Shown: piece after piece, positions 1 through 64,000 of the stretch
Position numbering within the stretch: position 1 is the stretch's first letter
Layout: every line of letters begins with the position of its first letter
From: Candidatus Peribacteraceae bacterium
Lineage (GTDB): Bacteria; Patescibacteriota; Gracilibacteria; Peribacterales; Peribacteraceae
Direction: 5' to 3'
DNA length: 64,000 bases
Assembly (NCBI GenBank): GCA_028711345.1
Contig: JAQTSK010000001.1
Location: 11,961 to 75,960 of the forward strand
Position numbers and translations under genes: made by a program
The notes under the pieces: model-generated
The model's database searches: none
The model's input: only the letters and a program-made list of their open reading frames with translations
Told to the model about the DNA's origin: nothing

Positions 1-918
1 AAGGCGAAGAGGGTGACGTGCATGTGCCACCGGAATCCGGACGGTGATGCGCTGGGAGCCATCACAGGGGCCGCGCAGTTGGTCGAGGCGAACTTCCCCG
101 GCGTGATCGTATCGCTTGCATGCGTGGATCCGGTTCCGCCGACGTTCTCCTTTCTCCCCTTCGCACAACGTGTGCTGGCGGAGATCAATCCGACGGATGG
201 GGACGTCTTCATCTTCGTCGATGCAGCGGAGCCGAAACTCACCGAGTATCACGAGCGTTTTCCTCAGATCTTCGGCGGAGCGTGGCCGTCCGTCTGCTTC
301 GATCACCACCCGACAAATACGCAGTTCGCAGCGGTGAACATCGTCGTGCCGGACGCTTCCTCCACCTGCGAGGTGCTGGTCGATTTCGCGGATCTGGCAG
401 GATGGCAGCTGACACCGGACATCGCCACGTCGCTCCTCACCGGTGTCTACACCGATACGGGCGGTCTTCTCCACAGCAATACGACGGCTCGCGTGTATCG
501 AACCGTGGCTCGATTGCTTCGGTCAGGAGCTGCGCAGCGCATGATCGTTACCCACGTGTTCCGCACGGCCAAGCTCTCGACGCTTCGGCTCTGGGGGCGC
601 GTACTGGAGAAGATCGGGGTGACGCAGGAACGAGGTGCCATTTCCGCACTGACTGAAGAAGATTTCCGCGCGACGGGAGCCGAGTATTCCGAACTGACGG
701 GTGCCATCGATTACGTCAACGCGATTCCCGGCATGCGTTTCTCACTGATTCTGTCGGAGAGAGGAGGAAAGGTGAAAGGCTCGCTCCGTACGTTGCGTGA
801 TGATGTGGATGTTTCGAAAATGGCCGCGACGTTCCAAGGCGGCGGACACCGGAAAGCGGCCGGCTTCGCGCTCCAAGGGAAACTGAAGCCGGAAGTCAGA
901 TGGAAGGTGGAGCAGTGA
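1..918 (+). CDS. DHH/DHHA1 family phosphoesterase (NrnA-like oligoribonuclease/pAp phosphatase); 5' end probably outside window
   Basis: Motifs HRNPDGDALGA, FDHH and GGGHRKAAGF occur in canonical order. The frame is open back to base 1. Confidence 0.7.
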   Translation, partial: KAKRVTCMCHRNPDGDALGAITGAAQLVEANFPGVIVSLACVDPVPPTFSFLPFAQRVLAEINPTDGDVFIFVDAAEPKLTEYHERFPQIFGGAWPSVCFDHHPTNTQFAAVNIVVPDASSTCEVLVDFADLAGWQLTPDIATSLLTGVYTDTGGLLHSNTTARVYRTVARLLRSGAAQRMIVTHVFRTAKLSTLRLWGRVLEKIGVTQERGAISALTEEDFRATGAEYSELTGAIDYVNAIPGMRFSLILSERGGKVKGSLRTLRDDVDVSKMAATFQGGGHRKAAGFALQGKLKPEVRWKVEQ

Positions 919-932
919 GGTTGTAAGTTTAT

Positions 933-991
933 GGTTGCTGGTTTTTGGTTTGGCTGCTGAACCAGAAACTAAAAACTATTAACCAGAAACC
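933..991. terminator. Imperfect hairpin built from GGTTKYT words and their complement, between convergent genes
   Basis: ggttgctggtttttggtttgg faces aaccagaaactaaaaactattaaccagaaacc between the stop at 918 and the stop at 1027. Confidence 0.5.
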
Positions 992-1026
992 ATGTGGATT
1001 TTATTCAGTGTCTCCGACCTAGGTTC

Positions 1027-2973
1027 TTATTTGCTTTCCTCTTTCTTCTCCGCCGCCCGTTCTTTCTCCTCTTTCCGCTTCTTCATCACTTCCTCCGGCT
1101 TCGTGGTGATGATCTTGTGTTCGTTCGGACTGCTGACCACTTGGATGGCGACGTGCGTGTTACCAGCAAACAGGAGACCTTGGCCAACGCCCGAGTTTAA
1201 CAGCAGGTACTTCTCGCCTTCAGTCAAGTAGAAGAGTTTCGCGAGGTTATCCACGCTCGCCGCCGATTGCTTGAGGAGCATCTGCAGCGACGTGTTGGAG
1301 ATCATCGGTCTGCCGTACGGCGAGTTGATGAAGTCGTCGACGTCCTGCGTGATGGTCGTGATGCCGAGGTAGTACTTGCGGGCTCGCTTGATGAGTCCGT
1401 AGAGGAACTGCGCCGAATCCTCGTACTGCATGAGGTTCCATGCTTCGTCGATGACGAGGATGCGCTTGCGCATGTCGGCACGGACGCGGTTCCAGAGGAA
1501 GTTTAAGACCACGAAGATCGCAATGGGTCTCAGGACATCTTCCAAGTCACGGATCTGGAACACGACCATTTCTTTATCGAGTTCGATGTTCGTCGGCCGG
1601 TCGAAGAGTCCCGAGAAACTTCCTTTCGTATACTTTTGGAGCGTCTGTGCCATGGATTCTCCTCCATCAGTGGTCATCAGCACATCGATGAGATCCGGCA
1701 GCACGGGCGGTTCCATCTTCGTCGGATCCGGCGTCTGCAGCGTGATGCCTTTCAGCGCGTAGGTATCCAGAATGGCTTTATCCAGCACACCTTCCTCCGA
1801 CGGCGTGATGGTTCCGAGCATGAGTTTAAAGAGACCGTGGAGGTTGATGACCGCACTCCGTACGATCTCCCCTGTTTCCGCATCGTCGCCGCGGACGGCC
1901 AGAGGCAGGTCGAACGGATTGATCCGATGCGAACTTTGCAGGGAGATGGGAATCATCGTCCCTCCGACCGTGGAGCAGAGGTCGACGTATTCGTTTTCCG
2001 GATCGATGACATAGGCCTGAACGCCCTGAATGAGCGACCGGAGAATTTCCAGTTTCACCACGTAGGATTTACCCGCACCGGATGTGGCGAAGACGTTGGA
2101 GTTCGCGTTGGGAAGATCGAACCGGTCGAAGATAATCAGCGAATCATTGTGCCGGTTGATGCCGTACAGGATGCCGTGATCGTCGGTCAGGTCGGAGGAG
2201 CTGAACGGGAAGCTGGTCGCGATGGCCTGCGTGTTCATGTTTCTGTTGAAATCCAGTTCGTCCAAGCAATAGGGGAGGCAGCTGGTCCAGCCGTGTTCCA
2301 TCTGGAAGGCGGCAGGTTTCGTCAGAATGAGCTTGCCGCCGAGGATGGCCTCCACATCCGTCTGCACTTTCTTGAGCTTGGTTTCATTTTCCGCGTACAG
2401 CGTGAAGTAGAAGCCGAGCTGGAAGAGCTTTTCCGATCCGCGCGCGAGCAGGTCCCGCAGTTCCTCCGCGTCCTGCAGTGCGGCCTCCAGCGCAGGGTCT
2501 CGGACGATGCCGCGTTGCTGGAGCATGCGGATGGAGCTGCGCATTTCGGCAACTTTCTTCCGGAGCATCTTCAAAATCACCCTGTTGGATGCCGGATAGA
2601 TGAACATGGAGATGTCGATTTGGATGTCGAAGTTGATGAGCTGACTGAGCCAGTTCGGGTAGATCTGGGACGGCCAGTTGAATGCGTAGAAGCTCCGGGC
2701 AACCAGCTGGTCGTTGAGCTGGATCAGGCTTCTGTCAAACCGGAGTCCCGCAGGGGCGATCACGTCCAGAAGCTTCTGCAGACCCTCTTCATAGCGTTTC
2801 ACGACGTCTTTTTCCTCATGGGAAAATCCCGCGTTATCATCGACGTCCTTCTCCTTTCTTTTGATGATCGCTTCGATGGTTCGATGCAGTCCCAGCAGTT
2901 CATCGAGAACCCCGAGGAGTTTTCCCGCCACCGGCGAGACGGGTTTCGGTTGGACTGGAGCGGTTGAAGGCAT
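1027..2973 (-). CDS. VirB4/TraC-like type IV secretion ATPase
   Basis: Walker A is ATSGAGKSY and Walker B is RILVIDEAWNLM. Size and layout are typical of VirB4/TrbE. Confidence 0.7.
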   Translation of the reverse strand: MPSTAPVQPKPVSPVAGKLLGVLDELLGLHRTIEAIIKRKEKDVDDNAGFSHEEKDVVKRYEEGLQKLLDVIAPAGLRFDRSLIQLNDQLVARSFYAFNWPSQIYPNWLSQLINFDIQIDISMFIYPASNRVILKMLRKKVAEMRSSIRMLQQRGIVRDPALEAALQDAEELRDLLARGSEKLFQLGFYFTLYAENETKLKKVQTDVEAILGGKLILTKPAAFQMEHGWTSCLPYCLDELDFNRNMNTQAIATSFPFSSSDLTDDHGILYGINRHNDSLIIFDRFDLPNANSNVFATSGAGKSYVVKLEILRSLIQGVQAYVIDPENEYVDLCSTVGGTMIPISLQSSHRINPFDLPLAVRGDDAETGEIVRSAVINLHGLFKLMLGTITPSEEGVLDKAILDTYALKGITLQTPDPTKMEPPVLPDLIDVLMTTDGGESMAQTLQKYTKGSFSGLFDRPTNIELDKEMVVFQIRDLEDVLRPIAIFVVLNFLWNRVRADMRKRILVIDEAWNLMQYEDSAQFLYGLIKRARKYYLGITTITQDVDDFINSPYGRPMISNTSLQMLLKQSAASVDNLAKLFYLTEGEKYLLLNSGVGQGLLFAGNTHVAIQVVSSPNEHKIITTKPEEVMKKRKEEKERAAEKKEESK

Positions 2974-3066
2974 CAGGACAGTATAGCACAGAGGCTTATG
3001 GAAGCCAAGAGCCTTGCCGGTAATTCCTCAGGGCGATCTGAGCTTGTCGAAGGGAGAGCCGCAACG

Positions 3067-3094
3067 GCGGCGATTTTCCGAATCGCCGCTACGG
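3067..3094. repeat. Partial copy of a REP-like palindrome (GCGGCGATT-N-AATCGCCGC-TACGG)
   Basis: The same palindrome plus TACGG recurs at 11191-11220, 12470-12497 and 44912-44938. Confidence 0.6.
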
Positions 3095-3101
3095 AGATGG
3101 A

Positions 3102-4478
3102 TTACGGAATGACAAAACCTATCGCCCAGAGCGACAACGACGTCTGGAGAATCGTCATCGAGAGGATGACTATGAACAGCCATCTTTTCGAAGTCGTCAT
3201 CCATGCTGCGATCATCATCACGAACGGCATGAGAAAAATCCAATGCCGTACGGCTTCTCCGCGGATCAAGCCGAGAATGTCCAAGAGGAGGACTGCTGTC
3301 ACTGTGCCGATCACGAGCGCGATTGCGTTTGGCGGCAGCTCCGCGAATTTCTTGCCCCTCCGCGATGAAGAGCGATGAACGAATAAGCGTGTGATCGAAA
3401 CAATTGCGAGAAGGAAGACGAGTGACGGGAGGATTCCCGCACCCATGAAAAAATCCTTGAGATTCGGGATGAGCCACCGGACGTAGGGTCTATCGGCTTC
3501 GTTGAACGACATACCCATCTTCGCAACGTTGTGCAGTGCCGCGAATAAGTCGAACCCTGTCAGAATACGCAGCGTGAGTAAGCCGATGATCATGGTGCCG
3601 ATTGCGGTCAGTCCGGTTGTCCGGAGTTGCTTCCATCGGATCTTCCCGGTCTGCAACTCGTCACCGATGACGAAGACGCCCGTACTGATCAGAATGAACG
3701 GTGTTGGCTCGAAGAGGATCAGTATCAGAGCGGCAAGACCGGCTCCCATAGCCGTGAATTTGTTATTCCGATGCGCTGCAATCAGTGAGAGCAGGAACAC
3801 AGTGAGGGCGATCACCGGCGTCACCGTATTGAGAATCGGCATGAATCCGACGAACGCCGGCATCACGAGAGAGAGGATCATTGCTCTGAGAGCGATTCTT
3901 TTGGAGAAGCCGGCTTCACACATGAGAGCGTATGTGATCGGTCCGATAAGGCATGCCAAAGCGACGAGCATGAACCCCATCGCTTGTGACGATGTCGTGA
4001 ATATCCTGAGTGCGTGGAACAGGAGAATCTTCCCCGGCATGTTGCCGGCCGGATGCATGGACAATTCCGAGAGAACAGGATAATTGTTGAGCACAGTGAG
4101 AGGGCCGTATCTCAATGATGCCGCGAAGTAGCCATTGCTCACATCGCTTTCGATGATCGATGACAAGTTGAAGCGGGCCGACTGTCTGAGCAGCAGTGCC
4201 AATGCCATCCCCGTGATCCACCACGTGGCGACACATGTTTTTTCCCGGCGCTCAATGAAGCGGTCCGTTATCAGAAATATCAGTATGCTCAGCATTGCAG
4301 CGGGTACGGCGCTTGCGAGAGGATTGACAAGGATATCGGGAAGCAATGGATATACCCAGTTACCCTCAACGGAGCCGTAGGAGAAGAACCACCTGAGAGA
4401 CACGCGTGCATTGTAGATGATATGACTCCGTTGAGATGGAGATTTACTCCTCACAGATTCGATGGCGTACGAGTGCAT
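3102..4478 (-). CDS. Polytopic membrane protein (function unknown; upstream of VirB4)
   Basis: Many hydrophobic segments throughout. No catalytic motif recognised. Confidence 0.45.
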   Translation of the reverse strand: MHSYAIESVRSKSPSQRSHIIYNARVSLRWFFSYGSVEGNWVYPLLPDILVNPLASAVPAAMLSILIFLITDRFIERREKTCVATWWITGMALALLLRQSARFNLSSIIESDVSNGYFAASLRYGPLTVLNNYPVLSELSMHPAGNMPGKILLFHALRIFTTSSQAMGFMLVALACLIGPITYALMCEAGFSKRIALRAMILSLVMPAFVGFMPILNTVTPVIALTVFLLSLIAAHRNNKFTAMGAGLAALILILFEPTPFILISTGVFVIGDELQTGKIRWKQLRTTGLTAIGTMIIGLLTLRILTGFDLFAALHNVAKMGMSFNEADRPYVRWLIPNLKDFFMGAGILPSLVFLLAIVSITRLFVHRSSSRRGKKFAELPPNAIALVIGTVTAVLLLDILGLIRGEAVRHWIFLMPFVMMIAAWMTTSKRWLFIVILSMTILQTSLSLWAIGFVIP

Positions 4479-4508
4479 CTTTCCACACGTCCTTTTCTCC
4501 GCATATTC

Positions 4509-5393
4509 TCACCTTTCTTGTTTAAACAGCGCATCAAACTCCTCAGATTCGTTTCTAGTCCTGCTCGGACTGACACTCTTCCTCTGGATTATTTTCAAAT
4601 CCTCGATGCCGGGGACATCGACGACTTTCATGCCGGAGATCAGGATTTCCCTGTTCTGTTGAATGGCCAGAATCTTCTCGCCGAACAGCGTCAGAAGCTT
4701 GTCCAAAGTACGCAGCAGTTCTGTCAGCTCACGGAGTTTCAGATCGCTTTCCGCCAAAGCCTGCTCGGCTTCCAGGAGAATTTTCTGTTTCTCACCGGCT
4801 TCACTGAACGCCTTGTCATCCAACGCCTTTCTGAGGTCGCGCTCTGCGGTATTCTTTGCTCGTTCATGCTCCCGATTCAGATTTTTCAGTTCATCAGCGG
4901 CTGCGAGCACCTGCTTGTAGCGGTCATTGGCTTTCGTGGCGACATTGCTGAGTGCATCCGCATAGAGGTCCAGTGAGCGCTGGCGATCCGGGCTGCGGTT
5001 GAGCAGATCGGCGACATCCACCTGAAGTGCATCGGCAAAGGCTTGAAGCAGGTCGTAGTCCGGATCGGAGACGTTTCCCTGCGTTTCCATGATATGAGAC
5101 TGTACGCCGACGCCGAGGAGCGCCCCTTCAACGCCCTGTGCGGCTGCGGACAGAGCAATGTACTCGGAGACGAATAAACCGAGTAATGCCGCACTCCTTG
5201 CCATCATCGGTGGCGGGGCGTTATTGATGATACGGTCGATGGTTTGCACGGCACTTCGACCGCCACCGACACTGACGGATGTTTTTGGTCCTTGCACCGA
5301 GCAGGCGCTATTGATGATCATCATTACCGCACAAACGAGCATTGCAGTCCTTGTGCGAAATCTCGATCTCTGTTTGGGAAGAATTGGTCTCAC
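4509..5393 (-). CDS. Putative lipoprotein with long coiled-coil region
   Basis: N-terminal hydrophobic stretch ends in the lipobox-like IINSAC. The C-terminal half is rich in heptad-like charged residues. Confidence 0.4.
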   Translation of the reverse strand: MRPILPKQRSRFRTRTAMLVCAVMMIINSACSVQGPKTSVSVGGGRSAVQTIDRIINNAPPPMMARSAALLGLFVSEYIALSAAAQGVEGALLGVGVQSHIMETQGNVSDPDYDLLQAFADALQVDVADLLNRSPDRQRSLDLYADALSNVATKANDRYKQVLAAADELKNLNREHERAKNTAERDLRKALDDKAFSEAGEKQKILLEAEQALAESDLKLRELTELLRTLDKLLTLFGEKILAIQQNREILISGMKVVDVPGIEDLKIIQRKSVSPSRTRNESEEFDALFKQER

Positions 5394-5487
5394 AAGATAT
5401 ATTATACACTATTTTAAAAATAAATAAAATATCTTCTTCTTGTTAAGCAGAAGAGCAAACACTCTTGTTCACAAATTATTAACAGAG

Positions 5488-5496
5488 TTATCCACA
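5488..5496 (+). promoter_or_regulatory. Perfect DnaA-box consensus TTATCCACA in an AT-rich divergent intergenic region
   Basis: Exact 9-mer match. A 2-mismatch box TTGTTCACA lies at 5465-5473 and an AT-rich tract at about 5396-5435. Confidence 0.3.
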
Positions 5497-5663
5497 GGAT
5501 GGATAGAAAATGTGAGCAAAATCGGGTGTACGATCGTGCATAAATTATTTGTTCAAAAGCATGGGAGAACACGAAGAAAAAGAGTGATCAAGATCAAATT
5601 ATTGTTTCGACTATACATTCGAATTACACGGTATACATTAGCGCTGTTTCTTGTTCATCTCCT

Positions 5664-7364
5664 GTGTTCGATCTCCAGAATAAATTATCGGGTATCTGTG
5701 AAGCGGAAATGAAGAAGAAATTTGGCATATCGACAACTATCCACTTCAGTTTCTCACTGGATAAAGGTCGAGGTGACTTAACAACTTCCGCCGCGCTGTC
5801 CCTTGCGAAGCAGCTGAAGCAATCTCCGCAGGACGTTGCGAAGACCATCGCTCAGGCACTCAAGTCCGTTGACGGCGTGGAAAATGTGTCGATTGCCGGT
5901 CCGGGGTTTGTGAATGTGATGCTGGCACCTGCGACATTGTCCGGTGAACTTCCGTCGACACTTCTTGTGTGCAGCCCCCAGAAGAACACAAAGAAAACAT
6001 CGCCGGTTATCATTGATTACTCTGCGCCGAACGTTGCGAAGCCGCTCGGGATTCATCACATTCTCAGCACGGTCATCGGTCAGTCTCTGGCGAATCTCTA
6101 TCGTCATCTCGGATTTGACACTGTCTCGATCAATCATCTCGGAGACTGGGGGACGCAGTTCGGGAAACTGGCGGTCGCGTACGAACGATGGGGGACGAAG
6201 AAGGTCGAAGAGCATTCCATCGATGAGTTGCTGGCGCTCTACGTCAAATTTCACGATGAACTGGCGACGGATGCTTCGCTCGAAACAGAGGGCAGGGCGG
6301 CATTTGCCAAACTTGAGCAAGGAGATACGACGCTGCGGGAGTTCTGGAAGAGTGTCGTAGGCATCACGATGCGGTCTCTCGATCATCTGTATGAGCGTCT
6401 GCATATTCATTTCGATCACACGCATGGTGAGAGTTTCTATGAAGACAAGATGGCCACAATCGTGAAAGAGGGCAAAAAGAAGGGGGTATTTCTTCCCGGC
6501 GAAGGCGGAGGGTTGATTGTCCGATTCCCTGAGACCGACAAGCTGCCGACGCTCATCGCACTCAAGGCTGACGGCTCGACCATCTACCTGACGCGTGATC
6601 TGGCGACTGCGCGGTATCGCATCGACACATGGCACCCGCAGTCCATTCTGTATGTGGTTGATGTCGCGCAGCAGCTCTATTTCAAGCAGCTGTTCGCCAC
6701 TCTCGGCCAACTGGGGTGGGAGCTGCCGCATCTCGAGCACGTACTCTTCGGCCGCATGCGGTTCGCCGATAAGGACATGAGTACGAGGAAGGGGAATATT
6801 CTCAAGCTGGAAGCCGCATTGGATGAAGCACTCCTTCGTGCGAAAACTATCATCAGCGAACGCGGCGAGAAGATCCAGACGGATGATCCGGACGGATTGG
6901 CGGAAATGATGGGAGTGGGTGCATTGGTCTACGGCATTCTCAGCCAAAACAGGAAGATGGACATGGTGTTCGACTGGAAGAAGATGCTCTCGTTCGAAGG
7001 GAACAGCGCGCCGTATCTGCAGTACACGCATGCCCGCGCCAAGTCAGTCCTGCGCAAGGGGGGAGAAGAGCATCCGGCTCTGACAGTTGCGACCTCGCTT
7101 TCCCCTGCCGAACGGCGGTTGACCAAACTCCTGCTGATGTTTGGCCAGACGCTGGAGGATGCGCGGAAGGATCATCTGCCGCACAAACTTACGAATTATC
7201 TCTACGACGTCTGTCAGGCATTCAACGCCTTCTACAACTCGGACGACATTCTCGGCGCGTCGGCGGAGCAGCGCGCCTTCCGGTTGGGCGTGACGTCGCT
7301 CACCGCACGTGTGCTGAAAACCGGCGCCGAGATTCTGACGCTCCGCGTTCCCGATCGCATGTAA
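5664..7364 (+). CDS. argS: Arginine--tRNA ligase
   Basis: Class I HIGH-like LGIHHILS and KMSK-like MSTRKG motifs, and a typical ArgS length. The listed start is GTG; ATG at 5709 is an alternative. Confidence 0.85.
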   Translation: MFDLQNKLSGICEAEMKKKFGISTTIHFSFSLDKGRGDLTTSAALSLAKQLKQSPQDVAKTIAQALKSVDGVENVSIAGPGFVNVMLAPATLSGELPSTLLVCSPQKNTKKTSPVIIDYSAPNVAKPLGIHHILSTVIGQSLANLYRHLGFDTVSINHLGDWGTQFGKLAVAYERWGTKKVEEHSIDELLALYVKFHDELATDASLETEGRAAFAKLEQGDTTLREFWKSVVGITMRSLDHLYERLHIHFDHTHGESFYEDKMATIVKEGKKKGVFLPGEGGGLIVRFPETDKLPTLIALKADGSTIYLTRDLATARYRIDTWHPQSILYVVDVAQQLYFKQLFATLGQLGWELPHLEHVLFGRMRFADKDMSTRKGNILKLEAALDEALLRAKTIISERGEKIQTDDPDGLAEMMGVGALVYGILSQNRKMDMVFDWKKMLSFEGNSAPYLQYTHARAKSVLRKGGEEHPALTVATSLSPAERRLTKLLLMFGQTLEDARKDHLPHKLTNYLYDVCQAFNAFYNSDDILGASAEQRAFRLGVTSLTARVLKTGAEILTLRVPDRM

Positions 7365-7396
7365 TTCTTTCTACTTCCCACTTTTCTCCCCGTCCC

Positions 7397-8824
7397 ATGT
7401 CCCGCACCACGCTGACGTTTTTCCTTCTTATCCTCTCGTTCGGCATTCTCTTCGCCGGATGCGGTCAGCCGGAACTGGAGCAGGGGTTCGAGGATTTCAC
7501 GTTCAGCGATACGGATCTGTCGAAAGTCCATACACTGACCGAGCAAACCGAATCGGAGGCTCCGGGGGTAGAAACGACGGGCGGGACGGGCGGGACGACG
7601 GGCTTGCCGGCATTCAGTATCGAACGCTCGTCATCGGGTGTCACCGTGCTCTCCGAAACAATCGATGTGAAACCGGATATCGAGAAGCAGCGTCTGTATG
7701 ACAATATCCGCTTGGCCGTGTCGGATCAGGGCGGCAATATCTACCGTGTGAACAATCCGTTTCTGAACGTGCGTCAGGGGATGGATGTCAATTCCGCACA
7801 GGTTACGCGATTGAATCAGGGTGACACCGTGACGGTTCTGGATGTTCCCAGTGCACAGTGGGCCAAGATCAAGCTGGCGGCAGAAACCGAGGGGTATGTG
7901 GCATTCCGGTATCTCGCCAAGCTGACGACGGAGCAGAGGCTTCCCGAGGAAAAGAAGCAGTTCGAGGGCAAGTATTTCGTCGATTACGCATTCCTCAATA
8001 TGCGGAAGGATCCTTCGACGCAGTCGGAAAAAATGGGTGAACTGCCCGGGCAGACCATCATCAAGCCGCTCTCCATGAACGGGGAGTGGGCACGAGTGGC
8101 GTACAACGGCAAGGAAGGATACGTTTCCACGCAGTATCTGAAGCCGTTCCAACCCGTATTCCTTGTTCGTGAGGAGGAGTATGCCCTGCCCATATTGCAG
8201 TACGCCGCGGATGATACGGCTGCGATGACGGCGCTCACCAAGCACGTTGCGTCACTGCGCACCGCAGGCAAGAAGATCGTCACGCTCAAATCTTTCTACG
8301 ATATGGTTTTGGGACAAGAGTCGCGGGATGTCCGCGTCAGTCCGGATGCCGTCGTCCTCCTCGTTACGGGGGTGAATGCGAAGAATCTCCGTCAAGTGAC
8401 CGATGCACTGCAGAGCGCGTCCGTCCCCGCGACGCTGTTCCTTCAGACGCGTGATCTGGGGCTGGCGGGGATTACGGAAAAAACGGTGTTGACGCTCCTT
8501 GCGAACGGGTATGAGTTGCAGTCGGCAGGACATACCGGCGATGATCTGCGTGGATTGACGGATTCGCAGGTGACTCTGGAGATCGGGCAGAGCAAGAAAC
8601 TGCTTGAGGAACTGACGCGTAAGGAAGTGTACGCGGTGGCATATCCGAGGAACGGCGTGAATGACCGGATTGTGAAAGAGGCGCAGACGCTGGGATACCT
8701 GTTCGGCGTCACTGACAGTCCGGATCTCAGGTTTTCCCGAAGCCAATTCCTGCGCCTTCCGTCCATCGCCGTCGTCGGCGGCATGACCGCGGACGCAGTC
8801 GTGAAGACAGTGAGCGGGAGATAG
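7397..8824 (+). CDS. Lipoprotein with two SH3b-like domains and a C-terminal polysaccharide-deacetylase-like domain
   Basis: Lipobox LFAGC. There are two NVRxxxxxxS...G..V.V......WAKI/WARV SH3b-like segments. The C-terminal similarity to the NodB fold is weak. Confidence 0.45.
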   Translation: MSRTTLTFFLLILSFGILFAGCGQPELEQGFEDFTFSDTDLSKVHTLTEQTESEAPGVETTGGTGGTTGLPAFSIERSSSGVTVLSETIDVKPDIEKQRLYDNIRLAVSDQGGNIYRVNNPFLNVRQGMDVNSAQVTRLNQGDTVTVLDVPSAQWAKIKLAAETEGYVAFRYLAKLTTEQRLPEEKKQFEGKYFVDYAFLNMRKDPSTQSEKMGELPGQTIIKPLSMNGEWARVAYNGKEGYVSTQYLKPFQPVFLVREEEYALPILQYAADDTAAMTALTKHVASLRTAGKKIVTLKSFYDMVLGQESRDVRVSPDAVVLLVTGVNAKNLRQVTDALQSASVPATLFLQTRDLGLAGITEKTVLTLLANGYELQSAGHTGDDLRGLTDSQVTLEIGQSKKLLEELTRKEVYAVAYPRNGVNDRIVKEAQTLGYLFGVTDSPDLRFSRSQFLRLPSIAVVGGMTADAVVKTVSGR

Positions 8825-8868
8825 TGTGTTCGTATCAGCGGAGAGCGGAGGATGGGGGTCTTCCGCTC

Positions 8869-10521
8869 TCATTTCGAACGCTGACGCATGCGGACGACCG
8901 TCATTGCGTACCCGCCCTCTTCAATGGAAAAGGTGTCATCCACCTCGAATCGGGTCAGCAGCAGTTCTTTCGCCTCCCGATTGTCGAGGTTCGGGAATTC
9001 GAAGAAGTGCACCTCGTCCGGAAGAGTCGGAGACCTGAGCAATGATTCCGGATTGATGAAGACGGGATGAAGCGCTTGCGGGTCTTCCGTAAAGCGGAAT
9101 GTCACCGGGTCGACTCCGCTCGGGAACGACCCCCAGTATTTGTCCGGCTTGTCGATGAACATATTCCTGTGTGCCACCAGCACGCTCGCGCCGTTCGGCT
9201 GGAGGGTGCGTATCGCCAGCTCCGTGACCGTGCGCAATTTCTGATGCTGGAGATTGTAGACGAGTTGATCTCTTCCTTGCCCGCAACAAGGATCTTCGGC
9301 CGCAGGCCCCATGGAGTAGAAGCGGTGTTCGCCGAAGGGGAATGTTCCATACAGAAAGCGCGACACCGGGTCGTTGCTCCTCGTGAGCGCGGACAGTTGT
9401 AGGATGAAGATTGCCGACAGCAGCAATCCTCCGTTGAACCACCGGTTCCATCGGATGAGGTGGAGACAGCCGGCGAACAGCAGGATCCCGACGGGGACGA
9501 GCGGCATGACGTAGCGCACGTTGTTGTAGGGAACCCTGAAGATCAACAGCATGATTCCTATGAGGTAGATCAAGCCGAAGAACGTCAGCATTCGCATCAG
9601 AGGTGCGTCATGCAGAGAACGACTGCGCTCAGCTCTCAGCAGCAGAACAGACGCAATGAGAATCACAGATGTTTGAATCCATTGGAATTGGAACAGGAGG
9701 ATGTCAGAGACCAGAATCGCCGTACGGCGGAGAGACGGCTCCGCAAACATCCCGGATTCCAGATGGACCGGCGCAACGTCATAGAGCAGAATGAGCAGTA
9801 TCGCACATATGACATATGCCGCCAGAGGGAGCAGAAGAAACCAGTAACGCCGGACGGTGGAAAGGATCATCTCCTTCGTGATCCCCGGGTTTTCTTGTGA
9901 TAGAAGTACGAACAGCAGGACGGTGATTCCGTAGAGAACAAACCCCGTTTCCTTCGTGAAAGCAAGGCACAGCGCCGCAAGCGTTGCCGGTATCCAGTGA
10001 CGGCGGAGCAACAATGCGAGGAAAATCGGAAACATCAGCATGACGCCGAGATCCGTGTTGAATCCGATCAAATTTCCGAGGAAGACGGGATGCGTTCCAA
10101 GCAGCAGCAGCGAGCCGATCCGGAGCAAAACTGCTTCCTTCGCAGGCACCATCAATCTCAGGATGGACGAGAGGGCGATCAGCGACATCGCTGCCATGGT
10201 CAGCAGCACTGCATGCATCGCCGCAACGTTCCCGGGGAGGAGAAGCTCGGGAATCGACAGAAGGCCTGTCAGGAAGAGGGAAGGATGCCCCGAACAGGTG
10301 AATGATGTCAGGCTCCACGGATGCTCTGCCGCAACACGCGAGCAGTCAGAAATCGTTTTGCTGTCGAAGAAGAACGGCGCAGTGATGAAGGCCGATCCGA
10401 TGACCCACATCACGCAGATCGCGGGCAAACTCTCGAGGATCATCCATGCCGCATCCGGAAGCCTTTTATGGAGAGTTTCCCTCGACTCCGCAGGAGCCGG
10501 AAGATCCGATGACACACTCAT
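8869..10521 (-). CDS. Polytopic membrane protein with C-terminal soluble domain (GT-C/ArnT-like suspected)
   Basis: About 10 or more hydrophobic helices followed by a ~170-aa hydrophilic tail. There is an ATGA overlap with the upstream gene at 10518-10521. Confidence 0.35.
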   Translation of the reverse strand: MSVSSDLPAPAESRETLHKRLPDAAWMILESLPAICVMWVIGSAFITAPFFFDSKTISDCSRVAAEHPWSLTSFTCSGHPSLFLTGLLSIPELLLPGNVAAMHAVLLTMAAMSLIALSSILRLMVPAKEAVLLRIGSLLLLGTHPVFLGNLIGFNTDLGVMLMFPIFLALLLRRHWIPATLAALCLAFTKETGFVLYGITVLLFVLLSQENPGITKEMILSTVRRYWFLLLPLAAYVICAILLILLYDVAPVHLESGMFAEPSLRRTAILVSDILLFQFQWIQTSVILIASVLLLRAERSRSLHDAPLMRMLTFFGLIYLIGIMLLIFRVPYNNVRYVMPLVPVGILLFAGCLHLIRWNRWFNGGLLLSAIFILQLSALTRSNDPVSRFLYGTFPFGEHRFYSMGPAAEDPCCGQGRDQLVYNLQHQKLRTVTELAIRTLQPNGASVLVAHRNMFIDKPDKYWGSFPSGVDPVTFRFTEDPQALHPVFINPESLLRSPTLPDEVHFFEFPNLDNREAKELLLTRFEVDDTFSIEEGGYAMTVVRMRQRSK

Positions 10522-10874
10522 TTCTGAGGGAATGAATATTGCTTCATCAGTTCATCAACGAGTCCCTGCCCCTGACCCTTCGTGTACTCGGCCGCCGACG
10601 ATGCAGCCTGATTTGCGATCATTTTCATGAGTTCTTCACCGTGGCTGGCGAAATACCACAGGCTTCCGAGGACGACGACGACGGGTATCAGTCCGATGAG
10701 TCCGCGGATGAATCCTCCGACGGTTCTCAGTCTGTCGCGTTTATTCATTTGATCGAGGTACAGGACAATCGCATCCAGCTTCTCGTCATTGTTCATCGGC
10801 TTTGTGTCGGGCTGCATACTGAAATTGCGGAAGATGTATGCGAATTGTACGCCTGAAATGCTGTTGAGGCACAT
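10518..10874 (-). CDS. Small single-pass membrane protein
   Basis: One strong TM segment (LIGLIPVVVVLGSLWYF). Translationally coupled to 8869-10521. The start is uncertain; ATG at 10817 is possible. Confidence 0.4.
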   Translation of the reverse strand: MCLNSISGVQFAYIFRNFSMQPDTKPMNNDEKLDAIVLYLDQMNKRDRLRTVGGFIRGLIGLIPVVVVLGSLWYFASHGEELMKMIANQAASSAAEYTKGQGQGLVDELMKQYSFPQK

Positions 10875-10927
10875 TGTTTCGCTTGCTCCAGTTGGAAGTG
10901 ACCGGACATTGTTATAGAGTATTCCGC

Positions 10928-11137
10928 ATGCACCCCGCCCTCCTCCCTCCCACTCTTTATTTCTGGCTCATTCCGCTCCTTCTCGTTGATCTTGTCTTGA
11001 GGGGGATGGCACTCTGGAGCTCCGCACAGCGCAAGCAGCTCGCATGGTTCATTGCGTTGCTGGTCCTCAACTCCGCGGGGATCCTGCCGCTCATCTATCT
11101 CCTTGTCTATGGACTGAAAACGAAGAGGGCGAAGTAA
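10928..11137 (+). CDS. Small two-TM membrane protein (DUF5652-like)
   Basis: LIPLLLVDLVLRGMALW...WFIALLVLNSAGILPLIYLL pattern. TAGAGT lies 7 nt upstream of the ATG at 10928. Confidence 0.4.
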   Translation: MHPALLPPTLYFWLIPLLLVDLVLRGMALWSSAQRKQLAWFIALLVLNSAGILPLIYLLVYGLKTKRAK

Positions 11138-11166
11138 TCCGATGATGACGGTTGTCCCAATCCTTG

Positions 11167-11220
11167 CGTAGCTGCGGTTCGAAAACCGCAGCGGCGTCGA
11201 TTATCGAATCGCCGCTACGG
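11167..11220. repeat. REP-like double-hairpin element (copy 1, left of the FemAB gene)
   Basis: Sequence is cgtagctgcggttcgaaaaccgcagcggcgtcgattatcgaatcgccgctacgg. Its reverse complement matches 12470-12523 with about 3 mismatches. Confidence 0.75.
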
Positions 11221-11270
11221 AGAACAGGATCGGCATCAAGCGGGATGCAGTGTCAGTGAAGCAAGAAAGA

Positions 11271-12398
11271 TCAGAATCCGCGCTTCCACTTACGCATGGT
11301 CTCGAATGCGTACGTGAGCCAGTACTTCGGTGTCAGCGGAAGATCTCTGCAATGTATGAGCGGAAGCGAGGTTCCGCCGAAGCCGGTTTTGAAGAGGGTG
11401 ACGCCGGCAAACGGGTGGTTTTTGGTTTTTGGTTGTTGGTTTTTGGTTTCCTGATCTCCAACTTCCGATTTCCGATCCCCCATGGGTGCTATCCCCCAGA
11501 AGTTATAGATATGATCACCGCGTTTCAGTGCATCCTGTATGGCGCGCCATTGCAGCAGATAGCTTGCCGGAACTTTGGATTGCACCGATGCGCCGTGGTG
11601 GTAGCTCGTTTCGCCGAACGCATGCATGTGAACAGAGGTTGCGAGAATCTGTCCCTGATGTTTTGCAAGGTAGACTGTGCATTCATCGTTTGCTGCAAAA
11701 TGCTTCACCTGAGCGCGGAAGAAAGCATTGGAGTAGGGCGTGAATCCGTGGCGTTTCCGTGTTTCGTCGTGGAGATTGATGAATGTTTCCAGATCGGCGA
11801 CGGGATCCGAGGAAGCAGTCACTTCGACACCGTCACGCTCCGCTCTGCGGATGAGATTACGTGTGGTTTTGCGCATGGACATAAGAAATTCCTCTTCTGT
11901 GCGGGGATGACACTTGACGCTTGACGCTTGTCGCTTGTCGCTCAACCATTGATCTTCTTTTGTGAGAGGCAGATACCAAACCTGTTCCGCGAGGAGGTGG
12001 AGGGGGGAGGGAATTGTAGCTGGTAGCTGGTAGCTGGTAGCTGGTAGCGGCCAGATGGGGCTTATCCGGATGAATGAGCAACCCTTGCTCCTTGCGATAC
12101 GCTTCAGTTCTTCCATGAGGGAGAGTAATTCAGTCTGCTGGTCGCTGGTCGCTGGTCGCTGATCGCTTACGACGGGTCCATACGGCACCGACAAATGCCT
12201 TCCCCGTTTCGCATCCACAATATGCCCGAAGCAAATACCTTGAATGATGCCTTTATCTTCAATGAGGAGGCGCACAGGAGACTGCCCGATGTCACGGTAG
12301 ACCTCACCCATCGCCCAGCTCTGGAGGAACGGGCGGAAGCGTTGACGCGAGAGGAAGGCGTCCCATGCCGCGGGATCGGTGGCGGAAACAATCTGCAT
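11271..12398 (-). CDS. FemAB-family peptidoglycan interpeptide-bridge aminoacyltransferase
   Basis: N-terminal FLQSWAMGEV and C-terminal YLLQWRAIQDA...NFWGI...LFKTGFGG are typical of FemX/FemAB. First ATG is at 12398; the track start at 12404 is TTG. The gene contains four tandem-word inserts. Confidence 0.7.
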   Translation of the reverse strand: MQIVSATDPAAWDAFLSRQRFRPFLQSWAMGEVYRDIGQSPVRLLIEDKGIIQGICFGHIVDAKRGRHLSVPYGPVVSDQRPATSDQQTELLSLMEELKRIARSKGCSFIRISPIWPLPATSYQLPATIPSPLHLLAEQVWYLPLTKEDQWLSDKRQASSVKCHPRTEEEFLMSMRKTTRNLIRRAERDGVEVTASSDPVADLETFINLHDETRKRHGFTPYSNAFFRAQVKHFAANDECTVYLAKHQGQILATSVHMHAFGETSYHHGASVQSKVPASYLLQWRAIQDALKRGDHIYNFWGIAPMGDRKSEVGDQETKNQQPKTKNHPFAGVTLFKTGFGGTSLPLIHCRDLPLTPKYWLTYAFETMRKWKRGF

Positions 12399-12469
12399 GA
12401 CCAAGGAAGAGTATCAGAATACGGGAGTATGAGGGGAGGTGGTATGATACGAAATTAATCTGAATTGTA

Positions 12470-12523
12470 CCGTAGCGGCGATTCGACAATCGCCGCCGCT
12501 GCGGTTTTCGAACCGCAGCTTCG
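12470..12523. repeat. REP-like double-hairpin element (copy 2, inverted, right of the FemAB gene)
   Basis: Sequence is ccgtagcggcgattcgacaatcgccgccgctgcggttttcgaaccgcagcttcg, an inverted copy of 11167-11220. Confidence 0.75.
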
Positions 12524-12567
12524 GGAAATTTATACGATACTAATCATCGTAATTTCGTATGACAGGC

Positions 12568-13821
12568 TCAGATTCCCTTTTCCTCCTTCAGCAGCTCATC
12601 CACCCTCTTCGCCAGCCTGAGTGCCTGCGCCATCGTCATGGTCGGGTGCGTCGGCAATGAAAGAATCTGTTCGGATGTCGCTTCCGCTTCAGGATCACTG
12701 CCCCATTGATATCCGGCATTATTGAGATTGCACGTGACCGGACAGACTACGCAGCCCGTCCATCCGTCATTCAGATGAATATTCTCTCTTTTCAGCCATC
12801 TCCGTTTCTTCTCCGCATCGTGTACGAAGAGCGGGAATTTCTGCAGCGGGAGGTCGGAGGTGACTCCCTTGAGCATGGGCCAGCGGTGATCCCGGCCGAA
12901 TCGCAGGTAGAAATCCGTGAGCGTCCGGCGACGATCGTTGATTGCCGTGAGGCGCTTCAGTTCACTGAGTGCGAGAGATGCGCAGACGTTCGGCAGTTTC
13001 CAGAGGAGAGGAGACATGGAACCTCTCTTCTCAGCCATTGTCAGAACCGGAGCGATCAATCCGAGACGCTGCATGATCCACACCGCAGGTCTGAACAGTG
13101 CCGTCCCGCTCAAAGGACGGACGATACCGTGCATGCGGGTAGGGTACTCGAGGAGCCGTGCCACTTCCCACCATTTGCGATGCAGCGCCGTCCGCTCCAT
13201 CTCATTCAGTTTGCGTGAAACAGCTGGATTGCGGCTCAGAACAGCGCCTCCTTCGACCCCGGAGACAGCCTTGTCCCGGCCGAAACTCAGCAGCAGGTAT
13301 TCCCCGTGAACGCCGATATCCGCCGGTCCGCGGCTATCCGGAATGGCGTGCGCCATATCCTCGATGAGTGCGATGCCTTGTTTATCGCAAAGCTCCCGCA
13401 GAGCCCGAACGGGTGCAGGAATCCCGAACGTGTGTTGGCAGATCACCGCTTTCGTTCTGGGAGTGATGCATGCTTCCACGGATTCCACGGTCAGATTCAA
13501 CGTTTCCCGATCGATGTCCGCGTAGACGGGGACCGCGCCGGCTGCGTGGATGGCATTCGGCACTACGACGCATGTGTATCCCTGCACGATGACTTCATGA
13601 CCGGGACGGACGTCGAGCGCGCGGAGCAAAGCGAGCAACGCCTGTCGCCCCGAAGCGAAGAGCGCAGGTTCGCCGCGGAAGCGCTCCCTCAGCGCCTCTT
13701 TCAGCCGGTAGCAGGAGGTTCCACGGACATACCGCCATGGGACATAGGACAGAGCCACCGTCTTCCCGAGAAAGCTCCGATCAACGTGAGGGCCGAAGGT
13801 GTGATGGATGGGGTTCGGCAT
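12568..13821 (-). CDS. DegT/DnrJ/EryC1/StrS-family PLP-dependent aminotransferase
   Basis: SFGRDKAVSG (Schiff-base Lys context) and overall fold-type I sugar-aminotransferase layout. Confidence 0.6.
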   Translation of the reverse strand: MPNPIHHTFGPHVDRSFLGKTVALSYVPWRYVRGTSCYRLKEALRERFRGEPALFASGRQALLALLRALDVRPGHEVIVQGYTCVVVPNAIHAAGAVPVYADIDRETLNLTVESVEACITPRTKAVICQHTFGIPAPVRALRELCDKQGIALIEDMAHAIPDSRGPADIGVHGEYLLLSFGRDKAVSGVEGGAVLSRNPAVSRKLNEMERTALHRKWWEVARLLEYPTRMHGIVRPLSGTALFRPAVWIMQRLGLIAPVLTMAEKRGSMSPLLWKLPNVCASLALSELKRLTAINDRRRTLTDFYLRFGRDHRWPMLKGVTSDLPLQKFPLFVHDAEKKRRWLKRENIHLNDGWTGCVVCPVTCNLNNAGYQWGSDPEAEATSEQILSLPTHPTMTMAQALRLAKRVDELLKEEKGI

Positions 13822-13824
13822 GGA

Positions 13825-15417
13825 TTACCGGTTTCCGGTTTCCGGGTTTCGGTTTTCGGGTTTCAGAAAACGGTTGATCTGAGATTGCCGCAGACGGCCC
13901 AAGCAAACAAGCAGAGAGCCTGCAGCAATCGGTGTCGGATGGCCGGGTACGGGCTGCGCCCGTTCATCGAATCCGCCTTTACGGAAGTAGGGGAGGAAGT
14001 GCGGATCGGCGACGAAAGCACGATGAAATACTTTGGATGCCCGAAGCGCCAGATCCAGATGGATGTCTTCCTCGAATTGGCCCAATTCAATGATTCCTTC
14101 GATGAGCAGGATTTTCTCCGGGTGCGGTTGCAGAGCCGCCCAGTCGATGGCCGCCCGGACACCGTCCGGACTCGCGTTGTACGTGTCATTGAGTACAGTG
14201 ATGCCGCCTTCCTCCCGGATTTCGAATGTTCCGGGCAGCGGCATGAAGTGCTTCAGGGATTCGGCGATGTCCGCGGCGGATCGTCCGAGATGTTTTGCCA
14301 CGGCAATCGCCAGAAGTGCACTCGTCACGCTGTGCGTTCCGGGCAATGGAACATCGAACACCGTGTCCAACGATCGGAAACAGATTCCCTTACCGGTTTC
14401 CTCGATGTTATCGGCGACGATGTCCGCATCATTTCCCGTTCCGACGGTGATGACGGGACAACGGCAGAGGCGGATCAGCGCATCACTCCCCTCGTTGTCT
14501 TTGTTTGCGAATGCCCGACCGGACTCCGGGAGAGACTGGAACAGTTCGCCTTTCGCCTCCCGGATGGCGTCACGGCTTCCGAACAGGGAGAGATGCTGGT
14601 GGCCGATGTAGGTAATGACGCCGATCGTCGGTTGTGCGATGGAACAGAGGAGAGCGATTTCCCCCTTGCGGTATGCGCCCATTTCCACGATCAGAATTTT
14701 CCTTGAGTCGGCAGGCTCATCTCTGAGGACGCGACTGATCCATGCCGCCACTCCCATTTCGGTGTTCACGTGTTCGGGGGTTGCGATGGCATCGAAGGGT
14801 CGCAGCACGTGGGATATCAGCTCTTTGGTCGTCGTCTTCCCGACGCTGCCCGTGATGCCGATCACGGTGATTGTCGGATGATGTTCCCTCACCGATTTCG
14901 CACGGTTCATCACGCGTCTCTTGAGGAGAAAATCGACCGGCCTCATCACCATCCATGCGCACGCGGCGATAACAGGACCTGCGGCGGGAACCAGTGCTCC
15001 GAGGAGTACGCCGCCGTGCCATGAGAGCGGGAAGAGCAGTCCGATGAGCGTCATCGTGAGCAGGAGAGAGAACACGGTCAGGACAATCGCCTTGAGCGTC
15101 CAGACCGGCGTCTGCTGCTTTCGCAGTGCGATCTGTGCGATTGTTGTGAGGGCAAGGAGTGTCAGCAGCACCAATCCGAGCGGCAGCGCCATGACGCCTG
15201 CATCGCCGATCAGGATGAGGATGAGGGTGATGCTTCCCCAGCAGAAGAGGATCAGTGACCGCGTTCCCCCGAACAATTGCATCAGGACACCTTCGCGTCG
15301 CAGGTGTTCGAGTAACCGGTCCCACCTCCATTCCTTGATCTGCCACAGGCGCAGCAACGTCAGCAGCGGCGACAGTGCGCCAACCAGACCCAAGCCGACG
15401 GCAACGGCAGTCATCAT
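13825..15417 (-). CDS. murF: UDP-MurNAc-tripeptide--D-Ala-D-Ala ligase with N-terminal multi-TM extension
   Basis: Mur ligase P-loop ITGSVGKTTTKE and a MurF-like central and C-terminal domain. The first ~165 aa are hydrophobic helices. The C-terminal tail is encoded by CCGGTTT tandem words. Confidence 0.7.
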   Translation of the reverse strand: MMTAVAVGLGLVGALSPLLTLLRLWQIKEWRWDRLLEHLRREGVLMQLFGGTRSLILFCWGSITLILILIGDAGVMALPLGLVLLTLLALTTIAQIALRKQQTPVWTLKAIVLTVFSLLLTMTLIGLLFPLSWHGGVLLGALVPAAGPVIAACAWMVMRPVDFLLKRRVMNRAKSVREHHPTITVIGITGSVGKTTTKELISHVLRPFDAIATPEHVNTEMGVAAWISRVLRDEPADSRKILIVEMGAYRKGEIALLCSIAQPTIGVITYIGHQHLSLFGSRDAIREAKGELFQSLPESGRAFANKDNEGSDALIRLCRCPVITVGTGNDADIVADNIEETGKGICFRSLDTVFDVPLPGTHSVTSALLAIAVAKHLGRSAADIAESLKHFMPLPGTFEIREEGGITVLNDTYNASPDGVRAAIDWAALQPHPEKILLIEGIIELGQFEEDIHLDLALRASKVFHRAFVADPHFLPYFRKGGFDERAQPVPGHPTPIAAGSLLVCLGRLRQSQINRFLKPENRNPETGNR

Positions 15418-16220
15418 GCGTTCATTCTACCCCGAATCACCTCGGCGATCTCCTTGGCTTTGTCCCGATGGATCCGATGTCGCACGTTGTCGAACGGATG
15501 GAGCGTACTGCCCCGTATTTCCCGTTCCATGATCAGCGCATCGGAGAACGGCGTCATGGTGTCATTTCTGCCCCAGAAGATGTCGGTTGGAACGTTGATT
15601 GACCGGAGGAGGGGAGTAAGGTCTTCGTCCGTCACCAGCTTCAGCGTTTCTTTCATGAGCGGCGATGCGCGTTCGTAATCATGGACGCCGAGGAGCTTGT
15701 AGAGGATTGTACGTGCGGGGGATTGCAGACGTCGCAAACCGGGAATCGACAGGAATGTTTTGCCGGTCTTCGCCGCCATCAAGCCGAGGGTTTCTTTCAG
15801 TGTCGGGGGATGGGGGATGCCCGCGGCTGCGCAAAGATAGAGATGGGAGATGGTCAAGTTTCTGGTTTCCCGTTCTGGGCCTGAGGGCCCATCAGGGCCT
15901 CGAACGGCTGGTTTTTGGTTTTTGGTTGATTGCCTGTGCGCCAGCTTGATCGCGATGCGGCCGCCGTGGGAGTGGCCCAAAAGATGAATGGTTGCTGGTT
16001 GCTGGTTGCTGGTTGCTGGTTGTGCGTGTTCGATCCATTCTGTTACCCAATCCGCGTAATCATCGTTCGTCCAAGGGCGCGGGGGATCAGGTTCAAGGCC
16101 GAAGCCGGGGAGGTCGGGCGTCAGGATTTCGATGCCGCTGCCGTCCAGTGCTTTTCGCAAATCGTTGAACGATTCTTTCGAACCGCCCCAGCCGTGAATG
16201 CAGACAAGAATAGTACTCAT
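15414..16220 (-). CDS. Alpha/beta-fold hydrolase
   Basis: Nucleophile elbow GHSHGG. N-terminal ILVCIHGWGGS. There is an ATGA overlap with murF. Two tandem-word inserts are present. Confidence 0.6.
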   Translation of the reverse strand: MSTILVCIHGWGGSKESFNDLRKALDGSGIEILTPDLPGFGLEPDPPRPWTNDDYADWVTEWIEHAQPATSNQQPATIHLLGHSHGGRIAIKLAHRQSTKNQKPAVRGPDGPSGPERETRNLTISHLYLCAAAGIPHPPTLKETLGLMAAKTGKTFLSIPGLRRLQSPARTILYKLLGVHDYERASPLMKETLKLVTDEDLTPLLRSINVPTDIFWGRNDTMTPFSDALIMEREIRGSTLHPFDNVRHRIHRDKAKEIAEVIRGRMNA

Positions 16221-16254
16221 TGGCAGAAGTATAACTCAAGCAATCAGCAGGAGA

Positions 16255-16488
16255 ATGATTTTTCTACAGGGGAGCGGGTATCCACCCGCGGCGCACGGGG
16301 AGTACACTCTGCGTATGGTCACTCGGGAAATGTACTCCGACGGCACAAATCAGATCGTCATCAGCGTTGCGGATGACGGTGTGACCGTTGATGCGAAGAT
16401 CAGAACGAAGCCTCCGTACATCGGCGGGGCGAATGCGGATGCTGCACGGTCGTATGCTGCAGCTCAGGGTCTCACGTTCCATCGGTAA
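16255..16488 (+). CDS. Hypothetical small protein
   Basis: An ORF fills the gap between divergent genes and has non-repetitive composition. No motif recognised. Confidence 0.25.
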   Translation: MIFLQGSGYPPAAHGEYTLRMVTREMYSDGTNQIVISVADDGVTVDAKIRTKPPYIGGANADAARSYAAAQGLTFHR

Positions 16489-16489
16489 G

Positions 16490-17416
16490 ATGCGGTTTGT
16501 ATCCCGTTTCAGCGATTATCGGCTCGGCGAGTCTTTTGCCATGGCATATGCATTCCTTGGGAGCCTTACCCCTGTTCTGGCCGCACTCTCGTTCCAAGCT
16601 GTTTCGCCCCTTCAATCAGCTGCTGTCACGACGGGGATTTCAGCTTTCGTCTTCGCGGCGATCGCTTCATTTCGGAGGGAGTGGCAATGGCGCATTCCGG
16701 TGACGTGCGCTCGTGATATCGCCATTGCAGGCATGGCAATCGGGTTCGTGTTCTACGGCTTGTTCTTCGTCGGCCTCAAGCATACTACGCCGGGTAATGC
16801 GGCGATCATCGGACTCATGGAGGTGTTCTTCTGCTATCTCTTCCTCAATGTGCTGACGCGTCATGAATCCTTGAGCACCTCCCATGTTCTCGGGTCCATT
16901 CTCATGGTAGCGGGTGCCGCCATCGTTCTTCTCCCGGGTTTTTCGGACTGGAAATCGGGCGACATTCTCGTGCTTCTGGCTTCGGCTGTTCCGCCATTTG
17001 CGAATGCGGCACAGCAGCGCGCTCGTCGTCATGTCAGCGCTTCATTTCTTCTCTTCTGGCGTTCCGTGATCGCCACTGTTGCTCTTTTCATGCTTGCGCA
17101 TTTCCTCGACGGACCATTGCCAACTTCAGTGGACACTCGCACTGTCAGCATTCTATTACTGAACGGCATCTTTGCCTTCGGTCTTGCCAAAGTGTTCTGG
17201 ATTGAAGCCATCCATCGGATTCCTATCACGAAGACCATTGCCTTTTCCTGCATCCAGCCGCTGCTCACCATCCTCTTCGCGTATCTTTTTCTCCGTCAGT
17301 CGGCGACGGTCGTCCAGCTCCTGAGCTTCGTTCCTATGGCAGCGGGCATGTTCCTGCTCATGCGGTCACCTGGAACGGAGATTCCGCAGTCGACTAGTTC
17401 CCCAGTATCGCATTGA
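16490..17416 (+). CDS. DMT-superfamily (EamA-like) transporter
   Basis: About ten hydrophobic helices in two similar halves. The start is uncertain; ATG at 16541 is an alternative. Confidence 0.5.
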   Translation: MRFVSRFSDYRLGESFAMAYAFLGSLTPVLAALSFQAVSPLQSAAVTTGISAFVFAAIASFRREWQWRIPVTCARDIAIAGMAIGFVFYGLFFVGLKHTTPGNAAIIGLMEVFFCYLFLNVLTRHESLSTSHVLGSILMVAGAAIVLLPGFSDWKSGDILVLLASAVPPFANAAQQRARRHVSASFLLFWRSVIATVALFMLAHFLDGPLPTSVDTRTVSILLLNGIFAFGLAKVFWIEAIHRIPITKTIAFSCIQPLLTILFAYLFLRQSATVVQLLSFVPMAAGMFLLMRSPGTEIPQSTSSPVSH

Positions 17417-19244
17417 TTCTCTGAAGATGCACCGCCGCCTGCGCATAGCCGGGATCGATTGCGACGATGGCACGGAGGTGTGACGCGGCTTCCGGCAGCA
17501 AACCGCGTTCAGCCAGCAGCGCCGCCAACGCGTAGCGCGCATCCAGCATCGTCGGGTCCAGCGCGACGGCTTTCGTGTAGAGCTCCACCGCCTGTTCCGG
17601 CTTTCCGTGTTTGTGAAGCATGACGGCCGCGTTGTACTGCGCCTCCGCTATGTGCGGTGCGCGTTTCGCCGCATCGATGAACGTTGTGAGCGCCTCTTCG
17701 ATCTTCCCTTCTTTCTCCAGCCGCTCGCCCAGCGCGTAGTACCCCAGCAAGTCGTCCGGTCGCAGCGTGTTCGTTTCGCCGATCGACCGGATGGCAGCCT
17801 GATCGGATTCTTTGGCACCGGTAACATCGCCTCTTCGAGTCAGAACGTTTCCGCGGTTGATCCAAGCGTTCATCAGCCGCGGATTGTTCTCGATGGCGAG
17901 ATCGAATTCTTTCAGCGCCCCTTCATCATTTCCCTGATCCATGAGGACGGTGCCGAGGTTGTTGTGTGCGATGGCGGACCTCGGGTTCAGCGTCAGGGTA
18001 TAGGTCAGCAGCGTCATGGAGTCCCGCCACGTCTGCGCTTGTATCTGCGACAATGTTCCGAGGATCACCAGAACAATCGAAACAGAGGCTGTGATCAGCT
18101 TCGGCCACTTCAGAATCAGCTGATGGATTACGATTGCCGCAGCAAGGAACAGCCCGATGGACGGCAGGTACGCATAGCGGTCGGAGAAGACGTAGATCTC
18201 TCCGTTCTTCATGAACGTGAAGAAGTTCGGTGCGAACGTGATCACAGTGAAGAGGATGCAGAGGGAAATCGTGCGCCATTTCTTCATCGTCAGCAGAAGA
18301 ACGGCGAGAAGGATTCCAATTGATATCAGCGGCAGGATGAACGCTGCAATGTTGACAGTTCCGTTTTGCGGATAGAGCACGGAGAGATTCGCCGGCAGGA
18401 AGATCTTCCAGAACATGAATGCGGTGCTCTTGGCTCCCAGCAACAGTGTTTCGATGATCGACAGCTCAACTAAATTCTTGGATTTTCCGAGGATGGCGAT
18501 CAATCCGAAGATGATCGAAAGGACGAAGAACGGTGATAGCCGTATTGCCAGCTCTTTCCTTGTTCTGCCGTACGTCTTCCGGAGTTCCAAGAGGATCAAC
18601 ACGACCGGGAGTGTCACGGCAGTCACTTTTGACAGAAGCGCGAGTGTGAAGACGGTTATGGAATAGATGTACCCAAGCTTGTCTTCCCCCTCGTCATCCT
18701 TGAGCCAAAAGAGAATAGAGAGCAGGTAGAAGCATGTGGAGAGGAGATCTTTGCGTGCGGATACCCATGCAGCCGCTTCCGTGTTGATGGGGTGGACGAG
18801 GAACAGCAGTGCCGTGATGATGCTGATCCACCGTTTTCCGGAGAGCTTCTCCGTGACCGAAAACACCAGTGCGACGTTGACTGCGAACAGCGCGATATTC
18901 GTCAGGTGGTAGATCCACGGTTCCAGTCCACCCATCACAAAGTTCAGGTTGAAGCTGAGCGTCGTCAGCGGCACGTAGAGCTCCGGATCGAACGAGGTGA
19001 AGATGCGCTTGAGCGTATGGAGATCCAGAGACCGGATCAGTTGATTATTGACGACGAGGAGGTTGTCATCCATCGCGACGAATCCGAAGCCGACCGTTGG
19101 CAGGTAGAAGAGTGCGGCCACGGCGAAGAGGACGAGCGCGATCTTCGAAGCCGGTTGTTCGTCGATGAATCGGACAATGCGCTGCATCGGGGAGATCGTA
19201 GCATACGAGTGTGGCATTGTTTGTGTAGCGCGTGAAAAATTCAT
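17394..19244 (-). CDS. GT-C-like polytopic membrane protein fused to C-terminal TPR repeats (TMTC/PMT-like)
   Basis: N-terminal multi-TM region with an early VAMDDN acidic loop motif. The C-terminal ~200 aa hold repeated A..N.G......G....A...... TPR-like units. Confidence 0.5.
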   Translation of the reverse strand: MNFSRATQTMPHSYATISPMQRIVRFIDEQPASKIALVLFAVAALFYLPTVGFGFVAMDDNLLVVNNQLIRSLDLHTLKRIFTSFDPELYVPLTTLSFNLNFVMGGLEPWIYHLTNIALFAVNVALVFSVTEKLSGKRWISIITALLFLVHPINTEAAAWVSARKDLLSTCFYLLSILFWLKDDEGEDKLGYIYSITVFTLALLSKVTAVTLPVVLILLELRKTYGRTRKELAIRLSPFFVLSIIFGLIAILGKSKNLVELSIIETLLLGAKSTAFMFWKIFLPANLSVLYPQNGTVNIAAFILPLISIGILLAVLLLTMKKWRTISLCILFTVITFAPNFFTFMKNGEIYVFSDRYAYLPSIGLFLAAAIVIHQLILKWPKLITASVSIVLVILGTLSQIQAQTWRDSMTLLTYTLTLNPRSAIAHNNLGTVLMDQGNDEGALKEFDLAIENNPRLMNAWINRGNVLTRRGDVTGAKESDQAAIRSIGETNTLRPDDLLGYYALGERLEKEGKIEEALTTFIDAAKRAPHIAEAQYNAAVMLHKHGKPEQAVELYTKAVALDPTMLDARYALAALLAERGLLPEAASHLRAIVAIDPGYAQAAVHLQRINAILGN

Positions 19245-19275
19245 TTACATGATTGACGTACGTTTTTCCGTGCGG

Positions 19276-19281
19276 TATCAT
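19276..19281 (+). promoter_or_regulatory. -10-like TATCAT, 6 nt upstream of the antitoxin ATG
   Basis: TATCAT-ggcatc-ATG(19288). Confidence 0.4.
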
Positions 19282-19287
19282 GGCATC

Positions 19288-19518
19288 ATGAAAAGCTGCT
19301 CCATCACCGCGCTTCGTTCGAACGCCTACGTCATTGTCGGTGAAGTGGGGAAGTCGGGTGAAGAGATGTTGGTGACGTCCAAGGGAAAAGCGATTGCAAA
19401 GGTTGTTCCGTTGGATGATGAGGGAACCTTACGACCTTCGTTCGTCACAGAGGTGAAGAGACGGTTGAAAGAAGAGAAATCGTTGCCGGCTGAGGAAATC
19501 CTTCAGAAGTTATGGTAA
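19288..19518 (+). CDS. Phd/YefM-family antitoxin
   Basis: Small protein with an ...MLVTSKGKAIAKVVPLDD core. It overlaps the downstream RelE/ParE-like gene. Confidence 0.55.
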   Translation: MKSCSITALRSNAYVIVGEVGKSGEEMLVTSKGKAIAKVVPLDDEGTLRPSFVTEVKRRLKEEKSLPAEEILQKLW

Positions 19519-19790
19519 AAATGAAACTCCGTCCTTCTGCGGAAAAAGACCTGCAACGACTGGATCGCATGCTCCGACGCAGATTGATTCTTGGCTGCCG
19601 CGATATTTTCGATGACTGGACGATAGGCAAGCGCCTCGGGACTCCGCTGTACGGACTCAGGTCACATCGAATTGATGAATACAGGATCATCTATCGAATT
19701 CAGGCAAGCAGCGAGGTTGATATCATTGCCATCGGTCACAGGAATGAAATTTACGAGCGGATGGAGAAACGGAAGAAGGCGAAAGTGTAG
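19512..19790 (+). CDS. RelE/ParE-family toxin
   Basis: YRIIYRI...VDIIAIGHRNEIYE is a C-terminal signature typical of RelE/ParE. There is a 7-nt overlap with the antitoxin. Confidence 0.6.
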   Translation: MVKMKLRPSAEKDLQRLDRMLRRRLILGCRDIFDDWTIGKRLGTPLYGLRSHRIDEYRIIYRIQASSEVDIIAIGHRNEIYERMEKRKKAKV

Positions 19791-19862
19791 AGTCCGGCTT
19801 CAATTATGAAGAACCTTCATGCATAATCGGGTGGTCGATCCTTCGAAAGCCTCGTTCTTCAT

Positions 19863-19918
19863 GCCACGGTAGCTTCCTCCTTCGCTCTGCGTAGCTACGG
19901 AGGACAGGCAGTTGGTAG
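19863..19918 (+). other. Copy of the 5' end of the downstream tRNA (nt 1-12 + ~10 nt of D-arm) split by a 34-nt hairpin
   Basis: GCCACGGTAGCT [tcctccttcgctctgcgtagctacggaggacagg] CAGTTGGTAG compares with the tRNA start GCCACGGTAGCTCAGTTGGTAG at 19949. Confidence 0.7.
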
Positions 19919-19948
19919 TTTGTTCCTTCCATTATCGCTTTCATTCAT

Positions 19949-20024
19949 GCCACGGTAGCTCAGTTGGTAGAGCACGGGACTCATAAGCCCGGGGTCGTCG
20001 GTTCAATCCCGACCCGTGGCACCA
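19949..20024 (+). tRNA. tRNA with CAT anticodon (elongator Met or Ile2-type; G1-C72 pair argues against initiator)
   Basis: Hand-folded cloverleaf. The 7-bp acceptor and T-stem are fully paired. The loop is CTCATAA. CCA is encoded. Confidence 0.85.
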
Positions 20025-20073
20025 TCACAGTGTCTCACTTCTATCATCAACCTGCTTCTGATTGATACTTTAT

Positions 20074-20895
20074 ATGCCTAGAATTCCTGACCAACTTTTG
20101 AATTCGATTGTCTATTTATTTAGGAATCAAACAGAAGCACTTGGTGGGAACGGCAGTGGTGGTACAGGTTTTTTTATTAGCTATCCCAGACAAACAACTC
20201 GTCACATTTATGTAGTATCGAATGTTCATGTTGTTCAAAATGGCTGTGTAACGCTACGTATAAACAAGAAGGATGGCAGCTGTGAAGCAATTGAAATCCC
20301 GATGGCTTCTTGGATAGCGCATACGGATTCAGATGACGTATGTGTCGCACCCATTACTTTTGATATCCCATCCACATGGGCCATAAATCCATTAGAATGG
20401 GAGAATTACTGCCCAACGTCTGAGCGTTTTCAAGAGCTCAATGTCGGTGTAGGGGATGATGTGTTTATGCTTGGCCGATTCTCCGGGCACTCTGGTCGAA
20501 CATACAACCAGCCCCTCGCACGTTTTGGCAATATTGCAATGATGGATGGCGGAGAACGTGTTAAAGATGGACGTGGACTTTTAGTTGATGCTTACTTGAT
20601 TGAAATGCGTTCCCTCCCAGGCTTTAGTGGCTCCCCCGTGTTCGTAGCAATTGGTGCAGGAAGTTACAGAGGTGTATATGGGAACGAATTAAAAGCAAGG
20701 ATGATGCCGTTTTATACTGAGACTATTGGCCTGATCGGTATTGATACGGGGCACAAGCCAGTAACAAATCCTGTGCTGCATGAAAGTGGAAAGAAATTTG
20801 AACCTCATCTATATGTGACTCAGAATTCCGGTATTGCAATCGTCGCACCTTATTACAAAATTATAGACATCCTTGAACTTGTGGAGAGACACTAG
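20074..20895 (+). CDS. Trypsin-like (S1/Trypsin_2-type) serine peptidase
   Basis: His context VVSNVHVV and Ser context LPGFSGSPVF. The gene is AT-rich compared with its neighbours. Confidence 0.55.
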   Translation: MPRIPDQLLNSIVYLFRNQTEALGGNGSGGTGFFISYPRQTTRHIYVVSNVHVVQNGCVTLRINKKDGSCEAIEIPMASWIAHTDSDDVCVAPITFDIPSTWAINPLEWENYCPTSERFQELNVGVGDDVFMLGRFSGHSGRTYNQPLARFGNIAMMDGGERVKDGRGLLVDAYLIEMRSLPGFSGSPVFVAIGAGSYRGVYGNELKARMMPFYTETIGLIGIDTGHKPVTNPVLHESGKKFEPHLYVTQNSGIAIVAPYYKIIDILELVERH

Positions 20896-20994
20896 TTCGG
20901 CGCTCTGCCTTAGGTATTACCCGGACTGATGTATGTTTATCTCCATCACGACCAAGTATGAGGAATGCGACCCTGTATGACAATGTGGTGTTCA

Positions 20995-21180
20995 TCAAGC
21001 GCCCCAGATCTTTTCGATGATGTCTGGATTTTCCTTTACCTGGTATGCATATTTACGTACGTAGTCTCCAAGCGTAGCTTCGGGCGCTCTCTGTTCAATC
21101 GTCCGTATGAGCGTAGAAAAATCCCGGGCAGTGAAGTGGTAGTGGAATATTCTGATGTTCTTCTTTCGTCCGTTAACCAA
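20995..21180 (-). CDS. Possible ribbon-helix-helix (MobC/CopG-like) small protein
   Basis: A beta-strand-like IRIFHYHFT is followed by two short helices ending LGDYVRKYAY. Weak call. Confidence 0.25.
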   Translation of the reverse strand: MVNGRKKNIRIFHYHFTARDFSTLIRTIEQRAPEATLGDYVRKYAYQVKENPDIIEKIWGA

Positions 21181-21229
21181 TCCGCTGATATGGAGAAAAG
21201 TACCTCTTTCGGGTGCCCCGATGCCGTTG

Positions 21230-21238
21230 TGTTACACT
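21230..21238 (+). promoter_or_regulatory. Extended -10 (TGTTACACT), 6 nt upstream of the ppc ATG
   Basis: TGtTACACT-ctccgc-ATG(21245). Confidence 0.45.
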
Positions 21239-21244
21239 CTCCGC

Positions 21245-22777
21245 ATGCGCCGTCACGTTCCCATCACCATGGCCACCCAGCACCCCGACAACGCGTCGGT
21301 GCCGTGGTGGGGGAAGGATGCCTTTATCGCGACACAGGATGAGATTCAGGAGGTGATGCTGCTGTTCAAAGAGCTGACGATCGACGAGTACATGTGGGAC
21401 TGGGAGGGCAAGTACGTGGATGAGGCGGTTGGTGAAAAATTGTTCTCCCGCGGTCGGGAATTATTTGCCAAAAGAGCGCTGGGTCGGGAGTTGCACCTCA
21501 CGTACCGCATTCCGGCGTACGAGGACGGCAAGATGCACCGGATGGCGCGGGCGTTCATGAACGTGCTTGCCCTCGCGGATCTGGCGCGGGACATCAAAGC
21601 GCCGTGCCTGCCCGTGACGGAGATGTTCCTGCCGCTCACGACGTCCGCCATGCAGCCGCTCAAAGTGCGCGCCGCGTTCAAAGAAATTCTCGGTTACCAT
21701 CGTCAGGTCTTTCACCGGTCCGCCAAGGATGAGACGGAATTGTTGAAACTTTTCGATATCACTCCGCTTGTCGAAGATGTGCCGTCGCTCCTCTCCATCG
21801 AAAAGATCGTGATGCCGTATTGGACGTCTCTGATCAAGGAGAATCCATCGGTCAAGTCTCGCGGTCAGCGCCTGTTCCTCGCGCGGTCCGATCCCGCCAT
21901 GAACTCGGGACTGATCCCCGCCGTTCTCGCCGTCAAAGCCGCACTCAGCAAGATTCACGAATGCGCGGATCAGGCGGGGATAGAGGTCTACCCGCTTCTC
22001 GGCACCGGTTCCCTCCCGTTCCGTGGCAGTGTCAATCCGCAATACACGGAGACGTTCCTCACGCAGTACGCAGGCGTCCGCACCTACTCCATCCAATCCG
22101 CATTCCGGTACGATTATCCGAAGGATCAGGTGGAGAAAGCGCTCAAAACCATTCATCGCGAAGTCCCGAAGCGGAAGCTGGTCCCCGTTTCCGACGACGA
22201 TCGGACGAAGATCGCGACACTCTGCACGATGTTTGAGAAAGTATGGAAGCCGACCATCGAGAAGATCGCTCCGCTCATCAATCAGGTGGCGCAGTTCATC
22301 CCGCCGCGCCGCGAACGTCTGCAGCACATCGGGCTCTTCGGGTACAGCCGCGGTATCGGCAAGGTCCGTCTGCCGCGCGCCATCGGATTCACCTGTGCAC
22401 TCTACTCACTCGGCATTCCGCCGGAGCTGATCGCGACCGGTCGCGGGTTGGAAATGACGCAGAAGGCCGGTTTGATGGACATTGTTGAGAAGTACTATCC
22501 GGCACTCCGTGAAGACCTCATCCATGCCGGCAAGTATCTGAATCGGGAGAATGTCGAGTTTCTGGCCAAGAAGTTGCCGATTTTCAAGGACATCTGCCAC
22601 GGCATCGATGTGATCGAGCGTGTGCTCGGCATCAAACTGGGTCCGCAGAAGCCGCACCATTTCATCCACCGGAATCTCTCATCAACCATCTACAGTCGCA
22701 TCATCGGCGACGGAGATGGCGCATTGATTACGCGGGATATCGTGGAGGCGGCGGTGATCAGGAGGAGTCTTGGTTGA
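21245..22777 (+). CDS. ppcA: Archaeal-type phosphoenolpyruvate carboxylase (PEPcase type 2)
   Basis: N-terminal VPITMATQHPDNA signature and ~510 aa length, far shorter than bacterial Ppc. The start is taken at the internal ATG. Confidence 0.7.
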   Translation: MRRHVPITMATQHPDNASVPWWGKDAFIATQDEIQEVMLLFKELTIDEYMWDWEGKYVDEAVGEKLFSRGRELFAKRALGRELHLTYRIPAYEDGKMHRMARAFMNVLALADLARDIKAPCLPVTEMFLPLTTSAMQPLKVRAAFKEILGYHRQVFHRSAKDETELLKLFDITPLVEDVPSLLSIEKIVMPYWTSLIKENPSVKSRGQRLFLARSDPAMNSGLIPAVLAVKAALSKIHECADQAGIEVYPLLGTGSLPFRGSVNPQYTETFLTQYAGVRTYSIQSAFRYDYPKDQVEKALKTIHREVPKRKLVPVSDDDRTKIATLCTMFEKVWKPTIEKIAPLINQVAQFIPPRRERLQHIGLFGYSRGIGKVRLPRAIGFTCALYSLGIPPELIATGRGLEMTQKAGLMDIVEKYYPALREDLIHAGKYLNRENVEFLAKKLPIFKDICHGIDVIERVLGIKLGPQKPHHFIHRNLSSTIYSRIIGDGDGALITRDIVEAAVIRRSLG

Positions 22778-22797
22778 GGTGAAATGTAAAATGTACA

Positions 22798-23379
22798 ATG
22801 GACAATGTACAATTCGTTCGATTCACTATGATCACAGATCCCAAGAAATCACAGGCGCAAGCCAAGAAGTCTGATCATCCGGCAGTGAAGCCTGAACCTG
22901 ATCAATCGGCGAAGATCGCCGAGCTTGAGAAGAAAGTTCTCGAATTGACGGAGCAGATTAAGAAGGCGAGTGAGGTCGCATCACGTGCGCAGGCGGAGCT
23001 GCAGAATGCCAAGATCCGGATGGAGAAGGATGCGGGGGAACTTCGAAAGTTCGCTTCGGAGATGGCACTTCGAAAGTTTTTGCCGACGATTGATAATCTC
23101 CAGCGGGCTTTGAAAGCTGTGCCGAAGGAGATCGAAGCGAATGATTGGGTGAAGGGGATTATCGCGCTGGAGCAGCAGTTCCTGAAGGAAGTGGGAGAAC
23201 TTGGCTTGAAGAGATTTGAATCATTGAACCAGCCGGTTGATCCGCATCGTCATGAAGTGCTGATGCAGGCGGCGGGAGAGGCGGGGAAGGTGGTGGAGGT
23301 GTTGGAAGACGGGTATGAATTACATGGTAAAGTGCTGAGGGTTGCGAAGGTGAAGGTGGGGGGAGGACAGAATGGATAA
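22798..23379 (+). CDS. grpE: Nucleotide exchange factor GrpE
   Basis: Coiled-coil N-terminal region, LPTIDNLQRAL and a C-terminal beta domain (HEVLMQ...GYELHGKVLRVAKV). No dnaK or dnaJ is adjacent. Confidence 0.8.
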   Translation: MDNVQFVRFTMITDPKKSQAQAKKSDHPAVKPEPDQSAKIAELEKKVLELTEQIKKASEVASRAQAELQNAKIRMEKDAGELRKFASEMALRKFLPTIDNLQRALKAVPKEIEANDWVKGIIALEQQFLKEVGELGLKRFESLNQPVDPHRHEVLMQAAGEAGKVVEVLEDGYELHGKVLRVAKVKVGGGQNG

Positions 23380-24195
23380 TGGATAGTTGAAAGTGGAAAA
23401 TTCATCATCAAATGATACGGGAGCGGGTTTCCCTGCCCTTCCGAAGCCCCGCAGGGCGAAGGAGGGCTACCCGCGGCACAGCAAGAAAGGCCATGAAAAA
23501 CTTTCTTGACATGTCCCGACGGGAAGAGGAAGGTCTGATTATCAACGAAACGAATCCAGGGTTTTGTGTGGCAAATTTTTCGGAAGCATCGGTATTCCCC
23601 GTTTCATTAGAGTTGCGACAGGATGTCGCTCATCAAATTCTGATCTTGCTTCTTCAGGGCTATTGTCTTTGGGAGATATGGGATAGCTGCGTAGAGTTGA
23701 GGGAACCGGTTATGGCAATAATGGAAGCCGGGTATAGGTGAGAGCTGAGCGTTGTATCCGGAGAGTAAGATGGACATTATATTTGACATGAAAAAAGAGG
23801 AGGAGGAGGATTTGGGCATGGGAAGATTAGAAGAACATAGCGACGGCTCAAATTCAGATACAAATGAACGTTGGTTTGATGAGGGTGAGGGGCTTTACCC
23901 AAAACTATTGGTCTCGATCCAAAACGCTTATGCAGATCCTCAGTTGAGGGGATTTCTTGAAAGACCCTCAGTATTGGATACTGTGACCGATGTTGGGGCA
24001 TCTTCCAGTAAACGTCACGTATAATTGATTACTCAAACGACGACCACGGATTCCATTGGAGGGGATTCTTGTTTCGTTAGAGGCATTATTCAGCCTTTGC
24101 GATTATCAGGATGATCTATATTCCAATTGCATTGAGCGCGAAACAGAGGAAGGCGAAGAGTCTCCGGTCGATTCTCTCCGGACTTCCCACCAGCG

Positions 24196-25560
24196 TCACG
24201 CCGTTTCTGTGATCTTCCGGTTTAGTATCGCAGCTTTGAATCGCTCCCCGCGCTCTTCGAAATTCTTGAAATGTCCATAACTCGGTGCAGACGGTGAAAG
24301 AAGAACAATTGGCGTGGAGCTTCCCGCTTCTCGCTTCCCGCTTCCCACTTGGCCCACCACCTCCTCAATCGTCTCCACTTCCACACACTCAATCTCCGCC
24401 TTCGCTTTCCTGATGGCTTTCCCGATCGTCGGTCCGCTATCCGGCAGCAGGATTGCTTTTGTAACTTTCGAATTCTTCAATCGTTTGGCGAGCGGGGAAA
24501 AGTCGTACCCGCGGTCCTGTCCGCCCAGAATGATCGTTGTCACGTTCTCGCCCAGTGCATCCAACGCGGCAATGGCCGATTGCGGTGTCGTGGAGATGGA
24601 GTCGTCGATCCATTCGAAGCCGTGGTGGATTCCAAGCGATTGCAGCCGGTGCGGGAGGCCGCGGAACTTTCTGATTGTTTCGATGGCTGATTCCGGTTCG
24701 ACGCCGAGGTGCAGAGCCACTTGGTATGCCGCGGCGATATTCGAGAGATTATGTTCGCCTTTCAGGAGGACTTCGTCGAGCGTTACCGGAGCGTCATCCG
24801 CGGAGAAGGGGATGTGTCTGCCGGAACTCTCTTGTGCGATTATTTCACATTCTTTGGATGGAGCATTGTAGAACACGACGTCATGCCGCGTCTGGAAACG
24901 GGTGATGTGTTTCTTCGCCTCCAGATAATTCGCGAGCGATCCGTGGTAATCGAGGTGTTCCGGGAAGAAGGAAGTGATGACGGCAATAAAAGGACTCGAT
25001 GTCAGATCCATGAGTTGGTAACTGCTCATCTCCAGAACAAAAATTGTGTTCGATCCTGCGTCTTCGATGTGGCTGATGGCTGGTTCGCCGATGTTGCCGA
25101 TCAGGTGGCTGTGGATTCGTAATGCTCTGCTGTTGTCCTGAAGAATTGAGTGAATCAAGGTCGAGGTGGTGCTTTTCCCTTTGGATCCGGTCACGCCGAT
25201 GATCATCGCACCGGATTCCTGCACGGTGTCGAAGAAGATCTGCGTCGGGCTGGTGATGACGGGTTTTTGGTTTTTGGTTTTTGGTTTTTGGTTGATTGCC
25301 TCGATCGTGTTTGGCGGGATGCCGGGGGATTTGATGATGACGTTGAAGCGTTCCAGATTGTCGAGATATCCGGATCCAACTTGAAATGTGATGGCTGCTG
25401 ATCGCTGATCGCTGATCGCTGATCGCTCAATATCCGGATTCCTGTCCGCAACGGTGATCCTGCATCCCGGAATGTATTTCAGTGCCTGCGCCATCGCCTG
25501 ACCTTCTTTGCCGTACCCGATGATGCAGACGGATTTGCCGGCGAGGGAACTTAAGTGCAT
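24196..25560 (-). CDS. murD: UDP-N-acetylmuramoylalanine--D-glutamate ligase (MurD-type Mur ligase)
   Basis: N-terminal Rossmann VCIIGYGKEGQA and P-loop VTGSKGKSTTSTL. There are three tandem-word inserts. TATACT lies 6 nt upstream of the ATG. Confidence 0.8.
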   Translation of the reverse strand: MHLSSLAGKSVCIIGYGKEGQAMAQALKYIPGCRITVADRNPDIERSAISDQRSAAITFQVGSGYLDNLERFNVIIKSPGIPPNTIEAINQKPKTKNQKPVITSPTQIFFDTVQESGAMIIGVTGSKGKSTTSTLIHSILQDNSRALRIHSHLIGNIGEPAISHIEDAGSNTIFVLEMSSYQLMDLTSSPFIAVITSFFPEHLDYHGSLANYLEAKKHITRFQTRHDVVFYNAPSKECEIIAQESSGRHIPFSADDAPVTLDEVLLKGEHNLSNIAAAYQVALHLGVEPESAIETIRKFRGLPHRLQSLGIHHGFEWIDDSISTTPQSAIAALDALGENVTTIILGGQDRGYDFSPLAKRLKNSKVTKAILLPDSGPTIGKAIRKAKAEIECVEVETIEEVVGQVGSGKREAGSSTPIVLLSPSAPSYGHFKNFEERGERFKAAILNRKITETA

Positions 25561-25614
25561 GGGATGAGTATAGGAGTGAGGAAAATTGATGAGTAGGACG
25601 GCTGATTACTTTGC

Positions 25615-26244
25615 TTATTGAATACATGCTCCCTGTGAACATCCCTGTGGACATAGGTAGCCTGTATTGATTCCTCTGACACATGAATTCTCGATGAGCA
25701 CGCTCTCGATACATTGATCAGTTTGAGTTGTCTTTCTTACAATGGAAATAGCGTTCTCGGAGTTGCCGATGTTTTTGAAATTAATGTTGTTCACAAGGAC
25801 AGTCACTGGAATATCAATGAGTAGACTTCCATTCGAGTTTTCCGGTTTAAGATAATAGACCTGATCGGGTTCGGAAAATGCATATTCCTTTCCAACGATA
25901 ACCTCTTTCGTTTCTATCCCCATTCTCATCATTGCTTTTTCCTTTGAGAGAATCTGAACGATCGTTCCTTCCTTGAGCACGATAGGTTCGGCAAGATCAA
26001 CACTTCCTTGCACAAAGTAATCGTCGCCATTGTCAGAATCCTTACAAGCAATTTGCTCCTGGACTTCATTTATCATACGTGCACTCTGTCGTGTAGGGTT
26101 ATTGCGCGTAGGAATGGTGGCAGATGGTGTATTTCGTTCTGCCGTTACTGCGTGTTGGGTCTTGTTCTGTTCGCATGCCATGAGACTGATGGTGCAAATT
26201 GCTACGAGGAAGATATTAGTAAAGGAAGTCGAGTAGTGGTTCAT
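25615..26244 (-). CDS. Putative lipoprotein, AT-rich gene
   Basis: Signal peptide with lipobox SLMAC. No other motif recognised. Confidence 0.4.
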   Translation of the reverse strand: MNHYSTSFTNIFLVAICTISLMACEQNKTQHAVTAERNTPSATIPTRNNPTRQSARMINEVQEQIACKDSDNGDDYFVQGSVDLAEPIVLKEGTIVQILSKEKAMMRMGIETKEVIVGKEYAFSEPDQVYYLKPENSNGSLLIDIPVTVLVNNINFKNIGNSENAISIVRKTTQTDQCIESVLIENSCVRGINTGYLCPQGCSQGACIQ

Positions 26245-26335
26245 GGTATATTAGGATGGGAAATGATAGAATTGCTAGATGGTTGTGGATTGTACTATAC
26301 ATCGCGCATGACGATGCTCGCGCTACTACTCCAAT

Positions 26336-28027
26336 TCAGTACACCTCCTTCAGGTAACACTCCTCACACACCACTTTCTCCGTTCTCTCGGGAGCGCAGG
26401 TTGTTGAGATCTCCTTTTGGCATATGGCGCATGATCTATGCCACAGCTTCCGCGGATTCCGAAGCGCCAATCGTCGATCGTACCGTTCATCCGGATGGAG
26501 ATGGGGGATCGGTAGTCGCTGACGGCGGTAAAACTCCAGTTCCTGCTTCACGATCCGGAACGGTCTTTTGGTCGCTTCGCAGACCACTGCCCAATTCAGA
26601 ACATCATCCGGGATTTGTTCAATGGCGTCCGGAAGATCCGATGCATCGATTGTCTTCGTAACATTCGGTTTCTTATCCGTGACAGTTCGCCAGTAGAAGC
26701 CGCGTTCTTTGGCTTCTGTTTCGGTTAACGGCAGATATTCCTGAGCGAGTGTTTCGTTGTAGCCGAAGGGGGAGAGTGTTGAGGGGAAGAACCGTCCGAA
26801 TTCTTTCGCGGATTGCATGTGCTCAATAATCTTCGGCATCAATTCTTCGTATTCTTTCTTGGTGTGCTGCTTATTCAGGATGCAGTATTTCTTTTGGCGC
26901 AGACCGGAACATCCGAAACAGTCGCTGCAGCTGAAGCAGTATTCGCAGTAGAGCAGATTCTGGCTATGGAAGACGTAGAGACAGTACGCAACATTGTAGG
27001 TTTCGATGGTGCCGAGTGTTTCGAAGGCCAGCTCCGGCTTCAGGTACATATTCGAACAGTCGTACACGTCTTTCACGTTCACGCCGACGGTGACGTATCT
27101 GGAATCCTGACTCTCGTTCACGTCGTAGCATTCGGTACAGCGTTGCGAGTTTTCAATGAAGTCGCCGGTGCAGTCCTCGCTGTTCACGATGTGCACTGCG
27201 CGATGGATCATTGATTTCCGAAGTTCTGCAAGTTTCTGTTTCATTTCTTCCATCTTCGTGTGCGAGCCACGGAATTCTTCGATTTTCTGTAGATACTCTT
27301 CCTTGGGCAGCGGCTTGTTTCCGAAGTGGTACTGCTTTTTGTGGAGATTGGAGCACAGGCAGCAATCGCTGCAGCCGATCAGGTCGGTCGAGAACAGGCA
27401 GTCGCGGCAGTTCTTGGAGAAGGAGACCGATGTGCAGTTGTACGAATCGTAGACGGAGAAGCAGTCGTAACAGAGCTCACTGCCGTACAGGAGTGAGCAA
27501 TCGACCGAGCTTCGGCAACTCTGGTACAGCTTGCCGTACAGGCAGTCCTCGTCGTACTCGGACGAATTGATGAGGTAGCAGTTCTTGGAATACGCGGTTC
27601 CCGCCGTGAAATCGCAATTATCGTTCGCCAGAAGCATCATGCCCATGCGCGGAGAGGCTTTGTGCAGATTTGCAAACTGGTCGAAGAACGGGCGCGAGAA
27701 GTCGTACGCTCTTCCCTGTCCCATTCCGTCTCGCTTGTGATCATTCCAATCTTCCGGTGTGAAGACGATGTCCGACTCTCCCCAGAGCGGCTCCTCGTGG
27801 TAGATGGATACCATTTCCTTCCCATTCGCCACTTTTCGCTTGTAGAACGCACGCTCGTTGCGGTGGCAGGTTCGGATCCGAAGCCGGCATTCCGGACAGA
27901 AGACCGGTAGCGGGGGATTGATTGATTCTTTCCCGAAGGTGAAGGTCATTTTCTTCAGGAATGTTTCTTCATCGGGGGTGATTTCGAAGGATTGATGGCA
28001 GTGGGGGTTGGCGCAGGTCTTGAGCAT
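26336..28027 (-). CDS. Cysteine-rich zinc-ribbon repeat protein, paralogue A (uncharacterised family)
   Basis: Collinear with 28143-, 30911-, 32742- and 35452- copies. Starts MLKTCANPHC and ends VVCEECYLKEVY. The start is set at the ATG homologous to the other copies; TATACT lies 7 nt upstream. Confidence 0.85.
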   Translation of the reverse strand: MLKTCANPHCHQSFEITPDEETFLKKMTFTFGKESINPPLPVFCPECRLRIRTCHRNERAFYKRKVANGKEMVSIYHEEPLWGESDIVFTPEDWNDHKRDGMGQGRAYDFSRPFFDQFANLHKASPRMGMMLLANDNCDFTAGTAYSKNCYLINSSEYDEDCLYGKLYQSCRSSVDCSLLYGSELCYDCFSVYDSYNCTSVSFSKNCRDCLFSTDLIGCSDCCLCSNLHKKQYHFGNKPLPKEEYLQKIEEFRGSHTKMEEMKQKLAELRKSMIHRAVHIVNSEDCTGDFIENSQRCTECYDVNESQDSRYVTVGVNVKDVYDCSNMYLKPELAFETLGTIETYNVAYCLYVFHSQNLLYCEYCFSCSDCFGCSGLRQKKYCILNKQHTKKEYEELMPKIIEHMQSAKEFGRFFPSTLSPFGYNETLAQEYLPLTETEAKERGFYWRTVTDKKPNVTKTIDASDLPDAIEQIPDDVLNWAVVCEATKRPFRIVKQELEFYRRQRLPIPHLHPDERYDRRLALRNPRKLWHRSCAICQKEISTTCAPERTEKVVCEECYLKEVY

Positions 28028-28072
28028 CCGGAGAAGTATAGAGTATGAAGTATTGTGTATGGTCCAAAATTT

Positions 28073-28136
28073 CCGTAGCTGGGGCATCGTGCCCCAGTGA
28101 CATGACATTACACGGGCACGATGCCCGTGCTGCGGG
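28073..28136. terminator. Double GC-rich hairpin (GGGGCATCGTGCCCC / CGGGCACGATGCCCG) downstream of paralogue B
   Basis: Two perfect short palindromes around a CGAT/ATCG core. Related to hairpins at 30855-30875 and 32686-32706. Confidence 0.5.
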
Positions 28137-28142
28137 AACAAT

Positions 28143-29792
28143 TCAATACACTTCCTTCAAATAGCACTCCTCGCAGTAAATCTTCTCCGGCTTCGAAGGT
28201 TCGTATGAGCTCTCCAGCTCTTTTCCACACTTCATGCATTCTCTCTTCCACAATTGACGCGGATTCCTCCGCCGGATGCGTCCAACGTGGCGTTCATCGA
28301 AGCAGAGGCGCGGCAGAGGCAGGTTGTGTTCGCGGTAGAGCGCCAGTTCCTGCGGGATGATCTTGAAGGGCTTGCCCGTCTTGGCACATGTCAGGATCTT
28401 TTGCACGATGTCATCCGGCACGTCCCTGATGTCGTCCGGTGTCCGGGAGTTCGGCCCTTGGTAGGCGGAAGTTTGGCTGTCCGTGTCTTCTTTCCATTTC
28501 CACCCGCGCTTCTCCGCCTCCTTCTGCGTGAGCGGGAAGTACTCCTGTGCAACGGTCTCGTTATAGCCGAAGGGTGAAAGGGACGGTGGCAGGGGTAGCC
28601 CCCATTCACCGGACTTCTTCATGTGCGAGACGATCTTCGCCTTGAGCTTCTCGTACTCTTCCTTGGAGTATTGTTTATTCAGGATGCAGTAGCGCTTCTT
28701 CTTCAGTCCCGAGCAGGCGAAGCAGTCCTCGCAGTACTGGCAGTGATCCAGATACTGGCTGTTCTTGGAGTAGAAGCTCACGAACGTAAATTGCGTGTTG
28801 TACTGGCCGATCGTTGAGATGGTGCCGTAGGTGCGTTCGCAGTGGTCCACGACGACGTGACCGTCCCAGCAGTCCTTGGACTTGAAGCTGAAGATCAGAT
28901 AGCCGCAGTCCTCCAGATCGCCCGAGTCGTAGCATTCGGTGCAGTTCCTGCAGTTGACGATGTGGTCGCCCGTGACGTTCTCGTTGCCGTTACCGTCGTA
29001 GTACTGGTGGATCTGCTGTGCACCGGCTCTCGTCCGGAATGCCGAAGTCGCCGCGTCCAATGCGCCCAGATTGCCGGTATTCAGTTCCTTGAGTTTCTGT
29101 CTAAAGTCCTCTTTGGAGTGCGGCTCGTTGAAGATGTGGAATTCCTTATTCCGGAGACCGAAGCACCCGAAGCAGTCGGCGCAGCCCTTGCAGTCACTCA
29201 GGAAGAAACTGTCGCGGCAGTTGTGGCTGCGCTCGGAGAAGGCGAGGTTGTAGGATTCCGAACAGTCGATGCATTCCATTAAGAGTGTGCTCTTGAAGCA
29301 GTTCAGGCACTCGATGCACGACGTGCAGCTGTCGATGCCGTAGGAGTAGTAGCACTCTTCGTTGTGGTCCGAGACGAAGATCATGTAGCAGTTCTTGTCC
29401 TGCTGCGCGCCGTTGGTAAAGTCACTGTTGACGTTCTGGGACGTGAAGACCGAGATCTTCGGTGTGGCCAGCATCAGTTCATTGAACTGTTCGAAGAACG
29501 GACGGTTGAAATTATAGTCCCGTCCCTGCTCCTGCCCGTCCCACTTGTCGGTGTGCCACTCGTGCTGGTCGTAGACTTTATACGGACTGTCCGGCGAATA
29601 CACCGAGATGATCTGCTTGCCGGTGAGGTCGCACTTGCGGTGGTAAAGCTTGCGTTCGTTGCGCCAGGCGAACCGTTGCTGCCTGCGGCAGGTGGGGCAC
29701 AGAGAGGGCAGAGGCATGTCGATGCCTTTCAGGAATTCTTTCTCAGCGGGCTGAACGGTGAATGCCGATTGGCAGTGAGTGCAGGGGGGCAT
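28143..29792 (-). CDS. Cysteine-rich zinc-ribbon repeat protein, paralogue B
   Basis: Starts MPPCTHCQSAF and ends IYCEECYLKEVY. The 46-codon upstream extension in the ORF track has no counterpart in the other copies. Confidence 0.8.
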   Translation of the reverse strand: MPPCTHCQSAFTVQPAEKEFLKGIDMPLPSLCPTCRRQQRFAWRNERKLYHRKCDLTGKQIISVYSPDSPYKVYDQHEWHTDKWDGQEQGRDYNFNRPFFEQFNELMLATPKISVFTSQNVNSDFTNGAQQDKNCYMIFVSDHNEECYYSYGIDSCTSCIECLNCFKSTLLMECIDCSESYNLAFSERSHNCRDSFFLSDCKGCADCFGCFGLRNKEFHIFNEPHSKEDFRQKLKELNTGNLGALDAATSAFRTRAGAQQIHQYYDGNGNENVTGDHIVNCRNCTECYDSGDLEDCGYLIFSFKSKDCWDGHVVVDHCERTYGTISTIGQYNTQFTFVSFYSKNSQYLDHCQYCEDCFACSGLKKKRYCILNKQYSKEEYEKLKAKIVSHMKKSGEWGLPLPPSLSPFGYNETVAQEYFPLTQKEAEKRGWKWKEDTDSQTSAYQGPNSRTPDDIRDVPDDIVQKILTCAKTGKPFKIIPQELALYREHNLPLPRLCFDERHVGRIRRRNPRQLWKRECMKCGKELESSYEPSKPEKIYCEECYLKEVY

Positions 29793-29909
29793 GGGAGTGG
29801 GCAGTGAAGTAGAAGAAGGTAAGAAGCAAGGAGAGCGGGTCTGCTGCCTCGCAGTCAATACACGATGTGTCGTGCAGTAGTGGCAGGCCGGACGCAATTG
29901 TATTGACAG

Positions 29910-29931
29910 AATGTTACAAATCAATAACATT
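29910..29931. promoter_or_regulatory. 7-bp perfect inverted repeat AATGTTA-N8-TAACATT overlapping a TTGACA-N16-TAACAT promoter-like pair
   Basis: Seen directly in sequence. Lies between paralogue B and the TrmB-like gene. Candidate operator. Confidence 0.3.
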
Positions 29932-30025
29932 GCAATTATCAGCTAGGATTACGAATTTCATATATTGCTTTAAATAAGCTGAAATATTAGATTCTTGTTT
30001 ACTGTAGTAATTTCATTACAACACT

Positions 30026-30787
30026 ATGATTACCACCGAATTACAGGGACTTGGTCTCTCTTCCGAGGAAGCGAAAGTCTATTACGCACTCCTGCAACTT
30101 GGCGGCTCGTATGTCAGCGCTATCGCAAAAAAAGCGGACGTGCACCGCGTGGTCTGTTACAAAATTCTCGACGAGCTGGTCGAGCGAGGATTGGTCAGCA
30201 GTTTTACCAAGGACAACGTCAAACATTTCGCCGTGGAGAGCCCGAAAATTCTCGTCCAGAAGCAGCAGGAGAAGCTGACCAAGGCGCAGAAGCTCCTGCC
30301 GGAGCTCCTTTCCATCACCAACGCGCTCGCGTACAAGCCGAAAATCCAGTACTACGAGGGGCTGGAGGGGATGAAGAACATTTTCGAGGACACGCTGACG
30401 GCGACCGGTGAGATGCTCGGCTACACGAATCTGGAGGACATACCGAAAGTATTTCCGAAGGAGTATCTGAAGGAATGGGCTGTTCGTAAAGTTGCGAGGA
30501 ATCTCAAGACGCGGATGCTCTCACCGCACACGCCGGCTGCGCTCAGGTATTTGAAGACGTACTATCCGAAGGGGTTCGATCCGAATCTGGTGGAGATTCT
30601 CTTCGTGAATCCTCGGGAGTTCCACTTCGAGTACGAGATCACCATCTATGGGGACAAAGTCGCCATTCTTTCGCTGAACCCGGACGAGCGCATGGGACTG
30701 ATCATCGAGAGTCCGATCTACGCCAAAACGCAGCGCGCGGCGTTCCAACTGGCGTGGCTCGGCGCTACTTCATTTATTGCAAAGTGA
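30026..30787 (+). CDS. TrmB-family (winged-helix) transcriptional regulator
   Basis: N-terminal LGLSSEEAKVYYALLQLGGSYVSAIAKKADVHRVVCYKILDELVERGLV is typical of the TrmB HTH. Confidence 0.6.
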   Translation: MITTELQGLGLSSEEAKVYYALLQLGGSYVSAIAKKADVHRVVCYKILDELVERGLVSSFTKDNVKHFAVESPKILVQKQQEKLTKAQKLLPELLSITNALAYKPKIQYYEGLEGMKNIFEDTLTATGEMLGYTNLEDIPKVFPKEYLKEWAVRKVARNLKTRMLSPHTPAALRYLKTYYPKGFDPNLVEILFVNPREFHFEYEITIYGDKVAILSLNPDERMGLIIESPIYAKTQRAAFQLAWLGATSFIAK

Positions 30788-30817
30788 GGGAAGTAGTTGC
30801 GCGAGCCTTTGGTGAGC

Positions 30818-30902
30818 GGTCAGGCGAATGTCGCGTTCGCCGGTACTTCAGCTGCGCAGGCACGATGCCTGCGTGACCGCTTGCCCGAGGCGCGCGTTAC
30901 GA
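30818..30902. repeat. ~85-bp triple-hairpin 3' flank of paralogue C, duplicated at 32649-32732
   Basis: ggcgaatgtcgcgttcgcc ... gcgcaggcacgatgcctgcgtgaccgcttgcccgaggcgcgcgttacg is almost identical to the flank of paralogue D. Confidence 0.8.
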
Positions 30903-30910
30903 TTTGTGGA

Positions 30911-32587
30911 TCAGTACACTTCCTTCAGATAGCAGGATTCACAGTACACAATTTCGGGTCTTTCCGGCGAGTATGTTGTCTCCATCTCCTTCCCGCATTT
31001 CCCACAATTCCTCTTCCACAGCTTCCGCGGATTCCGGAGCGCCATCCTCCGCCGATGACGTTCGTCGGGATGGAAGCGGGGGACGGGCACATGCATTTGA
31101 CGGTAGAAGTCCAATTCCTGCTTGATGATCCGGAATGGCCTCTTCGTCGCGTCGCATTCGATGGCCCAGTTCAGGATGTCGTCGGGAATCTGATCGATGC
31201 GATCAGGAAGTTGTGCCGCGGGAATGATGTGATCAACATTGGGGATCTCGTCAGTTTGTACTCTCCAGTGCCATCCGCGGGTTTCGACGTCATGTTGTGT
31301 CAGAGGAAAATCTTCCTGAGCGATGCTGAGGTTATAGGGGAAGAACGAAGAGTGTGCAGAGAGGAATTCGCCCCATTCGTTCGTTTTTCTCATGTGTCCG
31401 ATAATCCGTGGTACTAGTTCTTCATATTCGGCTTTCATATACTGTTTGTTGAGTACGCAGTACTGCTTGTGACGCAGGCCGACACATCCGAAGCAATGCT
31501 TGCAGGAGAAACATTCTTCCGAGTAGAGCATGTCATCGTCATCCCAGACGTAGAGTGAGAACAGGCAGCGGTTTGCCCTGACTCCGCTCAGACATTCGTA
31601 GAGCAGCTCCGCATTCGGACAGTAGTGCGCGTCACGGCAATCCTTCGCTCCTTGCGGAACCGGCACCATGAAGGAGCAGTCTTCCAGATTGATTGCATCA
31701 TACGAATTTACCGTATTCCGGCAATTGCGCAGATGATCCCCCGTGCAGTTCTCGCATTGGACCAGATGGGAGGCTCGCGTCGTCAGTGTTCGAGCGTAGG
31801 AACGGAAATTCTCTTCGGTTCGCAACAGTTCCGAGTGATTTCTGAGTGCCGTCTTCAGAGCTTCAACCTGTTCTCCGGTTGATGGTGCATTGTTGATCCA
31901 GTGACTTTTGTTGACCAGATTTTTGCAGCCGATGCAGTCATTGCACCCGCGGCAATCATCACAGAACAGCAACCCGCTTCCCGTATCGCAGTCTTTGCAG
32001 TGTTGGCAGGAATTCAGTCCGTGGCAATGAATGCACTCGTAGCAGAGTTCGCAGCCTGTGACGCGGTAGCAATCGCAGCAATCGCGGGAATCATTTGCCT
32101 GATAACAATGCAGGGAGTTTTCGTTGACGACGCAGGATGTGCAGAGGTAGCAGTGTTTCGTGAAGGCGCAGAACGAGCAGTAGGCGCTTCCCTCGTCATT
32201 TGTGTCGATCGTCCCCAGGCGAGGCACCGTTGTTCGGAGAGATTGGAATTGAGAGAAGAAATCTTCCGATTCACTGAAGGAACGGCCGAATGTCAGAGGA
32301 TCCCAGTTCTCCCCCCACCAACTTTCTTTGTCATAGACTGTACAGGGACTATCCGGCGGATAGATAGTAATGAGCGGACGTCCGGACAGTGCACAGTGCC
32401 TCCTGTACAGGTGTCGTTCATTCCTGTGGGAAAATCTCCTCTGCATTCTGCAGCCTGGACACAATGTCGGTGGTGGAACCAATTCTCTCCTCTCTTTGAA
32501 TACCGGACTCACTTTTTCGTAGAATTCCAGATCGGTATCGGAGATCTCGAAGTGCTGACGGCACCAAGCGTTGAGACAGGTCGGCAT
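30911..32587 (-). CDS. Cysteine-rich zinc-ribbon repeat protein, paralogue C
   Basis: Starts MPTCLNAWCRQHFEIS and ends IVYCESCYLKEVY. I count 45 Cys in 558 aa. Confidence 0.85.
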   Translation of the reverse strand: MPTCLNAWCRQHFEISDTDLEFYEKVSPVFKERRELVPPPTLCPGCRMQRRFSHRNERHLYRRHCALSGRPLITIYPPDSPCTVYDKESWWGENWDPLTFGRSFSESEDFFSQFQSLRTTVPRLGTIDTNDEGSAYCSFCAFTKHCYLCTSCVVNENSLHCYQANDSRDCCDCYRVTGCELCYECIHCHGLNSCQHCKDCDTGSGLLFCDDCRGCNDCIGCKNLVNKSHWINNAPSTGEQVEALKTALRNHSELLRTEENFRSYARTLTTRASHLVQCENCTGDHLRNCRNTVNSYDAINLEDCSFMVPVPQGAKDCRDAHYCPNAELLYECLSGVRANRCLFSLYVWDDDDMLYSEECFSCKHCFGCVGLRHKQYCVLNKQYMKAEYEELVPRIIGHMRKTNEWGEFLSAHSSFFPYNLSIAQEDFPLTQHDVETRGWHWRVQTDEIPNVDHIIPAAQLPDRIDQIPDDILNWAIECDATKRPFRIIKQELDFYRQMHVPVPRFHPDERHRRRMALRNPRKLWKRNCGKCGKEMETTYSPERPEIVYCESCYLKEVY

Positions 32588-32593
32588 GTGAAA

Positions 32594-32602
32594 AGTGTAT
32601 CA
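32594..32602 (-). promoter_or_regulatory. Extended -10 TGATACACT, 6 nt upstream of the paralogue C ATG
   Basis: Minus strand reads TGATACACT-tttcac-ATG(32587). Confidence 0.45.
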
Positions 32603-32648
32603 GAGGAGGTACCGAAAGAACTGATGTGGCGCACCGCCTCCGGCGTGC

Positions 32649-32732
32649 GGTCGGGCGAACGTCGCGTTCGCCGGCTTCGCACCTGCGCAGGCACGATGCC
32701 TGCGTGACCGCTTGCCCGAGGCGCGCGTTACG
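32649..32732. repeat. Second copy of the triple-hairpin 3' flank (downstream of paralogue D)
   Basis: See 30818-30902. Confidence 0.8.
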
Positions 32733-32741
32733 GCATACGGG

Positions 32742-34436
32742 TTAGTACACTTCCTTCAAATAGCACTCCTCACAATAGACGATCTCGGGACGATCGGGTG
32801 CGTAGCTTGTCGCCATCGATTTGTGACACTTCGCACATTCTCTCTTCCACAGCTTCCGCGGATTTCGGAGCGCCATCCTCCGCCGATGACGTTCGTCGGG
32901 ATGCAGGCGGGGGACGGGCACATGCATTTGTCGGTAGAAGTGCAATTCCTGTTTCATGATTCGAAATGGCCTCTTCGTCGCGTCGCATTCGATTGCCCAG
33001 TTCAGGATGTCGTCCGGGATTTGGTCGATGGAATCCGGCAGTTGATTCGCCGGGATGATTCTGTCGACTTTGGGGATTTCATCCGATTCGTCTTTCCATT
33101 TCCATGCTCGCTTCAATACCTCTTCTTTCGTGAGCGGGAAATACTCCTGCGCGACGGTCTCGTTATAAGGAAAGGGAGACATGGAGAGAGGGAAGTACTG
33201 CCCCCACTCCTTCGTACTTCTCATGTGCTCGACGATCTTCGGAATCAAGGTTTCATACTCATCTTTCGAATACTGCTTGTTCAGGATGCAGTAGTTTCCG
33301 CTGCGGAATCCGGCGCAGCCGAAACAGTTCTTCGTCTGGTGGCACTGGAGGCAGTAGAGGAGATCTGCGCAGCTGCTGACGCAGTCGAAGCAGAAGTGTA
33401 TGCCCGCGGAGCCGTGTCCGATGGTACCGCTGTTACTGACACGTTCGATGCCCTCGCCGAACGAGGAAACATCCATGCAGTCTTTCGCGCGGTAGACCGA
33501 GTCGCAGTAGCGCAGATCCTGCGCTTCCCCGATGTTGAAGCAGGTGCTGCACCGCTGCGCGTTCGTGATGTAGTCGCCGGAAGAATCTTCTGCCTGCACG
33601 ACGGCGCAGAACTTGCGGGGATAGGCGAGCGAGAATTGATGGAAGCGCTCCATGAGGTCATCCATCGTCGATTCATCCATGAGTTGTTTGAGCCGTCGTG
33701 TGTAGTCGTCCTTCGTTAGCTGTTCATTCCACAGGCAGTATTTCTTACTTACCAGATTGCAGCTGAAGGCGCAGTCACTGCAGCCGGTGCAACTCAAGAG
33801 GAAGATCCCCGTATTGCAGTTTCCGCAGCGCTGGCAATGGTCAAGGGCATAGCAATCCGTGCAGTCCACACATTCGTGGCAGAGCTGCGAACCGGACACG
33901 TACGAACAGTCGATACAGTCTTTCGAGTGCTTGATGACGTTGGAGTAGCTGCAGTCCTCGTTGTAATCCGAATCGAAGATGAGGTAGCTGTTTTTGTTCC
34001 ATCCTGCGAAGTTCACGTACTCGCTGTTCATCTTCTTCATATCGGAGGTGCCCACGTTCTGGAGCCTCGGCACCTTGATGCACAGCTCGGCAAGTTGTTC
34101 GAAGAAGGGGCGTGAGAAATCGATGTCCCTTCCGAAGTCACGCGCATCCCACTTGTCCGACCACCAGCCGGCTGTGGAATAGACGGGGAAGGGAGCACCG
34201 GCCGGATACATCGAGATGATGGTCTCTCCGGTCAGATCACATGTGCGTTTGTGCAACTTGCGCTCGTTGCGGAAGGAGAGCCTCTGCTGTTGTCGGCAGT
34301 CGGGACAGTGGTCCGGCGGAGGAATGGGAATCGTCTTCCCCGCTATGACAGGGGAGATCTTTTCACTGAACTCACGATCGTCCTCTGTGATCTCGAAGGG
34401 CTGACGGCACCAGGGGTTGGCACAAGTCTTGAGCAT
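32742..34436 (-). CDS. Cysteine-rich zinc-ribbon repeat protein, paralogue D
   Basis: Starts MLKTCANPWCRQPFEIT and ends IVYCEECYLKEVY. Confidence 0.85.
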   Translation of the reverse strand: MLKTCANPWCRQPFEITEDDREFSEKISPVIAGKTIPIPPPDHCPDCRQQQRLSFRNERKLHKRTCDLTGETIISMYPAGAPFPVYSTAGWWSDKWDARDFGRDIDFSRPFFEQLAELCIKVPRLQNVGTSDMKKMNSEYVNFAGWNKNSYLIFDSDYNEDCSYSNVIKHSKDCIDCSYVSGSQLCHECVDCTDCYALDHCQRCGNCNTGIFLLSCTGCSDCAFSCNLVSKKYCLWNEQLTKDDYTRRLKQLMDESTMDDLMERFHQFSLAYPRKFCAVVQAEDSSGDYITNAQRCSTCFNIGEAQDLRYCDSVYRAKDCMDVSSFGEGIERVSNSGTIGHGSAGIHFCFDCVSSCADLLYCLQCHQTKNCFGCAGFRSGNYCILNKQYSKDEYETLIPKIVEHMRSTKEWGQYFPLSMSPFPYNETVAQEYFPLTKEEVLKRAWKWKDESDEIPKVDRIIPANQLPDSIDQIPDDILNWAIECDATKRPFRIMKQELHFYRQMHVPVPRLHPDERHRRRMALRNPRKLWKRECAKCHKSMATSYAPDRPEIVYCEECYLKEVY

Positions 34437-34442
34437 GCAGAA

Positions 34443-34451
34443 AGTGTATCA
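34443..34451 (-). promoter_or_regulatory. Extended -10 TGATACACT, 6 nt upstream of the paralogue D ATG and 2 nt after the STAS-like gene stop
   Basis: Minus strand reads TAG-cg-TGATACACT-ttctgc-ATG(34436). Confidence 0.45.
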
Positions 34452-34453
34452 CG

Positions 34454-34765
34454 CTACTCCATAAGCACCTTCTCCCCCCACTCCTCCCTTAGGAACGCGA
34501 GCGTCTTGCGGACGGTGATGTTGTCCTGCGTGTGGATGAGCCGCACGTGACCCCCATGCGCCTCGGCGATCGATGTGATGAACTCGTCGGCAAAGGACGG
34601 AGTCAGTACTTCCACACCTGCAAAATCAATCACGATATCTCTGAATTCTCCGCTGATAACGTCCACTTGGGCAATCGGAATTCTGCTGATGATCGCGAGA
34701 TATGCCTCACGCCCGGCAGGACGTGAATCCAGAATCGTGCCGACTTTGCGCATTTCAATGGTCAT
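34454..34765 (-). CDS. STAS-like domain protein (DUF4325-type)
   Basis: IVIDFAGVEVLTPSFADEFI core. The start is set at the ATG forming an ATGA overlap with the upstream ATPase stop. The longer 221-aa ORF is rejected. Confidence 0.55.
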   Translation of the reverse strand: MTIEMRKVGTILDSRPAGREAYLAIISRIPIAQVDVISGEFRDIVIDFAGVEVLTPSFADEFITSIAEAHGGHVRLIHTQDNITVRKTLAFLREEWGEKVLME

Positions 34766-35361
34766 GACGCTTTCCATGATACGACTGCGATGCATCCCGG
34801 TACAGCATTCGTTACGTTGGACCACAGTTCCTGCTTCTTCATCACCGCATACCGCGCATTGCCCGATTGGAATGCGAGATTCAATCCGTCCTCCAGCAAG
34901 ACGCTGCGAACGAACTTCAGTCCGTTGCCCCTGCGTTCCGGTGCTCTCCCCGAGAGACGTTCGAGGAAGGCAACGTGCAGCGCATCTTCGTCGGAATGGA
35001 GTGCGGGGCGTACCTGCCTGAGGGTTTGCAGAATTCCCTGACCGCGGTCGGCGATCACGATTGAACATGTCCCCGGTTTGCATTGCCACGAAAAGAGAAT
35101 TCCGGGCAGATCCTTCCATGCGCCGATGTTGTGATCAAATGCGTTGTTGCCGATCTCCCCGAGAACTGCGTGCAGGAGGAACGATTGATCGGCGGTCATG
35201 CCTGCACGGATCGCCTCGCTTCGACAGTGATCTATTCTTCCGGTGAAAACGTCACGTGTGGGACAGTATTGTTCCGCCATCGGTTCTGTGGCCGCCTGCG
35301 ATGAGGCCCATGCGAACGCACCTTGCAACAGTGGATCGTCGGCGAATGTCGGCTCGTTCAT
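34762..35361 (-). CDS. GHKL-superfamily (histidine-kinase-like / RsbW-SpoIIAB-like) ATPase
   Basis: N box GEIGNNAFDH, G1 box ADRGQGI and G2-like RRGNGLKF. First ATG is at 35361; the track start at 35367 is TTG. Confidence 0.55.
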   Translation of the reverse strand: MNEPTFADDPLLQGAFAWASSQAATEPMAEQYCPTRDVFTGRIDHCRSEAIRAGMTADQSFLLHAVLGEIGNNAFDHNIGAWKDLPGILFSWQCKPGTCSIVIADRGQGILQTLRQVRPALHSDEDALHVAFLERLSGRAPERRGNGLKFVRSVLLEDGLNLAFQSGNARYAVMKKQELWSNVTNAVPGCIAVVSWKAS

Positions 35362-35363
35362 GC

Positions 35364-35423
35364 TCAATATACTTCACGCAAATAGCATTCTTCACAATAG
35401 ACAATCTCCGGTCGTTCGGGAGA
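35364..35423 (-). pseudogene. Fossil 3' end (last 19 codons + TGA) of a sixth cysteine-rich paralogue
   Basis: Minus strand translates SPERPEIVYCEECYLREVY*, the family C-terminal signature. No upstream body is present. Confidence 0.7.
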
Positions 35424-35451
35424 ACCTGCCCCTCCGTAGCGACCCCCTTGG

Positions 35452-37134
35452 TTAATAAACGGTAGCCAGATAACACGGTTCACAATAGACAACTTCTGGT
35501 CGCGAAGGGGGGTAACTGGTGTTGATCATCTTTCCGCACTTCCCGCATTTCCTACTCCACAGCTTCCTCGGCGTCTGCAGTTCAAAGCGCTCCTTCTGCC
35601 GTTGTTCGAAGCACTTGTCCGGCACCGGTACGACCATAGAGCGGTAGAAGCTCAGTTCCTGCGGAATGATCTTGTACTTCTTGCCTGTGATGCTGCACGG
35701 GAAAATCTCTTCACAGAGATCATCTCTGACTTCTCTGATGTCATCCGGCAGGGGAGTCGACAGTGTTGATCGTTCCTTCGTATCCTCATCCAACCATCTC
35801 CAGCCATTTTCCAATGCTTCATCCCGATTTAACGGAACATAGTCCTGCGCATTCGTCTCGTTGTAGGCGAAAGGCGAGAGGTCGGTCGGGATGAATTCGC
35901 CATACTCTTCTTCCTGCCTCATCCGTTCAATAATTTTCGGAACAAGCTCGTTATATTCTTTTTCGGTGTATTGCTTATTCAGGATGCAGAATTTTTTATA
36001 CCGGAGGCCGCAGCAACCGAAGCAGTCCGATGAATTGAGGCACTGGTTGCAGCAGATCAGATTTGCATTGCTGTCCCAGCACTCATTGCTGAAGAGCACA
36101 TTCCGGCAGTTGTAGCCGCAGTTGATGGTTTCGTAGATCAGTTCGCAGCCGCGTCCCCACGATGCGTAATCCATGCAGTCTTTGGCTTGTACGAGTGACT
36201 GGACGTAGCGGCAGTCCTCACTCTCACGAACCTCGAATGCATCGAGGACATTTTTGCAGTGGTCGATGTAGTTCCCCCGAACGTTTTCATTATTCATCCC
36301 CATATACTCCCGCACGATCATATTTCTCTTAAGTTCTGAGAAACGTTTTTTGAGGAGTCCAACGGTCGATCGAATGTAGAGTGTTGTTCCCGCGAGCTGC
36401 GATCGATACTCCTCTTCCGAATATTGCTTGTTGTCGATACAGAACCGCTTCTGCGTCAGATTAGTGCAGAACATGCAGTCATTGCAGCCGGTGCAGCCTT
36501 TCAGGAATGCAGAGCTGCTGCAGTTCTTGCAGGATTCCACCCAGCGGCAGTCGTAGCATTCGTAGGAGTCCACGCATTCGTAGCAGCGTTCACTTTTGTG
36601 CGTATTCAGACAATCCACGCAATTGCGGCAGTTGGTCAGGTGGACGGAGTAGTAGCAGTCTTCGCTGAAGTTGGACGTGAAGATCATGTAGCAGTTTTTG
36701 TCATTGCTCGCTCGGTTGCAGTAGTCCGCGTTCTCCATGTTGGCCTGCTGGATCAGGGACATCTTCGGCACGATTTTCATCAACTCGCCAAACTGCGGCC
36801 AGAACGGACGGGAGAGATCGACTGACCGGCCATAGGACAGCGGATCCCAACCGTCACCGAACCACGCGTCCTTGGAATACACGACGTACGGGCTATCCTC
36901 GGGGTACATCGAAATCATGTCTCTGTGCGTCAGATCGCAGGTCCGCTTGTAAAGCGAGCGTTCGTTCCTGAATGCCAGCCTCCGCTGCATCCGACATTGC
37001 GGGCAGAGGGTGGGAGGCGGAATGAGCTCTTTCTTCTCATTGAAGGCCGGGCTGACTTTGTCGTAAAACTGCAGGTCGGCATCGGTGATGTCGAAGGACT
37101 GGCGGCACCAAGCATTTGCACAGGACTTTTGCAC
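35452..37134 (-). CDS. Cysteine-rich zinc-ribbon repeat protein, paralogue E
   Basis: GTG start gives MQKSCANAWCRQSFDIT. Ends VVYCEPCYLATVY. Confidence 0.85.
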   Translation of the reverse strand: MQKSCANAWCRQSFDITDADLQFYDKVSPAFNEKKELIPPPTLCPQCRMQRRLAFRNERSLYKRTCDLTHRDMISMYPEDSPYVVYSKDAWFGDGWDPLSYGRSVDLSRPFWPQFGELMKIVPKMSLIQQANMENADYCNRASNDKNCYMIFTSNFSEDCYYSVHLTNCRNCVDCLNTHKSERCYECVDSYECYDCRWVESCKNCSSSAFLKGCTGCNDCMFCTNLTQKRFCIDNKQYSEEEYRSQLAGTTLYIRSTVGLLKKRFSELKRNMIVREYMGMNNENVRGNYIDHCKNVLDAFEVRESEDCRYVQSLVQAKDCMDYASWGRGCELIYETINCGYNCRNVLFSNECWDSNANLICCNQCLNSSDCFGCCGLRYKKFCILNKQYTEKEYNELVPKIIERMRQEEEYGEFIPTDLSPFAYNETNAQDYVPLNRDEALENGWRWLDEDTKERSTLSTPLPDDIREVRDDLCEEIFPCSITGKKYKIIPQELSFYRSMVVPVPDKCFEQRQKERFELQTPRKLWSRKCGKCGKMINTSYPPSRPEVVYCEPCYLATVY

Positions 37135-37140
37135 ATCAGG

Positions 37141-37149
37141 ATTGTAACA
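37141..37149 (-). promoter_or_regulatory. Extended -10 TGTTACAAT, 6 nt upstream of the paralogue E GTG start
   Basis: Minus strand reads TGTTACAAT-cctgat-GTG(37134). Confidence 0.45.
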
Positions 37150-37181
37150 GACAGTGATGGGGGATCTATTTCCGAATCAAT

Positions 37182-37469
37182 CTATCCCTCATGAGTTTCA
37201 ATGCACATCAATGTATATGGATGTAGGCTTGAAAGATCATCTAACGAAGCTCCACCAACTTCTTCGATAATTTTACATCTGAGTAGATGTACAACGTACT
37301 GCAGGGCTTGAAGTTCCCTTGAAATAAGCCCTTTCATCCTTTCCAGCTGGTACATCAGGTTTGGTTCATACGCCATTTGTTGAAGTGTTACTGCGGCATG
37401 CGCGGTTTCTCTTCCTGTAAATGAATCCCATGAATCAGGTTTGCTTCCTTGGCTGAATCGATTGTCCAT
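37182..37469 (-). CDS. Hypothetical protein (AT-rich gene)
   Basis: ORF only. The start is set at an internal ATG to avoid overlap with the upstream gene. Confidence 0.3.
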   Translation of the reverse strand: MDNRFSQGSKPDSWDSFTGRETAHAAVTLQQMAYEPNLMYQLERMKGLISRELQALQYVVHLLRCKIIEEVGGASLDDLSSLHPYTLMCIETHEG

Positions 37470-37500
37470 GATGTTATCATAACACAATAATATCAGGAGT

Positions 37501-38901
37501 CTATTCACCAAAAATCATCCTCTTGAACTCTTCCGGAATGCAGTGCTCCGCGCTCGGCTTCAGCGTCTTTTCGATCAGCGTCTCCGGATCGAGCAATGTC
37601 TTGCGAATTTCCGTCTGGAACATCTTCATGACGGGAGAATCATTGAAATCACCTCGCTTTTCAGCAAGGAGAAATGCGGCTTTCGTTTCTTCCGGTGAGC
37701 CCACGCACTCGAACGGCTTGAACTTTTCGATGCCGAGGAGCTCGCGGTAGAGCGGCAGGAGGTCGGTGTTATCGAACAGATTCTTGCCGAACATCTTCAC
37801 CAATCGATCCTTTGAGATGAATGCGGAGAGGATTGCGAAGACGAACGCGCATTTCGGACAGGTGCCGCACCAGCCCCCACCCCCGACCCCTCCCCCGGGC
37901 CCCGCTGCGGCGTTGCTGCCGGGGGAGGGGAGTTTTTTCAATTTCCAATTTTTGTTGCAGCTCGTCACGCGATCGAAGTACTGCGGATACTGCGAGAAAA
38001 TTTCTGCGATCTTGAGTTCCGAGAATGGCCGGAGTGCGCTGAAGTACTGAATGTCCGTGCCGATGCATTCTTTCAGGTACCGTCGGAAAGCCTTTTCAAA
38101 TTCCAGCCCCTTGCTCCATTGATGATTAATTTCGAGCCCCTTCCAGACCAGATTGCCTTCGCTCGCACTTCGCTCGGCACTGATCGCCACTGCATCGAAG
38201 TCATACAGCTGCGCGATGAGGACCGACAAGATTGAAAGGTATGCGGTGATGGGAACGTGGCCGTTGAGCGCGCCATCGGCGTTGAGGTCGAAGAGGTTGC
38301 CGGAGAGCAAGCGTTTGACGTTGAACAGCGGCAGACCGGATGCGTGCGCCAGTTCATCGATGATCGGATGTGAGCCTCCCATTCGCAGCAGCGTCACGTT
38401 GGACGCCGATTTCTTGAGCAGCTCGAGAGTCACCATGGAATCTTTCCCTCCGCCGATCGGAACCAAGACGCGCGGCTGCGCCGGAATTCTCGGTTGGTAG
38501 TTCGGCGGCTTGGCAGTCAGCGGCTTGCGCTTATCATCCACTGGGAAATTGACCAACCCTCTGAAATCGATTTCATTTTCGTAGAAGAACTGACCGAGAC
38601 CATTCTGGTAGACCGAGTTCCAGAAGTTCCCTTCCTGCCGTGTCAGTTTGCCGCTGCCCATGTGCATGGTCTTGGGCAGGCAGGTCTTGTAGTAGCTGAT
38701 GCCGCCGATGATGTGCAGCGCCAAGAGCGTCCGCTCGATCATGCCGGACCGTTCCTCCAGATGCTTGGTGAGCGGTTCGTCAGGCAGGATCAACGTTTCT
38801 TCGAACGAGATGGCGTTGTCCAGTGCATACCGCAGTACAACCTTTTTGCTGTGCGGGATCCAGTTGTAGCCGGAGAAGTGGAAGACAGAGTAGGGCTTCA
38901 T
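37501..38901 (-). CDS. PP-loop (adenine-nucleotide alpha-hydrolase superfamily) ATPase, possibly MurL-like epimerase
   Basis: PP-loop-like VLVPIGGGKDSMV and a downstream WCGTCPKCAFVF Cys motif, ~466 aa. The MurL assignment is from memory and unverified. Confidence 0.35.
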   Translation of the reverse strand: MKPYSVFHFSGYNWIPHSKKVVLRYALDNAISFEETLILPDEPLTKHLEERSGMIERTLLALHIIGGISYYKTCLPKTMHMGSGKLTRQEGNFWNSVYQNGLGQFFYENEIDFRGLVNFPVDDKRKPLTAKPPNYQPRIPAQPRVLVPIGGGKDSMVTLELLKKSASNVTLLRMGGSHPIIDELAHASGLPLFNVKRLLSGNLFDLNADGALNGHVPITAYLSILSVLIAQLYDFDAVAISAERSASEGNLVWKGLEINHQWSKGLEFEKAFRRYLKECIGTDIQYFSALRPFSELKIAEIFSQYPQYFDRVTSCNKNWKLKKLPSPGSNAAAGPGGGVGGGGWCGTCPKCAFVFAILSAFISKDRLVKMFGKNLFDNTDLLPLYRELLGIEKFKPFECVGSPEETKAAFLLAEKRGDFNDSPVMKMFQTEIRKTLLDPETLIEKTLKPSAEHCIPEEFKRMIFGE

Positions 38902-38915
38902 GCGGATTCTATTGA

Positions 38916-39845
38916 TTATTTGCGGTCATTAGGTAAAATGTCTTTTGGTACAGCGGGTGTCGCCTCGATAGACGATGACCCGTCTGTTTCCTTTGTCTTG
39001 GGAACAAATAGCTTAACACGGAATCGCTTATCTTTTGATTCATAATGTTTCAACGATGATAACCTGACATTTTTCTTGATTCCGAGTGCTTCTTTCACGA
39101 AATTCAGTAGATCCATTTTGATTGATTGGGTTTTCGAGAGTGTATTTTCGTTAATGTAACCTTTTGCAATTTTTGCATCGAAGACACTGCACCCTATCAA
39201 TATATCTACGAGTTGCAGGCAATCATTCCATTTCGAACTGATTTGGCAGACCCCCGTAAGGGCAAGACGCTTGAAATGATCATTCACTATTGCCCTGACT
39301 CCTCCTTCGAATGATTCACCTTCTCCATTGTCGAAAAGTGAATCTGTGGGTGTGAAGTAATCATCAGAAAGAACTGTCAGTACTTCCACTTCGCTGATGT
39401 TCTTCTTGATGAGCTCGACCAAGAACTTCTTGTATAACTGGAAAATGTCTCCATTGAAATACTTGTCCAAATCGAATGATGGATCTGTTTTTGGAATGAT
39501 AATTGCGCTGAAGTTGGAACCTCTATTTTGTGTAGCTACTTTTAGAAACTCTCTGGCTATTTTGAGTGTCACAAATGATAGTTTGTTGAATTTTATCTCT
39601 TCGTAAAAATTATATCTGCTTCGAATTCTCCGGAGTTCACGATAGAGAAGTGATGGACGATGAACTTTGAACATTCCGATACCGAAGAACGGATCATCCT
39701 TTCTGCTCAATGCACCTGATTCATCAATGAATGCGAACGGTGTGCGAATTTGTCGATAGTTAAGCAGAGAGAAAAATTTCAACTGAATGAGTTCTTCTTT
39801 GGAAAGTTTTGCCGGTTCGTTTGACGAAGGTAATGTTGTGGTCAT
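38916..39845 (-). CDS. DUF3800-domain protein (AT-rich gene)
   Basis: N-terminal FAFIDESG motif characteristic of DUF3800. It starts 13 nt after the tRNA-Leu 3' end. Confidence 0.5.
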   Translation of the reverse strand: MTTTLPSSNEPAKLSKEELIQLKFFSLLNYRQIRTPFAFIDESGALSRKDDPFFGIGMFKVHRPSLLYRELRRIRSRYNFYEEIKFNKLSFVTLKIAREFLKVATQNRGSNFSAIIIPKTDPSFDLDKYFNGDIFQLYKKFLVELIKKNISEVEVLTVLSDDYFTPTDSLFDNGEGESFEGGVRAIVNDHFKRLALTGVCQISSKWNDCLQLVDILIGCSVFDAKIAKGYINENTLSKTQSIKMDLLNFVKEALGIKKNVRLSSLKHYESKDKRFRVKLFVPKTKETDGSSSIEATPAVPKDILPNDRK

Positions 39846-39858
39846 ACTAGTAAGTGAT

Positions 39859-39943
39859 TGGTGCCGAAGGAGGGACTCGAACCCTCACACCTTGCGGTAC
39901 ACGATTTTGAGTCGTGCGCGTCTACCAGTTCCGCCACTTCGGC
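39859..39943 (-). tRNA. tRNA-Leu (CAA)
   Basis: GCCGAAG/CTTCGGC acceptor, loop CTCAAAA, long variable arm, CCA encoded. Confidence 0.85.
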
Positions 39944-40040
39944 AATGGGATGAAAGATCCGGTCGGTAGCGTACCGCTTCCACTCATCGTTCGCCAACCG
40001 AGCTAATCGCTTATCGCTACCCGCTTACCGCTCCTCCATT

Positions 40041-40691
40041 CTATTTCGACTGCATCAATCTCTGTGATTGCATGAGCAGATCAATCACCTCCTCATCTTC
40101 CACCTGTCCGAATTCCCCGTACCACTTCCCGACCGCCTCGAAGTTCCCGGGTGACTCCAGCACGATGATGCGGTCCGCTCTATGCATGATGGCGTCGGCG
40201 GTTTCCTGCGGCGCTACGGGGAGTGCGACGACGATTTCCTTCGGCTCCGCTTTGCGGACGTCTTCGATGGCGGCAAGCATTGAGTTTCCAGTGGCGGCGC
40301 CATCGTCTACCAAGATCACGATCTTCCCTTTCAGTGACGGCCGCGGTCTGACCGCGTACATCTCTTTCCGCCTTCGTAGTTCCTCCATTTCCTCATCGAT
40401 CACCGGCTCCAGATCGTTCCAAGTCAGCCCCATCGCCCGCATCGTCCGTTCATCGAGGTAGGTCGTGCCGCCTTCCGCCAGTGCGCCCACGCCGTACTCG
40501 CGGTTTTCCGGATGCCCGATCTTTCGGACGATGTACGGGTAGAGAGGGAGCGTCAGGATGGTCGATAGCATCTTCCCGACGACGACTCCGCCGCGCACCA
40601 GCCCCAGAACGATCGCTTTCTTCTCCCCGCTCAAATTCCCCAGCCTCCCCGCGAGGATCCGGCCGGCGGTGGTTCGGGAGTCGAAAGGCAT
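40041..40691 (-). CDS. Phosphoribosyltransferase-domain protein
   Basis: PRPP-binding motif IVILVDDGAATGNSM. The start is set at the internal ATG because the upstream extension is encoded by a repeat element. Confidence 0.6.
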   Translation of the reverse strand: MPFDSRTTAGRILAGRLGNLSGEKKAIVLGLVRGGVVVGKMLSTILTLPLYPYIVRKIGHPENREYGVGALAEGGTTYLDERTMRAMGLTWNDLEPVIDEEMEELRRRKEMYAVRPRPSLKGKIVILVDDGAATGNSMLAAIEDVRKAEPKEIVVALPVAPQETADAIMHRADRIIVLESPGNFEAVGKWYGEFGQVEDEEVIDLLMQSQRLMQSK

Positions 40692-40718
40692 GGTTAGTGT
40701 GGCAGTCTCTATGACGCG

Positions 40719-40868
40719 TGAGAGGAGAGGATGTTTCAGGCGGAGGAGGAGAAGAGGAGAGGAAACAGACGAGGAGAGGAACAGATAGTGATGCTTGGTC
40801 ATCCTCTCATCTTCTCCTCTTCTCAATCCTCTCCTCCTTTCGTTCGATTTACTTTCATCTCTCCTCAC
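40719..40868. repeat. Purine-arm/pyrimidine-arm palindromic element built from GAGGAKGA-type words (copy 1)
   Basis: gagaggagaggatg...gaggagaggaacag faces catcctctcatcttctcctcttctcaatcctctcctcc. Lies between divergent starts 40691 and 40883. Confidence 0.65.
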
Positions 40869-40882
40869 GGCATCATTCTCCC

Positions 40883-41800
40883 ATGTACGACATCCTCATC
40901 ATCGGTCTCGGCTGCGCGGGCTACACATCGGCGATCTACAGCGCACGCTATAAATTGAAGACGTTCATCGTGGGTCAGGAGGAAGGCGGGATGGGCAATG
41001 AAGCCGCGGAGGTGGGGAACTGGCCCGGTGAGATCGATATCAAAGGTCCGGTGCTCATGGAGAAATTCAAGAAGCACGCGCTCAGCTTCGGTGACTTGGT
41101 GACCATGAAGAACGGACTCGTGAAGGACATTGAAAAAATCGAAGGCGGGTTTCGTCTGCATCTGGATGGAGGAGAGACGGCGGAAGGAAAGGCGGTGATC
41201 TTCGCGACCGGCTCGGTGAAGCGGCACCTCGGGGTGAAGGGCGAGAAGGAATTCGCAGGGAAGGGCGTGTCCTACTGTGCGACGTGCGACGCGTTCTTCT
41301 TCCGGAATAAGACCGTCGCGGTGGTCGGGGGAGGGGATTCTGCGGTGGAGGGTGCGGTGATCCTCGCGCAAGTGGCGAAGAAGGTGTACCTGATCCATCG
41401 GCGCAAGGAATTCCGCGCCGAGCCGTTCTGGTCCGACAAGATCCGCGCGAAGCCGAACGTGGAACTGGTGATGGAGCGTACGCTCAAGGAAATCCGCGGA
41501 GATGCTAAGGTGACGAATCTGTTGCTGAATGAACCGCATGCCGGTTCGGACACCATTGAAGTGGATGGCGTATTTGTCGAAGTCGGATCCGATCCTGCGG
41601 TCAGTCTGCCGGTCCGCTTGGGTTGTGCATTGGACGAAAGAGGATTCCTGAACGTCGGTGAGGATCAGCAGACGAACATCGCGGGCGTCTTCGGAGCCGG
41701 TGATCTGACGGGAAACTCCAACCACTTCGCGCAGTTCACGACTGCGGCGGGGGAGGCGACGGTGGCGGCAAACGGGGCGTTCAATTATTTACAAGGATGA
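40883..41800 (+). CDS. trxB: Thioredoxin-disulfide reductase
   Basis: FAD site IIGLGCAGYTSA, redox CATCD, NADPH site GGGDSAVEGA with HRRKEFRA. Confidence 0.85.
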   Translation: MYDILIIGLGCAGYTSAIYSARYKLKTFIVGQEEGGMGNEAAEVGNWPGEIDIKGPVLMEKFKKHALSFGDLVTMKNGLVKDIEKIEGGFRLHLDGGETAEGKAVIFATGSVKRHLGVKGEKEFAGKGVSYCATCDAFFFRNKTVAVVGGGDSAVEGAVILAQVAKKVYLIHRRKEFRAEPFWSDKIRAKPNVELVMERTLKEIRGDAKVTNLLLNEPHAGSDTIEVDGVFVEVGSDPAVSLPVRLGCALDERGFLNVGEDQQTNIAGVFGAGDLTGNSNHFAQFTTAAGEATVAANGAFNYLQG

Positions 41801-41950
41801 GAGGAAGTAGAGGATGAGAGGATGAGAGGAGGGTTTGTTTCAAGTTTCAGGTTTCAAGTTCCTATACACAAAACCTGAAACCTGCGAACATGAAACCTGC
41901 AACTGTTGTTCCTCTCCTCCTCTCTCACCTCTCTTTCCTCTCCTCCTCCC
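41795..41950. repeat. Nested palindromic element: outer GAGGATGA-word arms, inner CAGGTTTCA-word arms (copy 2)
   Basis: The outer arms ggatgagaggaagtagaggatgagaggatgagagga and cctctcctcctctctcacctctctttcctctcctcctcc enclose the inner arms gtttcaagtttcaggtttcaagtt and aacctgaaacctgcgaacatgaaacctgcaac. Confidence 0.7.
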
Positions 41951-41951
41951 G

Positions 41952-42845
41952 ATGTGGCTCCTCTTCGTCCTCCTTTCGGCTCTCTCCTGGGCATTGGTGA
42001 ATGTGCTGGATTCGGGTCTGGTCCGGCAGTATGAGAAGCATCCCGCCATCCTGCTCTGGAGCCAGTCGCTGTTCTCTATTCCCATTCTTATCGGGATGGC
42101 ATTGGTGTTGGACGTGCAGACATCGTTCTGGTGGATTCTGCTGCTTGCGGGAATGATCGCGTACCTCGGGGACATGTGCGTGTTCCTTCTCTTGGACAGG
42201 ATTGATGCCTCGGTCAGCAACCTGTCGTGGGCGCTCCTCGCCATCTTCATCAGCATCATCGGGTTTCTGTTTTTTCATGAAACCTGGACGTCCCTGCAGG
42301 CCGGAGGAGCCCTACTGGTGCTGAGCGGTGCGCTGATTCTCTCTTTCTGGCGGCGCGATATCTTCCATGCACGCGTCTTGCTTCCTCTCTTCGGTCTCGC
42401 CCTCCTGTACCTGCCTTTCTACGTTGCCAAGAAAGCGGCACTCCTCGAGAACCAGACAGTATGGGCGGTACTTTTTTGGCTTCTCATCGGTCGTGAGCTG
42501 CTCTGCATATTCACTCCGGTGGCGATCCCTTCCCTCCGGAGTCGAGTCGTTGCTCTCGTCCGCCGCGTCCCTCTCAGGTTTTATCTCGGTTCTGCGGTTG
42601 TCATCATCGTGTTCTTCCTCGGCGAGTACTTCGGAACTGTTGCCTACGATCTCGGAAAAGCGTCCCTTGTGGCGATCGTCGGAAACGTACAGCTCTTCCT
42701 CGTGATCGCACTCGCATGGGTGTTCTCCCGTTTCATTCCGGCATTTGTGCCCAGAGAGCTCCTGGATTCCCGTTCCGTGCTGATCAAGGCGGTCAGTTTC
42801 GCCTTCGTCTTCGTTGGGCTTGCACTCCTGTCCGTCTCCCAGTAA
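41952..42845 (+). CDS. DMT/EamA-like membrane protein
   Basis: About 9-10 hydrophobic helices. The start is set at the ATG right after the repeat element. Confidence 0.45.
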   Translation: MWLLFVLLSALSWALVNVLDSGLVRQYEKHPAILLWSQSLFSIPILIGMALVLDVQTSFWWILLLAGMIAYLGDMCVFLLLDRIDASVSNLSWALLAIFISIIGFLFFHETWTSLQAGGALLVLSGALILSFWRRDIFHARVLLPLFGLALLYLPFYVAKKAALLENQTVWAVLFWLLIGRELLCIFTPVAIPSLRSRVVALVRRVPLRFYLGSAVVIIVFFLGEYFGTVAYDLGKASLVAIVGNVQLFLVIALAWVFSRFIPAFVPRELLDSRSVLIKAVSFAFVFVGLALLSVSQ

Positions 42846-42857
42846 AGTGCCGCAGCT

Positions 42858-43034
42858 ATGCCACGCGGTAAGAAAACGGTCTACGCCGGCTTTTGTACGG
42901 AATGCAAGATGCGCATCTGCACCGTGCGTATCTCCAAGGCCAAGAAAGCCGACTTCCGTGAACTCAAGAAGTTCTGCCCCGTCTGCATGAAGCGGATGAA
43001 GGTGAAGCTGAAGGAAGAAAAGCATTCAAGTTAG
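42858..43034 (+). CDS. rpmG: 50S ribosomal protein L33 (zinc-ribbon form)
   Basis: 58-aa ORF not in the track: MPRGKKTVYAGFCTECKMRICTVRISKAKKADFRELKKFCPVCMKRMKVKLKEEKHSS. It fits the CxxC...ELKKFCPxC...KEEK pattern of L33. Confidence 0.55.
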   Translation: MPRGKKTVYAGFCTECKMRICTVRISKAKKADFRELKKFCPVCMKRMKVKLKEEKHSS

Positions 43035-43156
43035 TTGTTACTTTTCACGGTCAGAGAGGTAGTTGGCATCCGGTAGATGGCAGTTGTCTATTTGCTGTTC
43101 TCATAATCCATCCCAGCTACTAGCTACCAGCTACCGGCTACCAGTAAGATTCTGTC

Positions 43157-43618
43157 ATGAAGAAATATCGCTCCGCAGTTGCCGTATTGGTATTGAAGAA
43201 AGATTCTGATGGTTCCGCGAGGATTCTTCTCGTTCATAAACCGCGAAAATCCGATGCATGGCAGTTGCCGCAAGGGGGGATCGAAGAAGGGGAAACGCCG
43301 GAGGTGGCGGCATTGCGGGAACTCAATGAGGAAGCGGGATTGTTATTGGCTGTTCCCGTGCAGATGAGTGCGCATACGTATTGCTACGATTTTCCTCCGG
43401 AGTTTCTCGCGAGATACAATCCGGTGAATGCGGGGCAGAAGCTCTGCTTCGTCGCTTTGGAAGCTCCTGATGATTCTGTCGTGAAGGTCGATCATGATGA
43501 AGTGGATGATTTCCGCTGGGTGTTGCCGGAGGAACTGGAACGGTACAATCCGCGGAAGGAGTATGTGGAGGTGATTTTGAGGGTGCTTGAGGAGAGGATG
43601 AGAGGAATAAGAAGATGA
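43157..43618 (+). CDS. NUDIX hydrolase
   Basis: Nudix box GGIEEGETPEVAALRELNEEAGL. TAAGAT lies 6 nt upstream of the ATG. The last codons are encoded by the next repeat element. Confidence 0.7.
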   Translation: MKKYRSAVAVLVLKKDSDGSARILLVHKPRKSDAWQLPQGGIEEGETPEVAALRELNEEAGLLLAVPVQMSAHTYCYDFPPEFLARYNPVNAGQKLCFVALEAPDDSVVKVDHDEVDDFRWVLPEELERYNPRKEYVEVILRVLEERMRGIRR

Positions 43619-43727
43619 GAGGATGAGAGGATCGTCAGTTTCTCTACAATCATTCCGGATCCTGCGAACATTATTTCTTGGGATTTTGTTTCTCTCCTCC
43701 TCTATTTCCTTTCATCTTCTCATCCTC
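43589..43727. repeat. GAGGATGA-word palindromic element (copy 3)
   Basis: gaggagaggatgagaggaataagaagatgagaggatgagagga faces tctctcctcctctatttcctttcatcttctcatcctc. The inner cctgcgaacat 11-mer is shared with copy 2. Confidence 0.65.
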
Positions 43728-43731
43728 GTCC

Positions 43732-44832
43732 GTGCGCCTCCTCTCCCTCTCCCTCGAATTCTTCCGCTCGTACGATCGGCTGGATTTACTGTTTGGATCG
43801 AACTCCATGCAACTGCTGGTCGGGGAGAACGGCAGCGGCAAGACGAATATTGTTGAGGCCATCGGGTACCTGTCACAGGGGAGATCCTGCCTCGGAGTGA
43901 AGCCGGAGGATGTCATCAGATGGAATGATGGTCATTTTCGCGTTCGTGCGGACGTCGTATCCGATGCAGGATCGAACAGTACGTTGGAAGTTGTGTTCCA
44001 ACAGGTTCCAAGCCGCGCGACTGCGTGTTTCTTGTCCGATGTCCGTGTCCCGTTTGCGACGTTCATCGGTTCACTTCCGGCGGTTTCGTTCCTCCCGCAG
44101 GATCTTGGCATCTTCACCGGTCCGCCGTCGCAGCGACGCGCATTCCTCGATTCCCTCCTCGTCCAGCTCGATCCAACGTATCTGCCACTTCGGATGCGTC
44201 TCGAGCGGACTTTGAAGCAGCGCAATGCGTTATTGAAGCGCATCGATTCGGGCGAGGTGCCGGAGAACGATTTGTCGATATGGGATGAGGAATTGGCGAG
44301 TGTGGGTGCCGGAATCCAAAGGGCTCGTCTGCTTCTGTCCGATTCGATCGGCAAGCAATTGCCCGCAATGCTGGCGCGGCTTGGTGAGGAATGGAAACGG
44401 ATTGAGTTCTCCTACCTCCGATCGACGTATGCACAAGATGAAGATGGCATCCGGGGGGAAATTCTGACATTGCTGAACGATCGGAGAATCAAGGATATTC
44501 CCGCCGGTACCACGACGGCCGGCCCACACCGCGATGATTGGGACGTGCTGATTGACGGCCGTTCCATGGGAATCGTCGCTTCCCGCGGTCAGCAGCGTGC
44601 GGGATTCGTCGCGCTGCTCTTCATTTCCGTTTCATTGCTAGCAGAGAGAAAGAAGGAGAAGCCGATCATCCTTCTCGATGATGTTCTCTCAGAGCTGGAT
44701 GAGGCGCATCAGGAGGTGTTGCTGAGGCATTGTTCCGATTATCAGACGATTGTCACCACGGCGCACCTGCTGCCGGGACTGAAGATCGGGGATGTGTGGG
44801 ATGTCGGATCGGGAACGGTCAGCAGAAAATGA
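43732..44832 (+). CDS. recF: DNA replication/repair protein RecF
   Basis: Walker A GENGSGKTNIVEA, GPHRDD signature and SRGQQR. I propose GTG at 43732 as the start because the track start at 43678 lies inside the repeat element. Confidence 0.7.
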   Translation: MRLLSLSLEFFRSYDRLDLLFGSNSMQLLVGENGSGKTNIVEAIGYLSQGRSCLGVKPEDVIRWNDGHFRVRADVVSDAGSNSTLEVVFQQVPSRATACFLSDVRVPFATFIGSLPAVSFLPQDLGIFTGPPSQRRAFLDSLLVQLDPTYLPLRMRLERTLKQRNALLKRIDSGEVPENDLSIWDEELASVGAGIQRARLLLSDSIGKQLPAMLARLGEEWKRIEFSYLRSTYAQDEDGIRGEILTLLNDRRIKDIPAGTTTAGPHRDDWDVLIDGRSMGIVASRGQQRAGFVALLFISVSLLAERKKEKPIILLDDVLSELDEAHQEVLLRHCSDYQTIVTTAHLLPGLKIGDVWDVGSGTVSRK

Positions 44833-44871
44833 CCAATTTCACACTGTCTCCAGCGACAAATTTCAACGTTC

Positions 44872-44938
44872 CGTAGCAGCGGTTCGAAAACCGCTGCGGG
44901 ACTCATGCATGCGGCGATTTTCGAATCGCCGCTACGGA
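44872..44938. repeat. REP-like double-hairpin element (copy 3) between convergent recF and ruvC
   Basis: Sequence is ccgtagcagcggttcgaaaaccgctgcgg...gcggcgattttcgaatcgccgctacgg. Confidence 0.7.
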
Positions 44939-44951
44939 TAATTGTGGATTG

Positions 44952-45434
44952 TTAACAGATAGCTTTTCTCGAATATGCTCCGAACAACGCCAGAGCGAGC
45001 GCATCCGCCGCATCCGGAGGGGAGGGGATTTCATTCAGTTTCAGAATTCTCTTCACCATCTCCTGCACCTGCTTCTTGTCCGCGTGTCCGTCGCCGGTGA
45101 TGGACATCTTGAGTTGAAGCGGGGTTGCGCTGATGATTTGAGTGGCATGCGTGCGGAGCGTCAGCAGAATGACGCCTCTGGCAGCAGACGTATCCATCGC
45201 CGTCCGCTTATTCGTTGTGAAGAAGAGCTGCTCGACGACTGCCAGATCCGGTTTGGTTTGTTCGAGGTATTCCGTCAAATTCTCATGGAGTTCGAATAAT
45301 CTTTCCTCAAGAGGGAGAGCAGTCGGAGTCTTGATCGTCAGCCAGTCGGTTTCGATGATCGTTCGATTCGGGCCGATGTGCAGGAATCCGAGTCCCGCGG
45401 TGGAGAGGCCGGGATCGATGCCGAGGATGCGCAT
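44952..45434 (-). CDS. ruvC: Crossover junction endodeoxyribonuclease RuvC
   Basis: MRILGIDPGLSTAG N-terminus and typical length. TACGCT lies 6 nt upstream of the ATG. Confidence 0.8.
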   Translation of the reverse strand: MRILGIDPGLSTAGLGFLHIGPNRTIIETDWLTIKTPTALPLEERLFELHENLTEYLEQTKPDLAVVEQLFFTTNKRTAMDTSAARGVILLTLRTHATQIISATPLQLKMSITGDGHADKKQVQEMVKRILKLNEIPSPPDAADALALALFGAYSRKAIC

Positions 45435-45608
45435 GACGACAGCGTACAGCGGTCAGTCGCCCGAGGCGAACCTCGCAAGCGGGCGATCAGCGGACAGTGT
45501 GGTTATAGATTGAAAAATGATGATGCAGGAATACAAGAAAGACGGCTGTTCGTCGGACTCCTCGGACTCCTAGGTTTCTTCGGATTCCTTTCTCTGAATA
45601 CTTCGATT

Positions 45609-45770
45609 CCTTAGGGAACCTCTGAAAAACTACCAAAATGTCATCCTGAGCGGAGCCACGGCATTCGCGAACGCCAGTGGCGGAGTCGAAGGATGAACAT
45701 TTTGGCTCGTTGTCATGGTTCGGCTCCGCTCACCATGACAACTTTTCTTGCTTTTTCAGAGTTTCCTTAG
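45609..45770. repeat. ~160-bp highly structured element with ~19-bp terminal inverted repeats (MITE-like or ncRNA)
   Basis: The termini ccttagggaacctctgaaaaa and tttttcagagtttccttag are inverted repeats. Inside are the stem aaaatgtcatcct/aggatgaacatttt and the hairpin gttgtcatggt...accatgacaac. Confidence 0.5.
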
Positions 45771-45820
45771 CATTAATCCGATTGAATAAAAGCCTCTTTT
45801 CTGCTAAGATTACATGAAAA

Positions 45821-47203
45821 ATGCACACCCAAACCCATCGACATTTCGTGGCGGTTCCGCTGGCGTGCCTCCTCCTGACGCTGGCTGCGGGCGTCCATGC
45901 AGTTCTGCCTGCAAGCAGTGCGGCGTTGACCGGAAGCGTATCCGTGCATGAAGCAAGGATGATCGAGGCCGGAGATATGCGACGTACTGTTGATGTCGGA
46001 TGGCGACTGCAAGGCATTCTGGAGCCCCAAAGCAGTCTGCGCATTCAGGATGACACACACGTTTCACTCGTTGCCGGTGAGGCGATTCTTTCGGTTCCGG
46101 GTTACTCGGTTTTTTTGCTGGATAGCGTCCGATCACTGATTCTTCTCGATGCCACCGTCTGGGTGCGTCGTGACGGAGACGTCTGGAGCGTCGTTCCGTT
46201 GGATGCGCCCGTTCTCCTCAAGACGTCTCACGCCGTGTCGATACTGTCGGTCGGATCACAATATCACTTGGGATCAGCGGAGAGGCAGTCGCCCGTTCCT
46301 CTCGATTGGATGCTGCAAAAAACAGCGGATGCCGCATCGCTGGCTGCGCAGGAGATTCAGACCGAAGCGGATTCACCGTCGTTTCAGGACGATCCGTTTG
46401 TTCTGGCGGTCTTCTTCCGCACGTACACTCCGTTGTCCGACGATGGCATCCGGGACCTTCTCTCGCTCGGCAGGAGACTCGATCAGTCCGGTGTCCTGTC
46501 CGGTCTCATCGCGCTGCGCCTGGGTCTCGATCCCGGACGGATCGGGGGAGAGGAAGGATCGCCCGCACTCCGGAATGCTTGCCGCCTGTCTCCGCTTGCG
46601 GATACGGGGATAGGCGCGTTGCCGGACATCGTCCGATCGCATCCGATGCCCGTTGCCGCTTGGCTGATCGATGTCTGGTCAGAGTCACTGATGCGACGGG
46701 GAATGGATGATCCGGTTTCAGGAGTGTCGATGTTCCGTGAACATCGCGATCTCCCCGTTCTTCTCAAGGAAGCGGGGTATCCGCTGCAGTCTGAAAAATG
46801 GCAGGCGGTTCTGCTGCGGGCGGAACAGGTCTTATCGCCGCTTCTGACGCCGGATCAGCGGACATCTTTGGACGCAAAGCGGATGCCCGATCAGGAAATA
46901 CATCCGCTCCAATCAAGCTCATCCGCTCCGGCTTCACCCCGGTTCACGGAGAAGCAGCTGTTCACCGTCACCCGTCAGATGCTCGCGGATCACGGCGCTC
47001 TGATGGGCTCGGCGACGCATTTGTTTCCTCTCGCCGGTCCGCCGCAGGCGGTCCGCGTCGTCGGCATCTTCATTGCGGAAGACGGCAGGGATATTCCGTA
47101 TGAGTTCATTTTCGATCCCGCCGCGCACGTTCTCTCACGGATCATCCGTGACGGCATGGAGCAGCCGAATGCCGTTCCGGTGGAGGTGTTTTTCAAACAA
47201 TAA
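45821..47203 (+). CDS. Secreted hypothetical protein
   Basis: Signal-peptide-like VAVPLACLLLTLAAGVHA. No other motif recognised. Confidence 0.4.
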   Translation: MHTQTHRHFVAVPLACLLLTLAAGVHAVLPASSAALTGSVSVHEARMIEAGDMRRTVDVGWRLQGILEPQSSLRIQDDTHVSLVAGEAILSVPGYSVFLLDSVRSLILLDATVWVRRDGDVWSVVPLDAPVLLKTSHAVSILSVGSQYHLGSAERQSPVPLDWMLQKTADAASLAAQEIQTEADSPSFQDDPFVLAVFFRTYTPLSDDGIRDLLSLGRRLDQSGVLSGLIALRLGLDPGRIGGEEGSPALRNACRLSPLADTGIGALPDIVRSHPMPVAAWLIDVWSESLMRRGMDDPVSGVSMFREHRDLPVLLKEAGYPLQSEKWQAVLLRAEQVLSPLLTPDQRTSLDAKRMPDQEIHPLQSSSSAPASPRFTEKQLFTVTRQMLADHGALMGSATHLFPLAGPPQAVRVVGIFIAEDGRDIPYEFIFDPAAHVLSRIIRDGMEQPNAVPVEVFFKQ

Positions 47204-47245
47204 AAAAGGAGCTGCGCCGGCAGCCCCTCTTTCTTTGAATCCGCA

Positions 47246-47506
47246 TTACTTTGGTGTGCCGCAGCAACTGCCGCCTTCAGTTCCTCCGCAGCACTTCTTG
47301 CATGCGACCAGCTTGTAGATGGCAGCAAGACCGACCAGCAGGTAGACGATCGCCGTGAGCGTCGGCCAGGTGCCGATCAGGAGTTCCACGACGTTCCAGG
47401 ACGGTATTCCATTGACCAGCGTACCCAAGCCGACGAGACCCCAGTTCAGAGCGCCGATGATGACCAGCGCGAAGGCAACCATGCCGAGGGGTGATTTCTG
47501 GCACAT
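47246..47506 (-). CDS. DUF378-family small membrane protein with Cys-rich C-terminal tail
   Basis: ALVIIGALNWGLVGL...IVYLLVGLAAIYKL fits DUF378. The tail is CKKCCGGTEGGSCCGTPK. The longer track ORF runs into tRNA-Ile. Confidence 0.55.
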   Translation of the reverse strand: MCQKSPLGMVAFALVIIGALNWGLVGLGTLVNGIPSWNVVELLIGTWPTLTAIVYLLVGLAAIYKLVACKKCCGGTEGGSCCGTPK

Positions 47507-47731
47507 AGTGAGAAATTGGTAAGGGATAAGACGACGATTTTTATACAGATGAATCCTCTCGGTATCAAGTGTTTGCTTTTGAGGAGTTTTCCTTTTGTGT
47601 TCCTGTAATATATTGATCAAATATTGTGAACGAAGTTGGTAGAATCCAGATCTGTTTGGAACAATCAAAGCAGGGATGATGACAGTCTGGTCGTTTCGAA
47701 CAGTTGCGTTTCCGGGAAGGGGAATGAATAT

Positions 47732-47808
47732 TGGTGGGCGATGGCTGACTTGAACAGCCGACCTCCACATTATCAGTGTGGCGCTCTAACCAGCTGAGCT
47801 AATCGCCC
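47732..47808 (-). tRNA. tRNA-Ile (GAT)
   Basis: GGGCGAT/ATCGCCC acceptor, anticodon stem CCACA/TGTGG, loop CTGATAA, CCA encoded. Confidence 0.85.
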
Positions 47809-47830
47809 GATAACTCACGAGGAAGTAAAA

Positions 47831-47933
47831 GAACCAGCTGCCTGCCCGCCGAAGCCATCCTATGATTCGAGTAACTTCAGATGCAATCGCTGTGTTCAGT
47901 GTAGCAGTAGGCGAAGGCGGGAGCTAATCGCCC
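47831..47933 (-). other. Copy of the tRNA-Ile 5' end (13 nt + 9 nt of D-arm) split by an 81-nt stem-bounded insert
   Basis: Minus strand reads GGGCGATTAGCTC [ccgccttcgcc...ggcttcggcgggcagg] CAGCTGGTT. This lies 22 nt upstream of the intact tRNA. Confidence 0.65.
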
Positions 47934-48061
47934 ACGAACACAGAAAGATCATCGGTCGGTGGCAAGATAGTGGTGCCACCGGCGGACACAAGAGTACGAA
48001 TGAGCGGGCATTCGGTCAAGCTGCTCTGGAATCTGCTATAGTCCCATGTGAGTTTTCTTGC

Positions 48062-49822
48062 ATGGTTCCTCCTGCATCCCCGTTTCGGCGCGCTCTTCAG
48101 GTCGGGTTCATTTCAGTTGCCGCAATGGCCGCTTTGCTTCTGACTGTCTGTGCTTACTCGCTGGTATATCCGGTCACAGCGAACGGCGTGGAGAGGTTCT
48201 CCAGCGGCAAGCAGAGGGCTTTTGACATGCCGCTGATGGATCTGCTGATCGAATCCGGTCATCTGCGGGGATCATTCGACATGTTCGTGCCTTCCCGGTG
48301 GTCTCCGCTCGTATTCATGCGGTACTTCCGTAACCGCACTCCCATGGATACGCTGACGGTGAACGGTGTCGGTGTCGCATTTCATCGAGATCAATTCATT
48401 ATGGATCTGTCGTCCGTCTTGCATCTAGGTTGGAACCATTTTGAATTTTCCATGCATATGGAAGACGACATCCCGTCTTTCATTTTCGGACTGGAGCCAT
48501 CCCGCCAGAATGCTGTCCCTTGGATTTACTTTTTCGCTTGCCTGACGATCATCCTCGTCTGGTACCGGCTGCTGTTGAGGATTCTCTTTCCGTCCGGTTT
48601 TCCACGTCCGATCGGCCTTGTGCTTCTCGGCGGCGTTGTCCTCAGAACGGCGTACACTTTCGCTCTTCCATACTACATCCATGCGCATGATGTCTCCGGC
48701 CATGTCGCATACCTCCAGCATGTTGCGACGCATTGGACCGTGCCCCTGACTTTTTCATCATGGCAGGCACATCAGGCTCCGCTGTACTATTTCTTCGCTG
48801 CGCCGTTCTATGCCGTCGCCGAGCGTTTCGTGTCTCCGGCACTGGCTCTCGTGTACGTACAACAACTCTCGCTTCTCCTTGCCGTCGGCATGCTATTGAC
48901 GGGAGTCGGAATACTCCGGTTCGTCTTTGGCACGGATCGTGTGCGTATGCTGCTTGGTGTTGCTTTCCTCTCCGTATTCCCCGGATTGATATTCCTCACC
49001 TCTCAAATCAATAATGATGTTCTGGTGACTTTTCTCGGATTTCTCTGGTTTCTGCAAATACTACGTGCCGTCAAATCCCGTCGCCTTTGGGATTGGGGAA
49101 TCGTCGGTCTGATCATCGGATTCGGGATTGTGACCAAGGGCAATGCACTTCTCTGGCTTCCTGTCACCGCTTTGTCGGCCGTTGCAGGAATGGATACTTG
49201 GAAACGCCGATTCTCGTCAGTGGTTCTTTCGACGCTGCTTGCAGTCGTTGTGGCATCGCCACTCCTCCTTTGGCGTCATCGTGCCGATCCCAATTACGGT
49301 CTGGTCGCGAACGCTCAGCTTCTGCAAGGGAGCAAACTATTGCAACCCTCAGTGCGCGAGTTATTTTCGTTCAATCCCATTGAAGTACTCCTTCACAGGC
49401 AAATGCTGGGGGCCGATGCAGGGGCTCGGTCGCAGAATTTCCCCGAAGCTGTTTTTCTCACATCGCAGTTCGGTTATGCGGATTTTGGACAGGAGGCATC
49501 CGTTCTGCTGGTCTTCGGGATGCTGCTTTTCCCGCTGGTTTTCCTGGGAGGCTTCAAGATGATGCGGCGCGGTGATTCTGTCCCAGTCATCATCCTCGGA
49601 TCTTTGCTGTTCTGCCTACTTCTCTTCCGCCTGAAGAGTCCGTATCTGCCTTCCCAGAATTTCCGGTACATCGTTGTTGCCGTATTGCCTCTCTCCATTC
49701 TCGTTGCCGAAGGTGCCGTTTTCTTTCGCCCTCTCCTGATCCGCGCCTTCACCCAGATGTCGGTGATTCTCTACCTCCTCTCCGCTGCGGTCTTTTTCTT
49801 CGGAATTGTGATGGGGACGTAA
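48062..49822 (+). CDS. GT-C-fold glycosyltransferase-like polytopic membrane protein (ArnT/PMT-like)
   Basis: More than 10 TM helices. A loop motif HDVSGHVAYLQH...QAHQAPLYYF resembles GT39/GT83 families. Confidence 0.4.
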   Translation: MVPPASPFRRALQVGFISVAAMAALLLTVCAYSLVYPVTANGVERFSSGKQRAFDMPLMDLLIESGHLRGSFDMFVPSRWSPLVFMRYFRNRTPMDTLTVNGVGVAFHRDQFIMDLSSVLHLGWNHFEFSMHMEDDIPSFIFGLEPSRQNAVPWIYFFACLTIILVWYRLLLRILFPSGFPRPIGLVLLGGVVLRTAYTFALPYYIHAHDVSGHVAYLQHVATHWTVPLTFSSWQAHQAPLYYFFAAPFYAVAERFVSPALALVYVQQLSLLLAVGMLLTGVGILRFVFGTDRVRMLLGVAFLSVFPGLIFLTSQINNDVLVTFLGFLWFLQILRAVKSRRLWDWGIVGLIIGFGIVTKGNALLWLPVTALSAVAGMDTWKRRFSSVVLSTLLAVVVASPLLLWRHRADPNYGLVANAQLLQGSKLLQPSVRELFSFNPIEVLLHRQMLGADAGARSQNFPEAVFLTSQFGYADFGQEASVLLVFGMLLFPLVFLGGFKMMRRGDSVPVIILGSLLFCLLLFRLKSPYLPSQNFRYIVVAVLPLSILVAEGAVFFRPLLIRAFTQMSVILYLLSAAVFFFGIVMGT

Positions 49823-49932
49823 GGGAAGTCAGGAATCAGGAAGGATCATGGTGTTGATCAATTGCAGATTGTTCGATGCCGGCACAAAGTTTGCGGGGTT
49901 CTGAACACCTTTCTCGCTTGAGCGGAGAGCGG

Positions 49933-50862
49933 CTATTTCTCGTAGATCTGCGTCACGCTCTCGCCGCTTTCCATGTGCCCTATCACCTCCGCCAGCAGCG
50001 GTGCGATGGTCAGGACTTTCAGATTGGGCAGTGCGGCCGTGTTCATCGGAATCGAGTCGGTGACGATTATTTCCTTGAAATTTGCCTTGGTAAGGTTTTC
50101 GACGGCTTTGCCTGAGAAAACGGCATGCGTCACCGCAGCGTAGATTTCAGGGTCGGCGCCCCGTTTGAGCAGCGCTTCTTTGGCGGGTGAAAGCGTCGAT
50201 CCCGTATCGATCATGTCGTCGAAAATGATGCAGGTTCTGCCTTCGATGTCGCCGACCACTTCCAGAATTTCCGCCTGATGGTGGCCGGATCGGCTCTTGT
50301 GCATGATTGCCAGATCCGCGCCGATGAGATCCGCCATTTTCTTGGCCCGCTTCGTGCCACCGGTATCCGGGGTGACGACGACGGGGTGCTTGAACTTCTT
50401 GGCCGCGAGGTACGACGCGAAGATTGGCCGGGCATCCAATGCGTCCACCGGAACCGAGAAGAATCCTTGCACCTGATCCGAGTGAAGATCCAGCGTGATG
50501 ACATGATCCGCACCGGATTCTTCCAGCAGGTGCGCGATCAATTTGGCGGAGATGGGTTCCCGCGGCAGCGCGACACGATCCTGTCTGGCATACGGGAAGT
50601 GCGGGAGAATGACGTGAACCGAAGCTGCGAAGCTCAGCTTCGCAGCCTGACACATCAGGAACAGTTCCATGAGATCTTCATTGGGGCGCTGCGTTCCCGT
50701 TTGGATGATGTAGACGCTCTTGCCGCGGAGCGTCTCTTCGTAGCGGATATATCGTTCCCCGCAACTGAAGGGCTTCAGCAATACTTTCCCCAGCGGACAC
50801 TGCAATTCTTTTGCGAGAGCGTTGGCGAGGACGGGATGGGATGATCCGGCGAAGAGCAGCAT
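49933..50862 (-). CDS. prs: Ribose-phosphate pyrophosphokinase
   Basis: DLHSDQVQGFF and the PRPP loop VVTPDTGGTKRAK. The start is set at the internal ATG because the upstream extension is repeat-encoded. Confidence 0.85.
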   Translation of the reverse strand: MLLFAGSSHPVLANALAKELQCPLGKVLLKPFSCGERYIRYEETLRGKSVYIIQTGTQRPNEDLMELFLMCQAAKLSFAASVHVILPHFPYARQDRVALPREPISAKLIAHLLEESGADHVITLDLHSDQVQGFFSVPVDALDARPIFASYLAAKKFKHPVVVTPDTGGTKRAKKMADLIGADLAIMHKSRSGHHQAEILEVVGDIEGRTCIIFDDMIDTGSTLSPAKEALLKRGADPEIYAAVTHAVFSGKAVENLTKANFKEIIVTDSIPMNTAALPNLKVLTIAPLLAEVIGHMESGESVTQIYEK

Positions 50863-50916
50863 ATGGAAGGGATTGTAGCAAAGACGATGGCTTTGACCTA
50901 CTCGATTCTTCACTAT

Positions 50917-51003
50917 GAAAAGGCAAAAGGGCAAAAGGGCAAAAGGGCAAAAAGGCAACAAGATACCTGCTTTCCCTCTTGCCCTTTTGCCTTCTTGCCT
51001 TCT
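50917..51003. repeat. Hairpin built from GGCAAAAG-type words and their complement
   Basis: gaaaaggcaaaagggcaaaagggcaaaagggcaaaaaggcaac faces ccctcttgcccttttgccttcttgccttc. Lies between divergent prs and 51027. Confidence 0.7.
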
Positions 51004-51026
51004 TTCGTCTCGCCTATACTCTCCCC

Positions 51027-51569
51027 ATGCACGTTCGCGCTTCCATGTGCCGGGGAATGCCTGTCGTCGATGACGGTACGCAGGAAGTCGTCGCATTTCT
51101 CGGGGATCCGGTGCTGGATCCCGATACAGGAAACATTCAGGGATTCTTCGTCATCGGAGCGTTTTCGCGTCACACGCTGTTTCTCCAAACCGTCGACATC
51201 ATCGGGTGGGGGATGCAGGTGCACATCAGAGGCGAAGATCGTCTCGCTCCTCCGGAGGATCTTGTCCGCATTCGTCTGCTCTTAAGCGACGGACGGACCA
51301 TTCTGGGGCAGCCCATCCGGACCCATGAGTCGAATGTCACGCTCGGCAGGTGCGATGACATCCAGTTCAACACGCACCATTTCACATCGGAGTGGCTGTT
51401 TCCCCGCAGGTTCTTTCTTTACCGTCAGCCCGTACCGGTGACCGAGATCGTCGAAGTCACCCCCGATGCCGTTTTCGTCAATGATCCCCTGCGTCCCACC
51501 AAAGCGGTCCGCAGGAAGCAAGAGAGAGAGGAGGATGTGAGGGTGGCTGAAGTGATAACGCCTGCATAG
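51027..51569 (+). CDS. Hypothetical protein, possibly PRC-barrel-like (two repeats)
   Basis: Two similar ~80-aa segments (G.PV.D......LG...D...D). TATACT lies 6 nt upstream of the ATG. Weak call. Confidence 0.3.
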   Translation: MHVRASMCRGMPVVDDGTQEVVAFLGDPVLDPDTGNIQGFFVIGAFSRHTLFLQTVDIIGWGMQVHIRGEDRLAPPEDLVRIRLLLSDGRTILGQPIRTHESNVTLGRCDDIQFNTHHFTSEWLFPRRFFLYRQPVPVTEIVEVTPDAVFVNDPLRPTKAVRRKQEREEDVRVAEVITPA

Positions 51570-51718
51570 CGCTCTGTTTTGGAATGCCCACGACAATCAT
51601 CGTTTCATGAAAAGGAAAAAGGGCAAAAAGGCAAAAGATGGTTACGGACTTTTGGATGTTGCAAAAACCCCTCCCCGCGTTTGCACGGGGGAGGGGGGAC
51701 AATCCGGTCTGAAGAAGA

Positions 51719-52057
51719 TCAGAAGATATTGTTCACGAACATCACGATGACTCTTGCGAGGAGGATGATCACGATACCGGCGATGACGTAGATGATGGTG
51801 GTCTTCGCTTTATCCTTTTCTCCCTCGTCACCACCCGAGACGATCAGACGGATGCCCGCGATGATCACGAAGAGCACCGCGATGATGAGGATGAAATCCA
51901 GCACGTAGGTGATCACTGTGACGATAGCGTTCTTGATGTCGACGTCAGAGGAGAGTCCTGGGATGGGATTTGGATCCGACAGAGCGGCAAATGCTTTGCC
52001 TACGAACAATTGAGAAGCCGCGACGGCTCCGGAGACTTGAGCAAGAAGATGCTTCAT
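51719..52057 (-). CDS. TrbC/VirB2-like type IV secretion pilin
   Basis: Signal peptide followed by two long hydrophobic helices separated by a short charged loop (SGGDEGEKDKAK). ~110 aa. Confidence 0.45.
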   Translation of the reverse strand: MKHLLAQVSGAVAASQLFVGKAFAALSDPNPIPGLSSDVDIKNAIVTVITYVLDFILIIAVLFVIIAGIRLIVSGGDEGEKDKAKTTIIYVIAGIVIILLARVIVMFVNNIF

Positions 52058-52217
52058 AGGAGGGGAGAAGGAAACAGGCGCATTATTACGACATCGATCT
52101 TTTCACGCAAGAGCATTTGAGAAGAGGTATCGGAAGAGCGGGATCGGCGCTTTACGTGCGGACGGAAGGAAACGAATACGGAGATCCCTTAAGCCAGATG
52201 TTACTGCGTCCTTTCCG

Positions 52218-52778
52218 TCATTCCGAGTTCTTGATAAACCCGATTGTGACGATCAGGAATGCCGGAAGGGCATACCACAGATCCTGATTCAGTATCAGCA
52301 GGACAGCCAGTGTGCCTTTGTGCAGCTGCGGGCCGGCGACGGATGCCGGCAAGAAACCGCTGGTCAGGAGAGAGCTTCCTGCCGCGTAGGAGAGGATGGT
52401 GGAAGCGATGAGTCCTGAGAGCGAAAAGCCGAGCAGGCCGGTCAGGACGATGGTCACGATCGACCCGGCATCTTTTTTGTGGGAGACATCGATCCCGCTC
52501 TTCAGCACGAAGACACCGGCGCAGAGCGCGAAGAGGAATATTTTCGCGAGTGAGAGAAGGATGGGATCAACCGGGACCCCCATCGACTCGAACAGTCCGG
52601 ATCCGTGTCCTGTCAATCGTGCCAACACCCTGCCGATGCCCTCCGTCGCGATCACCGCAATGTAGGAAGCGATGATCACCGTGATGATCCGGTTCTTCCC
52701 GAGGATGAATCCGAGACTCATCAGAATGGCGAAGAAGACCACGACGGCAAGATCCCAACTGAGAGCAACGACGGGCAT
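52218..52778 (-). CDS. CvpA-like membrane protein
   Basis: Four to five TM helices with an N-terminal WDLAVVVFFAILMSLGFILG. The long upstream extension in the track is antisense to truB. Confidence 0.4.
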   Translation of the reverse strand: MPVVALSWDLAVVVFFAILMSLGFILGKNRIITVIIASYIAVIATEGIGRVLARLTGHGSGLFESMGVPVDPILLSLAKIFLFALCAGVFVLKSGIDVSHKKDAGSIVTIVLTGLLGFSLSGLIASTILSYAAGSSLLTSGFLPASVAGPQLHKGTLAVLLILNQDLWYALPAFLIVTIGFIKNSE

Positions 52779-52822
52779 GGGAAGGATGGTAGTGGATTGG
52801 AGGTTGGCACGGAAGGCATTAG

Positions 52823-52890
52823 AGCAAAAAGGAAAGAGGGCAATACGTGAGAGTATTTTTTGCCTTCTTGCCCTTTTGCCTTCTTGCCCT
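52823..52890. repeat. GGCAAAAG-word hairpin between divergent cvpA-like gene and truB
   Basis: agcaaaaaggaaagagggcaa faces ttgccttcttgcccttttgccttcttgccc. The truB TATCCT -10 begins at its 3' edge. Confidence 0.65.
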
Positions 52891-52901
52891 ATCCTTTTAT
52901 C

Positions 52902-53771
52902 ATGCGCCACGGATTCCTCCTCGTCGACAAACCACGCGGACCGACCAGTCATGACATCGTTTCGCAGGTGCGACGGACTCTCGGCGAACGCCACATCGGT
53001 CATCTGGGAACGCTGGATCCTCTGGCGACGGGACTGATGGTGCTTGCGGTCGGTTCCAAGGCGCTGAAGGTGGTCGAGCTCTTCAAGGGGCTGGAAAAAG
53101 AGTATGAGGCGGAGGTGACATTGGGTGCGGTCAGTACGACCTACGATGCCGAGGGTGCCATTGAAGTCGTTCCCTTGAAAGCAGGCTGGCTCCCGCCGGA
53201 CGATGCTTCGCGCATTCAGGCGCTCATTGATGATCGTTTTCTCGGTACAGTGAGTCAGGTGCCGCCGGCTTTCTCGGCTGTGCATGTCGGCGGAACGCGA
53301 GCCTACCGTAAAGCGCAGCGCGGGGAGTCGTTCGAGATGAAGGCGCGGGAAGTGAACATTCTCCATTGTAAGGTAGGTAATTACGTCTATCCCAAGATGA
53401 CGCTGACCGTGCGCTGCGATGCCGGAACCTACATTCGTTCGCTTGCCCATGATCTGGGTGAGAGCATGCGGTGCGGCGGGTACCTCTCCGCACTCAGGCG
53501 GACGATGGTGGGGGAGTGGTTGGTGGAGGAAGCGGTCAAGCCCGACGAGGTCAAGTGGACGGACATCATGCCGCTGAAAGACGTACTTCGTTCATTTGAC
53601 AGCGTGATCGTGACGCCGAATCAGTGGGAGCACCTGCGTAATGGTCGCAGCGTTGCCGGAACCTGCTCGGAGGACCTGCCGCACATCGCGTGGCTCAATG
53701 ATCTGCCCATGGCTTTGTTGGAACCTGATAAAAAGCGCGAGGGCATGGTGAAGCCCAGGAAAGTGTTTTAA
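52902..53771 (+). CDS. truB: tRNA pseudouridine(55) synthase
   Basis: GFLLVDKPRGPTSHD and the catalytic-Asp motif GHLGTLDPLATG. Confidence 0.85.
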   Translation: MRHGFLLVDKPRGPTSHDIVSQVRRTLGERHIGHLGTLDPLATGLMVLAVGSKALKVVELFKGLEKEYEAEVTLGAVSTTYDAEGAIEVVPLKAGWLPPDDASRIQALIDDRFLGTVSQVPPAFSAVHVGGTRAYRKAQRGESFEMKAREVNILHCKVGNYVYPKMTLTVRCDAGTYIRSLAHDLGESMRCGGYLSALRRTMVGEWLVEEAVKPDEVKWTDIMPLKDVLRSFDSVIVTPNQWEHLRNGRSVAGTCSEDLPHIAWLNDLPMALLEPDKKREGMVKPRKVF

Positions 53772-53818
53772 GCACCAGCGCAGGATTCTTCCTGCGGTGA
53801 GAGGTGTAGTCTGTCGTC

Positions 53819-54157
53819 ATGCACCTGCAAATCGTCAACGGCAATCTGATCATTGGTCTTTCCTTCTGGGAAAAGGTTTGGGGTTTCCACGGATTGTTCC
53901 GTATCCCGCTTTCCCATGTTCGCGAGTTGAAGCATGAGCTCCCCGTCACTTCATGGAAAGAAATACGAATACCCGGCACGTTCCTTCCCGGTGTCATCAA
54001 AGCGGGGACGTACTACACACCGCGCGGCAAAGAGTTTTGGTACGTGACGCGGTGGGGGAAGCAGCACATCACGATTGAGCTTCAGAATGAAAGATACAAA
54101 AGGATTGTGTTGGGGCTTCCGGTATCTGAAATTATCCCGGCAGAGTTCAGTCGATGA
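53819..54157 (+). CDS. Hypothetical protein
   Basis: ORF with balanced composition. No motif recognised. Confidence 0.3.
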   Translation: MHLQIVNGNLIIGLSFWEKVWGFHGLFRIPLSHVRELKHELPVTSWKEIRIPGTFLPGVIKAGTYYTPRGKEFWYVTRWGKQHITIELQNERYKRIVLGLPVSEIIPAEFSR

Positions 54158-54186
54158 CTTGATTGGCTTGTTGATTTGAATTTGAG

Positions 54187-54263
54187 TGGTGGGTCAGGAG
54201 GGATTTGAACCCTCGGCCAATTGCTTAAGAGGCAACTGCTCTACCGGACTGAGCTACTGACCC
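54187..54263 (-). tRNA. tRNA-Lys (CTT)
   Basis: GGGTCAG/CTGACCC acceptor, loop CTCTTAA, CCA encoded. Confidence 0.85.
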
Positions 54264-54356
54264 GGAATGGTGTTTACGTGATAAAGAGCTGTGCGAGGGT
54301 AGCAAACGAATCTGAATCATTCAATTTGAATTCTTCGCTTTCCTCTCCGCTTTACT

Positions 54357-55385
54357 CTACGCCCTCACCCGCCTCCCCTCATACCTGATCAGCTTCAGTT
54401 CTTTCTGCTGGCCGAGGATTTCCTTGGAGAGGGGATCGTCGTAGTCGGCGTCGTAGACGACCGTTCCGATGCCGGCGTTCAGGATCATTTTGGTGCAGAT
54501 GACGCAGGGGAAGCAGTTGCAGTAGAGGGTGGAGCCGGCAATTGAAATGCCGAGCTTTGCGGCTTGTGTGATTGCATTCTGTTCCGCGTGCGTCCCGCGG
54601 CAGATCTCGTGGCGTTGGCCGGAGGGGATGCCGAGTTTCTCCCGCAGACATCCTCCCAGCTCAGCACAGTGCGGTACGCCGCGCGGTGCGCCGTTGTAGC
54701 CTGCCGTGAGTTGCTGGGAATCTTTGGCGATCACCGAGCCGACTTTGCGCCGGAGGCAGGTGGCGCGCTTCGCCCACGTGTAGGCGATCTCCATGAATAC
54801 TTCGTGAAACGTCGGACGGTCCTCGCCGCTTTGAAGGCGGATGAAGTGATCGAGCTTCTTCTTCAGATCCTCCAGTGATCCTTCATTCAAAATGAAGTAA
54901 TCAGCCTCATCCAGACATTTCTGCACCTGCTGACCGTCGGGCGGTTCGCCGATGCCGCGTTCTTTCTTCATCCGCTCGAGAATGTCCTCTTTTGTCAGCG
55001 CGGAGCCTTCGCGCTTTCTGGCGATCAAACGCTCAACGAGGATGTCCGGATGCGCGCTGACCCCGATCATTTGAAAGCCGGGCAGCTGCTTCAGCTCCTT
55101 CCACTCGCCCGGATTGCGGATGCCGTCGATCACCCACTTTTTTCCTGCCTCTTTCTCAACCTTCTCGCAAATCTTTTTCCCGAGTACGCCCGCACCGCCT
55201 GATTTACGAAGTGCATTGCCGATCTTCTGCAGATGTTCGCGTTCATGCGGCAATCCTTGCTTTGTCGCTTCCTCGCGAACCATGTCGGAAAGCGAAATGT
55301 ACGTGTACCCGTGTTCCTGCAGCATCTTCACGAGTTCGCCTTTGCCGCTTCCCATGTAGCCGGTGAGACCGATGTAGTGGAGCAT
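54357..55385 (-). CDS. Fusion of P-loop nucleoside/nucleotide kinase-like domain and dCMP (CMP/dCMP-type) deaminase
   Basis: N-terminal GLTGYMGSGKGE P-loop. The C-terminal domain has zinc ligands HAEQNAI and PCVICTKMI. Confidence 0.65.
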   Translation of the reverse strand: MLHYIGLTGYMGSGKGELVKMLQEHGYTYISLSDMVREEATKQGLPHEREHLQKIGNALRKSGGAGVLGKKICEKVEKEAGKKWVIDGIRNPGEWKELKQLPGFQMIGVSAHPDILVERLIARKREGSALTKEDILERMKKERGIGEPPDGQQVQKCLDEADYFILNEGSLEDLKKKLDHFIRLQSGEDRPTFHEVFMEIAYTWAKRATCLRRKVGSVIAKDSQQLTAGYNGAPRGVPHCAELGGCLREKLGIPSGQRHEICRGTHAEQNAITQAAKLGISIAGSTLYCNCFPCVICTKMILNAGIGTVVYDADYDDPLSKEILGQQKELKLIRYEGRRVRA

Positions 55386-55391
55386 GGACGG

Positions 55392-55400
55392 AGAGTATCA
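55392..55400 (-). promoter_or_regulatory. Extended -10 TGATACTCT, 6 nt upstream of ATG 55385
   Basis: Minus strand reads TGATACTCT-ccgtcc-ATG. Confidence 0.45.
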
Positions 55401-55529
55401 GAATATCGGGGATCGGGGATCGGAATATCGGAAGCGCAGGTCTGCTGACCTCCGGGCATGCAAACAATTCCATCCACTCATCCGGCACTGTCACGGCAGC
55501 ACGAATCTATTGTGTGACTCACAATGGTT

Positions 55530-56219
55530 TCACCGGTCCTTCGTCTCCTTCTGCACTTCTTCCTTCAACGCTGTCGCCATTTTTTGGACGAGCTCCAGCT
55601 GGTCGGGCTTCAGTGCGCGTTCGATGTTCTTGATGACTTCCGGCGCACGCTCGCTTCCCAGATCGCGGGCAAGCGAGAACCATGCGTACGCCTGTCCGAT
55701 GTCCGGTTCCGCCCCTTCCCCCTTGGCGTGCATTACACCGAGGTTGAATGCAGCTTCCTGGAATCCCTGTCCTCCGGACAACGCGAAGTACTCCTTGGCC
55801 TTGTCGAAATTTTGCTGTACGCCTTCGGCACGGTAGTACATCACCCCGAGATTGAACTGCGCGCGGGGGTTCTTCTTCTCCGCGGCTTTCTCGAACCAAT
55901 CCCGAGCCACGTCATAATCCTGCTTCACGCCTTCCCCCATGTAATACATCACACCGAGGTTGAATTCTGCGCGCACTTCTCCCTGCGCTGCGGCTTTCTC
56001 GAACCAACTCTTGGCAATCGCGAGGTCTTTGGGTCCTCCGGATCCGTCGTGGTATGCGGCTCCCAGCTCGAACTGGGCATCGGCATCGCCGGCATTCGCT
56101 TTCGTTTCCAACGACTCCCTCGATTCGAGTGGAGCGGGGACGGGAGGCGGTTCTTTGCCGCATGCAGCCAAGAATACTGCACAAGAGGCGGACAGGATCA
56201 TCAGACGTGTGATTCGCAT
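55530..56219 (-). CDS. Sel1-repeat (SLR) lipoprotein
   Basis: Signal and lipobox FLAAC, then five A.F.LG.MY..G.GV.QD...A..WF.KAA repeats. Confidence 0.7.
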   Translation of the reverse strand: MRITRLMILSASCAVFLAACGKEPPPVPAPLESRESLETKANAGDADAQFELGAAYHDGSGGPKDLAIAKSWFEKAAAQGEVRAEFNLGVMYYMGEGVKQDYDVARDWFEKAAEKKNPRAQFNLGVMYYRAEGVQQNFDKAKEYFALSGGQGFQEAAFNLGVMHAKGEGAEPDIGQAYAWFSLARDLGSERAPEVIKNIERALKPDQLELVQKMATALKEEVQKETKDR

Positions 56220-56361
56220 AGTGTCACCATAGTAGGGGATGAGAAGATCAGAGGAAAGACATCCACAGTCTTCCGTATATTTCCTTTCCTCTATCCATTC
56301 ACAAATTCGCCTTGCGTCCTCCTCAACACTCATTATACTTCGCGGCGCTTTCCTCTCCCTT

Positions 56362-56547
56362 ATGTTTTCTCCACTTTTCCCCTTCAGCTGGCTCTTTTGT
56401 TTCAGCGGTGATGACGACGATGGCACCGGGTCAGGGTCAGGAGCAGGTGATGATGATGGATTCGTTCTGGATGACGACGACGAACTCATTTCCGAAGATA
56501 CGGAGGACGATAACGAACTCGGAATTCCGGATGATGATGATGTGTAA
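56362..56547 (+). CDS. Possible small protein: hydrophobic N-terminus + poly-acidic tail
   Basis: MFSPLFPFSWLFCFSGDDDDGTGSGSG...IPDDDDV. It fills the gap between divergent and convergent neighbours. The strand choice is uncertain. Confidence 0.25.
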   Translation: MFSPLFPFSWLFCFSGDDDDGTGSGSGAGDDDGFVLDDDDELISEDTEDDNELGIPDDDDV

Positions 56548-56627
56548 ACGAGGGCAGAAAAGGCAGGAATGGCAGAAAGGGCAGAAAGGTTTTTCCGCTA
56601 TTACTCGATGTGGGTTTCCTTCGCTTG

Positions 56628-57266
56628 CTATGCCGCTGTCTCCACCATTGCCGTTTTACGATCCATCGCATCCATGGCATGTCGTTGGATGGTTCTCCAG
56701 TCGAAGGGGAACTTGAATGTCTCCAGTGCGCGGACGAGACTGGCGAAGCACATCCAGTGGCTGGGATCCTCGTAGACGAATGCATTGCCGCTCTCCTGTA
56801 CCGGATTGTAGTTCTCGAGGATTTCCATGGGGAGAGACACCGGTATCACTCCGTAACGCAGACAGTTTTCCAGTATTCCTTCGTCGTCGTTCGTGGAGAA
56901 GAACAGTGCGATATCGCTGCCCGCGAGCATCCTTCTGACGTGCAGATCGTCATCGGTGATGATCGCGACGCGATGGTTTTTAGTCTTTGCCAGTTTCGTC
57001 AGCGTATCGCCGTACTTCTTCGATCCCCGTCCTCTGATGACGAGGGAAATCGGCAGCTCCAACAGACCGGAGAGCACCTGTTCGAACAGTTTGCCTCCCA
57101 GTGCATCGGTGATTCCTGTCGGCAGACAGACGATGGGCTGTTTCGGTTCCGCAATCCATTTGAGCTCCTCCTGGAGTGCAGCCTTGTTTTCCCCTTTATG
57201 TTCGACTGTCCGTGCGGAGTACTTCCGCAGGATCTTGTTGTCGTAGGCTGGCGAGACGGTAGTCAT
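56628..57266 (-). CDS. Short glycosyltransferase-like protein (single Rossmann half, GlgA/GT1 C-terminal-like)
   Basis: The K.ALQEELKW......P.V......T...G..L pattern resembles glycogen-synthase-type GT-B C-domains. Only ~210 aa. Confidence 0.35.
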   Translation of the reverse strand: MTTVSPAYDNKILRKYSARTVEHKGENKAALQEELKWIAEPKQPIVCLPTGITDALGGKLFEQVLSGLLELPISLVIRGRGSKKYGDTLTKLAKTKNHRVAIITDDDLHVRRMLAGSDIALFFSTNDDEGILENCLRYGVIPVSLPMEILENYNPVQESGNAFVYEDPSHWMCFASLVRALETFKFPFDWRTIQRHAMDAMDRKTAMVETAA

Positions 57267-57441
57267 GTGGGGGTTGGTGTGAATGGATCAGGACAGTATA
57301 CATGTTTTCCTGTTTTCCTGTAACCCTTCAGGATTGTCATGCTTGTGGAATTGTAGGGAGATGTATTTATCGGGGTAGTGTACGAGAAGAAGAGAATGAG
57401 AGAGTATAAGGGAGGGCTTTCCACCCTTCTATTCTCATCTC

Positions 57442-57450
57442 TGATACTCT
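57442..57450 (+). promoter_or_regulatory. Extended -10 TGATACTCT, 6 nt upstream of ATG 57457
   Basis: TGATACTCT-gcctcc-ATG. Confidence 0.45.
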
Positions 57451-57456
57451 GCCTCC

Positions 57457-58449
57457 ATGAAGCATCTCGTCATCATTGACGGTCACCATCTCTTGTATCG
57501 GGCGTACTGGGCAATTCCCCGCACGATGCGCACGTCCAAAGGAGAGCAGGTGAACACGGTGTTCGGCATCGCCTCGATGCTTCTGCTGATACTGCGTACT
57601 GAGCTGCCTGACAGCGTTCTCTTCTGTTTCGATGCCGGCAATGAGACGTTCCGTCACACCGAATATGCCGAGTACAAGAGCGGTCGTCAGGCGACGCCGG
57701 ATGATTTCTATGTCCAGATTCCCCGCGCGCGGGCCGTCATTGACGCATTCGGCATCCGCTGCGTCGAGGACGCGGGTTTCGAAGCGGATGACTTCGCCTG
57801 TTCCTACGCGCGGGCGGCAGAACGGGCAGGAGACAGGGTGACGATCGTCTCGGGTGATCGGGATTTGTTCCAGCTGGCTTCCTCGACGATCAGGATCGCC
57901 ATTCCGCACAAGGGGTATCAGGCCGCCGAGTATCTGGGTGAGAAAGAAGTGCTGGCGAAGTACGGGGTCACGCCTGAACAGATCCCCTCATACAAAGGGT
58001 TGGTCGGCGATGCCTCGGACAATCTCCATGGCGTGAAGGGTATCGGTCCCAAGGCTGCCGCATCGCTGATTGCGCAGTACGGATCGATCGAGGAAATCTA
58101 CAAGCATCTTCCCAATATCAAGTCGTCGTGGAGATCGAAGTTGGAGTCTGACAGAGAGCAGGCGTTTTTCTGCGAAAGGATGGCTCTGCTGAAATGCGAT
58201 ATTGATCTTCCTGTCCCTCTTGCAGATCTGGAACTTCATGATATTCCCGCCGCGCCCATTCTTCAGTTGTTTTCCGAGCTGGAGTTCTCACTCGCGACGA
58301 AACGGTTTCAGTCGTTGCTCTCGACATCCTATGGGCTGAGTCATTTTCGGACAGATCCGGGATCGCTCACTGCCGCTTCTCCTGATTCGAGGCTATCGGA
58401 CACGGTGGATCAACAACCGAAGGAAGCGGTGCAGATGTCGTTGCTCTAG
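57457..58449 (+). CDS. Stand-alone 5'-3' exonuclease / flap endonuclease (Pol I N-terminal-domain type)
   Basis: MKHLVIIDGHHLLYRAYWA N-terminus, acidic clusters and the H3TH motif GVKGIGPKAAASLI. Confidence 0.75.
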   Translation: MKHLVIIDGHHLLYRAYWAIPRTMRTSKGEQVNTVFGIASMLLLILRTELPDSVLFCFDAGNETFRHTEYAEYKSGRQATPDDFYVQIPRARAVIDAFGIRCVEDAGFEADDFACSYARAAERAGDRVTIVSGDRDLFQLASSTIRIAIPHKGYQAAEYLGEKEVLAKYGVTPEQIPSYKGLVGDASDNLHGVKGIGPKAAASLIAQYGSIEEIYKHLPNIKSSWRSKLESDREQAFFCERMALLKCDIDLPVPLADLELHDIPAAPILQLFSELEFSLATKRFQSLLSTSYGLSHFRTDPGSLTAASPDSRLSDTVDQQPKEAVQMSLL

Positions 58450-58490
58450 TGTTGTGTCGCGCATGTTTCAGGACAATGAACCAAGGTGTA

Positions 58491-58570
58491 CAAAGGCAAG
58501 ATGGCAAAAGGGCAACAGGGCAAAAAGTCGAACATCTTGCCTTCTTTCCTTTTTGCCTTTTTCCCTCTTC
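58491..58570. repeat. GGCAAAAG-word hairpin downstream of the exonuclease gene
   Basis: caaaggcaagatggcaaaagggcaacagggcaaaaag faces cttgccttctttcctttttgcctttttccctcttc. Confidence 0.65.
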
Positions 58571-58640
58571 AGATGAAGCACTGTCCGGATATCTTGGAGA
58601 CACTACACTAGTATCTCTTCCACGAAGTTCCGGACGATTG

Positions 58641-58710
58641 GTTTGTATGTTTGCAGGTTTCAGGTTTCACGTTGAGCTGCAAACTTGAAACTTGCCAACA
58701 TGAAATTTGA
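58641..58710. repeat. CAGGTTTCA-word hairpin (same word family as the inner arms at 41835-41905)
   Basis: gtttgtatgtttgcaggtttcaggtttcacgtt faces aaacttgaaacttgccaacatgaaatttga. Confidence 0.6.
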
Positions 58711-59048
58711 AGCCGCTTGTTCGACATGGGACGGAACACACACCAGCATCTTGGACGCAATACTGGTTGTGCATTCTCCGAGCCCCAGCCACTGGGGTAA
58801 ATCCGGAATGTCGTACACTTTTTGTATTCGACAATTTTTTACTGAGTACATTCTTTATTATCCGGACGTTCTTTCCGTATCTGGATATGGAAAATTATTT
58901 TCTCCGTCACTCGACATTTTCATCGTACTGAATACGAAACGTAGTCATGACCGTGTTGCAGTCCCTTCCTGCTCTTCTCTAGACTGCGTTTACTTCGTGC
59001 ATCTTCGGGATGCATGGATCCCTTTCGCTCCACTCCACACCACTCTCT

Positions 59049-60290
59049 ATGGCCAAGGAACGCGTTGTCTGCAGTCTCGATATCGGTAGCTCCAAGATCC
59101 GCGTTATCATCGCCGTCGTCGACGCGTCGGACGGCGGTCAGGTTCCGAGTGTTATCGGCGTCGGCCTCTCTCCGTCGCTCGGGATGCGCAAAGGGCACGT
59201 CATCGACATCGAAGAGACCATCCATAACATCATCTCAGCACTGGAGGATGCCGAGCGCATGGCCGGTGTTCCGGTGAATCATGTCTTCGTCGGCATCAGC
59301 GGATCGCACATCGAAGCATTCGACAGTCGCGGCGTCATCGCCATCTCCGGCAGCGAGATCACGGTGGAGGATGTGGCACGCGTATTGGAGGCGGCGCAGG
59401 CGGTGAGTATTCCCAGCAATCGCCGGATTCTGCACATCGAACCCAAGTCGTACGCCGTCGACGAGCAGCGCGGCATCAAGAATCCCGTCGGCATGACCGG
59501 CATCCGTCTCGAGGTCGAGGCTCACATCATCACCGGTCAGATCCAGCACGTGAAGAATCTGGAGAAGTGCATCGATCAGGCGGGCGTCGACGTCGACGCC
59601 ATCGTACCTGCGACCATCGCCATTTCCGAGGCGGTCCTCACCAAACGTCAGAAAGAACTCGGTGTCGTGACGATCGATATCGGTGCGGGGTCAACGAGCG
59701 TCGCCGTATTTGAAGAGGGGACCATCCTGCATTCCGTCAGTCTTCCGGTCGGCGGCGAAAACGTGACGAACGACATTGCCATCGGACTGCGGACGTCGAT
59801 CGACACGGCGGAGAAGATCAAGATCGAGTTCGGCTCCGTCCTTCCCGCCGAGATTCAGGAGCGCGAGATGATCGACCTGTCGCAAGTCAGCAAGATGGAT
59901 ACGCAGATGGTCGGCAAGCGTTATATGGCGGAGATCATGCAGGCCAGATATTACGAGACGTTCACCCTCGTGAAGGAAGAGCTCAAGCGCATCGGCCGCG
60001 ACGGTCTCCTGCCTGCAGGAGTCCTTCTGACGGGTGCCGCCGTGAAGGCGCCTGGTGTGCTGGATATCGCACGTGAGGTGTTGGGTCTCCCGGTTCAGAT
60101 GGGCTTCCCTGTCGAGATCGGGGGCGTCATCGAGAAAGTGGATGATCCCGCGTACGCCACTGCTCTCGGTACGTTGCTCTGGGGAGTCCGTGAAGGTCAG
60201 CGTCGTTCGTCCTCATTCTCTCTGTCCGGTCTCGATTTCAAGCGCACGTTCAATCAGGTCGGTTCCTGGTTCAAGAATTTATTGCCGTAA
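59049..60290 (+). CDS. ftsA: Cell division protein FtsA
   Basis: Actin-fold phosphate-1 motif SLDIGSSKIRV, later DIGAGSTSVAVF, and position upstream of ftsZ. Confidence 0.8.
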   Translation: MAKERVVCSLDIGSSKIRVIIAVVDASDGGQVPSVIGVGLSPSLGMRKGHVIDIEETIHNIISALEDAERMAGVPVNHVFVGISGSHIEAFDSRGVIAISGSEITVEDVARVLEAAQAVSIPSNRRILHIEPKSYAVDEQRGIKNPVGMTGIRLEVEAHIITGQIQHVKNLEKCIDQAGVDVDAIVPATIAISEAVLTKRQKELGVVTIDIGAGSTSVAVFEEGTILHSVSLPVGGENVTNDIAIGLRTSIDTAEKIKIEFGSVLPAEIQEREMIDLSQVSKMDTQMVGKRYMAEIMQARYYETFTLVKEELKRIGRDGLLPAGVLLTGAAVKAPGVLDIAREVLGLPVQMGFPVEIGGVIEKVDDPAYATALGTLLWGVREGQRRSSSFSLSGLDFKRTFNQVGSWFKNLLP

Positions 60291-60338
60291 TTTTCCATTT
60301 ATCTTTTCCATTTTCAATCAGTTTTCACCCCCATTCCC

Positions 60339-61625
60339 ATGTCCGACACGCTCCGTTCCCTCTTCTCCGGTTCCAAGGGATCCTCCTCGTCCGGAAATCT
60401 TTTCGGAAGCAAGCCTTCCACTGCCGGCAGCGGCGGCAGCGGAAGCTTCGATGATTCGACGCCGCCTGCGGCCGCGGGCGGACATCAGGAGATCCGTCCG
60501 GACATCGCTCCGAATGCGGTCATCAAAGTGATCGGTGTGGGAGGGGGAGGCAGCAACGCCGTGTCCCGCATGATCAGCACCAAAGTCGGGGGTGTGGAGT
60601 TCATCGCCGTCAATACGGATGCGCAGGCGCTCTTCCATAATCCCGCGGCGCTCAAGGTGAACATCGGACGGGGGACGACGCGCGGACTCGGCGCTGGTGC
60701 GAATCCGGACATCGGACTCCAATCCGCCAAGGAGAGCGCGGAGGAACTGAAGAAAGCCATCGAGGGCGCCGATCTGGTCTTCATCACCGCCGGACTCGGC
60801 GGAGGAACAGGGTCGGGTGCCGCTCCGTACATCGCGGAATTGTCGAGGTCACTCGGCGTTCTGACGGTCGGCGTCGTCACGCGTCCGTTCAGCTTCGAGG
60901 GTCTCCGTCGTCGCAAGCAGGCGGATGAGGCATTGGAAGCTCTCCGAGGCAAAGTGGATACGCTCATCACCATTCCGAACGACCGCATTCTCTCCCTCAT
61001 CGACAAGACGACGCCGCTCACCGAGGCGTTCCAGATCGTCGATGAGATCCTTCGTCACGGTATCGAAGGCATCGCGAGCCTCATCACCGTCCACGGGCTT
61101 GTGAACGTTGACTTCGCCGACGTCCGTTCCGTCATGCAGGATGCCGGATCCGCTCTCATGGGTATCGGGTACGGCACGGGTGACAGCAGGGCTTCCGAGG
61201 CGGCACGGGCTGCCATCGATTCACCGCTCCTTGAACTCAGCATCAGCGGCGCGAAGGGCATTCTCTTCAACATCACCGGCGGCAACGATATGAGCATGTT
61301 CGAGGTGGATGAAGCCGCGCGCATCATCACAGAGGCCGCGGATCCGGAAGCGAACATCATCTTCGGCGCCGTCATCGATGACGCGTACACCGGTCAAGTG
61401 AAGTGCACCGTGATCGCCACGGGCTTTGAGGAAAAGAAAGATATGGTGATGGGACAGTCACAGGTTCCGGTACTCAAGAGTCTTCCGTCGTTCAAGAAGT
61501 CTTCCCCCGCCGATCAGCCCCGCTCCGAGCGCACGGATGATGCCGTGATCAAGCTTTCCGGTTCGCAGTTGAATGAAGAGGAGCTGGAGGTGCCGACGTT
61601 TATGAGGAAGAAAATAGGAAAGTAA
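60339..61625 (+). CDS. ftsZ: Cell division GTPase FtsZ
   Basis: GVGGGGSNAV and the tubulin signature GGGTGSGAAP, with a C-terminal LEVPTFMRK peptide. Confidence 0.9.
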   Translation: MSDTLRSLFSGSKGSSSSGNLFGSKPSTAGSGGSGSFDDSTPPAAAGGHQEIRPDIAPNAVIKVIGVGGGGSNAVSRMISTKVGGVEFIAVNTDAQALFHNPAALKVNIGRGTTRGLGAGANPDIGLQSAKESAEELKKAIEGADLVFITAGLGGGTGSGAAPYIAELSRSLGVLTVGVVTRPFSFEGLRRRKQADEALEALRGKVDTLITIPNDRILSLIDKTTPLTEAFQIVDEILRHGIEGIASLITVHGLVNVDFADVRSVMQDAGSALMGIGYGTGDSRASEAARAAIDSPLLELSISGAKGILFNITGGNDMSMFEVDEAARIITEAADPEANIIFGAVIDDAYTGQVKCTVIATGFEEKKDMVMGQSQVPVLKSLPSFKKSSPADQPRSERTDDAVIKLSGSQLNEEELEVPTFMRKKIGK

Positions 61626-61627
61626 AG

Positions 61628-61707
61628 CAGGTAATGTAGGTATAGTAGGTAATGTAGGTGGGTCGTATTACTACCTTACTTACCTTACTTACCTTACTTA
61701 CCTTACG
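61628..61707. terminator. Hairpin built from GTAGGTAAT-type words and complement, downstream of ftsZ
   Basis: caggtaatgtaggtatagtaggtaatgtaggtgg faces ctaccttacttaccttacttaccttacttaccttac. Confidence 0.6.
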
Positions 61708-61724
61708 TTCCTCACTTTCCTGCC

Positions 61725-62153
61725 ATGATCGTTTCAATCCAGCGCATCGACCCGACCTTGCCTTTGCCCCAGTATGAGACGGCTGGCTCCGCAGCGTTCG
61801 ATTTCGTGACGCGGGAAACCACGACGGTTCCTCCTCGGGCGATCGGACTCATTCCGGGCAACGTCATCGTCAAAGTGCCGGAAGGCTACGCATTGCTGGT
61901 CATGCCCAGATCATCGATGCCGCGGAAGAGGGGACTCATCTGTCCGCATTCGCTCGGACTCATCGATCATGACTACCATGGACCGAAGGATGAAATTTTT
62001 GTGCAGGTGCAGAATACGACGGACAAGCCGGTGACGGTTGAGCGAGGAGAGCGGATCGCGCAGGGGTTGTTCGTCAAAATCGACCGGGCAGAGTGGCAGG
62101 AGGTGGATTCGCACGGTGCGGAGACGAGAGGGGGATTCGGGAGCACCGGATAG
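61725..62153 (+). CDS. dut: dUTP diphosphatase
   Basis: AGSAAFD, PRSS and GLIDHDYHG motifs of trimeric dUTPases, with a C-terminal RGGFGSTG. Confidence 0.75.
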   Translation: MIVSIQRIDPTLPLPQYETAGSAAFDFVTRETTTVPPRAIGLIPGNVIVKVPEGYALLVMPRSSMPRKRGLICPHSLGLIDHDYHGPKDEIFVQVQNTTDKPVTVERGERIAQGLFVKIDRAEWQEVDSHGAETRGGFGSTG

Positions 62154-62227
62154 GTTTCTGGTTTCTGGTTAGTTGTTTCTGGTTAGTGTTGAAAAGCAAC
62201 CAAAAACCAGCAACCAATAACCAAAAA
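62153..62227. terminator. Hairpin built from GGTTTCT words and complement between convergent dut and proA
   Basis: ggtttctggtttctggttagttgtttctggttag faces caaccaaaaaccagcaaccaataaccaaaaac. Confidence 0.6.
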
Positions 62228-62228
62228 C

Positions 62229-63482
62229 TTATTGTCTTGTCTGCCCTTCCCCCTCCACAATCCACTTGTAGCTCGTCAACTCTTGCAGTCCCATGGGTCC
62301 CCGCGCGTGGAGCTTTTGCGTGGAGATGCCGATTTCCGCACCCATGCCGAACTGCGCGCCGTCCGTGAAGGCAGTTGATGCATTGGCATACACCGCTGCC
62401 GCATCGACTTCGCTCAGAAAACGCTGAATGATTTTTTGGTCTTCCGCAATGATTGCTTCGCTATGCTTCGAGCTGAATTGATCGATATGTTTCAGTGCTT
62501 CATCCTGATTCTTCACCGTTTTGATCGACAAGCGGAGCGAGAGGAACTCCGTGCCGAAGTGCTTGGCTGTTGCAAGTTTCAGAAGTTTAGGATCGTAAGA
62601 AGATTTCAATGCCTGATAAGCGCTTTTGTCTGCGAAAATCTCCACATTCTTCGCCAGCAGCGGCTTCACGATGGTGGGCAGGTCTTTGAGTTTCGATTGA
62701 TGGATGATCAGGGTATCGAGAGCGTTGCAGACCGCAGGTCGCCGCGTTTTGGCATTGAAGACGATCGCAGCCGCCTTCTTTGTGTCTCCGCTGACATCAA
62801 CGTAGGTGTGGACGATGCCCGCGCCCGTTTCGATGACCGGAATGCTGCTCGTTTTCCGGACGAAATCAATCAGCGATTGGCTTCCGCGTGGAATAATCAC
62901 ATCGATCATATCAACGGCCTTTAACATCGTTTCCACGGCTTGCCGATCAGGGGGCAGGAGAAGAATCGCATGTTCATTGACGCGGTGTTTCTTCAGGACG
63001 GATCGGATCAGGCGGACGATGGCGGCATTCGAATCTTTGGCATCGCTGCCGCCCTTGAGAACGACCGCATTTCCCGCCTTGAAGCAGAGTGCAAATGTGT
63101 CCACGGTGACGTTCGGCCGCGCTTCGTAGATGATGCCGATCACGCCGAGCGGTACCGTGACTTTCTTGATGTGCAAGCCATTTGGTCTTTTCCGTTCTTC
63201 CAGAACTCTTCGAAGCGGGGAGGGGAGTCCGGCAACCGTTCGGGTTTCGGATGCGATTCCTTTCAGGCGCTCCATGGTCAGAAGTAACCGGTCGTAGCGC
63301 GGATCGCTTTCATTCATCCTTGCACAGTCTTTACCGTTGGCTCGCAGAATCGTTTTGCTTTCCTTGATGAGCAGATCTGCAAGATCGAGGAGTACGGCAG
63401 TGATCGTCTTTTCCGACAGCGTTCCAAGAGACCGGCTGGCCGCTTTCGTTCGTGCCAATTGGCGGAGGAGGGGGAGGGGCAT
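62229..63482 (-). CDS. proA: Glutamate-5-semialdehyde dehydrogenase
   Basis: ALDH-fold with [14 protein letters not shown] and the catalytic-Cys context [15 protein letters not shown]. The start is set at the internal ATG. Confidence 0.8.
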
Positions 63483-63524
63483 TTTCGAAGGCAAAAGGGC
63501 AAAAAGGAAAAATGGCAAGAGGTG

Positions 63525-64000
63525 TCAGCTGAGTTTTCGGGAACGTGCAATGGCGGCGTCGATGGCTTCATTGATGATCGTATCCAGGTGATTTCCCTTG
63601 AGCGAGGCCAGCGCCGCTTCGGTGGTTCCGCCTTTGGAGGTGACGGCTTCGCGGAGTTCCGTGAGTGTCCGCTTGTCGTTTGCCGCCAGCACACCGCTGC
63701 CGATCATGGTCGCCCGCGCAAGGACTGCGGATTCCTGAGGACTAAAACCTTCTTTCAGCGCTTTTATGCCCAGCAATTCCGCGAGGAGGAAGAAGTACGC
63801 AGGTCCGGAGCCGGAGATCGCCGTGACCGCATCGAGCTTGGATTCATCGTTCAATTCGATCTGCGTGCCGACTGCACCGAATATCGTTTCCACGAATGTC
63901 CGGTCGGGTTTCGAGACTGCCGGAGTGGCGCACCATCCTGTGCAGCCGAGTCCGATGGTCGCCGGCAGGTTGGGCATCGCTCGGACGATGCGTTTCGACC
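63525..64000 (-). CDS. proC: Pyrroline-5-carboxylate reductase (C-terminal part; continues beyond window)
   Basis: VRAMPNLPA, SGSGPAYFF and TSKGGTTEAAL motifs. The frame is open to base 64000. Confidence 0.7.
   Translation of the reverse strand, partial: SKRIVRAMPNLPATIGLGCTGWCATPAVSKPDRTFVETIFGAVGTQIELNDESKLDAVTAISGSGPAYFFLLAELLGIKALKEGFSPQESAVLARATMIGSGVLAANDKRTLTELREAVTSKGGTTEAALASLKGNHLDTIINEAIDAAIARSRKLS

Follow-up and report, generated by a model that had tools for sequence, protein, structure and literature searches.

The cysteine-rich array and its paralogues

What is the function of five tandem genes for cysteine-rich proteins in a Candidatus Peribacteraceae bacterium, and why do they stand in an array? 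The window, i.e. the whole stretch of DNA analysed, has a length of 64,000 nucleotides. The first-pass annotation had described five collinear same-strand genes for proteins of 549-564 aa and the fossil of a sixth, and all five were confirmed, with the same coordinates, on the minus strand.

26336..28027, minus strand: c1, 563 aa, 36 Cys
28143..29792, minus strand: c2, 549 aa, 35 Cys, divergent from the TrmB-like gene
30911..32587, minus strand: c3, 558 aa, 45 Cys; residue numbers refer to this copy
32742..34436, minus strand: c4, 564 aa, 39 Cys
35452..37134, minus strand: c5, 560 aa, 43 Cys, GTG start
35367..35423, minus strand: C-terminal remnant (fossil) of a sixth copy now lost, SPERPEIVYCEECYLREVY, stop codon at 35364-35366

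The array spans 16.9% of the window, close to the 17% first given, and the five genes by themselves 13.1%. The proteins c2-c5 are collinear with c1 at 39-43% identity, and DNA-level repeats within the array share 60-82% identity. Cys accounts for 6.4-8.1% of c1-c5 (35-45 Cys each), and the 558-aa copy does have the 45 counted earlier. The C-terminal motif is present in the copies, and so is the N-terminal one, except that c2 has C-x2-C instead of the reported C-x3/4-C. As described earlier, four of the five copies continue with x-C after RNER..R; the copy that misses this Cys is c1, which lacks Cys65 and represents a distinct subfamily. The fossil consists of 19 codons between c5 and the GHKL gene, ends 3 nt upstream of the ATG of the latter, and shares 84% identity with the c4 C-terminus (tblastn). 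Because no 19-residue window reaches a Kyte-Doolittle hydrophobicity of 1.6, c1-c5 have neither a transmembrane segment nor a signal peptide, as had been stated.

All five genes belong, as old paralogues, to a large and undescribed family that is specific to the lineage and whose proteins are soluble and apparently cytoplasmic. Searches of Pfam, NCBIfam and PDB, by sequence and by fold, matched the terminal fingers only, and no curated family covers the proteins, in agreement with the earlier failure to place them. We found 2,231 homologues at E<=1e-3, all named “hypothetical” at the source, and 5,905 clusters at 50% identity (2,449 below 1e-30), together with at least 584 relatives in GTDB species genomes. 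The 80 relatives listed are assigned to Peregrinibacteria, Peribacteria, Gracilibacteria, Abawacabacteria or just Patescibacteria, in addition to one labelled Micrarchaeota. The family forms such arrays throughout the Peregrinibacteria-type (candidate phyla radiation) lineage, with up to nine same-strand copies per 21 kb; at 82 loci, 291 of the 297 family ORFs lie on one strand. The Cys positions are conserved among homologues, in line with the functional reading first proposed, and the Cys count ranges from 29 to 46.

Counterparts of c2 with 77% identity occupy an unchanged position at two other loci (L009 and L039), whereas those of c1 share 64% identity at L039 and 54-56% at L053, L079 and L049.

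Zinc-finger units at both ends

Each protein reads as a double finger, two predicted solenoids (M1 and M2), an acidic conserved domain and a second double finger, delimited in c3 as follows.

32303-32587, minus strand: N-terminal double finger, aa 1-95
31892-32206, minus strand: solenoid M1, aa 128-232
31448-31762, minus strand: solenoid M2, aa 276-380
31178-31447, minus strand: acidic conserved domain, aa 381-470
30914-31177, minus strand: C-terminal double finger, aa 471-558

Both ends are a basic double treble-clef zinc-finger unit, in which a CxxC-x17-CxxC finger comes after one of zf_Tbcl type. The two units align with each other at 99.8% (E 4e-28), and M1 and M2, which align at 99.9%, are homologous acidic modules. 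The ends, with Arg-rich helices in their fingers, carry net charges of +5 and +7, compared to -6, -6 and -7 (about -19 in total) for the body. The last ~30 residues correspond to the folded CxxC-x17-CxxC finger and finish in KEVY, with no positively charged tail.

The ends resemble zf_Tbcl (PF13451) and zf_Tbcl_2 (PF23477, TIGR04272) in having C..C-x33-CPxCR and CxxC-x17-CxxC. All matches are weak: PF13451 at the N end (27.1 bits in member P0067), PF23477 at the C end (47/59 members), and TIGR04272 as the other model for the CxxC-x17-CxxC terminal finger. However, these models span only ~85 of the 560 residues, and in most family copies one finger per double unit is degenerate and has lost its Cys. 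We found no paper on either family, both of unknown function. Among solved structures, LIM domains, which are protein-binding, come closest to the last finger. Stand-alone 85-aa double-finger proteins also occur in Patescibacteria.

The Cys quartets of the fingers are all-or-none, with the pattern 1111 in 182/206 and 202/206 copies; facultative quartets adopt the states 1000, 1111 or 0000, in addition to a partial 1010 at the 478/481/506/509 site. These terminal quartets would be classical Zn(Cys)4 sites.

A cysteine ladder in the probable central solenoids

In M1 and M2, Cys, Ser or a small hydrophobic residue recurs at every third position with a 12-residue super-period, and at lag 3 the autocorrelation of Cys reaches 0.77. 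The presence of Cys is most strongly coupled at i,i+12 (phi 0.33-0.47), whereas adjacent CxxC partners are nearly uncorrelated (phi -0.1 to 0.3). The AlphaFold2 model of the isolated centre (pLDDT 79) has long strand runs with bridges at every third residue; in the full-length model the solenoids have moderate confidence (pLDDT 60-70). Structural similarity search using Foldseek gave weak matches only, all of them β-solenoids, with a pentapeptide-repeat protein at the top and several others likewise; no solved structure was better than E 0.16 or exceeded a TM-score of 0.15. Together, these results suggest that M1 and M2 are narrow β-solenoids of 12 residues per coil.

Since the ladder Cys are swapped one at a time for Ser, Leu, Val, Ile or Ala, they look mainly like residues of a core ladder rather than of metal clusters. 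Some of them could form a metal site, such as Cys215 and Cys218, which are 94-95% conserved and belong to the last coil (C212-x2-C215-x2-C218-x2-C221), intact in 112/206 copies. In addition, the M1 profile has a weak similarity to the TET3 CXXC zinc finger (E 0.017). The earlier proposal of a multi-Zn or Fe-S scaffold thus seems apt for the ends and ill suited to the centre; zinc binding is likely limited to the terminal fingers, perhaps plus the last coil of each solenoid.

Among pairs of at least 55% identity, conservation is highest in M1 (68-83%). By contrast, in pairs of 35-55% identity M1 and M2 reach only 35-40%, compared to 48-60% for the acidic domain and the C-terminal unit. We read the solenoids as putative specificity modules: because their surfaces vary between paralogues and are kept between close relatives, each copy may have its own target. 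The paralogues are old, and another genome preserves the order of the c2 and c1 counterparts; together with solenoids that are kept in close relatives, this argues for fixed specialisation and against the ongoing diversification suggested earlier.

Candidate promoters and operators

Four of the five copies have a -10 box 6-7 nt from the start codon, and three are followed by GC-rich hairpins, both as first described.

28035..28040, minus strand: -10-like TATACT, 7 nt before the c1 ATG
32594..32602, minus strand: extended -10-like TGATACACT, 6 nt before the c3 ATG
34443..34451, minus strand: extended -10-like TGATACACT, 6 nt before the c4 ATG
37141..37149, minus strand: extended -10-like TGTTACAAT, 6 nt before the c5 GTG
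28073..28135, minus strand: GC-rich hairpin after c2, z -3.7 (-39 kcal/mol for the 106 nt folded)
30815..30881, minus strand: GC-rich hairpins after c3, z about -1.4
32647..32711, minus strand: GC-rich hairpins after c4, z about -1.4
30003..30020: TGTA-N10-TACA palindrome, 5 nt before the regulator ATG, a candidate operator
29854..29907: two inverted TGTATTGAC motifs, at 29854-29862 (minus strand) and 29899-29907 (plus strand)

No recognisable -10 box precedes c2 in the window. A start-adjacent box is also found in 75/167 copies of other genomes, most commonly ending at -7, so the copies look individually transcribed, as had been proposed. The hairpins after c3 and c4 are part of two copies of a ~100-nt intergenic element, within downstream regions of 82% identity over 300 nt, gene ends included. 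The hairpins at c2, c3 and c4 have no U tract, and none follows c1 or c5.

TGTA-N10-TACA occurs only once in the window and stands at the equivalent place at L009, L039, L040 and L053. The TGTATTGAC motif has no other occurrence in the window; other genomes keep it upstream of their c2-type copy, and there it overlaps a -35-like TTGAC. Within the window both kinds of motif are thus confined to the intergenic region between the TrmB-like gene and c2.

A regulator and an ATPase as recurrent neighbours

The following genes lie between the family copies.

30026..30787, plus strand: TrmB-like regulator, 253 aa, N-terminal TrmB HTH (49.8 bits, above cut-off)
34762..35361, minus strand: GHKL-type ATPase-like gene (HATPase_c_2 E 0.003, below cut-off; phrog_3364 2e-12)
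34454..34777, minus strand: STAS-like DUF4325 gene (34 bits, above cut-off), overlapping the end of the GHKL gene

These scores uphold the TrmB-like and DUF4325 identities proposed at first, whereas the GHKL assignment stays below cut-off; the C-terminal ~170 aa of the regulator gave no match. We surveyed 82 loci with 10-kb flanks, many of them cut by contig ends or by the flank limit. The TrmB-like gene is present at 38/82 loci, and 31 of the 48 such genes are directly divergent from a family copy. It is a conserved, divergently transcribed partner of the family, not an interruption as once described. The GHKL/DUF4325 pair is a local insertion outside the conserved module, and its foreign character follows from the lack of a homologue at any of the 81 other loci. 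A VirD4/TraG-like ATPase gene is found at 22/82 loci, where 18/23 adjoin a family copy, and in many genomes the same-strand arrays end 10-180 bp before it. No other gene recurs at more than six loci; a DsbA/thioredoxin-like gene lies 3' of one array (L001).

The conserved module across the lineage has three parts: a divergent TrmB-like regulator, a variable number of family copies and a soluble VirD4/TraG-like ATPase directly downstream. The window holds the regulator and the family copies, and the ATPase is absent from it; a VirB4/TraC-like ATPase is encoded at 1027-2973. The VirD4-like ATPase belongs to a DNA-translocase superfamily, has no transmembrane segment, and is homologous to proteins of Bacillus phages G and SPO1. 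Because Patescibacteria commonly carry VirD4 homologues, at ~2 per genome (PMC12102498), its linkage to the arrays is provisional. Of the TrmB, GHKL and DUF4325 genes, whose synteny the first-pass annotation had marked for a survey, TrmB alone recurs beside the family, and the ATPase link, not visible from the window's sequence by itself, emerged from the survey. Altogether, the original observation is confirmed and its interpretation partly supported.

Possible functions of the array

The high Cys content raises the possibility of metal handling, the role that the first-pass annotation had named first, in which ~40 Cys would bind many Zn, Fe or Fe-S centres as a store, buffer or electron wire. 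The numerous CxxC pairs, the terminal quartets, the last coil and the TET3-like profile point that way. We nevertheless consider it quite improbable: ladder Cys are exchanged individually whereas true finger sites vanish as quartets, the Cys count varies widely among members, and c1-c5 lack both a ferredoxin-type CxxCxxCxxxCP motif and a conserved His. Storage would also leave the paralogue-specific conserved surfaces, the dedicated regulator and the ATPase partner unexplained. Secreted or surface disulfide-rich structural proteins are highly improbable. The 12-residue period with stacked Cys and small Ser-type residues in a narrow core recalls the insect antifreeze β-helix of Tenebrio molitor (TmAFP, PDB 1EZG; non-significant profile match, E 1.3), and the DsbA-like neighbour at L001 would fit. 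However, TmAFP is secreted, with Cys six residues apart, intra-coil disulfides and a TCT ice-binding face, whereas the family Cys stand at every third residue, couple at i+12 and are interchangeable with Leu or Val. Moreover, no copy has a signal peptide, the zinc fingers on both ends argue for a reducing compartment, and the DsbA neighbour is not recurrent. Another parallel would be the exported proteins of Candidatus Peribacter, of the same lineage, with similarly unusual Cys content; these differ in size (580-3,860 aa, 56-238 Cys) and mostly in a predicted signal peptide, and their table does not include the ~560-aa family (Anantharaman et al. 2016, PMC4736985).

The basic fingers might instead bind DNA or RNA, with the acidic solenoids as spacers or DNA mimics that protect or process DNA handled by the VirD4-like translocase, or serve anti-restriction. 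The charge distribution, the Arg-rich helices, the stand-alone double-finger proteins and the superfamily of the ATPase are consistent with this. Pentapeptide-repeat proteins (Qnr, MfpA, AlbG) act as DNA mimics, are acidic like the solenoids, and are the best weak structural neighbours (6fls, 2xt4, 2w7z); RP2 is another, and TBCC appeared in the sequence-profile search. However, the TM-scores are at most 0.15 with E of at least 0.16, and the family has a period of 3/12 rather than 5/20, without the A(D/N)LXX motif. As no characterised DNA- or RNA-binding domain matched the family, the last finger is closest to protein-binding LIM domains, and a generic DNA mimic needs no 5-9 specialised paralogues, this reading is unlikely. 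Rather unlikely, too, is a type IV secretion (T4SS) effector repertoire, in which the proteins would be substrates, recognised at their conserved C-terminal ~180 aa by the VirD4-like ATPase and delivered into the host of a presumably epibiotic bacterium, where the solenoids would hit different targets. As the closest analogy, tandem bep effector genes lie beside virD4 in Bartonella, and Xanthomonas has XVIPCD effectors; the family shares the same-strand arrays adjoining a VirD4-like gene and a conserved C-terminal region after a variable body. The VirB4/TraC-like ATPase in the window and zinc fingers suited to a target cytoplasm would agree. T4SS genes occur widely in Patescibacteria, and one Saccharimonadia strain could not grow epibiotically without them; however, most T4CP homologues are distant from virB4, and the single one tested was not essential, for which the authors suggest exaptation (PMC12102498). 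Against delivery, the family's ATPase lacks a membrane anchor, is mostly unlinked to virB4-type channel genes, is missing beside the window's array and has relatives in phages that secrete no effectors. The proteins have neither a BID nor an XVIPCD domain, end in a folded finger instead of a charged tail, and would have to unfold zinc-loaded, Cys-rich solenoids for transport.

We tentatively favour, at somewhat less than even confidence, the view that the array provides the VirD4-like ATPase with a panel of target-specific adaptors or clients. The -10 boxes next to the start codons would give leaderless transcripts, and therefore copies expressed one by one, while the TrmB-like protein may control itself and the adjacent c2-type copy via the candidate TGTA-N10-TACA and TGTATTGAC sites. 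A function common to all copies, namely nucleic-acid binding and/or docking onto the VirD4-like ATPase, would fall to the basic ends that they share and to the acidic domain, and the solenoids of each copy would recognise its own target.

The Cys-rich array and its surroundings

All five open reading frames called in the first-pass annotation are present on the minus strand of the window, with exactly the boundaries it assigned (26336-37134 overall). With the start codons chosen there, the products c1~c5 comprise 563, 549, 558, 564 and 560 residues and contain 36, 35, 45, 39 and 43 Cys residues, respectively (6.4-8.1%), in line with the very high Cys content first described. The copies are indeed collinear, aligning from end to end with 39-43% identity of c2~c5 to c1, and DNA-level repeat families in the array are 60-82% identical. 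A hydrophobic stretch is absent from all five copies, in agreement with the assignment of neither signal peptide nor transmembrane segment. Some details need correction: the N-terminal C-x3/4-C start stands except in c2, which has C-x2-C; the Cys behind the RNER..R motif is present except in c1; and the 17% share of the window is right for the span of the array, whereas the genes themselves occupy 13%.

The proposed fossil of a sixth copy is also borne out. Nineteen codons of the family C-terminus, SPERPEIVYCEECYLREVY followed by a stop codon, are found at 35367-35423 (minus strand), flanked by the c5 stop codon on one side and by the GHKL-like ATG on the other, the latter 3 nt from the fossil stop. 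As a component of the system, the GHKL/DUF4325 pair (34454-35361, minus strand) was rejected because none of the 81 related loci contains a homologue. Given this absence and its position beside the fossil, the pair looks like a local insertion that seems to have replaced most of this lost copy. Its GHKL-like product is similar to phrog_3364 (2e-12).

At the 3' side of c1, a gene at 25615-26244 encodes a 209-residue protein without family match, whose N-terminus (…SLMAC) resembles that of a lipoprotein and whose C-terminus is short and Cys-rich (CVRGINTGYLCPQGCSQGACIQ); it stands where a VirD4-like ATPase is found in related genomes, and a Mur-ligase (MurD-like) gene comes next. Within 38916-39943, a tRNA-Leu(CAA) gene (39859-39943, minus strand) is located directly upstream of a DUF3800 gene with similarity to PDC-M04A (1e-14), a candidate defence model of PADLOC; a 466-residue protein without family match follows at 37501-38901. 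Together these genes may form a small tRNA-associated island next to the array. The window also encodes an archaeal-type phosphoenolpyruvate carboxylase (21155-22777; PEPcase_2, 1e-129) a few kb from the array, and a VirB4/TraC-like P-loop ATPase (1027-2973; TraG P-loop domain, 8e-25) 23 kb from it. An Rfam scan gave no match in the array, the four matches in the window all being tRNA genes.

Terminal finger units

Consistent with the claimed novelty, searches of Pfam, NCBIfam, PADLOC and PDB sequences found no curated model spanning the full-length protein, and assigned just the terminal fingers. The first ~40 residues match PF13451 in some members (5 of 59 at E ≤ 1): the homologous database protein P0067 reaches 27.1 bits at residues 3-40, against a gathering cut-off of 24 bits, and among the window copies c2 alone matches, at 17.3 bits and thus below the cut-off. 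The last ~35 residues are covered by PF23477 and TIGR04272, mostly below cut-off. PF23477 scores 19.5-25.4 bits against the full-length window copies (cut-off 27; no match for c1 and c5) and 27.7 bits against the isolated C-terminus of c3, whereas TIGR04272 scores 15.5-20.1 bits against a cut-off of 36. PDB sequence searches matched the last finger alone, as LIM-like, and Foldseek with the full-length model found none in the PDB and small zinc-ribbon proteins alone in BFVD. These terminal-finger families are known but themselves uncharacterised.

Profile-profile comparison revealed two internal duplications (numbering of c3), in which residues 3-91 align with 477-554 (99.8%, E 4e-28) and residues 125-250 with 270-400 (99.9%). 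The N-terminal unit consists of a zf_Tbcl-type finger (C4, C9, C43 and C46) followed by a CxxC-x17-CxxC finger (C65, C68, C86 and C89), and the C-terminal unit is an equal pair, formed by C478, C481, C506 and C509, and then C528, C531, C549 and C552. Among 206 full-length copies, the two-knuckle quartet C4/C9/C43/C46 is complete in 182 and C528-x2-C531-x17-C549-x2-C552 in 202; both are complete in all five window copies. The inner fingers are complete in 44 (second N-terminal) and 41 (first C-terminal) of the 206, and only 11 copies retain all four fingers. The Cys states of the second N-terminal finger are almost exclusively 1111, 1000 or 0000, and the first C-terminal finger has an additional partial state, 1010, in 42 copies. 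Finger Cys are thus lost as whole quartets, as expected of a Zn(Cys)4 site.

Patescibacteria also encode stand-alone double-finger proteins of 85-86 residues (P0308 and P0379) and a 163-residue "mini" member without both central modules (P0374). The existence of such proteins suggests that the 560-residue architecture could have been assembled from an 85-residue unit.

Cys-rich central modules

Between the finger units lie two modules, M1 (residues 128-232) and M2 (residues 276-380), followed by an acidic conserved domain (residues 381-470). In M1, Cys recurs strictly at every third residue across ~90 residues (autocorrelation 0.77 at lag 3). The whole profile has a 12-residue super-period (autocorrelation maxima at lags 12 and 24), which persists when Cys is left out. 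The Cys position is filled by C, S, L, A or V, the one before it by D, N, Y or G, and the third by Y, E, K, R or V. AlphaFold2 predicted the full-length protein with a pLDDT of 83 and a pTM of 0.88, the centre at 60-70; the centre alone, at a pLDDT of 79, shows long unbroken strand runs with bridges every third residue. The weak Foldseek neighbours of this central model are all β-solenoids, including pentapeptide-repeat proteins, pectate-lyase-like helices, RP2 and ice-binding proteins, none of them significant (E ≥ 0.16, TM ≤ 0.15).

Co-occurrence of Cys among the copies is the most informative line of evidence. The ladder Cys are swapped one by one for Ser, Leu, Val, Ile or Ala, CxxC partners in the solenoids are almost uncorrelated (phi -0.1 to 0.3), and Cys presence is coupled most tightly at i,i+12 (phi 0.33-0.47). 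The central Cys are therefore most likely the core ladder of a narrow solenoid built from 12-residue coils, not a metal cluster. A metal site may be present in the last and best-conserved coil, C212/215/218/221. The multi-metal scaffold first envisaged is unlikely for the centre, where Cys are replaced singly, since joint Cys conservation holds for the terminal fingers alone. Metallothionein-like and Fe-S proteins have such jointly conserved Cys clusters; in this family they are seen in the fingers but not in the solenoids. If this reading holds, the finger quartets, kept or lost as a whole, and the ladder Cys, replaced one at a time, would together illustrate that abundant Cys need not mean metal clusters.

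Known repeat proteins differ from these modules. The M1 profile is weakly similar to the TET3 CXXC finger (E 0.017) and TBCC (E 0.6) and, without significance, to the Tenebrio 12-residue antifreeze helix (TmAFP; E 1.3). The TmAFP-type helix has a 12-residue repeat in common with M1 and M2, but it is secreted and has Cys six apart and TCT motifs, whereas the family has Cys at every third residue, no signal peptide and no TCT face. Pentapeptide-repeat proteins follow A(D/N)LXX with 20-residue coils, in contrast to the 3/12 period of the family; the Foldseek neighbour of this type is at E 0.16 and TM 0.09, and the Pfam scans gave no pentapeptide match. The central modules are possibly a new type of β-solenoid, combining 12 residues per coil with a Cys ladder, which would be of interest to structural biologists and protein designers.

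Charge and conservation

The finger units have mean net charges of +5 and +7, compared to -6 for each of M1 and M2, and -7 for the domain of residues 381-470. Family-wide, the two ends and the latter domain are most conserved and the solenoids least, an order that is reversed between close relatives. For all pairs with at least 55% overall identity, M1 is the best-conserved region (68-83%), and for all pairs at 35-55%, M1 and M2 are among the least conserved (35-40%). Copy c2 and its 77% counterparts share 82% identity in M1 and 89-90% in M2, versus 73-76% in the ends. Each subfamily owns and preserves its solenoid sequence, as is characteristic of specificity modules carried by a shared scaffold. 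The word "diversifying", one of the possibilities named in the first-pass annotation, is misleading, and a hypervariable arms-race family was rejected, as the solenoids are the most conserved part among close relatives.

Distribution of the family

A profile search of 1.84 billion representative proteins gave 5,905 clusters at 50% identity with E ≤ 1e-3, of which 2,449 are below 1e-30; nearly all of the best 150 clusters are full length. Taking a single genome for each GTDB species gives at least 584 family loci. The 80 GTDB loci listed are named Peregrinibacteria, Peribacteria, Gracilibacteria, Abawacabacteria or just Patescibacteria, in addition to one record labelled Micrarchaeota, and the nearest relatives are named, for example, Candidatus Peregrinibacteria or Peribacteraceae. 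The complete 1.36-Mb genome CP060226.1 has at least two arrays of 4-6 copies each. A phage origin gained no support: tblastn found no match in 50,697 phage records, and IMG/VR contains a single partial match at a contig end, so the family is essentially missing from phage and viral collections. The one lead towards phages is a match of M1 to phrog_15341 (5e-8), an uncharacterised family. The M1 profile found just 15 short proteins, mainly fragments, in a word-indexed database. Neither c2 nor c3 matches a PADLOC defence model.

Dozens of database proteins of 156-160 residues (P0344, P0398, P0297 and many others) correspond to the last ~160 family residues alone. Their first residue is Met399, which hardly varies in the family, or one close to it; some are encoded on contigs of 16-20 kb. 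They could be gene-calling fragments, truncated pseudogenes or a C-terminal isoform from an internal start.

Uncharacterised expanded families are common in these genomes. The sources always name the proteins "hypothetical protein". The searchable literature yielded no description of the family, its central module or its gene module, and no study of PF13451, PF23477 or TIGR04272; nothing on the family was found in Peregrinibacteria papers. The Cys-rich proteins reported in Peribacter are different, being much larger and mostly with a predicted signal peptide (PMC4736985). The sequences themselves are public, if just as hypothetical proteins.

Partner genes

We compared the window with 81 related loci (82 in total). 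The arrays are same-strand, with up to 9 copies per 21 kb and 291 of 297 family ORFs on one strand. Only two neighbour families recur, a TrmB-like gene and a VirD4/TraG-like ATPase gene.

Relatives of the TrmB-like gene occur in 38 of the 82 loci, where 40 of 48 genes run opposite to the array and 31 are immediately divergent from one of its copies; several such pairs are present in some arrays. In the window the gene (30026-30787, plus strand) faces c2, and in the closest genomes it faces the c2 counterpart (regulator 79-81% identical); in one of the related loci, L039, the c1 counterpart comes next after that of c2. The regulator, first seen as an interruption of the array, is therefore a recurrent divergent partner and belongs to the system. 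The 253-residue protein matches PF01978 at residues 6-62 (49.8 bits, cut-off 25.6), with no match of any kind in residues ~130-253 and none to the C-terminal sugar-binding domain of archaeal TrmB. Full-length TrmB equivalog models, whose cut-offs are 500-650 bits, reach 12.8-25.1 bits, and a PDB search matched the HTH alone. Two kinds of sequence element accompany the gene:

30003-30020: TGTA-N10-TACA palindrome adjoining the ATG of the regulator, candidate operator
29854-29907: two TGTATTGAC motifs in the TrmB-c2 intergenic region

Both are absent elsewhere in the window and kept at equivalent places in other genomes; the regulator probably controls itself and the neighbouring copy. At L039, an inserted ORF of ~150 residues (9649-10265) separates the TrmB-like gene from the c2 counterpart and lies directly behind a conserved TTGACT-N16-TAGGAT promoter-like element, which thus drives a different first gene there.

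The VirD4/TraG-like P-loop ATPase (744-791 residues) is encoded within 10 kb in 22 of the 82 loci, the window having none. Of 23 such genes, 20 are on the array strand and 18 adjacent, usually 10-180 bp past the last copy. The protein has a P-loop NTPase domain of T4SS-DNA_transf / TrwB type, matching PF02534 (41.7 bits, cut-off 20.1) and PF10412 (31.8 bits, cut-off 20.5). Bacillus phages G and SPO1 encode distantly related proteins, and a PDB search gave no match. Its N-terminal ~330 residues form a separate soluble domain, DUF8128. Type IV coupling proteins are membrane-anchored and have channel genes nearby, whereas this ATPase lacks a transmembrane anchor (no hydrophobic window above 1.6) and no channel neighbour recurs.

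Other genes inside the arrays are sporadic, comprising toxin-antitoxin pairs, ORF6N genes and, here, GHKL/DUF4325. At related loci L003, L002, L007, L053, L077 and L078 they include PemK, RelE, HEPN/nucleotidyltransferase and HepT pairs, an AAA_14/DUF4143 ATPase and ORF6N-domain genes, the last with 11 ORFs in four loci, none of them on the array strand. Small selfish-looking modules thus seem to be tolerated, or even attracted, by the arrays.

Expression signals

The -10 boxes reported 6-7 nt before the start codons were recovered as hexamers in four copies, three of them with an extended TG. Of 167 copies from other genomes, 75 have a TAnnnT that ends 5-10 nt ahead of the ATG, most commonly at -7, that is 45% compared to about 17% by chance (a rough base-composition expectation). 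G is scarce in the 12 nt that precede the start, and a Shine-Dalgarno sequence is hence absent. The recurrence of the start-proximal box across the family favours the independent expression first suggested, and the copies are probably transcribed separately as leaderless mRNAs.

GC hairpins do follow three copies (c2, c3 and c4), all without a U tract; with a consensus scan below shuffles, canonical intrinsic terminators were rejected. A common GC-rich element of ~100 nt lies 3' of c3 and c4 (30805-30910 and 32636-32741), the two regions being 82% identical across 300 nt when the gene ends are counted in. The element contains two perfect hairpins of 8-9 bp that surround a GGCATCGTGCC core, and related hairpins lie 3' of c2. 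Gene conversion in the recent past, or a small repeated element, could account for it. As a genome-wide repeat, GGCATCGTGCC was rejected: its five matches, four of them in array intergenic hairpins, are not above chance.

Proposed function

Our tentative reading, the most economical one and possible though short of an even chance, is that the array is a panel of target-specific adaptors or clients of a VirD4-like ATPase, one copy being under TrmB-like control. The proteins would be cytoplasmic; the basic fingers and the acidic domain would carry a function common to all copies, and the solenoid surfaces would provide copy-specific recognition. The copies would be switched on one by one, one of them controlled by the TrmB-like regulator. 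A bolder version, which we consider speculative and unlikely, holds that the arrays are the client or effector repertoire of "orphan" soluble VirD4-like ATPases in Peregrinibacteria. Four-sided Cys-ladder solenoids with 12-residue coils and treble-clef fingers as caps, a fold not seen before, would recognise different host or cellular targets, and the ends would dock on the ATPase.

By analogy with the bep arrays, the proteins might instead be secreted type IV effectors. This is doubtful, as the partner ATPase is soluble and the proteins carry no known signal, Pfam scans of the family having found neither BID nor XVIPCD domains. Nucleic-acid-directed proteins or DNA mimics are a rather improbable alternative. 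Metal stores or redox wires, which the high Cys content might bring to mind, are quite improbable in view of the Cys replacement pattern, and the presence of fingers, together with the lack of a signal peptide, makes disulfide-rich surface proteins very improbable indeed.

Should the adaptor or client reading hold, the order regulator-array-ATPase would offer a concrete and testable partner set for unlinked VirD4-like genes. In a 2025 survey, Patescibacteria yielded 5,713 homologues of VirD4, which mostly lie at a distance from virB4 and may have been exapted; thousands of them have neither secretion-channel linkage nor a known role (PMC12102498).

Although Patescibacteria (CPR) genomes are very small, the present lineage devotes a visible share of them to this family, whose coding sequence makes up ~13% of the 64-kb window. 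Being large, kept as specialised paralogues under purifying selection and equipped with its own regulator, the family probably plays a central part in the life of these presumed symbionts. If the arrays do serve as the repertoire of soluble VirD4-like ATPases, this would give the exapted coupling proteins of Patescibacteria a function, and the family would constitute a class of modular recognition proteins not described before.
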